Shown piece by piece: positions 1-64,000 of a stretch of DNA of 64,000 nt. The stretch is from the NCBI GenBank assembly GCA_964016885.1, contig OZ024747.1, positions 38,936,001-39,000,000 of the forward strand, read 5' to 3'. The notes beneath the pieces were generated by a model that was given only the letters and a program-made list of their open reading frames with translations, was not told the origin of the DNA and searched no databases. The DNA comes from Eledone cirrhosa (taxonomy: Eukaryota). The translations under genes and the position numbers were made by a program. Each line of letters starts with the position of its first letter. Within the stretch, counting starts at the first letter, position 1.

Positions 1-387
1 ATATACAATACGTACATTTATATGTATAACGCTATGAACCTGAACGAACACATTTTTAATTTAAGCCTGGCCGGCTACCGCTCTTCATGCAAATGAGATT
101 CATCAGCAGAAATATATATGATTCTAGCTTATTATAACCTGAGTGAAGGTATGGAGATATGTGGTGTTGATAACAGCTTATCAGCTAGACACGAAGTATT
201 GCCGATTGATTCCCCCTGATTTTGCTTATGTTAGGCGTATAACGTTTGTCACAATTTTAAAAATATATAAGGAAAGGGCTTCAAATTTTTTCATATACAT
301 TCCGAGCAGTATTCCGTATACAATACATACATTTATATCTATTACCACTATGTGGGAGCCCCTATATATATAGAGCCCACATATTTA

Positions 388-438
<51 letters not shown>

Positions 439-441
<3 letters not shown>

Positions 442-575
442 AAAATATGTTTTGAAACAGTGAGCAGGTTTGAAATTAGAAAATAGAATAGCTTTCAGTG
501 TATTTTTTTACTAAAGAAAATTCAGTTTGATAATGGGGTTTAGAACCCTCAAATAGATGGAAAAATATGAGGATT

Positions 576-579
<4 letters not shown>
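439..579 (-). mobile_element. Truncated copy of the tRNA-like-bearing ~250-bp TA-targeted element
   Basis: Aligns by eye with 19553-19685 (tatgttttgaaacagtgagca...ggggttta.aaccctca...); lies between two (TA)n tracts and stops at the tRNA acceptor stem. Confidence 0.75.
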
Positions 580-629
<50 letters not shown>

Positions 630-759
630 TTTGATAAGTTGGGCCAGCCAACTAAATGTACGTTCCTGCTATACTAATATGTCTTCGTTGGTGTACTGGT
701 TTTAACGCTAATATACACCCACACGCACACCCACACACAAACACACACACACACACGCG

Positions 760-793
<34 letters not shown>

Positions 794-808
794 AATATAT
801 ATATATAC

Positions 809-893
<85 letters not shown>

Positions 894-3144
894 AAATATA
901 TAACGTCTGGTTTAAAATCAGATACTGATTATCTCACTGGAGACAATATATATATATACATATTTCTCTCTCCATATCTGCTCAGTAATCTTCAGTAGGC
1001 TTATTTAATATTGCATAACATAGTTATGAAATAATTGTTTTTTTAATGATACAGATCTCTGTGACCACTTGATGTTTAGTAAACATCTTCATATATGTCT
1101 ATATATATATATATATGGGGTGAATGGGAGTGGGGTGTATATGTGTGTATGTGTGTATGTGTGTTTGTGTGTGTGTGCACGTGCGTGTGTTTGTGTGTGT
1201 ATGTGTGTAGACGCAGACAATAATATTGTTTCAGGGACGGAGAATATTTGATGGGGAGTTTTGTTTTACGCTCATTCAGTAACTAAAGAAACTTTTTTGT
1301 CGCATCAACGGTATATATGAGGTCATTATGTAAACCTGATGCAGTATTTTCTTCTCAACATATATTCTTATCTAGCATATGCTTCAACAGAACATTTGTA
1401 TAGGCAATATTTTCTGCAAAACTCTTTTTCCATTCACCGTTTCTTTTTCATTTCTTTTGTGATAGTTTAATGTCCATATAGATATATATTGAACTATTGA
1501 ACTCCTGGATTAGAACGTATCCAAGAAAAAGAAAAGTAGCGAATGAACCAACTACCCCATGTTTCTGGGCTATATATTCAATTGAAAGTGAACATACATA
1601 AGAGATATCAGCAAACAGCTTCTAGATGCAATCATACAGTTTATGCCTCTTTATCTTTAACGACAGTGTCGAATACAACGTTTTCATTGAAACGGGTTTT
1701 TTTTTCGTTAATAAAAGCAGTATTCCGACAATTTCTAAGAGTTCGAGTGATAACGTATACGCTCCTTTTTTCATACATAATCGTTATTTAGCTTAATATA
1801 ATTTTTTGTAGATGTTTCTTTTTATAATTTATTGGATTCAATAGAAACCAAAAAAATAGGTATAATTGGACGTGTTTCTGAATAAGTTAAATCTCAATAA
1901 TTATACATATACAGATATTCATACGCTGCTGTTGAAGCAATAAACAACATGGTAACATTGAGATAAATTTATATATGGACAAACATATAGTTTGCCTACA
2001 ATATACGCATCTATACACACATTGTATGCAGTTTTTTACCCACTATTTCTTTTTAAACTCCCTCTCTCACAGTTTCCCCTTCTTCATCACACGAACGTAT
2101 TCTGACTCTTACACTCATCCAATTGTAGAGTTATTTATCAACACACTTAGATATTGGATTTAGCTCTCTTGTATATTTATTGTATGTTGAATTAATCCAG
2201 TTAAGAAGGTGTAATGTTTATAATACTGCATGGGAATCGTATTACAAGTGTGTATATTACATATATACTACCCTATGTGCATTTAAGATGCAGAAAGTAC
2301 CCCAGAAAATGTTTCCCTGACATATAATGTTATATTCATAACCAGTGCTGTTTCATACCTTCTTTTTCTATATACGACTTGTTAAATTAACATATAAGCA
2401 TAGCTAAGAATACGATTCATATCTGTTTCATTCACTACTTGGCTTTAAAAACGAAATCCCTTCCCCTTTGCGTAGTCGATCTCATTTAATTCATCTCCTG
2501 GCCTTGTTTATTTATTTATTTTTTTTAGATACGAAATGACTTCATGTGTAATATAGATTTTCGCTGTTTGACCCTACGGTACACATTTAAATGTAAGACA
2601 TACATTCTTGATAATTCTGTGTTTAGAATAACTATATGATCCATAAGTACATCATTCTGCGATAAGGATATCTGAAAATATTTCCCTTAAATGTCGCGCA
2701 GCGTGTTGGCATATAAAGTAAGACAAGCCTATAAAATATGTATCCGCACATTTACAGGTAATAATAGTATACTTTACATTGTTCATGAACAGGGAGAATC
2801 TAGATAGGAAATATACGAGAGTTCATTTCCAACCTTATTCCACATTTTAAATTCTATTGCTCAGGCAGAGGAACTGCCGCTAATGGCATATTCTAGAATC
2901 ACATGGCTCGATGGTTGCTTCAATGTTTATGTCCAAAATATTTAGCGTTATTTAAGTTAGCAGCTCTCACTGGAGGTAATTTAGATCAATGGTAAGGACC
3001 GCTCAGTCGGAATTTGAGAGGTATAGCTTTCGATTCTTTGTAGCAGCTACTGAACACCTTTTGCACCGTCTTTCATGTTATTTTACCCGATTCTGTAAAC
3101 CTGTGTTCAGAGCTATTTTCCTCCATTCGAGATTTTCTACATTT

Positions 3145-3183
<39 letters not shown>

Positions 3184-3198
3184 ACACACACACACACG

Positions 3199-3239
<41 letters not shown>

Positions 3240-3974
3240 ACACATATAAGTATATATATATATATGTATGCGTGAGTGCATGTATTTTCTTGAATGTATT
3301 CAAGTGGATGATTAATTCAACACGAGTTATAGTTTTTACATATCAATTGCGTATTTTGCTATTAAATAAATATGCACGCCAGATATGACCGCTGACACAC
3401 TGATATCATATACCTATACCTGCTTACATTCAAATGCATCCATCTACATACCATTAGTTTTACAATTGATGGAGGGACCAATTTGGGTTTGAGAAATTAA
3501 TATTAATATGTAATATGCACTGAACACGTAAGTGAATATATATCTATCTCGTTTATATAGAAGATGTAAACATTAAGGTATGTAACAATATGATTATCGT
3601 ATGACATTCAATCCTTATGCTCTCAAAAATTAATACATGTACGAGAGGTCTGCATAAAATCAAATACTGAAGCTTAAATAGACGTGTTATAGTTCACAAT
3701 ACTGGTCTCAAATTAGCTTCATTAACGTTTCAATTTAGAGTTCGATTGCAGCAATACCTTCTTCTTCTATGATAATATGTATATATGCTAATCATGAGGA
3801 AATAAGAGATATTATGTAGTTGCTATTTACGAATCGTCAGAATATTAATAAATATATTTTGTGTATGTGCGCGCAAGTTATCACATTTGTGAATGCTATG
3901 AACGCCCATATCCCTGTTTCAATCATATTTATAGATTATGTTTATAAATTTGTACGTTCATGGACTGAATTGAA

Positions 3975-4170
3975 GCAGTGGATTGGCAGTATTGGTAGAG
4001 CGTCGGACACCATGCTTTGACACATAGAGTTACAGCCTTTGCCATGCTGAGTTCAAATCCCGCTTAGGGTAACTTTGCTTTTCATCCTTACGGGATCGAT
4101 AAAATAAAGTACCAGTAATGCACTGGTTAATTGCTGGCATTGTGCCAAAAGTAGAAACAATTATTTATTA
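3975..4170 (+). mobile_element. tRNA-derived SINE (main family in window)
   Basis: A-box-like tggcagtattgg, B box gagttcaaatcc, central ttttcatccttacgggatcgataaaataaagtaccagt (Meta/MESC-like), tail ttgtgccaaaagtagaaacaattattt. Confidence 0.85.
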
Positions 4171-7100
4171 CAATAACGCATGGGATGAAAAAATGTTTTC
4201 TTTTTCATGGTTATTTTGATTTTTCGCTTAATTTCTTTGCCTTACGATGAAGCAGTCACTTTGTTTATTTTGTTTTTCCTCATAATGAGTTCGATAAAAT
4301 AACAATCAATATCATATGGTCGATTTAAGGGACTATACGTTCTCTGATAATATTTATAATTTGTCTGAAGTAATCTATATACGTATACTTCCTTTACCTC
4401 TTAAAATATCGATGATAAATTTCAAACTCGAATATGGTGAGGTTTGTAGTGGAGAATTCGAAACATCACACACCAAAGTAACAACACGAATAGTAATCAA
4501 TGGTAAAAATACATTTTTACCATTATTCTACTACATTGCCTATTATATATTAGGAATATAAAACAAATCTGTCAAGGCTGTTACATCGAAAGAATATATG
4601 TGGCGTTTACATTTTCTGATTTCTCTATAAACGTTTTTCATTCTTTGAAATATCTACTACATCTACTAAGTTCTCTACCGAGAGAGAACATAAAAATTGT
4701 AATCGATAATACTGAAGGCAGTATTAATTGCTGCATTGGAGTATGTTTTGAGATTTTGAGTAGTCGATTTATACAGTGAAAGCGATGGCTTTACAGCAGA
4801 AATATTCGGAGCTTATATTCATAGTAATGTATACCGTTACAGATTCTGATTTGTTCGTAGAATTCCTGAACTACAGCTCATAGACTGCAGGTTACATCAT
4901 TGTCATGGGCTTGTAGAGCATTGTGAATAATATAATGATAGTGAGAAGGTTAGATATCTTTCTTTAAGGAAAGATAGAACGGTAGATAGTCAGACAGACA
5001 GATAGATCATTAGATTAATTCACACATAGATAAATGGATAAGTAGATAGATATATTTCTTTATTTGGCACAAGGGCCCACAAGAAAACGGAACAATACAA
5101 AGACATGCCGGGTATTTTACATACACTCGTGTAAAAAAATATAAAACAAACAATTATAACAGTCGAAATCCCCAATAAGGGGGAGGCGTCAAAAATGGCT
5201 TGTTTAATACCCCGTAGATAGAACAACCCTCAACACCAGGAGCGTGTTCTGCAAGTGCCCCTTTCTTCCTTTTGCTCTCGTCTTTAACCTACAGGCTTAT
5301 ATCCAGAGAAGGCCCAATCACTCGGGCCATTTTTGTCACATTCACCCACCTTTCAGTAAATTTACTGGGGAGCAGTGCCTCTCTCTCCATTCTGATTCTC
5401 CTTCTAAAGTGGTACCTAAAGAAGGGAATGTGTTGTTGTCCGGAGAGAAAGGCATCTGTCTTCAGTCATCTCAATCTCGTCCACCATATAACCTCTTTCC
5501 CCTTACCCACTATACAGAGGAAAACTGCCTCTCTTTCGTCTTTGAAAGAAGGTGGCAGTTTGATCCTTACTATGGACTCTGCAGTCAACTGGATTTGTCC
5601 CATACGTGACAGCAGTCGTTCTGCGTAGTTCCACAGGTCGGTTATGCCCGGGCAGTGTACAATTGCATGTAAGACAGTTTCAATGTCCTGCCCGCATCTT
5701 AGACACGTCCTCCTAGAAGGATCCTTGCCGGGGCGTCTGTGCCTGTAGATCTTGTCACGACTGGTAGAGCTCCTCGGTAGCACTGCAAGGCCAGAGACCT
5801 CTGGAAGTTGTCCATAGGTCCTGGGCGGAAAGTCCTATCAAACAGACTGGTGAGTTCGTCGTCTTAGACGCCTAGAGTTTCTCCGGGCACGTCGTCGCCC
5901 CTGTGACGTACTAACCCACTATAGAATGTCAAAGTGGAGTCTGCACTGATTGTTGTGCCCGCTTGACAGAGGACTGTGAGCACCTGAGCGCATTCAATGT
6001 TCCAGGCGCCCATATTTTTCGGTCTCTGCTTGACCCAGGATTGCACTCCGTCATCGAGACAAGTTTCGGGAAGGCCTGTCTCACAAACGGTGCCCACACT
6101 GGTTGGGGGTCGGTGAAGAATGCCTGTAGATGCCGTAACCTCAGCGCATGTTTGCACATCATCAGCCACGGCATTCCCAGCCGTCCGTTGGAAGGGTGCT
6201 GACAGCAGGCGCATCTCCTCACCAGTGGGGCTCGCTTCTTCCAAAGGAACTGGAAGAGTATGCGTTCCATCTTGGTGAGGTGCTCACGTGTACAAGGCAC
6301 GACGGTCAAGCGGTAGTAGATGATGGACGCTATGAAAGTGTTGGCCATCTCCGTTCGACCTTTCAAGGATAGTTTGCACTCTGCCCACATCTGGGTGAGC
6401 GCAAATAGTTTGGCCGTGACCTCGTTTCAGTTTTTCTCCACCTGGAGGTCCGTACCGAACCAGACCCCGAGCAATTTCATCGGTCCGTCCGTCCAGCGTC
6501 CGACGGCGCATATCTTTAACTCTGTTTAAGCAGAATTATGAGCCTAAAGTTGCTTAGGTCGTCCCCCTTGTTCTCGTCTTTCCTGATCAGCGTTACTACA
6601 CCCCTGACTGCAGAACTGGGAATTCCCCCGTTCTGCTGCCAGTTGCTGTAGACGGCTTCAAGGACGCCCGAGAACAAGTCCGGCATGTCTATGTTAAACA
6701 CTTATGGTAGACTATCTAGACCGGGTGATTTGCGTTTCCCGCAGCGGCCCAAAGCATCCCGTATCTCAGTGGCTGTGATCGGTCTTTCGCAGAACTCGGT
6801 GTCCATGCTCGAGAGACACGGCAGGCCGTCGAGATATGAACCAAAGTCCATGGTTCCGTTCGACGCACCGCCACTCTGCTCGAACAGTTGCGCAAAGTGC
6901 CGCTGAAAAGCCGCGCACATCCGCTTGGGGTCAAGTCGCACGCGTCCGTTTTGGTATTTCAAAGAGCGAATCGTGGACGTATTACCACTTTTGGCCTCTG
7001 CCACTCGGGCCGCCCAGCTAACAGCTTTTGCTACCTCGTTTACTATAGCACGGGATTTACTTCTGACCACGCAGCCTTCGTGTTTCGCATCGAAGAACTG

Positions 7101-7171
7101 GGCCAGTGACGTTCTCGTTGCTAGCACTCTAGCTACGCTGCCACTCTTAAGCGCCTCCTCTACATTGGCTA

Positions 7172-8060
7172 CTAGTTCCGTTTGTGTTTTTTTTTCTCTA
7201 AGTCTAACTCTCTGCTAAGGTCTATCGACTCTACTCTAATTGCTTTCTTGAGTGAGTACCACCATCTATTGTTGACGATGACTCCCGTCAATTGTTGCTT
7301 AACCAATCTACTTATCCGTTCACTGTAGGCTTTACGTGTCGGTAGCGACACGCTCAGCTTCCAGTATCTGGGTCCTTGTCTATGTATTCTTCTCACGGTT
7401 GACTATGCATTTGTGGACAGCATAACATCTTCTTGTCTCTCTCTCTAACAAAGAACCTGTCTAAATACGATCTAGATGTCCCCCTGCAATTTGTCCACGT
7501 CCACTGTGATGCAGTCGGGAAATCCAGTCGATATCTATCGGCCAGTTGGAATTGGCCGATTAAACTTTTGAGGCTGTTGCACTCAGTTCTACTGGGACAT
7601 GATCCTACATAGTTCCATCGTGCGTCTAGAATACCATTCCAGTCCCCACGAAAAGCAAGGAGCGAGACGTTCCCAGAAAAGACTTTAGACGCTTAAAGAT
7701 GTCTGGCCGTGATTGCCCAGTCGGGACATAAACGGCCACCAGTCTGAAGGCTCCACCTCCAAGACTGTTTACGTCTAGGACTACTAGTCTACCCTCCGGG
7801 TCCAAGTGTACTTGCTGTACTTCGAGGTCCAGGTTTTTCCGAAACATGACAGCCACGCCCCCTTCCCCTTCTGCCTGACAGAGAGATGCGCAGATCTGAA
7901 AGTCATTGAAGATGGGGCTTAGTTGCTGCCTGCTGTGGATCCTGGACTCGGTGATGGCTATCACATCCATACCGTGTGACCTAGGGTCGTTTTAAAATTG
8001 GTCCTGTTTCCAGGGCATCCCTAGGCCACGCACATTCACGCTTCCAACTTGTAGATTAGC
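7172..8060 (-). pseudogene. LINE ORF2 apurinic-like endonuclease domain (broken)
   Basis: ORFs 7626-7970 and 7172-7396 plus the upstream frame IANLQVGSVNVRG; stops and frameshifts present. Confidence 0.85.
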
Positions 8061-8366
8061 TATTTTTGTGGAGAAGAGTTGGCGAAAAAGGTCGAAAATG
8101 TGCACTTATTTTTTCGTTTCCTGGACATCGGGTTGTTCAATCTCCATTTGGGTGCTGGAGGGGTGTTGCGTGGGGTGGGAAAACCGTTTAACAGGACGCG
8201 GTTTATGGGTTTTGACAGGGGTTTCCCACGTCCTGCGAAAATTCAGTTTTTAGTTCGCTATATGTTCCCATGGAAACCCTTATCAGTTTGAGGTGTGGAG
8301 ACGATTCTGCTTTAACGAAAGTTTTACCCCCCATCTCCACCATGGGGTTTTGGGAGTTGACCTCCA

Positions 8367-9664
8367 TCAAATGCTTGTTGCTGGTGTTGATGTATGCGTA
8401 TTGTGTTTGTGTTTTTGTTGTGTTGTTTTAGTTTGTTGTTCGTCCGGGAGTTTTCTTTTTATGTTGGTGATTGTTGTTTTTGTGGCTTTGCGGTGCCTCT
8501 TTTTTGTTTTTTTTTTTGATTTTCGAGGCTGTCCTTCATCTTCACTTGAGGATGAAGAAGTAGCCTCGTCTGGCGAGGATTTGTCATCAGGAGCTTGCGG
8601 TAGGGGTATGTGTCGTGATGGTGTGTTTGTGTGTTTGTGGCAGGGTTGCATGGAATGAGATGGGGTGGGACTGTGTTCTTCGGGGAGTTGTTTGTGTTTT
8701 CCTGCTGTTGTTGGTTGAGTGGCTGTTTGTTTTTGTGCGTTTTCTTGTTTTGTGTTGTTGTTGTTGTGGTAGTGGTGGTGTTGTTTCGATGTTGGTGTTG
8801 GTAACAGTACTTTTAGGGGTTGTTTTTTTTTTAAATGTGTCTGTAAAGGGCAGGAGGCCTTTAGATGCGATGTATTGTTACATTGGAAGCAGTCGAAATG
8901 GTGATGTGGCTGTTGTTGTCGACCAGCACTCTTTCGGGTATTTTGAACATTCTCTCCGGCCTCATTTGCACCAGAATCTCCAAATTTGTACCAGACCACG
9001 TGTGTCTGGTTGATTTCTTGATGGGGAGAATGGTGTCCTGTTCCTCCGTTAAAAAGCCTGCCAATAACAACCAAATATAAATATTTGGTGGTATGTTAGT
9101 AATTCTGATTTCTTGAGTCCTTTTTCCCAGTTATGTAGGGAAAAACGTGTATTTTTTTGAGAACATTAGTGTCACGGAATATTTTTGTGCGAGGGTCTCG
9201 CTTTTGAGGAGGACAGAAATACTCTCATACTGTTTGGCCCTCTGCATAAAGTCTATGTTTGGCAATATCTGCTTCAAGGTTGCTTCAATTTCCTCTTGAC
9301 TGAGTAATGCCGGTTTTCCTGTTTCGTTTGAAACAGTTCGGAAGGTAACTGTCCTTCGAAGTGTTTCAAGACGAATTTCTGGGGGTGAGTTTATTTTAAA
9401 CCCACCGTTTTCTCCGAAAATGATAAACTCATTTGCTTCAGAGAGCATCTGTCTAGCATTGGAGATATCGAGATCCTTGAAATCTTGTTTGTTCATGACT
9501 GTGTGTGCAAAAGTTATTTTTTTGGTGTTGTGGTTGTCGGTTTTTCCGTTTGTAGTTGTGTCAATAGTTTTATTTTCTTTTGTTTTTTCTGTTGTTTTTG
9601 GTGTCTGTTGTACACTGTGTGGTTCAATTTTGTTTTTATTACATACTTCACTTTCGTGAAACAA
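8367..9664 (-). pseudogene. LINE ORF1 (gag-like, interrupted)
   Basis: ORFs 9131-9664, 8861-9070 and 8367-9074 with CFQCNNTSHLKASC zinc knuckle and a basic/Ser-rich tail, directly upstream of the APE. Confidence 0.75.
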
Positions 9665-10239
9665 AACCTTGTTGCCATTATTGCTCCAATAGTGACGCCG
9701 ATACGTGCAGAATTTGAGGCAACGTTAAAATACATTTTATTTGTGACTGTTTCTGTAAAAGTCATTTTTTAATTTTGTTGTTGTGGCTGTTATGGTGTCC
9801 GTTTTTCTGTTTGTAGTTGTGTCAATTGTTATATTTTCTGTTGTTTTTGGTGTCTGTTGTACACTGTGTGGTTCAATTTTGTTTTTATTGTATACTTCAC
9901 TTTCGTGAAACAAAACGTTATTGTCAGCTACATTGATACAGGCAGAGCTGGTATCAACGTTAAAGTCTATTTCCTTCTTTTTTTCCTTCCTCAACGTTCG
10001 CTAGCGTTCCTTGTACGCTAGCGAACGTAGATGGCAAAATATTTTTAAAAAAGGACAGTTTTATTTAAATTAAATTTTCGCCTCTGTGGGGGCGAAAAGT
10101 GAGATTGCCACCCAGCTGACAATTCAGCCCGGGGGTTAATCTACAAAACAATGGGTTATTTTTTGCAAGAATTTCTGTTTTTTATAAATAAATTGACATA
10201 AACTTACCAGCTAAATTGTGTACATCCTCCTATAGATAG

Positions 10240-11974
10240 ATATATTTCTTTTATTTGCCACTAGGGCATCAAAAGTGGGACAAGTACAAAGGGGGGAGTT
10301 TACACAAAAAGGCGTCCTCAATAAGGAGGAGGCAATAACAAAATATAAAAATAAAATAAGATATAACAAAAAATAAAATTTTTAACAAAATCCTCAATAG
10401 AGAGGAGGCGCCTTGGGGGTCGCACACACCCCCGAAAAAAGTGTGCAACCCTTCTCCTCAGGAGCACAGAGAAGGGGTGCTCCCTTGGTCTTTCATCTTC
10501 CTCACCTATAGTCTGATGTAGAGTGAAGGCCCATTCACACGGGCCATTCTCGCCACTTTCACCCATCTTTCATAGAAACGGCTGGGGTGCAGCACCTCTC
10601 TCTCCATCCTGATCCTTCTTCCGAAATGATATCGGAAGAAACGGACCAGTTGTTGGCCAGAGAGAAAGGTGCCCGACCTCAGTCCTTTCAGACGCGTCCA
10701 CCATACAACCTCTTTCGCCATGGCTATTACGCACAGAAACACCGCCTCTGCTTCATCTTTGAAGGGGGGAGGCGGCTTGATCATTACAATAGACTCGGTG
10801 GTCAACCGGATCGGTCCCACCCTTGACAGCAGTTGTTCGACATAACCCCACAGATCGGCTACGCCCGAGCAGTGTACTAATGCGTGTGCAACGGTTTCCT
10901 CGTCGCACACGCATCTGGGACAGATCTTTTTGGCGGGGTCCCTACCCGGGCGCCCGTGTCTGTAGAGCCTTTCTCGAACGGGTAAAGCCCCTCGGTAGCA
11001 CTGCCAGGCCAGGGACTTCTGGAAGTTGTCCATAGGTCCCGGGCTGAATGTCCTACCGAACAGGCTGGCCAGTTCGTCCTCCTCCATGTCTAGGGCTTCT
11101 CCGAGGGCGTCGTCGCACCTGCTGCGTACCAGCCCTCTATAGAATGTTGCGGTGGAGTCTCCACTGATAACCGGATCCGCCTGCCAGAGGGCGGTGAGCG
11201 CCTGGGCACACTCAGTGTGCCAGGCGCCCAGTTTTCTCGGTCTTTGCTTGACCCAGGATTGCAGCTCGGTGAGTGAGACGAGTCTGGGAAAGGTTCGTCT
11301 CACAAACGGGGCCCACACCGGTTGTCCGGTGAGGAATACGTAGAGGTGCCGTAGCCTTAATGCGTGTTTACGCATCATTAGCCACGGCATCCCCAGCCCT
11401 CCTTTCGAAGGGTGTTGACAGCAGATGGATCTCCTCACCATAGGAGCCCACCTCTTCCAAAGGAATTGGAAGAGCGCGCGCTCCATCTTGGTGAGGGTTT
11501 CCCTTGGGCAGGGCACTACGGTCAGGCGGTAGTAGATGACGGACGCTATGTAGGTGTTCGCCACCTCCGCCCGACCTTTCAGGGATAGTTTGCAACTGGC
11601 CCACTTCTGGGTCAGTGCAAACACCCTGTTCGTAACCTCCGCCCAGTTTTTCTCCACCTGGAGGTCCGGTCCGAACCAGACCCCGAGCAACTTCACCGGG
11701 CCCTCCGTCCAGCGTCCGACGACGCTATCGGAGGGCATCGGTCTGCCCCTCCACGTGCCGAGTTGCAAACCGATCGACTTGTCCCGGTTCAGCTTAGCCC
11801 CTGTGAACTTTTCGTCCTCCTCCAGTAAGGTGCCGACCGCCTCGATTTCGGAGGCCGTCGACACCATTACTGTCACGTCATCGGCGAGGCCGACACCGCT
11901 TTCCGCAATCCCGGTTCCAAAGGGATGCCCTGCAACAACTCCAACTTCCGCAGTAGTGGCTCGAGAGTCAACAC

Positions 11975-11975
<1 letters not shown>
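10240..11975 (-). mobile_element. 5'-truncated L1/Tx1-clade LINE, related subfamily
   Basis: 456-aa ORF 10506-11876 homologous to 5400-6510 (KLLGVWFG, GGLGMP, CPRC...HALVHC); starts within RT (LEPLLRKL); YADD codons carry a 1-nt deletion (gcc t-c gcc gat gac) near 11885. Confidence 0.9.
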
Positions 11976-12071
<96 letters not shown>

Positions 12072-12097
12072 ATAGATAGATAGATAGACAGACAGAC
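11976..12097. repeat. (GATA)n microsatellite abutting the LINE 5' junction
   Basis: Seen directly. Confidence 0.95.
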
Positions 12098-13535
12098 ATA
12101 CGGTGAGTGGGTGAGATAGAGAATATTTGAAAGTATATATATTTGTATTATTTATATGTTTATAAATTCTTTGGGGGATACTGATCTGTTTTAACTAAAC
12201 ACCAGTTCACTATATCTACGTATGTTATTTATACGTTAAGAACGAGAAAATTGATTTGAATTAAAGATAAAAATATTGGCGGCGACCAGAAATTGTTTAC
12301 AATAACCTTATTCCGTTATCCTAATGTGCTATAAGTCAAATTCTTACCCCTGAATAGTGTATAATGTACAACTTCGACATAATTAATCCTTAATATTTTA
12401 TTCAAATAAGAAATATCATTGCTCAGAACATCTATTGAGTTTGTGTTGTTGTATGGATCAGGTAAATAGACATTAACACAATAAACTAGATGGTGCTGAC
12501 ATAAAGTGCTTGGTTTGTACAAAACATAATCTGGATTCAACTTCTTACAAATGAAATTTCTACCAACGTGCTCAAGGTAACGACTACAATTGCTTAATGA
12601 CGGTTACAATTTGTAGGACATTGCTGGAGACGTAAGCAGAACTTTATACACAAGCTAGTATTGTGGGAACCAACTCACGAGATACGCAGTACAGAAAGAC
12701 ATACTCGAGCCATCATCGGTCAACTCTCAGTAGGAAACAGTTGCCAGGAACAATGGAAGATTGTGAATTGTGGAGCGACTTTCCCAGGAATGTTCGACAA
12801 TAGTCGCAATGATTATGATGATTTTCTTCATTAAAATATAGTCTTTAAATGGCAGTGACGTCTCGCGCTGAATAACATGCATGTTCGTTTTGTTTTAACA
12901 ATATGAAAACACTGAAACAAACTAAGTAAATTAAAGATTAAGAACATTTCCACTTCAGATTTGAAACCGAATCTAAGAAGCGCGAATTTGCTTTAGTATC
13001 AGTTCACCTGAGTTGGAAGAAAGTTTGAGATACATAATGAAATCTAACATTAATTAGTTCTGGTTTTTCTTCTAATGAGTTTTATCCGAATATAACGAGA
13101 GATTAAACAAAATATTAATATCTGGTCACTGATTTTAATAAAGAGACAATTCTCCTTTCATCTTTATCTTTCTGATTTGTCAAATTGTTACATCTTTCTC
13201 CGAAGTTAATAAGTAATGAGATATCACTATAGAATGATAGAATATGTATAGTATATCATATAGAAAGTGCACATAGATTAATATAATACGTTTTGAAATT
13301 ACCCAAGAACGATTTCAATATGTTATGTATAAATAGGTTTCTACTTGTTATGTTTATTGAACGATGTTCAGAGAGGAATTAATGTTGACAACGATTAAAG
13401 TACATATAATTGCTATTATCTTTCATTTGAAATCATCATAATTTATTTTCTGTTTGCGAGTGCACACATATTTTAATAGAGAGCAAAATGGATGGAAATG
13501 GCCAGGAGCACCACACTCTTCCGCCCCATTCATCG

Positions 13536-13625
<90 letters not shown>

Positions 13626-13627
<2 letters not shown>

Positions 13628-14123
13628 AACCAGTAAGACCCCGACAGCTGAGCTCAAGCCGTTTCGACGGCTAATTCTCAAATAAAAGAAAAAAAGTTCT
13701 CCATCTAAGTCTTTTCGCAAATAGATCAATTTTTTGCGTGAGCATCCGAAGGTAGAGTTTTTTCGGTGGGATTGGGATGTTCTTGGTAGAGAAGTCAATG
13801 TTGTGTTTTCGCATGGTGCGGGTGAAATGAATTGAGCTTAGCGGAAAAAGTCTGGATACGGCGTGGTAGGGTCGGAAAGTGCTCTACTACGGGAGTAGGA
13901 GCTAGATAACGAAGGAAATGTGGTAAGGAACCAGGTGGACCATAACGCACCAAAGTACTCAATACTTGAGGTAGTAGAGTGGGTAATAGGAACCAGTAAG
14001 ACCCCGACAGCTGAGCTCAAGCCGTTTCGACGGCTAATTCTGAATTAGCCGTCGAAACGGCTGCGTTCTCCGTCGAGTGGTTCAACTGCATACTTGGGTG
14101 TCGGTAGACAACCAACATATAGT

Positions 14124-14126
<3 letters not shown>
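13626..14126 (-). mobile_element. PLE pLTR and 5' ORF fragment (family X) with tandem duplication and fold-back
   Basis: Minus frame from ATG 13814 reads MRKHNIDFSTKNIPIPPKKLYLRMLTQKIDLFAKRLRWRTFF, homologous to the N-terminus MEKHYLDMSLKNIP...RRVRWKT of 44622-45572; 3' half of an HHR (GAAACGGC...GCTGTC); TA-flanked. Confidence 0.8.
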
Positions 14127-15037
<911 letters not shown>

Positions 15038-15491
15038 GTGCGTGTGTGTGTGTGCCTGTGAGTATATGTGTGGATGTATATATACATCCGGGAGAGATGA
15101 CCCCTTAGCCTTTGTCAAGGCAGAATTCTAGGAGAAGGAAAACTCTGATATAACACCTGCAACCCTGTTGTTATCCAATGATGTTGACTTGTTCTTCTTT
15201 TTGGTAAATATCATCTTGGTTAAGAGAGTGGGACTGGCTTTGTGCAGTGCCTTTGCTCACTATAAAAGCTTCCTGGCACAGGCATTGCTTTATATCTGGA
15301 GATCTCTCTGCACTTGTCGTCACATTGTACCATGGGCCCAGCACTCACTATGTGTCAATAATTGTCACAAGTGTAGTGTTTGTACCTGAGTTTTCAAGTC
15401 GCTGGCTGGACTAAAAAATCACACTTGTTCGGGGTCGGAGCATCATGGATATAAAGTAGTGGCCGTCCTCGAAAACGTGTTGGCAGCCACC

Positions 15492-15522
<31 letters not shown>

Positions 15523-15798
15523 CTAGCTCCCACAGTTGGCAGGTGCACAGTGAAGTATACTGGTGAAGGGTGATACCTAGAGACATTAGTATCTACAGTT
15601 CTGTTTACATGCCAACACAAGAGCAAGAACGAGGGGCTCATTCTACTGACTTGGCTTTAAAAATGAAGTTGTTTGCATAATTGAAAACGAAGTGAATATT
15701 ATTATTAATGTTCGAAAAACACACACACATATACACACATATATACATACTTAAAATATAGACATACCCAAACACACACTGACACACACACACCCACG

Positions 15799-15859
<61 letters not shown>

Positions 15860-16248
15860 GCGTGTGTATAAACATGAGTTCTTTTCGAATAAGTTCATTT
15901 TGAACCCCACGAGATTCCTGTTACAAACACAGCTTCGGAACTGTTTGGACAAGACACTAGTCAAATATTGTTTATGGGATTGCTCAGCAAGATATTGTGA
16001 GGGTTTCTTTTCCTAGCAAGATACAGCCATTAGTTTATCTATAGCTATACGTGTTTGTGTCGATATCAGTTTTTGTGCATGCGTTTACCCGTACAAACCG
16101 ATGAAACATTCCGCGGTGTCAAAAGTGTAAACATTTGTACCAGATTTCTGTCGCTGCTATCTATTAGAACCCTCGACAACTCCGATCCATTAGGTCCGAA
16201 GATCTATGATGGAATCCAGTAATAGAAGAACACGATATTTACCTGTTT

Positions 16249-16291
<43 letters not shown>

Positions 16292-16349
16292 CTACCAAAC
16301 TCGTCCCATAGAAGTGCTCTATCACTACGGATATTACCATCCTGTGTTC

Positions 16350-16432
<83 letters not shown>

Positions 16433-18157
16433 GTCATAGAGTTCTCCTTCTGATTATGTTCAGAAAGATATTGCACACATAGTGGCAGATTGACTGTGTC
16501 TGAAACAAGGATACTTTCCCTCTCAACCATGGGAAGAAACGGTATTATATACTAGGATATATCCGTTATAACCATATTTCCTTTTGTATTTGAATGTTTC
16601 CACAACGTATTAGATATGAGTGCTTTTACTGCATTTGTTTAGAAATATATTTCCGAGTTAGAAATTATGTTGGTATGTATCTATCCAGGATTAAAATGAT
16701 TGAATATTAAACCAATAACAAATAAAAACGTATATGTTTAAGGAAAATTGAATGCACTTAAAAATTATAATCTTAATAACAATATCTAATCTAAGATTTA
16801 TATGCCAAGAAATATGAAGGTGGCACTATCTTTCGGTCATTAACTTCTTTCGCAGGATAATTATTTGCTACTTGTCATAGAAAAGAACCATAAAGGAAGA
16901 TATCTTGTCATTCAAACGGTCAGCGATACAGAAAGCAAAAATTTGAGTTGTCGTAGATAGTGAAAACCTACGGGAAATATTATTTAAACTGTAATATAAT
17001 GAATTGAAATATACATTTGTGGATTTTTATTGAGAAGAACACGAAGAGCTTTCTAAAATGTAAACTGCCTGGTATATTATTCTGTAAATCAACTATGATA
17101 TCCGTTATAACTGTTTTGCTTTTTTTGGCTTGTTATTGCTTTTGATATGTGTATGACAATCGGAAATGCTGATTTATTTTCTTCAATAAATCGTGAGGCG
17201 TTATGTTCATATAACAAAATCAATAGTTAATGTGGTTATTTATGGTAAATACATATATTTGTCTATAAAATGAATATTCCGCTTATAAAATTGCAAATGC
17301 ACTCTATGTTTATTAGTTAGATAACACGAATTGATGAATGAATAAAATATTGCCTGAACTGTTCTTGCATTTTCTACCCTCCAATAATGTCCCCCCTACA
17401 GAACAACGTTTTAGAGTCAGCGCATAAAATTCCACAATGTTTATGTATAGTAACTACTTAGGCAACATGCAGGAACACAAGCTGCATAGTTTATATTCTG
17501 AGAATTATTCTTTTTACACACGCTGACCTGTGTAATCTAAACATTTAAGACGTTAGGCCTTCCGTAGATAGGTTGGTCGGGCTAGCGACAAACTAACTCA
17601 CTAACACAATAACAACAATAACATAGTGAAGAGAATTATAAGTTAAGTAGCAAAATGACATTTACTCTATCACATAACATTTTAAAAATAGAAAGAGATA
17701 TTAGAAATTGTCTGGTAACCAGTGTCTGAAATACAACTATTGTGATAACGGGTACAAGGTCATTCATACAGAGCTGATATTGGATTAAAAGAACATCTTG
17801 CAACATAATGAATATATTAGCAGACATTCATGATTACCTTATCCCTGATTATATGATATGGATAAAAGAAAATTATAACGCCAGATTTTTAAAGTATTGT
17901 TTTTAAATTGTTTCAGTTATAAGAATTTTGAACGGCGTACCCAATTCCTTCGCATTGATTGTTTGAATAAAAAATACATTAAACACTATAGAAAATAAAT
18001 CATTCTATTAATCAGTTTTCAACAATGCTAGATAAGAAATTTTTCTGTTTCGGGAATAATGTATTTAATAGTATTTTCATAATTAGAAACAGGGGAAAAT
18101 TCCCAATGAATTTTGAAATATCTATTCAAAGATATTTAGATATTTTAGGGTTTCCCT

Positions 18158-18211
<54 letters not shown>

Positions 18212-19680
18212 TGTATTTACTGGTCTTCCAGATTAAATTGTAATCTATAGCTTTTTGTCCTTTGACGTAATAATGAAATCGAATTCTCCTACGTGGGATT
18301 GGAACTATAATCCACTAAAAAATGTCGAACGCTATGCATGGAATATTATATTTAGAATTTTTAGCAGAAGCTACGACCAGAGAAAAATATTACACTTCAA
18401 ATAATCCATTTAGAAGACTATATACCACAACTATAGTCTACACGTACGTAACGTAACGATACCCAATTGTTAACATGAATGTATATATAGTTAAACGTTT
18501 ACAGTTTTTACAAATCGAGATGTTTTGATTTCATGTGGAAGACAACATTTTTAATTGATTTTACGAAAGAAATGTGCTTCTTTCTCAAAACAAAATATTA
18601 CTTAGAAAATTGTAGTCGTTTCCGTAAAAGTACATTAATTGTTGTATAAATATAGATTTCCACAGTATTTACGTACCCTTTCCTCAAATAAAGAAGTTTA
18701 GAAGTACAAAAAACTTGAAATACCACACGATCAGCTGTGTTTGTTTGCCCTTAAAAGCAATTCATGTTAAATACACTGGGCATAGTATTATGAAAAATAC
18801 GAAGGTGTGTCGACCATATTTAATCCCCTTACGATAACTGAAGCTTTATGCTTAGAAAAAATCATTAACTATACATTGTAAACTATAGATAGCTTTTCTG
18901 TAAACCTAATACGGGGTCATTTTATATATATTTTTAATACATCGTCAATGTTATTCAGTCTAGTATGAACAGCCCTACTTATAATTTCTCTTTCTCTACA
19001 ATTGTTATGTATAATTCCGTGTAATAATCCATTTTTGTAATTATCAATCAAGCATGATAGTAATATATTCAGCATAATAAAAATGATTATTTTCTCCACC
19101 ACGTTAGCAAACATTGATTAATGAGCATGATTATATGAAGCACTGTTGCACATATAATGCCAGTTCCTTAAACCATTGTATATATGCATGGAAAATGTTA
19201 GCCTTGTGATGGAACATAGACGTTGGCCAAGTAAAATAATATTTGAAAAATTAATATACTCTCTCGCTCTCTTCCATTCTCCTTCTCTGTCTCCTCTCCC
19301 TCTCTCTATGTCTCTCTTTCAATCTACTCTCTCACAACCACTATCTCTTTCTTTCTATCCTCCTCTCTCTCTCTCTGTTTATAAGGTATACAGAAAGTCT
19401 CATATCTCGGGAACCAGTGGTCTGATTTACGCTAAACCTTTTTATTCCATTTGTATCTCCATTTCAGGAGCAACTCTCTTTCAAAGCATTTCCCCATATT
19501 ACTTTACAGACAAGCAAGCAATCACAGACTTTTAGTAATATATATATATATATCAAGTAAGTATGTTTTGAAACAGTGAGCAAGTTTGAAATAGAAGCTT
19601 TCACCGTATGTTTTGACTAAAGAAATGTTAGCCTGATAGTGGGGTTTATAACCCTCAGAGAAATGGAAAAAGATGTGTAT

Positions 19681-19751
19681 TGACGTACATGGGAGTCGAA
19701 ACCACATCTTTAGTTATCCAGACCACTGTGCTACCATTACACCAACACATC
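19681..19751 (-). tRNA. tRNA-like cloverleaf (element-borne, not a standard tRNA gene)
   Basis: Reverse complement of 20009-20079 with 4 substitutions. Confidence 0.6.
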
Positions 19752-20008
19752 ACCCATCTCCTTCCATTCAAATTAGAAGCTACATTCTTAGCAAGTATGA
19801 TGACAAGTAAGTATGTTTTGAAACAGTGAGCAAGTTTGGAATTAGAAATAGAAGCTTTCCCCGTATTTTTTAACTAAAGAAAGTTTAGCCTGATAGTGGG
19901 GTTTATAACCCTCATAGAAATGGAACTTGCTCACTGTTTCAAAACATACTTACTTGTCATCATACTTGCTGAGAATGTAGCTTCTAATTTGAATGGAAGG
20001 AGATGTCG

Positions 20009-20079
20009 GATGTGTTGGTGTAATGGTAGCACAGTGGTCTGGATAACCAAAGATGGGGGTTCGACTCCCATATACGTCA
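20009..20079 (+). tRNA. 71-nt tRNA-like cloverleaf, nominal anticodon GGA, atypical loop
   Basis: Acceptor GATGTGT/ATACGTC+A; D arm GTGT-AATGGTA-GCAC; anticodon arm TGGT-CTGGATA-ACCA; T loop TTCGACT; A and B boxes; TTTT ~9 nt downstream. Confidence 0.65.
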
Positions 20080-20878
20080 ATACTCATCTTTTCCCATTTC
20101 TCTGAGGGTTATAAACCCCTCTATCAGGCTAAAATTTCTTTAGTCAAAACATACGGTGAAAGTTCTATTTCTAATATATATATATAGATAGATAGATTCA
20201 TATTGTCTTTCATTTTGCTTTCTAAAGAATAATACTATGATATATCTACATGAATAGTGAAATGTATGGGAAAAGGTAATATTAATATATTCTTCAAATT
20301 ACTGTTTCATAGAAAGTAGATAAAAAGAATACTGCGGAGTTTAAATATAACAAGAAGTTCAATTTAGAAAGGTTCACTAAGGCGCAGGGGCTCATATGCA
20401 TACACATACACATATATTCTTATAGGCTTTAGGTCATTGTTTTCGGGGACATCAAGCTAATAAATTTTGACTTTCAATTTCAGTATTTAATATTTGTCAT
20501 GTGGATATATCTATATTCAATTCAAAGCAACATACAACCATTCTATTTTGGCTTTTGTCAGAACAATAATAAAACAAATGCCACCAAATAAGAAACATAT
20601 TTGCCTATACACACGATAGATTTGTCAAGAAAATACAAAATAGTTATGATTACTTGAAATAATATAGGATGACACATATGCAACGCTAATTGATTGGAAG
20701 CATAATGAATTGTACAACTAAAGTAATATAATATTGCTCGTCGTTAATAATATACGATAATACACAAATGGTAATAATACCAAATTATAATAACATGATT
20801 ACTATAAAGAACAAAATTAATATATCTATCAAATTTCTAAAGTTAAATTTAATATTTAAGAGAGAGAGATAGAGAGAG

Positions 20879-20925
<47 letters not shown>

Positions 20926-22327
20926 TATATTATGTATATTAATAGTTAATAACTGGAAATACTACGCTACTCAATATATCTGTATCTGTATGTGGTGATT
21001 ATCTATGGACGACGGTATAGTATTCTGTTTTCCTTTCAACATTTCCAGATAGGAAAAAGTATAACTGTTATCAATTTAATACCCTATACATCATCTAATA
21101 AATCTCGTTTTTAGCCAAAGGGAACGTAAACGTATTGGCAATATATTAAAGGAAATGATATTACCCTCTTATCTGCAATAAAACTAAGAGTAACACGTAT
21201 TGATAAGGAAAACAATCTACATGGTATATTTATCTCACTGACAAACCCAAAAATTAAAAAGGAAATTAAGAGCATTTTATGAGTAATTATGCTTCCTTGA
21301 AGAAATAGGAGAGATAAGTAAGATATCAGCGAAAGACAATTAAATCTAGACTACGTATTTTGCACTTATAAGATAAGAATAATTAAAGCATTAGTTTAGT
21401 GGGTGGGTTTTATGAGAGAAAATATTAAACCAGAAGATCATAGCGCTAAAGAAGCTTCGTACCACAACATGGTGTATATACTTAGAAAAACCAGTATAAA
21501 TCACAACACAAAGTAAGAGAGTCACACAAGAAATAATCATAACTGTCACCATAGTACACAACTTCTAACCGGTTCCATAACATTCTTTTTTGTTCACATT
21601 TTTTTTTTATTTTTAAAGAGTGTGTCTTACTCTAAACAAGACACACTTGATGTATATCATGAAACAAGGATTATTTAGAGTTTCAATGTGCTAGCAATGA
21701 TGTTTTTTTGACAAGTGTTCTCTAATTTATGTAGTGCTGATAGAATGTCATCCAAAGAAATATATTTAAATATGGGATTCTACACTATTATTATTTACAT
21801 CATACCCACCTCAATTATTTTAGTAGATTTTTCTAATATCATTCATCCAAATCTGTAGTTTGGTTAGTGTAGGCTTCGGTTAATCGCGTCCCTATCTATA
21901 TATAAACTGTTCGTACTCTTATATAAATCAATGTTTTGACTGCATAGCCAAAAATCCTAAGCTATGGATAACGTATACGATCCTTAACCACCAAACTCGC
22001 ACTAAATTAAATTGTTTGAACCAATATTATTTGCAATCGGTAAATCCATTTGATATCTGTCAAAGATTTGAAATTCTTTGATAATATTTAAGATGTTCGA
22101 CCCTACCCTGCTTCTCTTCACATATAAAGCCAACGCTATAATACAGTTGTCATTGTTATGTCTTCCGACATATTCTTGTTTTCATTGTATCATAAAAGTC
22201 CAAATATAACAACAGCCAATGTGGCGAGAAGAAGAGCTACAATAACAAAAGATCAACAGCAACGATATCAATACTACTAATACTAATAAAAGAACTAATA
22301 CTGATAACATCAACAACAGCAATAATA

Positions 22328-22460
22328 ATTGTTTCCACTTTTAGCACAAGCCCAGTGTATTACAAGAAAGGCAAAGTTAACCTGCGCAGAATTTGAACTC
22401 AGAATAGCAAGGGCCGTAACTCAATGCGTCAAAGCATGGCGTCCGTCCCTCTACTGATAC
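22328..22460 (-). mobile_element. SINE copy (internally deleted)
   Basis: Reverse complement of the SINE head and tail (atttgaactc, gcatggcgtcc, ttagcacaag). Confidence 0.75.
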
Positions 22461-22677
22461 TGCCAATCCACCGCCCTTCAGTAATAATAATAGTAATAAC
22501 AGTAATAATAATAGACTTGTATAACATGTTCAGTTGCTATACTCCAGTTACATTGATGTCTATAATGAAATTTGCCGTTCCCAATAGAATTTCGTTGCGG
22601 CCGTTCCTTCTACTTATCATTATCATTTCTGGATAATGAACGGCAAAAATAATTTTTTCTAACTTTTTTTTCTTTTG

Positions 22678-22850
22678 CTAAGGCCAGCAATTACACAGGT
22701 GCATTACTGGTGCTTTATTTTATCGACCCCGTAAGGATGAAAGTCAAAATTAACCTCGGTGGGATTTGAGCTCAGACTGTAAAGGGGCGTAACTCTATAC
22801 TGCAAAGCATGGCGTCCGACCCTCTACCGATATTTCCAATCTACCGCCCT
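22678..22850 (-). mobile_element. SINE copy
   Basis: ttttatcgaccccgtaaggatgaaag ... gggatttgagctc ... ctctaccgata. Confidence 0.85.
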
Positions 22851-22907
22851 GAAAGGCAAAATAATAACAGTTGAGAATTACAACAAATGTCCTTTGATAT
22901 ATTGTAA

Positions 22908-23014
22908 TATTTGTTTCTACTTTAGGCACAAGGCCAGCAATTTTTCAGTGCATTACTGGTACTTTATTTTATCGACCCCGTAAGGATGAAAGGCAAAGTC
23001 AACCTCGCCGGGAT
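22908..23014 (-). mobile_element. 5'-truncated SINE copy
   Basis: Tail plus central domain; flanked by the repeat gatatattgtaatatt. Confidence 0.8.
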
Positions 23015-24099
23015 ATATTGTAATATTGATCGTTGATAAGATTTGTCTTAATCACTGCACAGTGCGTATCGAATGCTAATTGTTATTCTCTTGCATGTTT
23101 TACTAATAAATCATAACCATGTGTGCTTGGTTAAGGGAATTCTGACTACGTATATTAGCACGGAACGATAGTAAAATTATCTAGTGTATTTAGTAATGCT
23201 CCGAAATATTACCCACTGTGGAGTATGCAATCAGGTGATTTCTCAAGCAATCAATAATATAGCTCTCGATTATACATCAAACAATGGACTATATCACTCT
23301 ACTATGTGTCTAAAACGAGTAATTCTAAGGCATAAATGTTACACGTGAGGCATTGTTTCAGACGAAACTAGTGGCATGAAGTTAATCATAAGTCTACAAA
23401 ATATTTAAATACATTTCAAACAATGCACATTAAGAAATGATAATCTATAGAAAAGCTTAATTTTCAATTTCTTAATAAAGTGTAAATTACATTAGTCATT
23501 GCTCAGATCGCATGAGGATACGAATCAAACAGGCTGCAAGTTATATTAATGTATTTCTGGGGAGGAGACTTCATGGAAAGTTACATTAATTCACTTAACA
23601 TTTAGAAACAGGCACGTGCGCTTTTTACCTGTGAAAGAAGTACACGTTAGACAATGGTAAGCTATATTTCACAACCACACATTAATACTAAATATGGATG
23701 ATATGATACAGGTGATATGATACAAATAAATCTAAGATAATGTAACATGCAATGGAGTTTTAATAAAACATTGCAGTGGACTACGTATTAATGTGTGTAA
23801 GTTAATTGTTTAACTGCGTTCAATATTTACGATGTAGGCGAATATTACAATTTAACCCGATATCTTAACTATAATAAAGGAAGGTCTGCGGGATTGCGTC
23901 CAGAATATATTTTTTTACCCCGTTTGTAAAACAAGTTGGATAACTTGGAATAAATAATGAATGAATATTACATAATTTATGCGCTAAATTTCGTGTCTGT
24001 TGATTAAATATATTTTATAGCTTAATCTTTAAAATTCCCTTCTTTAAAATTATCAAATGTCAACACTTCCGGTTAACGCCCATAATATTATAACACTTC

Positions 24100-24292
24100 G
24101 GGCGGTGAATTGGCAGTTTCGGTAGAGAGTCGAATGCCATGCTTTCCAGCATAATTACGTCTCTTTACGGTTTGAGTTCAAATCCGGCCGTGGTAACTTT
24201 GCCTTTCATCCTTACGGGGTCGATAAAATAAAGTACCAGTAATATACTGATTATTTACTGCCCTTGTGCCAACAGTAGAAACAATTATATTA
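24100..24292 (+). mobile_element. SINE copy
   Basis: gggcggtgaattggcag...gagttcaaatcc...cttgtgccaacagtagaaacaatt; flanking direct repeat atattataacactt. Confidence 0.85.
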
Positions 24293-24812
24293 TAACACTT
24301 ATAATCACATATATTTCCATCGCTAATTTTCCCCTAATGCAGTTTATATATAATGTCGTCTTTTTTTTTAATATATCATTGATTACTGATTACAGGAGAC
24401 AGTGTAACATAGGCTTTGTTCAATTTCTGTGTATATTGTCAATAACTATTTTATTTGATGTATCATATTTACATGCATATATATTTGTGTATAATATCAA
24501 TATACTCACTACAAATGCTAGCAGAAAACCACCCGTCGGGTGGTTTTTCTGCTAGTATTTTTAATGTGATCAACACACGCGCCAACAGTCACACACATAA
24601 ATATACACACCCACAAATATACACACACACATACACACACATACGCATACACATATATACACACACACGCAAACATACACACATGCACACATACACACAT
24701 ATATGTATGTGTGTGTGCGTGTGTGTGTGCGTATATGTGTGTGAATGTGTGAGTGCGTGCGTGTGTGTGTGTGTGTACATGTGTGTGTGTTTGTGTTTGT
24801 GTGTGTGTTTGT

Positions 24813-24860
<48 letters not shown>

Positions 24861-25870
24861 GTGTGTGTGTGTAGATATTTAATTTTGTTTGATTATACTG
24901 TTACGCTATGCTACTGATATCCATGAACTGCATATACATAATCTATATGCTGTTCCATCTGCAAACGTTTCTTCAAACATTGAGGTAATCTCACAGATTA
25001 AACAAAACATTCTTTTGAATTACGTTTCAATATTATGCGTCATATAAACAGTAATATACTATTTTACAGCATTTGTTTCAAATCAAGTGCATACTTTGCT
25101 CGTAAATCAGAAAATAGTTGCTTAACAAATTCCCTTAAATGCAGCTGGCACATTCAGCAACTGGGGATTTCTTTTCATAAATTCTCATACGCCCCATTCT
25201 TCCTACTCAGTGTATTGTTAATTTATCTACAACCCTATTTATCCTGACAATACTATGCACTTTACTATGCATATTTGCCAAATAGTACGTTTCAGTCGCC
25301 GTTCATATATTCTAAACTTCGCGCTCGGTTTGACGTTAAGAATTCCTGCAAACAATTTATTATCACCGTGGGTTTAATTTTATTAAACATGTTTACCAAA
25401 TAATACCATTTCATACATATTTGCCTAATATTAGGGAAATTACCATACAACAAACAGATTAATTAAATTTCTGATCTATTCAATTTAAATACATGTAAAT
25501 GGAAGTGCATTCCGGATATGATCGATGAAATATTCATCAATAAATGAAGGTCTCTATAATATTCCTTGCATCCTTTCCATTGTTTACAGAAATCTTCAAT
25601 TTTGAAAAGTTCCAATGAATGCATCCATCGTGGTTAATGGTGCAAATGATTTTTGTTATCTTTATCTAACCATGAATATTCTATTGATCACTTTCGGTAA
25701 CTCTTTGTATGTTACATCGCATATATTTATAAATGTATTTACCTAGCTTTCTGGTAAATGGCTTGCTTCTTATTACCTCATTTTCTCAATGTATGCATCG
25801 TTTCAAAATGTTCACTGACATGTTGCGTGAGTGTGACACCTTACGTTAAGTACTAAGGAATCGTGAACTG

Positions 25871-25911
<41 letters not shown>

Positions 25912-25916
<5 letters not shown>

Positions 25917-26334
25917 TAAACGGAATAGAAAATGCTGACAAATTGTTCACAGTTGAAAAATGGTTTAATTAGGAATAAAAGAGTATTAGTGATTGTATGG
26001 GTTAGTATTCAGTTGTGGTTTTAAGTTTTTAAGTTTTTACCGGTTGCGCATTTCTAAGTGCTTTTCAAAGATAATTTTGAGATAGAGTATCCGTGTTGTT
26101 TGCTCTGATCAGCACGGACACTCTATCTCAAAATTATCTTTGAAAAGCATTTAGAAATGCGCAACCGGTAAAAACTTAAAAACTTAAAACCACAACTGAA
26201 TACTAACCCATACAATCACTAATACTCTTTTATTCCTAATTAAACCATTTTTCAACTGTGAACAATTTGTCAGCATTTTCTATTCCGTTTACCAATATAT
26301 AATAACTTGTGTGTTACACCTCTATTCTTTTAAC
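25912..26334. mobile_element. PLE-terminus fold-back palindrome (~185-bp arms)
   Basis: 25912-26097 is the reverse complement of ~26111-26296 with few mismatches; decayed HHR-like ttgaaaa-gcattt..aaatgc-gcaaccggta near 26139. Confidence 0.8.
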
Positions 26335-26459
26335 TATATATATATATATAGCAAAGAAAGTGTGGTAAGGAACCAGGTGGACCATAAGGCACAAGAGTAC
26401 TCGATACTTAGATTAGTAAAGTGGGTAATAGTAAAAAGAGTCAGAAACCTGACACTTTT

Positions 26460-26505
<46 letters not shown>

Positions 26506-26523
26506 ATATTATTGTATAGAAGG

Positions 26524-26574
26524 AGCTTCTACAGGACTAGTACTGTTTCATTCAGATGAAATCTTCAGGAAGCT
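26524..26574 (-). ncRNA. Type I hammerhead ribozyme (inverted copy)
   Basis: Exact reverse complement of 27202-27252. Confidence 0.85.
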
Positions 26575-27201
26575 GGGTGTCATATTTAAGTTCTGGTATT
26601 TATACATTTAGGTAGTCGTAAGGGAGGGGTGGTGGCTGGGGGAGGGGGGATTTTTGGTGTAGGATGGTATTTAGATACACAGGACCGCAACATGGCACAG
26701 GCCGTTTTTTCTTTGGGGAGTGGTCAATTAACCAGAGTGCTTTTTTGAAATAAATAAATAAGTAAATAAATAAATAAATGAATAAATAGATAAATGAATA
26801 AATAAATAAAAAAATAAATAAAAAAATAAATAAATAAAAACCCCAAGAATAGTAATTCAACAGATATATAGTAGGGACATTTTTTTAGGTGGGTTTCCCT
26901 ACTATATATCTGTTGAATTACTGAGGTTTTTATTTTTTATTTATTTATTTATTTATTTTTTTTATTTATTTATTCATTTATCTATTTATTCATTTATTTA
27001 TTTATTTATTTACTTATTTATTTATTTCAAAAAAGCACTCTGGCTAATTGACCACTCCCCAAAGAAAAAACGGCCTGTGCCACGTTGTGGTCCTGTGTAT
27101 CTAAATACCATCCTACCCCCCAAATCCCCCCCCCCCCCCAGCCACCACCCCTCCCTTACCACTACCTAAATGTATAAATAGCAGAACTTAATATGACACC
27201 C

Positions 27202-27252
27202 AGCTTCCTGAAGATTTCATCTGAATGAAACAGTACTAGTCCTGTAGAAGCT
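27202..27252 (+). ncRNA. Type I hammerhead ribozyme, canonical core
   Basis: agcttc-CTGAAGA-tttcatctgaat-GAAA-cagtactagtcctg-TA-gaagct; 6-bp stem I; stem III ACAG/CTGT with palindromic loop; predicted cut after 27246. Confidence 0.88.
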
Positions 27253-27684
27253 CCTTCTATACAATAAAACATTTTTTACTCTGCCATGTATTGAGTACCT
27301 TACTTACTGTGGTTATCCCCGACTCAACCCGAGACCTATGTATATATATATATATATATATATGATGATTTTCGCTCTAACATACACACGTATAAGTATG
27401 TGTATTTTGTATATCTAACAATGCATGGTATGTATATGAAAACACATTTTAAAGAAAAAAATCCCTTTAAAAACAACACATTTTAAAAAATGCTTGAAAG
27501 TGCCTCTCAAAAGAAAATGATTTCAAAAGTATTTTCGAAAAATATACATACGTATATATACACACACACTGTACTCAGGACAGCATATATACTTAAGACA
27601 CATATACTTGAAACAATACATATGGATGCACATATATGCAGATCAAAAAACGGAAAATCTACACATATATATGCATACACTTAC

Positions 27685-27715
<31 letters not shown>

Positions 27716-28485
27716 CATACACACACATGCATGTATACATATATGCATACACATACATACAATTACCCACGCATGGGCATGCACATGGGCATGCTTATAC
27801 ATCTCAAAAAGCACATACTTTATGAATACTTACATATCGACACACACACGCAACTGAGCACATAGCGCATAAAATATTATATGAGAAAACATTCATGAAG
27901 CTTGAACCCAACAAATTCGTGGGGCCATATAATCCCGAAAGTGCATGCACAATATACATAAATGCAATAGCTACGTAGTAGCCACGTACTAATGACAGAT
28001 AACATGGGCGGGGGGAGGGGGGGGGGGCACATATATGAATGCGTGTACGTACCTAAAATAAAATAAAATAGAATACTTGAAAAAAGAAATGTATACATGA
28101 AAAATATACAAAGGAGGTATCTGTTCACGCCACCCGGATATTATTGGGATGTTCATAAATTTGCATAAAATACGTAAATACTGTGATGCATAGAGTTATA
28201 TAAGATACTGAAGGACTGATAATCCAAGGGACTGTGTAAGAAATTGCACATCAACCATGCCCATGAGACAGATTTCATGACAGGTGGACACAGGGGACCG
28301 TCTAGGTATACACAAACAAGTTATATATATCGGGAATGTGTAGAATATCCTTTTCATAACAGTATATATGAGATGTACATGGAATGGATGCATAAATGGA
28401 GTATACCAGCGGCTTGTGTTGTAGGCATGTATATGGCAACGGCAGGCAAAGTTAGAATTAACATCAAACGTAAACTTAAGTCGAA

Positions 28486-28535
<50 letters not shown>

Positions 28536-28538
<3 letters not shown>

Positions 28539-28721
28539 AACGAGTAGGCACCCGACGGCTGAGCTCAAGCCGTTTCGACGGCTAATTCTGGAATTAGCCG
28601 TCGAAACGGCTTGAGCTCAGCCGTCGGGGTCCTACTCGTTCCTATTACCCACTCTACTACCGTAAGTATTGAGTACTTCGGTGCGTTATGATCCATCTGG
28701 TTCCTTACCACATTTCCTTCG

Positions 28722-28722
<1 letters not shown>
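28536..28722. mobile_element. Family X pLTR fold-back
   Basis: Palindrome centred 28589-28590 (gacggctaattc-tg-gaattagccgtc); TA-flanked. Confidence 0.8.
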
Positions 28723-28767
<45 letters not shown>

Positions 28768-29831
28768 TTGGACTTACATATATGTATGCATAGTATATTT
28801 GGCAATATACTGTATGTTTAATTAAAAACATTTTGAAGACCATTCACTATGAGTTTTAAAATAGTGTTTATGTCCTGTTTCTCGCTCGTAAGCGTTTGGG
28901 ATTTGTTATGATTGTGGGTGAAAATGTGTGTGTGCAGGTGTGATAGCACGTGCGTGTAGTTTTTCTTGTGTACGTGTCTGTGAGTGTGTATATATGGGCA
29001 AGAATACACATATATGATGAACCTGTTTACGCACTTGACTTTTATCTGAGGCATAATAAAACATATATATCACTTCAGTATAATTGATATAAGTTTTACC
29101 AGATATTTTGTAGTCATTGTTTACAATATGTCATAAGTTAATAAAAAGATAAAAGAACTCAATAACAGTAAATTTTTTTTTCTAACTTTCATCTCGCCTC
29201 GCTAAAGCATAGAAAACTGTCTGAACTTTACATCATCGCATTCACCAATTTAATACTTCTTCATGTTTGATGTTATATCGAAATCATTTGAAACGCTGGT
29301 GCGTACTAAACCGCAAAGGAGCTTGAAACAAGCATTAACCTGAAGGTATACGGAAAAATGTTATCGATTATAATTTAGGTAAATTTATTTAATAGGAGAA
29401 TGAAAAGTGTTGAAAAGTTTGGCAAAATGAGTGAGTCATACGATGTATTTGGTTAAACAAACGCCTAAATTATGAAATCCAGAAATAATTGATCTACATA
29501 TATAATTGCATATATAGTGTTTCTGGTCATATCTAATCAAGATGTAGTTACGTAGCTGATGAACTGGCTAATTTAGTTGGAGAGCATTGTGTTTTAAGCA
29601 ATAGAGATTTTGTGTAAGAAAGAAGAAAATATATAATTATATTTCGAAATATAATATTGTGTTTCTTTGGTAATATGTTTTAAACATGCTTTCGTTCTAC
29701 ACGCAGAAAAATTGTGGTTGGAGCTGTGATTATTTGTACAAACATATTTGGACTGCTTATTTACAAGTTGTACATGCTCTCTTCGCGTATGCGTGAATTT
29801 GTGTTTGGGTGGTTGTGTGTGTGTGTGCATA

Positions 29832-29975
<144 letters not shown>

Positions 29976-30623
29976 GTCTTTGGGGTTTGAATTATTCTTA
30001 ACTCTTCTATAAACTGTTCTTAAATCATTGAAACTGCCTTTCAAATAGGAATGTGAAAGTAATCTATCGTCAAATATCTCCACATATCTAAATATCTCAA
30101 TAATAATCTAAACTATTAATGAGCATGCACCGTGAAATCACATATATATTTTGTACGAAATCATGTATAAATAAAATAAATTCAATTCCATTGTCAATGT
30201 TTGTATAAATATGGTATGAACAAACGAACCAATTCTTTTTTCTTACATCTTTATCTATAGATATATATCTGAAATTAAGAATGTCCAAATGTCAGAATAA
30301 TCAACATTTAAATCGACATTTAGAAAATGTGTAAATGATGTTATAGTATATATTTCAGATAGTAGATATGATACAGAAGCATGCTTCTTGTAATGGACAT
30401 TGAAACCGAATAAAGTACTTCAGGTTTATCTTCATTCAATTAAAATTAAAAGAACAATTTCATATTTTCGTTGAAGATCGTCTTTAAAAGCTATATTACT
30501 GTACTACATCATTTTAAATGATATAGTAAATACAGTACGACGAGAAAATTATGTACGAATATCGATATACATTTTAGAAAAACATTTATTTTAAAAAAGA
30601 GGAACTCAATCTCTCTCTCTCTC

Positions 30624-30671
<48 letters not shown>

Positions 30672-30789
30672 TCTCTAGACACACATACATACACACACCC
30701 ACACATATATATATATATATATATTTACATATATATATGCATTTATATATATTAAATATATATATACATATATACTTATTGCTGTTGGT

Positions 30790-31715
30790 AAAAAAATATC
30801 GCGCTAATAGCAAAACTATCTGGCTATTTGCCTCCTTCTCACTCGATGTTAAAACTAATGTAGGAAGAAAATTTAGTCCTCTTAGATAGACACTTTCCCA
30901 TAGGTTACAAAGACCGCTCCGTCTTTAACAGACACAGTATGAAACTAGGATACTCTTGTGCTAAGAATAGGAAGGCCCACATCACCAACGGCCCTAAGAG
31001 AAGCACCGCACCAGGGTGCTCTTGCCGAAAGCCTGTAGCTTGTCCCCTTCAACAACAATGCAACACACAAATCCTATGTAGGTATGGCGGAGGGCGGGTT
31101 AAGAAACGCTTCCTGAACCATCATTCGACCTTTAGATACCTAGACAAACGATCGTCCACGAAACTCGTGAGCCAGGTATGGTACCTCAAAAGCTCCGGCG
31201 TTGACTACTGCATCGAATGGAAAGCTATCACTAAGTCCAAGCCATAGACAATGGGCAATCCGTCCGGTGGACTGTGCATTGAAAAAAGTATTAATATCCT
31301 AAGAAGTTTACACAATAACGATTACCTAAATTCAAGGAATGAGCTTTTTCCACGTTATCCACACGTCTGGAAACACCGTTTACATAATCACAAAGCTCCA
31401 GATTGAATAACATCAACATTCTAATACTCTCATCAACTCGAATAATTTATTCTGGACATTCGAAATTATCTCCTTACACCGTTCTACCGTGAGATTACAT
31501 CGCCTAGGAGAAGTGACCGTTTCTGCGTATACGTATTTATATGGTTGTTTTTCCTTTTCCTTACAACTCCACTCAGACGGAGCTGAAGATCCGCTTAAGG
31601 TAAAACATGTTTTCTCGATATGGTAGACTAACTGTTGTGGAACTACTTCTACCAAACTCGTCCCATGGTCTGAGTGCTTTACTACAACGGATATAACTTT
31701 CCGTATTCTACTAGA
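30790..31715 (+). mobile_element. 5'-truncated degenerate PLE (linker, GIY-YIG, 3' end)
   Basis: KLGYSC, CSCRKPVACPL, KKRFLNHHSTFR, IEWKAI, LNSRNEL motifs; decayed HHR at 31579-31615 (CTGAAGA...AAAAC). Confidence 0.85.
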
Positions 31716-31783
31716 GTATACACACACGCACACACATACACACACACACACGCACGCGCACACACACACACACACACACACGT

Positions 31784-31865
<82 letters not shown>

Positions 31866-31879
31866 AGATATATATATAG

Positions 31880-34020
31880 TAATAATAATAAATTTGAAGA
31901 CTAAAATCCAAAGAGGGCTCGATAAGGATAAATATATATCAAATATATAAGAACCGTAGAGTAAATATTTATTAAAATAACAGATTAAAGTTTAAGAAAA
32001 GAATCGCTGCTTTCACCCTTAACGGGATCTTCTGAAACTGACAAAGTCAATTTGTAAACGCAGAAGTGAATATTTCAAAAAACGTTGCAATCGGAGGAAA
32101 ACAGGAAGACGATACTTTGGTTTGTGGAAACGTTCCCTGGCAAAGAACGGGAAAAAACGAATATAAACGTCATTATTTGGAGCGGTGAAAAACAATTACA
32201 CGCAAAGACAGAACCACGTTTATGGTATAAAAGAAGTCGTAGACTAATATTATCTTAGGTGGTTCATAGAGACGTTCTCTGGCAATGAACGGAAAAACGA
32301 AGATAATACGTCATATGTGGATCGTGGAGAACAATTGCACGCAAAGACAAAACCACGTAAATGGTATAACTGAAGTCGTAGACTAACATTCTAACTAGGA
32401 AACCGAATGATTCTCCGCTTCAGAGTTAAGAATAAAGTAAATAAAATTCAGAGGTAATTGAAATTGAATAAATACATACACGCATCCCAAAACGTACATA
32501 CACAAGCATACGCGAAAACACTCGCCATAGGTATACAAATACACGCACATATACATATGTGTGTATGTGTGTGCGTCTATACAAATAATTAAATAAACGT
32601 ATATAAATAAATAAATACGTATATAACAAGCGAACACACATACATACATGTAAATACACAAATGTTCGGAGACTACGACAACCAAAACACGATGTACACA
32701 TATACACACACCCTACATACGTACGAACCCGCATACTCGCACAGACGCAAAACTCACGTATACACATAACCAAAAGCATATGTACCAGAATATATAAAAT
32801 ATACGCCATAACATATACAATCAAATATACGTACGAGAAGGTATACGTAAACATACAGGTATTATATACTTACCTATGCAAATAAGTAATGGTATTAACA
32901 TATCATATACTTAGCTACCACATCAAGACGTAAAATATCCGCGTATAGATCGTACGATCCGTTAGGGTATAATGTGGGGCTGTAATACAGGAAAGTGTTG
33001 TGCAATTTATGTTTACAAGCCGAAATTGCCTCAGATGTTTTGTTTAAGATGTGGTCTGTGGCTTAGAGTATTTCCAGGGTCTCAGCGGCGAAGAGGTCAC
33101 ATGGTCTTTTATTTCCGTTATACAATCTTGCCCTAGCTAGGATATCCCAGTGTAAATTATATTGGGTGTGGTTGTCTTTTAGACTCCAGATATAAGCTGA
33201 AAGTGACCTCATATTCTTTCTTAGAGGGTAACGAAAAGAATGGGTATGCATGTAAAGACGCTGCTTGAACCTATTTGCGGGTAACCCTATGTAGGCCCTA
33301 CTGGACGTGGCTGTTTCAACCATACATTTGTAGACAATGTTACTAGAGAGGCATTTCCCGGATAGGGGGCAATCAACCCGATTCCTACAATTACAGTTAG
33401 TACTAACTACAGGGTTGCACGTGTTCCTACGACTAGGTAGTTTAGTTTAATTTGAAGCTGTGATGTTATGTGCAAGGTTAGGAGTCATAGAGTAAGAAAT
33501 TCTAATACTATTTCTATAAAAAATTTACTATATTTATGTGTAGGGGGAAATTGCTTCGTAATAACGGATAGAAAGATCTTAGCTAATTGTGTGGCCACCT
33601 CCATATTATATGGTGGGTTATACAATATAATGCTTCGGGATCTATTTCTTCTAGGTATATTCTCGTACTCTGTATATGCTACCTTATCGACAAATCCACT
33701 CCGAGCAAGAGCTTCATTGTAGTATGTGGAATAGTCGTTGAAAATATGCTCGTTAGTAGATAGACGGGAAAGCCTCAACGAAACGTTTCTTACCAGGTTC
33801 TTGGTTATGCTGGCAGGATGGTTAGAATGCTTACTTATGTAATTAAGCGTATCATTCGGCTTTCTATACGGATAATACAAGCCATTCGATAAATTGAGGG
33901 TAACATCGAGGTAATTAACGACCGAAAGGTTGGCCTCAACCTGTATAGAGGGGTTGAAGCCTTTAAAGAAGGCTGTGAGTTCTTTTCTGAATCTGTCGCA
34001 AGCACGAGGGTATAACATAA
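31880..34020 (-). mobile_element. 5'-truncated PLE: RT thumb, GIY-YIG and long 3' region
   Basis: ORFs 33485-34018 (VNYLDVTL, YRKPN, SNHP, YNPPY) and 33063-33323 (AYIG, FKQRLYMH); LNKTSEAISACKHK; 3' region with an RY-rich tract and a ~143-bp duplication (32125-32395). Confidence 0.8.
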
Positions 34021-34059
34021 CAGGAGGCTGGACTGGTGTACTTCCTTGAAAGATTTATT

Positions 34060-34116
34060 ATACTATGATCATTTCAATGACCGGGCTCAGTATGAATCAG
34101 GGGACATCATCAGGTA
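34060..34116 (-). ncRNA. Type I hammerhead ribozyme, canonical core
   Basis: atac-CTGATGA-tgtcc...ggtcatt-GAAA-tgatca-TA-gtat; palindromic stem III atgatcat. Confidence 0.7.
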
Positions 34117-34439
34117 TTTGAAATATAAAAGAAGGAATACAATACACAAAATCCATGGGGCTGAAAAATCAGAGACATAATGGCGACCGAACTTTCAGCA
34201 TCTTCTACCTTGGCCGGCCGCCCTTAAGTAGTGACTATTAAGCCTACTTATGTCCATCTGGTGAAGGGGCGTAAGCTTATCATGTACTACAACCGCTCGT
34301 CAAAGACAGAGGCTAGCGCTGAGATCAGGTCACAATCAATATATACATATATATATCTATCGACTTTCGTCAAATCGGACCGAGTAAACAATGTTTTCGT
34401 CGGTCTTTCCAGTTGCTAATACTATCTATTGGTCGCAAT

Positions 34440-34561
34440 TCCAGGTAGAAGGTGCAACGAGAAATAAAGAGTCTTGCTCAAGGACATAACGCATCGTATG
34501 GTCCAGGAATAGAACACACAACCTCAATAATGTGAATCCAATTCTCTAACCACTCAGCCAC
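34440..34561 (-). mobile_element. Second SINE type, decayed (tRNA head plus gtccttgagcaagac motif)
   Basis: Minus strand gtggctgagtggttagag...gtgttctattcc...gtccttgagcaagac. Confidence 0.55.
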
Positions 34562-34734
34562 ATATATATAATAGGGTTAAAGTATCGTAAGAGAGGATGA
34601 ACCAGAGAAGTAGAAAGAGGTGCGATACAGAATACTAAATGTCAATAGCCGAAGTGTGGTGCGCTCGATGCTTGGGTGAACAGGGTTAACTATTAGATGA
34701 ATTAATATTTAGTGTATGGCTTAAGCAGAGCGGG

Positions 34735-34855
34735 AATAAGCAAATGAATGAGTGAATGAAGGAGATACAAGCCGTTAAAACAATTCTTTATATATAAGAG
34801 TTATATAAAGAATTGTTTTAACGGCTTGATTCTCCTTCATTCACTCATTCATTTG

Positions 34856-34860
<5 letters not shown>
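34735..34860. repeat. Fold-back inverted repeat (~55-bp arms) ending in (TA)n
   Basis: ataagcaaatgaatg...caattcttta / taaagaattg...catttgcttat. Confidence 0.8.
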
Positions 34861-34940
<80 letters not shown>

Positions 34941-34986
34941 CTTATCGAGCCCTCATGGATTTTAGCCTTGAGGTTTATTATTATTA

Positions 34987-35061
<75 letters not shown>

Positions 35062-35332
35062 ATAGGAGGACGATACTTTCGTTTGTGATGATATTCCCTG
35101 GCAAAGAACGAAAAAGAAGCGAAGATAATACCTCGTCATGTGGAGTGTTGAGAACAATTTCACACAAAGACAAGAAAAACTAAACCTGGTCTGTGGTATA
35201 AATGGAGTCATTAGACTAATATTCTATTCAGGAAACCGAATGATTCACCGCCCTCGGAGATTAAGAATAACGTAAAGACATTTTTTTAACGAAAATGACA
35301 GAGGTAGTAATGATATTTGGTCTGAGGTTTCA

Positions 35333-35371
<39 letters not shown>

Positions 35372-35483
35372 TAGAATATTCGAAAATATTCTGTATGTTT
35401 ATAATAAACATTTTGAAGACCTAATCGCTATAGAATAGAATACGTCACGTATTACAATTAGATTCTCGATAAAAGCAAGGGAA

Positions 35484-35526
35484 GTAATCTACGCGTTTCA
35501 TTCTTGTTAGAAATCTTCAGGACTAC
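35484..35526 (-). ncRNA. Minimal type I HHR (also 35794-35836, 36104-36146, 36414-36456)
   Basis: Reverse complement of 36563-36605. Confidence 0.85.
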
Positions 35527-36562
35527 ATATCCAGTGCTTTTATCGAGAATGACACAGCTAGAGACTTATAGAATACTTAGCTGTGTACAGGAACTGGTTT
35601 GAAAGAGCGGTTGCCGGTCCGGCAGAAATTAGAAATTGGAATAAATGCTCTGAAATAGCGATATATATGTGAATATAGACATAGAATATTCGAAAATATT
35701 CTGTATGTTTATAATAAACATTTTGAAGACCTAATCGCTATAGAATAGAATACGTCACGTATTACAATTAGATTCTCGATAAAAGCAAGGGAAGTAATCT
35801 ACGCGTTTCATTCTTGTTAGAAATCTTCAGGACTACATATCCAGTGCTTTTATCGAGAATGACACAGCTAGAGACTTATAGAATACTTAGCTGTGTACAG
35901 GAACTGGTTTGAAAGAGCGGTTGCCGGTCCGGCAGAAATTAGAAATTGGAATAAATGCTCTGAAATAGCGATATATATGTGAATATAGACATAGAATATT
36001 CGAAAATATTCTGTATGTTTATAATAAACATTTTGAAGACCTAATCGCTATAGAATAGAATACGTCACGTATTACAATTAGATTCTCGATAAAAGCAAGG
36101 GAAGTAATCTACGCGTTTCATTCTTGTTAGAAATCTTCAGGACTACATATCCAGTGCTTTTATCGAGAATGACACAGCTAGAGACTTATAGAATACTTAG
36201 CTGTGTACAGGAACTGGTTTGAAAGAGCGGTTGCCGGTCCGGCAGAAATTAGAAATTGGAATAAATGCTCTGAAATAGCGATATATATGTGAATATAGAC
36301 ATAGAATATTCGAAAATATTCTGTATGTTTATAATAAACATTTTGAAGACCTAATCGCTATAGAATAGAATACGTCACGTATTACAATTAGATTCTCGAT
36401 AAAAGCAAGGGAAGTAATCTACGCGTTTCATTCTTGTTAGAAATCTTCAGGACTACATATCCAGTGCTTTTATCGAGAATGACACAGCTAGAGACTTATA
36501 GAATACTTAGCTGTGTACTATAAGTCTCTAGCTGTGTCATTCTCGATAAAAGCACTGGATAT

Positions 36563-36605
36563 GTAGTCCTGAAGATTTCTAACAAGAATGAAACGCGTAG
36601 ATTAC
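36563..36605 (+). ncRNA. Minimal type I HHR (also 36873-36915, 37183-37225)
   Basis: gtagtc-CTGAAGA-tttctaacaagaat-GAAAC-gc-GTA-gattac; palindromic stem III acgcgt; enclosed by a 16-bp outer stem attctcgataaaagca/tgcttttatcgagaat. Confidence 0.87.
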
Positions 36606-37378
36606 TTCCCTTGCTTTTATCGAGAATCTAATTGTAATACGTGACGTATTCTATTCTATAGCGATTAGGTCTTCAAAATGTTTATTATAAACATACAGAA
36701 TATTTTCGAATATTCTATGTCTATATTCACATATATATCGCTAATTCAGAGCATTTATTCCAATTTCTAATTTCTGCCGGACCGGCAACCGCTCTTTCAA
36801 ACCAGTTCCTGTACACAGCTAAGTATTCTATAAGTCTCTAGCTGTGTCATTCTCGATAAAAGCACTGGATATGTAGTCCTGAAGATTTCTAACAAGAATG
36901 AAACGCGTAGATTACTTCCCTTGCTTTTATCGAGAATCTAATTGTAATACGTGACGTATTCTATTCTATAGCGATTAGGTCTTCAAAATGTTTATTATAA
37001 ACATACAGAATATTTTCGAATATTCTATGTCTATATTCACATATATATCGCTATTTCAGAGCATTTATTCCAATTTCTAATTTCTGCCGGACCGGCAACC
37101 GCTCTTTCAAACCAGTTCCTGTACACAGCTAAGTATTCTATAAGTCTCTAGCTGTGTCATTCTCGATAAAAGCACTGGATATGTAGTCCTGAAGATTTCT
37201 AACAAGAATGAAACGCGTAGATTACTTCCCTTGCTTTTATCGAGAATCTAATTGTAATACGTGACGTATTCTATTCTATAGCGATTAGGTCTTCAAAATG
37301 TTTATTATAAACATACAGAATATTTTCGAATATTCTATGTCTATATTCACATATATATCGCTATTTCAGAGCATTTAT

Positions 37379-37716
<338 letters not shown>

Positions 37717-37750
37717 CACACGAATCAAAGCTACGTTCAAAGCATTTATT

Positions 37751-37797
37751 CACTTACAATTGTTTCATCCAAACCTAGGCTTGAATTCTTCGGACCA
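37751..37797 (-). ncRNA. HHR with CCGAAGA core (partner copy 38437-38481 on +, GTA>TTA)
   Basis: CCGAAGA-attcaagc-ctag-gtttggat-GAAAC-aatt-GTA. Confidence 0.65.
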
Positions 37798-37889
37798 TTT
37801 TTCAATGTTTGTACACATAATTGACCTCCTTTCCAACGCAAGAGACATACAGATACATATGTATATATTGATGTACAGTGGAGTGACAT

Positions 37890-38072
37890 TGGTGGATTGG
37901 CAGTATCGGTAGAGGGTCGGACGCCATGCTTTCCAGCATAGTTAAGTCCCTTTACTATCTGAGTTCAAATCCCGCCGAGGTTTACTCTGCCTTTCATTCT
38001 TACGGGGTCGATAAAATAAAGTACGAGTAGTGCACTGAGTAAATGCTGGCCTTGTGCCTAAAGTAGAAGCAA
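37890..38072 (+). mobile_element. SINE copy
   Basis: Full head, central domain and tail. Confidence 0.88.
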
Positions 38073-38578
38073 TTATTTCTGTATAGCAATTCAAATTCAA
38101 AATCAAAATCAAAAGTGCTTGTATTACAGGTAACACCCTGCCACACAATAATCTTATATAAATGAGACACACGTGCATGCCCCACGTGTAACTAACGCAT
38201 ACACTAACTACTACATCTGACTAACAAACTATCCTCTAGCATTATCTATGTTAATTGCCGATTGTATTTTAATTTTGTATTAATTTTAATTTTTATATTG
38301 ATTTTGAATTTGAATTGCTATACAGAAATAATATAGTATAATATATGTCACTCCACTGTACATCAATATATACATGTGTACTTGTATGTCTCTTGCGTTG
38401 GAAAGGAGGTCAATTATGTGTACAAACATTGAAAAATGCTCCGAAGATCAAGCCAAGGTTTGGATGAAACAATTTTAAGTGAATAAATGCTTTGAACAGC
38501 TTTGATTATTGTGAATTCTATATAACTGCTCTGTAGAACAACTGATGTTATTACATTGAGCTATTTATCTTACTGGTA

Positions 38579-38765
38579 GGGCGGTGGATTGGCAGTATCA
38601 GTAGAGGGTCGGACGCCATGCTTTCCAGCATAGTTACGTCCCATTACGATTTGAGTTCAAATCCTGCCGAGGTTGACTTTGCTTTTCACCCTTACGGGGT
38701 CGATAAAATAAAGTACCAGTAATGCACTGGTTAATTGCTGGCCTTGTGCCTAAAGTAGAGACAGC
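38579..38765 (+). mobile_element. SINE copy with ~20-bp target-site duplication
   Basis: agctatttatcttactggta on both sides. Confidence 0.9.
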
Positions 38766-38876
38766 TATTTATCTTACTGGTAATAAGGTAGTAATAAATT
38801 ACTGACCTTCACTGTTTAAGGTTTAAAATATATATAACTATTGTATATACATAACCATAATTAGTATCCTTAATAT

Positions 38877-38931
<55 letters not shown>

Positions 38932-38932
38932 G

Positions 38933-39562
38933 TATCATAAAACGTGTCTATAGAATCACCAGATAAAATATATACCGTTTCCTCTCCCATTAGCATAATT
39001 AACCATATACAAAACCAATTAGACCAAGCTATGAGAATAAAAGCTCCTGTATTGGGCTGCGCTTTCTAGCAAAAAGCCTACCAGCCGTAAGCAACTAGTC
39101 ACATCCTTTCTAACTTGACCGCTGCCACGTCATGATTCTTAGCCTTTTTGAATGTATTCTTGGCGCGATCTCTTTGGAAAATTAATTGTCTAAATTTGCG
39201 CTAACTTCCTGAACAATCCGAAGCTCTAGATATCCAATGTTATCGGATGTCTTAAAATGCGGATGAAACCCTAGTAGAGGTAATTAAATATGTACACTTT
39301 TTCTTTTAGTTTATTTTACACCTAATTCTGTTTAGTTGACTGTATATCTGGTCTATACATACATGCTGTCGAAATATTCGATAAATGATCCGTCGTAACC
39401 GCCGCGAAGGGGCTGCTTTCGGTTATTTGTCGGAGATTTCTTCATAGGAGCCTTTATTCTTATAGCTTGGTCTAATTGATTTTTTATATGGTTAATTATG
39501 CTAATTGGGAGAGGAAACGGTATATATTTTATCTGGTGATTCTGTAGACATGTTTTATGATA
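38933..39562. mobile_element. Older fold-back insertion (~115-bp diverged arms, ~400-bp spacer)
   Basis: 38934-49049-type arm at 38934-39049 vs 39445-39562; the right arm has gaaacggta (HHR 3' half). Confidence 0.65.
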
Positions 39563-39699
39563 TATAGCTCTGATTATTTAATTTATTAATTCTTCATTGA
39601 GCCACAAAGTGACCCGTTACAAAACACATATATATTTATGACATTATATATATATATATGTAAACCTTTATATGTATAGATAAATATATATATATATAG

Positions 39700-39943
39700 A
39701 GAGAGGAAAAAAGATGAAATTGAAAATGCAACTGGAGTGTTATTTTAAAAAAAATATAGATATTTATTTGGTTCCTTTACCGGTTTCGCATTTCTTCTGC
39801 TTTTCAAAAGTAGAGTTGAGATGGAGGGTCTTTGGTTTTTCTCACATCAGATGTGAGAAAAATCACAGACCCTTCATCACAACTCTACTTTTGAAAAGCA
39901 GAAGAAATGCGAAACCGGTAAAGGAACCAAATAAATATCTATA
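39700..39943. mobile_element. pLTR fold-back (39755-39943) with U3:A8-variant HHR (39888-39923 on +)
   Basis: ctt-TTGAAAA-gca gaagaaa tgc-GAAAC-cg-GTA-aag; a further copy of the family lies at 50715-50925. Confidence 0.65.
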
Positions 39944-42905
39944 CCTCCTCAATGAAATCCATAAGGACCTCCCTTACCTCAACGGTGGTTTGTACCGCGA
40001 TGATGCACTTCTACTTATAGAATATAAAAAAATTTATATAGAAAGAACTAGAAAACAACTGCATAAGACATTCAAAAACTTTAACCTTAGTATCACCATG
40101 GACAAAAACACTAAAAATGTTAACTTCCTAGACGCCACACTATACCTAGACTCAAAAATATATACACCTTTTCATGAGCCTAATGAGAAACTTATTTACG
40201 TAGATACCAAGTCTAATCACCCTAGATCAATATTAAACTCTATCTCTAAGGGAGTGTCCAATTGAATCTCGAGTCTGTCCTATGACGCAAACATATTTAG
40301 CAAAAACTCACAATATTACAATCAAGCATTAGCTAGCTCCGGCCATAATATAGAAATTGAGTTCCTACCTAAGAAAACACATAGCTACAACATCATCTCG
40401 CACAACATGGCCATGAGGAAATCTAATAATAGGAATAGCAACCACAAGTACACCAAAGCGGAGGGTGCCACCGGAAGTAACCATTACCATGGAAACTACT
40501 GTGGGGCCTTAGGAGGAAGCAACACACCAAACACTAAAAGCAAAAATAGAAGAAGAAATAATACATTTTTCAACCCTCCTTTCAACCTAAATGTCTCCAC
40601 CAACATACCTAGGGCTTTCTTCTCACTGCTAGATAAAACCTTCCCTCTAGGACACAAGTACCACAACCTCTTAAACAAAAACACCATTAACATCTCATAC
40701 TCTACGACGCCTAACTTAGCATACCACATAGCTAGCAGCAATAATAGTAAAATTAGTTCTTACTTCCAACAAACAAAATCACAACGAGATGCAAACCCTC
40801 TAAATACCACTGTAGCAAGCAACCATAGCAACGGCAGTAACAATAGAAATAACACTAGTATAAGTAATAACACCAGGGTTGTCAACCCGAACACCCAAAA
40901 TCCTATATCTACCACTCAGACTTCCGCACTGCATTATAAGCAGCGGACTAACGCACAGGATAATTGTAACTGCAGAGCTAATAGAACCTGCCCTTTAGAT
41001 AAAAAATGCCTAACCAAGGATGTCATATACTCATGCACCGTCACGACTAATAACTCTTCAGAAACCTATGTAGGCTCCACTTCTAACTGCTTCAAAATCA
41101 GATACAATTCGCACATCCACTCGTTCAAAAAGCACAGCCTAGCAAACTCCACCTCACTCTCTAGCTACATACACTATCTAAAATCTAAAAATAAACCATA
41201 CACACTCAAATGGGAAGTGATAGGCAGCGCGACCTCGTACAAACCACCTAATAAATTTTGTAACCTCTGTATACTAGAGACACACAATATTATCTTCTCC
41301 AACCGTAACCTACTTAACAAAAAGTCTGAGGTGTTTGCAACTTGCCAGCACCGCCTCAGACATTCCTTCCAAAACTTTAAGCCCAATATATAGCAATGCC
41401 GGACTGGAACCTAACACCACATCTAGCATCAAACACCAGGGACACACCTTATACTACATACCCAATACTAACTGATCCATTATAACACAAACAACGACAT
41501 CCCTCTGGAACCCTTCGCAGGGAGAATACCCATTTATACCTCTACGTCATGTGTGACAACATCCACCCACTTGAACGGCACTACACCGCTCTAAGGGTAA
41601 TTTGAGCATGAATTGATCGGTTGGATAGTGTTGTGCAGAGGAAACACCTTCCTTAGACAGTTGAAAAATGATTTAATCGAGTAACGCTGTTGACCAGTAG
41701 GACCGGGCTGCTGAGCGCAGTGAGTGAATGCATTGCAACTGCCGTGCGGGTTGTACGTATATGGATGATCTGACGGTCGGAGAGGGGTCGCGAGGACTGC
41801 GGATTGATCTTTGGCCGGCCTGGGGATGATTATCTTTCGACATCCAATGTAGCAAGCGATGACCCAGATCTTACCAGAGATCATTGGGTCCTGAAGCAAT
41901 CCTGCAATCACCGCGCCTGGTCATATGAGCAGAGATCATTAATTTAGAATCCTCGCTCATCATCTATAATTTCCATTTGTGGCACCTTACGATGGGTTAA
42001 TACACCATAATAATATGATCACCTTCAGCATAACTTAATTAAACTACTCTATAGTTAATACACTTTATGCTTTAAACATCTCTCTTGGAAGATGCGCATC
42101 ACCATAGAATTTAGGGTCTATATTGGGACACATTTTAATGGCTAGATATAGAAACCCCAGAGTTACCTCCCCGCATACATTAACTCCCCTTAGCAACACA
42201 CACACTTCCGGGCGGTATTCAATGGCGTTTCTCGAAACGTAACAACCTCCTGTATCGAACTAAAGAACACCAGACTACGATCTCTAACTGGATTGTCGTG
42301 GATTATGTGAAGGGCATATAATCGAAAAATACACTCCCCTGACCATGAAAATTCCGAAGTACATGAAATACTTGACATCCCTGCGCTGTGCATCTCCAAT
42401 ACTTATAACATTTTTAATGCTTGCACTATCTTTAATGCTTATAATATTTCTCCACACACAGACTATACCAATCATATAAACAATTTGCCACCAGATCTAC
42501 CAACCTAACACTCTTGTTTACCTACCTAAGTGCCTCTACCACACATATCTCTCTGCCACACTATATAAACAAGACGCACATGCGTGCCACACATATAACA
42601 TTTGCATTATATAACCGCTTATCTTCATGTTGTATTTTAACCCATATTTTTGATTTTTGATTGTACCTATTAATATAAATGTAATCTCGAAGTGTGTACT
42701 GCCACTCTAAATTCTGTAATGAATGTTGACCCACAATGTTTGAATATGTATCAATGTTTGAATATGTATTGGTATGTCTCTCGGCTGAAAAGGAGGTCAT
42801 ATAACTGTTCATGCATTAATAAATTGCTCCGAAGAATCCAAACCTCTGTTTGGAGGAAACAGCTGTAAGCACAATAATGTTTTGAACAGTTCTTTGATTC
42901 TTATA

Positions 42906-42909
<4 letters not shown>
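39944..42909 (+). mobile_element. 5'-truncated Naiad-like PLE: RT C-half, GIY-YIG, 1.5-kb 3' region ending in an HHR
   Basis: GGLYRDDALL, VNFLDATL, SNHP; one in-frame TGA at 40263; FFNPPF, CNC...CPL, VIYSC/TYVGST, CNLC, CQHR; stop at 41393; HHR at 42825; then (TA)n. Confidence 0.92.
42825..42871 (+). ncRNA. Type I HHR, CCGAAGA (U4C) core
   Basis: tgct-CCGAAGA-atccaaac-ctct-gtttggag-GAAAC-agct-GTA-agca. Confidence 0.8.
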
Positions 42910-42976
<67 letters not shown>

Positions 42977-42981
<5 letters not shown>

Positions 42982-45886
42982 GCACTTTAATACATGAATA
43001 CACTTACATCTAACTATACACATCAAACATATATATATATTTACTTATTTATATACATTTTCACATATATATACATACTTATGGACGTTTTTAGACACAT
43101 TCGTTATCGCATATTTGCACCTATTCTCATCAGCATATCTTTCCATTATTAGTGTGGTAATTTAAGGTTATTAATATATGTTGAGAAGAGATTGTTTCTA
43201 TATTTTTCTAACTAGATTGAGGTTTATATAGTTGGGGGATGTCCCTCTTTTATGTAATATTCGGCTTGTAGTGGGAAAAAAGGGTTTTAGTTCTGTGACG
43301 GCAGAATAATGTTCGTTCAATTCTGTTATTCAGCAATTTCTTCTTGTGTGTGATTATGTAATAAATCTCAAGATTACACAATTAGCAGAAATTTTGGCTC
43401 CTGGAAAAGCTTTGGGTTTTAGCTAATTTCTCCCATTTTAGGGTAAACTGTTGATCGCTATCCCTGAGCGTCCAGGCTTTTTCTGCTAAAGTTGTTACAT
43501 TTCTTTGGCTCTGGTGTTTTATTGAGTAAGAATGCCTATATAATCGAGATTTAAACGATGTTGCCGTTGATCCCACGTAATACCACTCGTTGCCTCCGGA
43601 TTTAATGGTACACTTATAAATAATATTTTTTTCCAGGCAGTTATTGCCGAGGGGGCAGTTGTCAGGATAGGTGCAGTTACAGTTGTGTACGTTGGGTTTT
43701 CTCTGGAGTAGTATTGCGGACGAACTTAGGTGTGGTTTATTTATGTTCTGTAGTGTATTATCTACTGTTTTTTTTGTGTTCTTTGTACTTAAGTTCTTAG
43801 TGTTTTCATTTAACCTTCTAGTATTGATCTTTTTTATGTGTTGTTCAAGGTTTAACGCTGTAGAGTATGACAGTCTTATAGTGGTAGGGTTTAGGATTTT
43901 GTGGTATTTGTGTGATGTAGGAAAATGTCTCTTAATTATTTTAAAGAAGAGTACTGGTAAATTTGTACTAATGGAACTATTGTATTCGGGGTTATACCAT
44001 AAGTACTCTTTGCATCGCTTTCTATTAGTTTTGTTTGTTGGTTTACTGGTGTGCATACTATGGTAGTAAGTGTGGTTTGGTGTTGTGCTATTATATCTAC
44101 CCATGTGGGATTTATTTTGGGTGTTTTGATTGTTCCCATCTATATACTCTATTTTGTTGAGGTAGCCTGCTTTACTAAGGGCGTTATCGTAGTACTCAAC
44201 GTGTTCCTTAAATACTTGTATGTTAGAAGATAGACCCGAGATTCTAAGGGAAATATTTTTAGGGATAGATTTAATTATAGAGATGGGGTGGTTAGACCCA
44301 ACATTTACGTATTTGAGATTTTCATTCAATTTATGAAACGGTTTAATCAAACCAGAGTTTAAATTGAGTGTGACATCCAGGAAGTTAACTACTTTAAGGT
44401 TGTATTCATATGTTATAGTTAGTCCTATTTCGAGTAGTAGTTTTCTTATATCTTTGCGTAGTTTTTCTAGTTTTTGGTTATTTAGGTTTTTAACTAGGAG
44501 GAGAACATCGTCGCGGTATATTCCGCCGTGGACATTGCTGAATTTTTCCTGGAGTCTAAAGGCGATAAATAACCCCACAATATCAGTTATTTCCGCCGAA
44601 TCGTTAGAGCCCATTGTTATGTCAAAGTTTAGAGGGTCTATCTTTACGTACCCAGTAACTGTTCTCAAATTTGACTATAGTTTTCCTAGCTTCTAATATA
44701 ATCTTAATTTCATCGTTTGTAAGGTCAGAGTTATCCTTAGCAAACTTAATGGCTCTATTCAAAGTTTCAGGTGATATCGATGAGTAATATTCATCGATAT
44801 CAAACTGGATAAACTTAGATTTATTCTTATTGCTAATGCTATTAAACCATCTTATTGCTTCTTGGGTCTTCCCCCAGAGTTTAATGTTAACCTTAGCCTT
44901 AATTTGGGGGATGATTCTATCTAAGATATATTTGCTTATTTTACCTATATCTGATTTAGAGGGGCAGATTAATCTAATTTTAGGGTCATTATCAAAGTTT
45001 ACCTTATGGTCCTTAAGATTGAAGGTGGGTACCGCCGGTAAGAGTGGTCCTGTCCTATCTTCGATTCCGAGATTTTTCACTATTTCGCATGCCTCATCAT
45101 TGATGTGCTTAAGAGTTACCTCATTCGTTTTTCTATATTTTTTATGTAATTCTTTTCGAATGAAGTTGTTGTATGTAGTGCAATCCATAGTATACAGGTT
45201 TGATGTTTTGTCCGCGTTTACTACAATTCCTTTGGTGTTTTTAAGGTCGTCCAGTAGTTTTTTTATATCTTTCTGTAATTTGCTGTTGGTGCTGCGTCCT
45301 TTGAATTTAATTTTAAGGATTAAGTTCATAAGGTCCTGCTCAAATGCATCTAATAGTGGGTTGGTGGGTGGGTTTTTACAAGTCCTAAAACCGAATTTGT
45401 TGTTTACACCACTTTCTAATGTTGAGTTCATACGGCTTCTATCATAGTGGAGCGTTTTCCACCTGACACGTCGAATGAATTCATTAGTTTTTTGAATCAT
45501 ACTCAATAAATATTCCTTTCTACCTTGGGTTGGTATGTTTTTGAGTGACATATCCAGGTAGTGTTTTTCCATTGTTGTGGTTGCGTTTGCTGTGTGGGTT
45601 GCTCGACTTTACAGGAGGTAAATATACAGTATTTTCCGTTGTGTTGTAATATAAATATTACACACAGTAGATTGACAGCTCACGTAGAGTTTGCTCGACG
45701 GTTCCAGTTGTAGTTCCAAAAGTAATCCGGAGAAAAATAGAAAGATTTGAATGGATACAGTTTAGTTGAAAGGAATGTATTGACACGTGTTTCTATAACA
45801 GTTACATAACCTGAAAACGGCTGCTATCTACAAAGTTTTAGTTATGCAGACATTCAATATTTCAATGTTATTATTTACTGTCATTT
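42977..45886 (-). mobile_element. Near-full-length Naiad-like Penelope element
   Basis: Complete ORF remnant 45572-43250, 5' leader with pLTR fragment, 3' UTR with decayed HHR (43080-43137) and attaaa before (TA)n. Confidence 0.93.
43250..45572 (-). pseudogene. PLE RT-GIY-YIG polyprotein (~770 aa), one frameshift (~44640) and one premature stop (43382)
   Basis: SLKNIP, ADKTSN, RLICP, FIQFDI..YYSSI, MGS, GIYRDD, NFLDVTL, WYNP, CNC..CPL, IIYKC/YYVGST; read-through past TAA gives LCNLE...LFCRHR to a stop at 43250. Confidence 0.92.
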
Positions 45887-46089
45887 ATGTGTGTGTCTAT
45901 ACGTGTGTATATAAAGATAAGTTGAGTATGAAAATGTATACACATGAACGCGTAAGTATGTACATGAATACATGTGTGTATATATATATATATGTATGCA
46001 TGTGTATATGTATGTAAGTATGAATATGTGAATGTGAGTATATGTATTTTGTAGAGGTGTGCAAATATATGTGTGTGTGAATGCGTGGG

Positions 46090-46716
46090 TGAAAGGATAC
46101 GTACACTTGAAAGAAAAATTTAAGTCTGAATGTTAATTAAGTGCAAACACAAAACCAACCACGCATATCTTTACTATCTCTAATCCTTCTATAAATTTAG
46201 AAAAATAACCAATAATATATTCTATAAAAATGTCAAAACAACAGATGGGAATCTAATTACTCACTGCCACCAAAAATTCTCACTGCTATCAAAAAACCAC
46301 TCCCTCAACTATTCTTCTAACAACTTCACCCCTCCCTCTTAATATTCTCTATAAAAACCAAAATAGGTCCTCAGTAATATTATTCTGATGAAATGACAGT
46401 AAATAATTGTTTCTACTTTTGGCACAAGGCCAGCAATTTCCCAGTACATTACTGGTACTTTATTTTATCGACCCCATAAGGATGAAAGGCAAAGTTAACC
46501 TCGGCGGGATTTGAACTCAGAATGGCAAGAGCCGTAACTCTATGCGTCAAAGCATGGCGTCCAACCCTCTACCGATACTGAGTAAATAATAACATTGAAA
46601 TATTGAATGTCTGCATAACTAAAACTTTGTAGATAGCAGCCGTTTTCAGGTTATGTAACTGTTATAGAAACACGTGTCAATAAATTCCTTTCAACTAAAC
46701 TGTATCCATTCAAATC

Positions 46717-46722
<6 letters not shown>
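46090..46722 (+). mobile_element. Inverted PLE 3' terminus (KCKHK remnant, 3' UTR, long-stem-II HHR) interrupted by a SINE
   Basis: 46391-46407 plus 46591-46722 equal the reverse complement of 45738-45886; HHR tatt-CTGATGA(46385)...GAAAC-acgt-GTC-aata(46682). Confidence 0.8.
46408..46580 (-). mobile_element. SINE copy with 10-bp TSD agtaaataat
   Basis: TSD at 46398-46407 and 46581-46590; the empty site is visible in the inverted arm at ~45870. Confidence 0.92.
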
Positions 46723-46751
<29 letters not shown>

Positions 46752-46799
46752 ATTAAGTCAAATGTAAAATTTGGCTTCGTTTATTATAAATTATAGATA

Positions 46800-46858
46800 G
46801 ACTGCTATATATATATTTCGGTGACAACCATCATTGGCTGTGGCCTCTTCTGGCAGTC
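46800..46858 (-). ncRNA. Type I HHR, CAGAAGA (U4A) core
   Basis: gactgc-CAGAAGA-ggccacagcca-atga-tggttgtcacc-GAAA-tatatata-TA-gcagtc; perfect 6-bp stem I. Confidence 0.72.
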
Positions 46859-46953
46859 CGAATTGATGTTGGAAAGTTGACGTGTGTTTTATTCCGTCAA
46901 TATATCGATATGTCCTGCGCCTGTTTGTGTTTTTATTCCTCTGAGGAACTGGA

Positions 46954-47112
<159 letters not shown>

Positions 47113-47304
47113 TCATCTGTGTGTTGTGTGTGTGTGTGTGTGTGTCTGAGGGTAGCTAAGCTGCTTCCATAGGCGGTATGTCGGTTGAGCACTGTATGCT
47201 CTTAAAGAGCAGAGTATGATAGTATAGAAAACGAAAAATCAGAGATGCATCTGAACTCAATTGTTTGTGTGTTACAATTGTCTCCCCGGCGGACAGCTCG
47301 AGAC

Positions 47305-48405
47305 AGTATAATGACAGAACGTGCAACTGCAGAGCGGGCACACAGTGCCCTCTGTAGGGAAGATACCTAACGAAGGGCCTGGTATATAAATGTTTGGTTA
47401 ACACGCACAACACAAAGCTCACCTACATCGACGCAACATCCACGACCTTTAAATCGAGGATGTATAACCACACAAACTCTTTCAATAACCAGAGCAAGAG
47501 TCACTCTACTAGGCTGGCGGACCTGGTGTGGGACTTGAAAGACAAAGGCACCGCGTATCACATCAACTGGAGTATCGTTCGGCGTGCGAATGCATAATCG
47601 GCTGGAAATAGAAAGAGTAGGCTATGCCTATCCGAGGCCATGGAGATAGTTAGACTGAACGATGATGTGTTCAACATGAAATCGAAAATAATCATGACGT
47701 GCAGACACCAGAGAAAGTGCAGACTCTCCGCATGTAATCCACCGGGCAGCCCAAGTTAAAGGCATGCGGGGAAGCGCACGATGGCCAGAGCAACGAAACG
47801 GGTTCAAGGGTCAGACACCATACACTGTTGACTATGTATGTCCCGTGGGGAAGCCGACACAACGCAGGATACCTACCCGACTCTGCAAGTCACCCTAGGC
47901 AACAACATCGCCTGAGCCGGGGCAGGTTGACGCAAATTCCACTGATATTCAGTCCCGTGCCTTACATTAATAAGGCACTATACCTCACCCACAGTGACAT
48001 GCTCTAGTAAGGCCTGTCCAAGCACCCACTTCATGTCTATATTTTCAGTAGATAGTGCATACACTCGACACATTCCATTTTGTAACACCTAATGTATTTT
48101 CCCTATACAGACCCACGTGTGTATCTAATACTTCTCTTTTGTAACTCAGATGTGTGTACCATCTCATATGCATACACGTTCCTTCTTTTTTTATATATAT
48201 TCTACACGCATTTTCTATGTACGGTCTGCGCACACTACTTACTATAATAATATGAACGCACATTGTGTGGCTTTGCGTGAGGATTCCATACGTGGATTAA
48301 CCCAGGTCTGCAGCGAAGCTACATCTCTGTAAGCACAGATAAAGAGATACATCCTTTTATATATGGCCCATTATGTATCTTTATATGACTTTGTCTTTAT
48401 ATTCT
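47305..48405 (+). mobile_element. PLE GIY-YIG fragment and 3' region (degenerate)
   Basis: CNCRAGTQCPL, LVYKC, TYID, FKSRMYNH, INWSIV, LCLSE, CRHQ; fused 5' to an antisense pLTR fragment (47146-47304). Confidence 0.85.
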
Positions 48406-48428
48406 TAATATATATATATATATATATT

Positions 48429-48620
48429 TAGGAACTAGTAGGACCCCGACGGCTGAGCTCAAGCCGTTTCGACGGCTAATTATGTCCAGAATTAGCCGTC
48501 AAAACGGCTTGTGCTCAGCCGTCGGGGTCCTACTCGTTCCTATTACCCACTCTACTACCCTAAGTATTGAGTAATTTGGTGCGTTATGGTCCATCTAATT
48601 CCTTACCACATTTCCTTCGT
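48429..48620. mobile_element. Family X pLTR fold-back
   Basis: Same apex (gacggctaatt...aattagccgtc) as at 14040 and 28589. Confidence 0.8.
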
Positions 48621-48997
48621 TATATATATATATATATATTTATTTATATTCTTAATATATATATATATATATATTGTGCGTGCGTGGGTGTGTATATGAA
48701 TATACACATATTTGTAAGAGTGTACATGCGCCTGTGTGTGTGTATGCACAAGCTTGTTTGTGTATATATGTGTGTTTGCGCGTCAGTGTGTATCTGTGTG
48801 TGTATATATGTATATGTGTACGTGTATATATGTGTGTGTGTGGGTGGATGTTGAGGGGGAGAGGGGTTCTATGCATATGTCTGTATGTGTTTGTGTGTAC
48901 GGGTATATATACGCGTGTGCATATAGATATGTACGTGGGCGTTCGTGCATATATGTATAGATATGTATGTGTGTATAGATATGTGTGTGTGTGTATA

Positions 48998-49061
<64 letters not shown>

Positions 49062-49129
49062 TGTATATATATATATATAGATAGATAAAATAAATCAAAG
49101 AACACCTACATATTCATACAGTTTTTATT

Positions 49130-49176
49130 CGCTAACAATGTTTCAGCCATACCGCGAGGAAGGGATCCTCAGAGCG
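49130..49176 (-). ncRNA. Type I HHR candidate, canonical core
   Basis: cgct-CTGAGGA-tcccttcctcgcggtatggct-GAAAC-att-GTT-agcg; weak stem II. Confidence 0.6.
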
Positions 49177-49254
49177 TAATAAATAAAAAATATAGTGCTG
49201 ATATAAGCTCTACCGAGCTGAGTCACCATAACAGTAGAGAAACAGTACAGGATA

Positions 49255-49392
49255 ACACGAGGGAGATTGGGTATGGAACGGATGGAGATAGCATGAGGTA
49301 GACTGGGTATGAGAAGGGTGGAGAGAGCATGAGGGAGATTGGGTATGAGAAGGGTGGAGCGAGCATGAGGGAGATTGGGTATGAATGAGAAG
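49255..49392. repeat. 33-bp minisatellite, ~4 copies
   Basis: gcatgagggagattgggtatgagaagggtggag unit. Confidence 0.85.
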
Positions 49393-49558
49393 GATGCTTA
49401 TGCACTTATGCTCCGTTGTCTACTTAAATATATATATATATGTATATGTGTATATACATATATATATATGCATGTGTGTGTGTGTATACATATGTATGTG
49501 TGTATGTGTATGTATGGGTGGGTATATATTTATGGGTGTGTATATATATATGTAGGTA

Positions 49559-49589
<31 letters not shown>

Positions 49590-50166
49590 GCGTGTGTATG
49601 TACATATGTGTGTGTGTGCGTGTGTCTGTGTGGGTATATATATGTGTATATATGTGTGTACTGATGTGTGTATGCACATGTGTGTGTGTGTGTATGTTGA
49701 TTTATATAGGCATGTGGGTATGTGTCTGTGTGTATAGCGAGCGATTATGCGTACGACTGTCATTATCTCTGTGCCTGTGTGTGTGTGTTTGTGTGGGTGT
49801 GTGTGTGAACAACGAAACACAGCAGTAATTTAATGAAGTGTAACAGACGTGTGCAGCTAACTCCCTGATGTTCAGCAGACTGGTACCTATGGTCAGAATT
49901 ATGGTGACATCGATAACCAGCGGCCAATCATAGGACGAGCGAAGAGGGTGAAGTTTTTGACGGTACTGGCCCAGAGGGTCAGATACCCCAGTGAGAGAAT
50001 ATGCTTCGAAATCATTAGACGTGTCCGTCGAACGTGCGGCTCCAGAATCAGCCAGATCCACACAATGATCGCGTCTCGAGCTGTCCGCTGGGGAAACAAT
50101 TGTAACACAATAAATTGAGTTCAGATGCATCACTAATTTTTCGTTTTCTATTCTCTCACACTCTCA

Positions 50167-50247
<81 letters not shown>

Positions 50248-50440
50248 ATATACATATTTATATGGATATATAGGGAAAATATGGATATATAGGGAAAAAA
50301 GGTGAAATCGCAAATGCATATATATAGTATTAAGGATACTATTTATGGTTATGTATATAATAAAACCTTTTGGAGGAAACAATTGTAAGCAAATAAATGA
50401 TTTAAACTGAACTTTGATTATTGTAATCTTTCTCTCTCTG

Positions 50441-50678
<238 letters not shown>

Positions 50679-50923
50679 ATATGTATATGGATATATATAT
50701 ATATACATATGGATATATAGGGAAAAAAGGTGAAATCGAAAATACAACTGGAGTTTTTTATATTTATTTGGTTCCTTTCCCGGTTTCGCAGTTCTTGTGC
50801 TTTTCAAAAGTAGAATTTAGATGGAGGGTTTGTGGTTTGCATTTTAGATTTGATCTTTTTTCCTTACACTTTCCCTCGTGTAGCACATCTGTTTTTTTTT
50901 ATTTTGTAAAAATACCTCATCTT

Positions 50924-50988
<65 letters not shown>

Positions 50989-51214
50989 AGTGGCAGGAGT
51001 GGTCATATAACCTCCCATATACGCAGCAAACATTTCTGGGGACGGGATTAGGGTGAGTGACAGCTTATGCATGAATGGAAATGATGCCCATACGCTAAGA
51101 TGACGTCCCGAACTACCAACCAATCGCAGTACGGCCCAAACAGGATGGAGGCAGATGATAGAAAGTCGAAGGGCAGTGTCCAGCAGAAAGAGGATGGGCT
51201 TCGAAATGACTAGA

Positions 51215-51305
51215 CGTATCTGAGGAACTTGCGAATCCAGACTCAACTTCGATCCACAAACAGATCGCACCTCGAGCTGTTCGCTGAAGAAACATTTGTA
51301 ATACG
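51215..51305 (+). ncRNA. Type I HHR with extended stem II (decayed homolog at 50021-50108)
   Basis: cgtat-CTGAGGA-..gcgaat...gttcgc..-GAAAC-attt-GTA-atacg. Confidence 0.72.
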
Positions 51306-51430
51306 CAATGCCTTTGTGTTAGGATGCATCACTGATTCTTTGTTTTCCATATTATCATACTCTGCTTTGAAGGAGCATAGAGTGCTCAACTGGCATACCG
51401 CCTACGGACGCATCCAAGCAACCTTACCAC

Positions 51431-51467
<37 letters not shown>

Positions 51468-51475
51468 TACATATA

Positions 51476-53130
51476 TTTCTCACTCTTAGTGCGGCTGAAA
51501 CTTAAATATAAGTAAGTATACGTACATACATATATGTATACAGACGTACTGTAGTAAGTATATATATACATACATGCACACACATATATATATATATATA
51601 TATATGTACGTATGGGTTTACCGAACATTTATTATAATGTTCGGTTTGTTTGTAAACAAACAGCCCGAATTAAGCCGTACAGCGTTTTCGGAAACCATCG
51701 TAGCCCTTTTGTTCAACACTGACAAAGAAACGATGGACAAGTTTCAAGCTTATTAGCTATCGTCTGCATCGTATACCTTCCTGTCAGATGATTGAACGTT
51801 TGAAAGTATATACTTTTCTTATGCAGCCTAATTTGCATATCAAGTGAGTTAGTCGGCCGGGCGTACCGAAAACGATAAATGGAAAAGAATGAAACGAACA
51901 TTTCATTTCTCACTCTTAGTACGGCTGGTACTTAAATATAAGTATGTATGTATATAAGTATGTATGTATATAAATATAAGTATGTATGCATATAAGTGTC
52001 AGCCGTACTAAGAGTGAGAAATGAAATTTTCGTTTCATTCTTTTCCATTTATCTTGTCTCGGATTGTAGCCTGCGAACTGCATGTGGTGGATGAAGTGTT
52101 GTATGTGTCTATAATTCTTTGGGGTTGCACATGCGGGACCTGTTCTTTATCACTCTTACTATGTCCGCAATCAGTAGGTTGATTTTTATGTGATACGAAA
52201 CAGCTGATTTTCGGTGGATCCGGTATTTGGAGGTCATAGTTTGGCATAATGCGAATGGAGGATATGTGTTCTATTACTAATAGTTTCCAACTAGAGTTCT
52301 ACGTCTATAGTTGGAGTGATTATTTGGATAGTCTATAGTAACTTTAATACTCTGGTGGATGGAGTTAGCTATTTTCTGGATGCTTTCAATTGTGTTCTTC
52401 TCTAATTCCCGACTGTTCCCCTGTGGGTTTTTTTTTATTACGATATTCATATCATTTACGAAGCGGGAATACATAGTCAACAACTACATATTTTCCTAAT
52501 TTCTCTCCCTGATCATACGTCCTGTCATTGAAATAACCCCAGATATATGCGACAACACGGAGGACCTTCTCAGCAGAATCAGCGAATGCAACATGTCTAG
52601 GGACCTAACAGGCTGTACAATGGGTAGCATGATATAGTGTCACTATACCCATCCATCGACGTTGCATAGAGATATTCAGCGAGAGCCTTGTGGAATTCCG
52701 TGGGTTTGATACCAGTGAACCGAGACTCCTGCTTAAACTCATATACAATAAGGAATACCTAGACACATAACCTCAACAGCCTTTGCCCCACAAGGCCGGA
52801 AAGAGGCAGACCCCCCACCATTACCTCAATGGCCAAGAAGACCCACACAGAAAGATGGAGCGGGTGGACCAGGGACATACGACCCCCGAAAACCATGATG
52901 AATTAAAGATAATGGTTATACATGTGGTGGGGGCCAGGATAAATCTAAGCCTTAAGGTACATATGTTCAAACTTAATGGCAAAACATATACCCAAGAGGA
53001 GGCAGCAGCCATTGGCGTTAGCATTGCAGGTGACATAGCTATCCTCTTTATGGTATGGTGTGACTGAAAACTTAAAGTACAATTAGACGACAATTTTATA
53101 ACCCAGATTATGTACTCCCGCTACGTAGAT
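51476..53130. mobile_element. Rearranged PLE of a different RT type (YVDD-class): minus-strand 3' part and plus-strand RT fragment
   Basis: Minus YSRFVNDM...IANSIHQSIKVTIDYP; plus SLYPSID, FKLNGKTYTQ..AIG, MYSRYVD; terminal repeat at 51476 and 51906 with an inverted copy at ~51991-52052. Confidence 0.7.
51730..51772 (-). ncRNA. Minimal type I HHR, CAGACGA (U4A) core
   Basis: acgatg-CAGACGA-tagct-aata-agctt-GAAAC-tt-GTC-catcgt. Confidence 0.72.
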
Positions 53131-53237
53131 GTTCAGACATGGAGAGGGTTGGGCACAGTCAGTTATAAAAGTACCCTAGACACAGCGTATGACGGCCGGT
53201 GCCTCTGCGACTCCGCAAAGAATTATTGGATCTTTAT

Positions 53238-53342
<105 letters not shown>

Positions 53343-53672
53343 TTCATTGTTCCCATGTATGTATCAGTATATTGGGGATTTTGTGTGCGCATGGGTGTGT
53401 ATAATGTGTATATTGATATTTTTACAATGATATGAATAAAAAAGTTTAGGAAATCATTTACAGGTGCAGTATAGTGTATTATGCAAAACTCGAATTTTTT
53501 TCCAGCTAAATCAGATCATCAAAATTTATTTTTATTATGCTTATTAAATCTAAATCTAAATCTATTCACACTTGTTTTCCTGCAGATCAGATTTCATTTT
53601 GTTTTAAATCCAATAACTCAGAACTCAGAGTTTAAGAATATAATTCACGAATATAAAAAAACATATTACAAT

Positions 53673-53849
53673 AATTGTTTATACTTTTGGCACAAGGCCA
53701 GCGATATCCCAGTGTATAACTGGGTCTTTATTTCATCGACCCCGTATGGAAGAAAGGCAAAGTTAACCTCGGCGGGATTTGAACTCAGTCCGTAAAGGGA
53801 CGTAACTGTGCTGCAAAGAATGGTGTCCGACCCTCTACCGATACTGCCT
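53673..53849 (-). mobile_element. SINE copy
   Basis: Family motifs; flanking repeat tattacaataat. Confidence 0.85.
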
Positions 53850-56800
53850 ATTACAATAATGCAAGTTTACAACGTCGCTACAATACGTCAGTTCCTATGT
53901 GATTGTAGATCGGTTATGATTCAACCACTACCTCTATGTATGGTCTATTAAAGGCAACTCATCTGTGATACAATTCTAGCTGTGATGGGTGCGCTATGTA
54001 TTTTATTTGTAGTATTCAGCATCTTCTGGTTGCTGCGAAACACCTTGGCTATTCACGATTTAGCCTCAGCTCCATGATTCTCTCTTAATTTTCGATCATT
54101 TACCTCACTTTAAATGATTAGCCAGCAAATTAGGTAAAGGTAGTTTTCGCAATGGGTACATGCGCCAAATGTTTCATTGGTTTTAATGATGAACGTTTCA
54201 ATTGTTCGATCTGCGAAACAACCATCTCATGCATTTAAACCTTAAGTGGATGAGCATTCCACAGACACGCGTACCCTTTACGTAAATCGCAGTGAGAATC
54301 AACTTGGCACAATGTGACAAAATTGACTCTTTGAATTACAGGAACACTTCACTCATCTAGCCACCAAACATATTTTTGCCTCGATTAAACTTTATTCAAA
54401 ATTTGTGGAAAATATGATTTAGCCAGGATGTCATACACTGGAATTAAATCCGAGACCATGGAATGCGAAACCATTCGGCCATGCTGCGTCGATAGCAGAT
54501 TTATATATGGTTCGTGTGTCATTAGTGATATGACATATTACAAGTAAATCGAATAAGGAACTATTCGATATAATATGTATAAGGTGGTGGTAGATATAGG
54601 AAACCACACCTTTGGAGACGAAACGTTTAAATATTACATGTTAAGAAATTGAAGTCTTTTTCATACATCACTACAAAGTATGACGTGTATTTATAAGTTA
54701 AAAATACAGAAAAAATTACAAACATTTACATCAAAAGTTTTGTTTATCGCCCTTTCGATATGTTTGACATTATGTTTTATTTCATAATTTCTTTTTCCGA
54801 TTTCAATAAACCATTTTACGATGTAAAATCTTTGTGAGATAAAAACAATATTATTCAATCACATACTTTATTTCTTTCCGATATTTATGAAAAACTAAAA
54901 TGATATTAAAATTGGATCTATATATTTTTGCTTTTCTCGTTTTGTTTGAGTCCTATGGCAATTTTATCATAACTTGTCTACCGACATCATCTACTAAAGT
55001 AATATTTGTTCTTTCAGTTTTCTTTCTTTCATAACAAATTCCGTTTGCTATATCTAGTCTTCCATAATTCTTCTGATTCCTTGTTATTTCTCCCCACATA
55101 TTCCTTCCATTATTTCGTCGTATATTCTCCAATTTTTTCATTTTTTCCAGCACATAAGTATCTGGGTATATTTTATATATTTTCAGTATAGTGTCCCCCC
55201 ACACACAGTTTGAATATATTAGGCAATTCACTGGTAAAACTAGCCGGCGTGGAGGCTATCATATAAAGAAGGATTATTTCCTAATAAATACTTCAAGAAT
55301 TATTTTTGTAGGCGTTCTTGATATTTGTTATACTTTTCAAACAATATTTGGCAAAGTCATATTTTACGTCTCTAACTGTACCAATCCTACAATTGTTTAC
55401 ATTAGTTTCTTTCACTTTCTTTGCTTTTATAAGGGGAATCTACCATTCTAGTGGCACATCATTCAGATTATTATGATTTATTACACATTAACCTTTCTTC
55501 TCGTTCTCATCAAGGAATCAATCTGTCAAGAACACCCAAACAGAATTTCTGTAAACATCGTTATTTCACATTTTCTCTTTCATCGTTAATATACATTGTT
55601 TACTGTTCTATCTCTTTCATTGATAAATGGATTTTACTTCACTCAAAAATATTCCCGAAGTTTGGCTGTTTGTCTCATGCCAGAGGAAATAGTTTGTTGA
55701 TTTCAAAAGCTTTAGACAAGTAGTTCTTTTTGAAATCTCTATTCCACGAGAATAACTGGAATGGAAAATGGAATGAAGATTTCCATCGGGACGCCAATAG
55801 GTGAGGATGGAACATATCTTGTTGTAAAATGCTACCATAAACGGAATGTAAATCGTTGGTATGCATGGTGATGTTTAATGTGTTCTGTGGTACAATTTTA
55901 CTACTGCTGATATCAGTGTTGCTAAGTAAAATGTGTTGGGTAGTTTTGTATTTGCAACGTTATGTATATCCACAGGACTAGGATATGGTTTATTCTTTAT
56001 CACTAGAGAATCAAGAATACTAATACCAGTAAAGTATTTGGAACAATGTATTAGTCTATATCGTCTTCTGAAAACTACTTCTCTTTGCTTCTTACAAAAA
56101 CATGTTAACATTATCTAAAGCTATTAACAGAAACACAAACATATAGAAACTTTTCTTTCCCTATAGTATTGAACAATAGTTATTGTGTTCATTAATGAGT
56201 TTCTCGAGAGATTATTGCTTTAAGAAATACAATAGTAGTTATTTAGTAGAGCTACATGCTGTCTTCTATAATCCGTAATCATTTTTATACGCTCATTCAA
56301 GTACATTATTCACAAAAGATTTCTCTTTTCAATAGGAGATTTAATTCATTTCTATGTTCCTTCAGAGTCTTACATTAAGCGAAAATCTTTCTTAATGTTT
56401 TCTTTTCGATAGAGACAAATATTTTCATCATATGGATTTAAATTATTTCTAAAATAAAAATAATTCACATCTAATAAACTCTGTAGTAGTTTCACTTCAA
56501 CGCAATATATCTCGTAGCCTCCAACCTATCCCGAAAACCAAAGATTACTTAACCTGAATGATGATAGGTCATTCGTTTTCCTTTTAATGCAAACGACACA
56601 TCATTGAATTAGGAAAATACTTCAAGTGATTCTGTACTAAGTATTTTTATGGATATTGCAGATAATTATATTGCTATCTTTGCTATTATTCTGCTTATGG
56701 CCAAGTTTATTGTTTCTATGCAAGGTGGTATTTATGCATTATCGTGTCAAACTATTAAAGTAGGCTTAAGACAACATTACTATTCAAAGCAATAATAAAC

Positions 56801-57152
56801 TGTCTGATTCTCCTAGGTCACCTCAGCTTATCCATTTCTCCAATCAATGAATTTCATTGTAAAATTAAAATTGAAGGCGTCATCGTATAGTAAAATGTAA
56901 GGAAATCATGTCAGATACATGCTGTAGGTGTGTGAACTATCTATATTTTAACATATCTTAACTGTTCTCGGATGGCAAAATGGGTAGTACGTCGAACAAA
57001 CTAGCATTGGTTATTTTTTCTGATTATTTACGTTCAGAGTTGAAATCCCGACAGGCTTCGCTACCTCTTTTATTCTTCGGATATTGACAAAGTAAAATAT
57101 CTGTCATCACACACACACACACACCCGCACACACACACGCACACACACACAC

Positions 57153-57189
<37 letters not shown>

Positions 57190-57297
57190 AATATGTATAT
57201 ATATAAGTAGAAGGGGTATTTAATGTGTTGGAAGTCCGATAAATATAAATGTTTATAACTGATTTAGAGCACTCAACAGCTACTGGAGTAAATATTC

Positions 57298-57520
57298 AAT
57301 GATATTAAATGAATGGAAACTATATTTATAAAACCATATTTATAGTGACTATCCACTGAATTTCCAACAGATAAGGTATGATTTTCATGGGTATGTCTGC
57401 ATTTATAAAAACTTTGTATTTTATCTGATGAAATCGTACCAATGTTGTCTTGGTACCCTTCAAATATATATAATAAAATAAATATGGTTTCATAAATATA
57501 GTTTCCATTTCTGTAATATC

Positions 57521-57523
<3 letters not shown>
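57298..57523 (+). mobile_element. Small fold-back element with an inactivated HHR (57417-57480)
   Basis: ~45-bp inverted ends; tattttat-CTGATGA-..gtaccaa/ttggtac..-CAAA-tatata-TA-ataaaata. Confidence 0.65.
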
Positions 57524-57569
<46 letters not shown>

Positions 57570-57823
57570 AATACTCATTCACATATACAGAGGTACCTTC
57601 TTTTCACAGCATAGAGTGTGTATATGTAGTATGATGCAACGAAGTTTATTGTAAATCAAATTCACAAATAATTGGGTCGAAATCATCTACAATATGATAC
57701 AACAAATTTCAACACCGATTTCCTGCTTCAGTATGTAAAACATATTAACGTTCGAGATACAATAAATACTTTCAATTGGAACTTCGTTGTATCATACTTC
57801 ATATGTCTCTCTCTCTCTTTCCC

Positions 57824-57861
<38 letters not shown>

Positions 57862-58421
57862 CATCATTAGTACACTAAAAGTATTTTTTAATGCCGTACA
57901 ATATTACAGAATATGAATAAACTTAAGATATTAAACTTCAACTAATGTGTAGACTAATGTGTAAATAGCTTTCTTTATACGCAATAAAAACTTAACTGGC
58001 AAAAAGAAAAAAAAACAAAAAAGTGATAACCGGATTATTTTCACTCATATGCCTACCCGCTTTAACTATTTACGGGTATGCTGTGCTTAAATCCATTACT
58101 ACAAAGGACGTAAAGAAATGGGATAGATTCATATGCATATATAAGGCACTTGTGACATAAGATCATGTCTGTAACAGCTGAGTCCCATTACTGTGTTATA
58201 TATCCTTTGAAACTTCAGTGAACGGCAACCTCATTTCTTTCCTGATTCTCGAATGCAGTCATGTTATATATTTCACATCATAACTTTGAAGCATGTCTTG
58301 TTTTTAATGTATGTGTAATTTTATTCTACATTATTGTAGCAACATATATTTGCATCATTATAGAGAATTCTGAAAATGAGGCATCTACTCCTGAGAAATA
58401 ATATATAATTCCAAAGAACTA

Positions 58422-58467
<46 letters not shown>

Positions 58468-58471
<4 letters not shown>

Positions 58472-59080
58472 AATTAGTATATCTACCAACACATGTATAC
58501 AGATGCATACCTATGCTAGCAAATATATATGTTTTGTCTTAGTAACTTTGTGGTTCTATGTAATTGTTCTGCATCCCCTTGCATAGAACCACAAACTTAC
58601 TAAGACAAAACATATATATTTGCTAGCATAGGTATGCATCTGTATACATATGTTGGTAGATATACTAATTCATTATATTTATCTCCAAACTATTTGTTGA
58701 GCAAAACTTGCCGAAATTACTACTATAGTTCATGGTAGTAGTTAGGCTCTTGTCTTATTACCACTCCACTCCTCACTGATTAACCTCAGTGTCACGTGAT
58801 TGATTCTTTTGAATTTGCCACTGACCAAGTAGGCAGTGAATTTTTTCAATGTCCTGGAATTTAGTCCCGGCTCGCTTTTTTCCATCCACTGAATTATTTT
58901 TATATAAGTTCCCTGTGTCCACGCATTGCCTGGGAGCTTAGCTGAGAATAGACTTCCTGATGACGTAAGGATTCTCTATGGGTGCCTTACGTAACCATAT
59001 TTATTCCCTTACAGAAACTAATTAGTTGGAGTGATATTTTAGTAAGTAAGTTGATTTTCATAATTTTCTTAGTTTACGTC

Positions 59081-59085
<5 letters not shown>
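58468..59085. mobile_element. TA-flanked insertion with a fold-back of ~93-bp arms (58470-58671) and a decayed HHR core at 58957
   Basis: Arms are near-perfect reverse complements; CTGATGA-cgtaagg...ccttac-GTAAC. Confidence 0.65.
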
Positions 59086-59167
<82 letters not shown>

Positions 59168-59534
59168 AAAGAGAGAGAGCGTGAGAGATAGTGGAAGAGA
59201 TAGAGTGGGGGGGGGTAGAGTGTGTGGGTGTTAATTCCACCACAGTTAATAAACGGCAATTGAGAATACGTGTTTCACCTAAATAGGATTTTCAACAATG
59301 AGTAGACATTTGAAATGTTGAAATTCAAACGTGAGTTCGCTACAAAAATAAGATCAGAAATCGGGTTAAATACCCTTAGAGAGAGAACATACGTAGTTAG
59401 AAACTACCCCAAATAATAAACTTCTGCATCACTTAAATTGTGGCCATAGTCTTTAAAGATAATTTACCGGATTTTTGAATGTTTTCATCAACATTATATT
59501 CTCTCCGTAAGTGGACTTTATCCGATTTTCTAAA

Positions 59535-60520
59535 TCTATAGAGAGGGGTGATGAGAGAGAGTTTTTGTAATGGACATTTAGAGGGGGAGTTTACTGGTGA
59601 TTGATTAAGACAGGTGGATAGGAAAATATGTTTGGATGGTAGATATGGAGACGAGGAGAGTTTAGTGTTAATTGTTATAGAGAGGGAGATAGTGAGTGTT
59701 GTATGGTAAATAAAGAGAGGGGGAGAGTTTGGTTGTCATTAGTATAGAGAGGGGGATTGGAAGAAAGTTCCGTGTAGTAAATACAGAGAGGGGGAGAGTT
59801 TGGTGTTAGTATATATAGAGAGGGGGACAGGAAGAGAGTTCCGTGTAGCAGGGGGAGAGTTTGGTGGTATTTGATATAGGGAGGTCTATTGTGAGTGATC
59901 CGTGTAATAGATAGAGAGAGGATAGTTTGGTCGTTATTGGTATTAAGAGGGGATTAAGGGAGATAAATGTAGATAGATAGAGAGAGGGGGATAACAGAGA
60001 CAGTGACATGCTAGATATAGCGAGCGGGAGTGTTTGGCGGTAATGGATATAGACAAGGGAATTGGGAGAGAGTGTGGTATGGTAGATATATAGAGTAGGA
60101 GAGTGTAGTGGGGATTTATATAGAGGGGGATGGGAGAGATATATATTGATATAGCGAGGGGGAGAGATTGGTGGCAACAGATTGAGTGAGAGGGATTGGG
60201 AGAGAATGTTGTATATTAGAGAGTTGTCTGGTGATGGATAGAGTGAGATGGATTGAAAAACAGTGTCGTATGGTAGATATAGAGAGCGGGAGAGTTTAGT
60301 GGTAATTGATATAGAGAGAGGTACTGGAAGAAAGGTCCGAGTAGTAGCTATAGAGAGCGGAAAGAATTGGTGTTCATTGATATAGAGTGAGGGATCGGAA
60401 GAGAGTTCCGTGTAGTAGATATAGAGAAGGGGAGAGATTGTAGTGATGGTTAGAGATGGAATGAGAGAGAGTGTTGTATAGTAGATATAGAGCGGGGGAG
60501 AGGTGGTAATTGATATTGAG
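59535..60520. repeat. Degenerate purine-rich minisatellite
   Basis: Recurring gatatagagagggggagagtttggtg / gaagagagttccgtgtagtag units. Confidence 0.8.
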
Positions 60521-60521
60521 A

Positions 60522-60690
60522 TTTGCTTAAATAATGGTTTCTTATATAGGCACAAGGCCAGAAACTTTGGGGGAGGGGAAAGTCGGTTAAATTGACTCCA
60601 GAACGGGACTGGTATTTTATTTTATCGACTCCGTAAGAATGAAAGGCAAAGTTAAACTCGGCGGGTTTTGAACTCATACATTTGCTTAAA
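60522..60690 (-). mobile_element. 5'-truncated SINE, related subfamily
   Basis: ggcacaaggccag...tttatcgactccgtaagaatgaaaggc...ttgaactc; flanking repeat atttgcttaaataat. Confidence 0.8.
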
Positions 60691-60948
60691 TAATATGAAT
60701 GAAAACACAATACCGGAGTAGAGTTTAAATATTCATTAATTATTGCTAAGTAATGAACCTCGTTACTCTGGTGTTTCACCTGAGTATTCACAGGACCAGC
60801 AAACAAGACTGGTGATCCTTGGAATACGCAGATGAAACTTTAAAATAACAATAAGGCAAGGGAGCGGACAAAGGCGATATCACCTTTGTGCGTTCCCTTG
60901 TCGTTTCAATTTTGATTGCCTCGGGAACGTAACCTTATTATGGAAGAA

Positions 60949-61023
60949 GTTGTCAGATGAGAACATGGCAATGGGTAGGCGGAAGCACGTGGCCGCTGTC
61001 GTAATCGAAATATGTATCACAGC
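60949..61023 (+). ncRNA. Type I HHR candidate, CAGATGA (U4A) core
   Basis: gttgt-CAGATGA-ga..atggca...tgtcgt..tc-GAAA-tatgta-TC-acagc. Confidence 0.6.
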
Positions 61024-61151
61024 CTTATCAATTAAGGACTTTGACATCTGAAACTGATTGAATCGGGTTGCATCAATATCGCCGTAAGGATTTAGCACCT
61101 AAATGTGAAGCGCTTTATGGTGTAACCGATATATATGAAGTATATATATAC

Positions 61152-61182
<31 letters not shown>

Positions 61183-61345
61183 TCATGACCTTACAATCTT
61201 ACGATCATGACAGGCTGAATTGGGGCCCAGAATCCAACGAAACTTGAGTACCTGTTTATGTCACTGTTGTAATTATTTATACTAAACTCGTTCTATGGAC
61301 TGAGCGCTCTTACTCTTGGATATTTCCTCTTAATTTTTATTTCAG

Positions 61346-61379
<34 letters not shown>

Positions 61380-61487
61380 TAACAGATTAAAGTTTAATCT
61401 GTTATTTTAATAAATATTTGCTCTACGATTCTTATATATTTGATATATATTTATCCTTATCGAGCACTCTTTGGATGTTAGTCTTCA

Positions 61488-61670
61488 AGTGAATTGGCAG
61501 TAACGGTAGAGGGTTGGACACCATGCTTTCTAGCATAGTTATCTCCCTTTTCAGTCTGAGTTCAAATCCTGCCGAGGTTAACTTTGCCTTTCATCCTTAC
61601 GTGTTCGATAAAATAAAGAACCAGTAATGCACTGGGTAATTGTGGCCTTGTGCCTAAAGTAGAAACAATT
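61488..61670 (+). mobile_element. SINE copy
   Basis: Family head, central domain and tail. Confidence 0.85.
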
Positions 61671-62615
61671 ATATATATATATATATATTTATATATATTT
61701 ATATATATATATAGAGAGAGAGAGGGAGAGGGGTGGTGGAACTGGAGAGGGCCAGATGAGGGGGGGGGGGTCTACCTGCCTCCTCCTAATAATAATATTT
61801 TTCTCCAAAACTACCAAAACACTCTTCTATTTGTACATGCGCTAGAATTTATGTACATGTTATGTTTGTCGAATAAGTTTTCGGACTATTTTGAGGGTAA
61901 AGAGCTAAACTAATCACTACAACTAAATTGATTAAATTTGTCCCCCACAAATCAGAAATGCTTCTACACGTTGAATCCTTATATATGTTGGAAGAAGTAT
62001 ATTGATTCAAGAACACGGTCTAAAATCACTACATTACTTTTGAGGACTTTTCCAAAGAGACCCCAGTTGATATTACACATCAGAATAACTTTCTCTTCTC
62101 ATGCCTAGGATCTTGCAGGCCATGATACAACATATGTTTCTCCTACTCCGAGGAATTAATAATAAAAGTTACTGTATACTTACATCTGTTATACTTTACC
62201 ATCTGGTATGTAAAACATATCATATCCTCATAAAACATGACTAAATGCCTGTGATTCATTATCCTCTCATATCTCATTCCGGGGATTATACTAAAGCAAT
62301 GTGTTTCGTAAGCAACAACACTTTTTCTTGTCTGAGATACGCTGTGGAAGTGACGTTTGCTTCATCTCCATGAATGTTGGACAGAAATAAATTGTGAAAC
62401 CATAATTAATAGTTTGCTACAGTAGGCATTTTGAGTTACGCTTATGTTTTGTGAAATTTTATATAGGGGGAATTTGATAGATTTTACACATGAGAAACAC
62501 TGGCTTTCCATGCTAATACTTCAATATGTATATCCTAGTTTAGTTTTGTAATTCCAGTGTGTGAGAGAAGGAATGTGAGCAAGACAGATTAATAATTAAT
62601 TTTTCTTAGACTTAC

Positions 62616-62673
62616 CTGATTAACATCATTAACATACTTGTACATCACGACACAAATACATCAATGTAGGGAG
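62616..62673 (-). other. Candidate small exon (non-coding or 5' UTR)
   Basis: Acceptor attctattttcccag and donor CAG|gtaagt; stops in all three frames. Confidence 0.25.
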
Positions 62674-64000
62674 CTGGGAAAATAGAATATTAAAATGATT
62701 TATTAGTTTGATAATTATCCCTTCTGAATGAAAATTGCAGTATGGTGAATATCGGTGTTCATTTTATCCAGCACCAGTAATATCCTGGAATATATTTGAT
62801 GGAATATCCATTGAGGATATACTAATTAGTCGGTATGATTAGTAAAAAATATAGCAATATCGGAACAAAATATCAGATAATTAAATGAAACCCTGTCTGC
62901 ATCAATCTTTTCATGTTACATCGTTTATAACCAGATTCTCAATAAACAACTTTTCTAAACACGATAATAGAAGCAGATTTTAAATCACACCTACACCCAC
63001 CTGCACATCTACGCGTACGTACGCACGTTTACACATGCAAGTACATACCTATGTAATATCACACGTAAACCCATATACATGCACCGGTGCAACCACACTT
63101 ACAAAAGCTACACTTACACATATGTTAATGATTTACATGGTTCAAATTTTCTGGTTCAAAACTATTTAAGAGAATGCTACCGAGTAGGGCGATAAATATA
63201 TATTATCAGAAATATTTACCATACCACACATTGAACACTACCATACATACCAACCGAATTACTGTGATTAACAATGCAGTATTAACAAAATGACTCCGGA
63301 TCCCTCCTCTAATTTCGTTGAGTTAAACATGATTGATACTCAATGGGACATCCTATATATTGAATCGCATTACTATTCATGTGTTTATAAACATACATGT
63401 ATTAATTAATTTGGCTTAGTATTTTCCATACATATATATGAATGATGTTTTATATACAATTTTAATCAAATAACCATCATGTTTTAGTGTAACATGCGTA
63501 AAAAGTTTCTGTTCAAAGCCTAGGTAAAATCTCAGTAAAATTTATGAAAAATGTTATCATATTGCATCTCAGCTTTCATCTTAGATTCAGGACGATCGAC
63601 GCTTAATATATTTGATGACATAAAATAAAAATGTATTCGTTCCGTCTCGCTATCTCTTCTTTGTCTTTCTTTATTTTCTTTATTCATATATTGTTTTAAT
63701 TCAGTTTCGCAGTAGACGAATGCAAATATTGTTCGAGCAGCAGAAAACATTGCTCGTTAAGTTAATGTGCAAATGACCGAACATTCCCCAAACATGCGCC
63801 ACATTAAAGTAGTTCTCAGGGTAAGTCGGTTTGAGACAATGTATGAACAGGAAAATATTGTAGTACTATAATTGCAACGCATTCTTCAAATAAAAGGTTG
63901 CCTTTTTCATAGAAACAACTTACCACAAGGAATCAAACTCATCACGTAGAAATCGTAATCCAAACAGCGCAAACCTTGTTCCACAATACGCTACCATTGA

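Follow-up and report, generated by a model that had tools for sequence, protein, structure and literature searches.

We describe here a dispersed family of short repeats in the genome of Eledone cirrhosa whose tandem unit carries a tRNA-like cloverleaf and which was, with high probability, mobilised by a Penelope-like element (PLE). The reading that we prefer, at a probability of roughly 0.6, is that the tRNA acts as a Pol III head of the mobilised RNA and, at the same time, imposes a stop on the cDNA made from it. The copy from which the analysis started lies in the window, by which we mean the whole stretch of 64,000 nucleotides that was analysed.

This copy is an insert of about 620-621 bases between two (TA)n tracts, consisting of two arms that are 94-95% complementary and joined head-to-head (Table 1). 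Unit positions are numbered throughout from the first base of the cloverleaf. The initial annotation had described a TA target, about 1.5 tandem units and a fold-back arm, and both the boundaries and the layout were borne out. The tRNA call on the cloverleaf of the right arm was made by ARAGORN as well as by Rfam (48.7 bits against a gathering score of 29). An acceptor stem of 7 bp, both internal boxes (A and B) and the T4 run nine bases past the cloverleaf are all present in the sequence, the two boxes being assigned by their consensus. The tRNA had been regarded as single and central. A second cloverleaf was found on the minus strand of the left arm (38 bits), so that there is one per unit, and the ~50 bp thought to be retained upstream of the tRNA turned out to be the end of the preceding unit rather than captured flank. 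Nor is the tRNA always internal, as many copies begin just before it or within its T-arm. The fragment noticed elsewhere in the window (last line of Table 1) is indeed a family member, with 78-84% identity.

Table 1. Features of the tRNA-headed insert and of a second family member, in window positions.
Feature	Position	Strand	Basis
(TA)n target tract, left	19538..19553	.	sequence
Left arm, ~1.5 units (372 nt), 3' end outward, ends at long (L) start site	19554..19925	-	
33-bp tail between S and L 3' ends; Penelope tail signature	19554..19586	-	
Second tRNA-like cloverleaf	19681..19751	-	Rfam RF00005, 38 bits
Head-to-head arm junction, 2-nt microhomology AA	19924..19925	.	overlap of arm alignments
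Right arm, one permuted unit (251 nt), ends at short (S) start site	19924..20174	+	
5' strand of predicted 17-18 bp helix enclosing tRNA; partner 20082-20099	19991..20008	+	
tRNA-like cloverleaf, likely tRNA-Gln-derived; anticodon GGA, U37, short variable loop	20009..20079	+	
A-box-like motif (D arm)	20016..20026	+	sequence
B-box motif (T arm)	20058..20068	+	sequence
Unit positions 55-65, T loop to T-stem 3' strand, main 5'-truncation zone	20063..20073	+	
T4 run, candidate leaky Pol III terminator, also in flanking helix	20089..20092	+	sequence
(TA)n target tract, right	20174..20189	.	sequence
Single-arm copy, other subfamily, 5'-truncated at ~unit 62-67, L-site end, in (TA)n	439..579	-	

Both arms point outward in the tRNA sense, with one cloverleaf in each. 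A neighbouring 310-bp hammerhead family (window positions 35351-37384) also has two fixed ends, and its hammerhead strand likewise points outward; for this reason the tRNA strand was taken as the RNA strand. The window copy reads through the zone in which most other copies are truncated, and has T4 where all subfamily consensuses have T5.

The size of the family was estimated by searching the genome of 3.0 Gb for exact motif copies. The tail motif gave 4,098 exact matches and a 27-mer from the tRNA gave 766, with 0 for the reversed control in each case. In an independent sample 38 of 86 tail units matched the motif exactly, and with this match rate we arrive at a rough estimate of 8,000-9,000 units in ~5,000 insertions, with a satellite array (see below) removed. 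The initial annotation had left room for a known SINE head inserted once; what was found are thousands of copies on many contigs. The repeat is also present in three public runs of one sample, a presence that has no bearing on expression. For a position-ordered sample we took the first 100 motif matches on contig C1 and retrieved 78 loci from them; after removal of 8 duplicates, 70 loci with 75 insertions and 124 arms were left, and 114 arms were kept once 10 with atypical 3' ends had been set aside. Dispersed units measure 258-290 bp. The 34 full monomers yielded consensuses for four subfamilies (259, 260, 272 and 290 bp), that of 272 bp resting on 2 loci. Copies of subfamily B diverge from one another by 3.9%, compared to 7.8% for the pooled A types, and B is the youngest.

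Concerning the identity of the tRNA, 20 of the 21 stem pairs in the consensus cloverleaf are canonical, with three G-U pairs in the acceptor stem. ARAGORN labels it Ser(GGA). A functional tRNA-Ser gene was considered and rejected: the variable loop has 4 nt and position 37 is U, where we presume that a tRNA-Ser would have a long variable arm and a purine, the anticodon drifts among copies, and there is no selection on the copies. Among host tRNA-Gln genes, of which there are 54 pattern matches, the D arm is identical to that of the element except for one D-loop base missing in the element. In one type of host Gln(TTG) gene the leader and trailer resemble those of the element too, at nearly equal spacing, with T6-7 as against T5. 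Identity to the Gln(TTG) gene is 43/71 without gaps. Eleven of the 21 stem pairs are unchanged, and of the ten changed pairs nine still pair, eight by changes on both sides and one by a change on one side, and one is broken (shuffle P 0.016). Judging from this comparison, which took in three genuine host isotypes (Gln, Thr and Ala), the cloverleaf is likely to derive from tRNA-Gln. A prokaryotic source was also considered, and a narrow test gave 0 exact pattern matches in the contig set searched (genome_contigs).

The cloverleaf is conserved between lineages. Among the four subfamily consensuses, 1 of 57 columns varies in the core (positions 8-63) and 30 of 115 in the body and flanks, a contrast somewhat inflated by the counting of indel columns one by one. 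The anticodon arm is also invariant across subfamilies. Single copies decay neutrally. Among 100 copies we found 0 compensatory double changes, while single changes broke a pair in 100 cases and kept it in 62, and stems mutate no slower than loops. Covariation therefore gives a divided answer, in that compensatory change is absent among copies whereas conservation is strong between subfamilies and with respect to tRNA-Gln. As far as the copies are concerned, the same figures give no support to the earlier proposal of a dispersed tRNA-like gene, if a functional one is meant. Subfamily B, which is common as well as youngest, carries U1-C70 and G2-G69 mismatches and has a re-registered acceptor stem in which pairs 1-70 and 2-69 are lost. 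In subfamilies A and B, and more weakly in the 272-bp one, a helix of 17-18 bp between -17..0 and 74..91 is predicted to enclose the cloverleaf. For the consensus, the duplex is at -23 kcal/mol with a z of -3.6; in the window copy the helix is weakened by substitutions and z is -2.2.

The initial annotation reported no canonical ribozyme in the insert, although a hammerhead might still have appeared in the family consensus. None did. The C[CT]GANGA hammerhead core was absent at any spacing from both strands of the circular consensus of subfamilies A and B, and candidates with one mismatch in the core lacked the helices. A hidden hammerhead around GAAAGCU was also tried and had no upstream core. 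With Rfam, no ribozyme was obtained at E <= 10, a weak negative as Rfam at gathering score missed the hammerhead of the neighbouring family too; it is therefore the motif test that carries weight. Rfam matches to miRNAs were dismissed as reflecting the long fold-back only. As it has no hammerhead core the element is not a retrozyme, yet it inserts in a retrozyme-like manner.

Insertions of the family display the marks of Penelope-like insertion. In the position-ordered sample 45 of 75 insertions are head-to-head fold-backs, and partial tandems with multi-unit arms are also present. The 114 canonical 3' ends form two groups: 51 arms end at the S site, at about 150-172, and 63 at the L site, at about 200-216. 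TA adjoins 103 of the 114 ends. Where a fold-back has two canonical ends, an L end is paired with an S end in 36 of 39 cases, the two being about 35-45 nt apart. We found no poly(A) or LINE-derived tail, the latter as already observed in the initial annotation, and no discernible target-site duplication, the 3' ends being the internal S and L sites adjoining TA. In the portion of Craig et al. 2021 (PMC8557442) used here, PLEs are described with partial tandems, an inverted 5'-truncated copy and a 30-40 bp tail, and Hydra and Naiad PLEs with (TA)n targets. According to the part of Frangieh et al. 2024 (PMC11167929) on which we rely, a PLE protein from Anolis cuts and extends both strands in vitro, starting at two internal RNA sites that bound the tail. 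Given that both strands are extended and that there are two starts, a pair of cDNAs, with priming from both cut ends, would explain the layout better than a single snap-back.

PLE frames within the window have the RWK, DKT and CxCx5C marks of the Hydra clade. At one locus (L012), an arm of the element is joined, through 4 nt of microhomology, to the 3' coding region and UTR of a PLE with CxCx5C, CxxC and CxH motifs of Hydra type, the whole block lying between TA tracts. This chimera is a single case and could be a later deletion. Sequence homology to the ends of autonomous PLEs was not found in a comparison with the PLEs of the window. The motif TTTCTAATTTC, shared by this family, the hammerhead family and the PLE of the chimera, was examined as a candidate RT-recognition motif and abandoned, since it also occurs in an unrelated DNA-transposon-like repeat. 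With the tail, the target, the head-to-head layout and the chimera with a Hydra-type PLE, PLE mobilisation as proposed earlier is well supported, and on these sequence features we regard it as very probable.

We then considered where copies begin. Among the 78 arms that reach position 65, 54 end at 55-65. Ends at 60-65 account for 49 of the 78 against 2.4 expected from the end rate at 66-125, figures in which paired arms are not independent and in which, of 35 ends at 62, 16 were moved there to correct an alignment artefact of the CATG-centred palindrome. For single arms the count is 12/22, with 0.5 expected on the same basis. An arm ending at 55-65 is present in 43 of 75 insertions, and the T-arm stop recurs in both the A and B subfamilies. 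No such peak was seen at 14 other positions with equal or longer AT microhomology, at other palindromes (including two 6-mers) or at equally stable hairpins, so microhomology alone is insufficient to account for it. In four single arms the end lies at 55-58, within the T loop and near the canonical A58, where AT microhomology is absent. Reverse transcription may thus have halted at a T loop that was folded or methylated, the end being trimmed afterwards. Misincorporation at A58 (unit position 56) was not detected among copies that read through, 89 of 92 of which have A. The whole tRNA is kept at 15 of 70 loci.

A second cluster of 5' ends is found at -9..+3. It comprises 22 of the 81 arms that pass the tRNA (16 loci, 6.4 expected), a count taken over three samples that were selected in different ways, arms shorter than 40 nt being left out; in the unbiased sample alone it is 4/18 (P 0.046). 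The remaining arms that pass the tRNA run on into the preceding unit. Thirteen of the 22 ends lie at -3 or further upstream, and nine lie at -1..+3, where RNase P and a Pol III start would account for them equally well. G-3 and G+1 are each preceded by a pyrimidine, which Pol III starts tend to follow. Few ends lie at the RNase Z site: 3 of 88 arms start at 72, and two arms end at 71-72. Neither peak recurs in second units (2/16 for the T-arm stop, 0/9 for the start cluster). This points to two template classes, namely short RNAs initiated at the head and long multimers or circles, and the model preferred below needs this second, putative class. The window copy belongs to the long class.

Among the roles considered for the tRNA, that of a Pol III promoter in master lineages appears to fit best. 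The 5' ends and the re-registered acceptor stem of one subfamily favour a Pol III promoter together with a folded or modified tRNA template, that is, a SINE riding Penelope, over release by RNase P/Z. In the model that we prefer, Pol III would initiate at about -3 to +1 under the control of the A and B boxes of one tandem unit, and some transcripts would pass T5 into the body and the next unit. T5 lies about 9-10 bases past the cloverleaf and could stop the majority of Pol III transcripts short of the sites at which RT starts. The RNA was likely copied in trans by a Hydra-type Penelope enzyme, whose endonuclease would cut a (TA)n tract, as the pattern in the DNA indicates, and both cut ends would prime reverse transcription inside the RNA, one at S (unit ~155-170) and the other at L (~200-210). 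Most cDNAs would then end at unit positions 55-65, where the arms are seen to end, presumably because the RNA adopts the tRNA fold and may also bear m1A58 in its T loop. The cDNA end would be trimmed to the nearest AT/CATG microhomology, and the joining of two cDNAs head-to-head would give the fold-back that is observed. Multi-unit arms such as those of the window copy may stem from a smaller number of longer templates, whether multimers made by read-through or circles, and only multi-unit arms would be able to renew master copies.

One possibility raised by the initial annotation was that the cloverleaf replaces the hammerhead. In this reading, multimers made by read-through would be cut to monomers by RNase P, together with tRNase Z or a nuclease acting on the T loop, and a host ligase may close the monomers to circles that are reverse-transcribed by rolling, with the same Penelope mobilisation. 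Six 5' ends at 0/+1 agree with this, as do two arms ending at 71-72 and one at about +1, the units as precise circular permutations, the existence of arrays of 3-10 units, the sharing of alleles (9-11% within an arm, 10-14% between arms) as if one monomer had been re-copied, and an anticodon arm that is invariant though a promoter would not need it. On the other hand, the 13 of 22 near-start ends at -3 or upstream could not be made by RNase P, RNase Z ends are rare, and the acceptor stem of subfamily B is broken by the two mismatches and shifted pairing. In addition, the 18-bp helix pairs the leader with the trailer, the full tRNA is present at 15/70 loci only, and arms are short compared to those of the hammerhead family, which reach ~10 units with scattered junctions. 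Monomer release by RNase P/Z is thus weakly supported at best, and we consider it unlikely. The hammerhead family was also tried as a control for the assumption that a 5' end marks a cleavage site. At 14 loci its junctions were scattered, none lying at the predicted cut; cleavage sites therefore need not leave a peak of 5' ends, and 5'-end mapping becomes a weaker test for RNase P. A ribozyme-free retrozyme is a related reading, in which a tRNA mimic stands in for the hammerhead, host-processed monomers are circularised and copied by Penelope, and tRNA modification sets most 5' ends; this strikes us as more doubtful still.

We hold an equally sceptical view of the tRNA as an inert or structural passenger in a Pol II read-through RNA, with the T-arm hairpin and CATG as stall and join point and the conservation due to a fold bound by the Penelope protein. 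Copies do decay neutrally, the stop does coincide with a palindrome and AT microhomology, and T5 is invariant. Moreover, PLEs without a hammerhead proliferate well (PMC8557442) and hammerhead mutants still insert in vitro (PMC11167929), in the excerpts of these papers that bear on the point. Nevertheless, the cluster at -9..+3 and the near-invariance of the core against a variable body are left unexplained, and this view does not account for the lack of a stop at hairpins of equal stability or at longer palindromes. The peak at 55-65 might instead be a true RNA 5' end produced by T-loop cleavage, of the tRNA-fragment type or by a self-cleaving motif, rather than an RT stop. The sharp boundary and the ends at 55-58 without microhomology are in line with this, but cutting in each unit predicts an equal rate in second units, where 2/16 was observed, and Rfam gave no ribozyme match, a weak negative as Rfam missed the neighbouring hammerhead too. 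We judge such cleavage to be very improbable. Three further readings, namely a SINE of the ordinary kind moved by a LINE, a genuine tRNA-Ser gene and an isolated hairpin artefact, can be practically dismissed. A tRNA head with A and B boxes and the Ser(GGA) label would be in keeping with the first two, but a LINE-mobilised SINE is at odds with the lack of a poly(A) or LINE tail, the two internal 3' end sites and the head-to-head layout, and a tRNA-Ser gene with U37, the missing long variable arm and the drifting anticodon. Thousands of copies on many contigs, and the occurrence in the three public runs, speak against an artefact.

Tandem units within one arm have 9-11% of rare alleles in common, and the two arms of an insertion 10-14%, compared to 0.6-0.7% between loci. 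This fits the re-copying of one monomer without proving a circle. A strand excess of 27-mer matches, 256 vs 510, led to a one-strand array of B units on contig C28, extending from 19,440,624 to between 19.71 and 19.72 Mb (~270 kb, ~930 units). All of the 11 sampled 10-kb pieces were filled with the repeat from the start of the array onward. The array has near-fixed alleles, C67T in 363 of 372 units as well as G119A and G124T. It was considered as a master source of the family and rejected because its private alleles are rare in dispersed B copies (3/59 at position 67). Going by these alleles, the satellite is a product of the family and not its master.

SINEs are normally partners of LINEs. 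The short Penelope passengers described so far, in what was drawn from the papers examined, carry hammerheads. A tRNA-headed passenger that lacks a hammerhead and numbers thousands of copies would mean that short passengers can do without this ribozyme and that Pol III transcripts can be taken up by Penelope enzymes. As 260 bases hold two start sites, a single strong stop and a cluster of starts, the family would provide a compact test substrate for Penelope enzymes. The T-arm stop would be a genomic record of template folding or modification, and the 270-kb array shows how a retro-insertion has become satellite DNA. Under automatic annotation, the thousands of cloverleaves would inflate tRNA-Ser counts. 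The T-arm stop, the start cluster, the lineage-level conservation, the chimera and the satellite are new here.

tRNA-derived SINEs (SINE2) are headed by a tRNA that contains A and B boxes, their full-length copies begin at this head, and they have a tail that is poly(A) or derived from a LINE, and a target-site duplication. Our family resembles them in its head with boxes, its body and perhaps a class of copies beginning at the head. It differs in lacking both kinds of tail as well as a discernible target-site duplication, in having permuted tandem units with ends of the Penelope type, and in keeping a whole cloverleaf with new stem sequences. It is like retrozymes, as portrayed in the sections of Cervera and de la Pena 2020 (PMC7229834) consulted, in consisting of short (~300 bp), low-GC, non-coding tandem units that are non-autonomous and PLE-linked; a further source on non-LTR retrozymes, also used in part, is Li, Clavereau and Pollet 2026 (bioRxiv 10.64898/2026.07.22.740005). 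The 310-bp hammerhead family of the window is an element of the non-LTR retrozyme type with the same layout as the tRNA-headed family. Unlike retrozymes, the latter is without the type I hammerhead that defines them in each unit and has a tRNA-derived cloverleaf, mostly sub-monomer arms and a fixed 5' truncation point. Hydra-clade PLEs and derivatives such as MRC1 share the (TA)n target, partial tandems, the inverted 5'-truncated copy and the 30-40 bp tail, and Hydra elements always carry a hammerhead, in the account taken from PMC8557442. Our family differs from Hydra PLEs in having no ORF, no hammerhead and a tRNA head, and no 3' homology to an autonomous PLE family was found among the PLEs of the window. 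Sm-alpha and Sj-alpha of Schistosoma are high-copy SINE-like repeats from tRNA-Gln(TTG) in the portion of PMC2770079 drawn on, which cites a title calling Sm-alpha satellite DNA. Sm-alpha combines a hammerhead with a tRNA part whereas our family has no hammerhead, the likeness being drawn from the description. A literature search returned no description of a tRNA-headed, hammerhead-free PLE passenger, although repeat databases or supplements may name the family otherwise. As far as the cited portions of these sources go, the closest precedents are the non-LTR retrozymes and the tRNA-Gln-derived, hammerhead-bearing Sm-alpha (PMC2770079).

In the host genome, subfamily B of the tRNA-headed element, the subfamily with 290-bp units, was found as a satellite (G000:C28, from 19,440,624 to 19.71-19.72 Mb; pieces L263-L273). 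The satellite consists of ~930 units of 290 bp, arranged head-to-tail on a single strand, which match the dispersed consensus at ~95% and include private alleles. On another contig (G000:C15:17,822,547-17,822,910), ~58-bp pieces corresponding to the D-to-T-arm part of the cloverleaf alone are arranged in tandem. Host tRNA-Gln genes occur in a tandem cluster (G000:C1:168.21-168.28 Mb; L221-L239), alternating with variant copies whose anticodon is CTA.

An arm of the tRNA-headed element was also found fused, at its B box, to a common tRNA-derived SINE (L035/L109 at ~1337; L255 directly after its tRNA head). This SINE contains 12-13 bases identical to positions -3 to +9 of the element, counted from the first base of the cloverleaf. 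The shared stretch is perhaps a hint at the source of the new acceptor strand of the element.

Other repeats in the window are listed below. The 310-bp hammerhead family is young and retrozyme-like, with 19,727 exact motif matches. Its arrays are head-to-head, each arm comprising up to ~10 units, the 3' ends fall at two fixed sites, and the 5' junctions are scattered. Its hammerhead in the window was not detected by Rfam at the gathering score. The broken Penelope-like element (PLE) frames carry the Hydra-type motifs RWK, DKT and CxCx5C. The fold-back family, noticed by eye, is (TA)n-flanked and has no tRNA.

Repeats and broken reading frames in the window
Feature	Position	Strand
310-bp hammerhead family	35351-37384	
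PLE frame, Hydra-type motifs	30864-31247	+
PLE frame, Hydra-type motifs	33063-34054	-
PLE frame, Hydra-type motifs	39684-41393	+
PLE frame, Hydra-type motifs	43382-45608	-
Hammerhead-like variant CCGAAGA...GAAA	near 42829	
Broken frames, L1/Tx1-type look	5466-9724 and 10506-12194	-
Fold-back family without a tRNA	39698-39940 and 50418-50986	

The broken frames at 5466-9724 and 10506-12194 look like non-LTR retrotransposons of the L1/Tx1 type. In the host genome, a second dispersed, tRNA-bearing repeat of ~2 kb (L242, L244-L252; tRNA at ~1501-1574) harbours an internal cloverleaf with a high score (53-72 bits), whose anticodon differs between copies. This repeat has a palindromic end, in TA, and looks like a non-autonomous DNA transposon.
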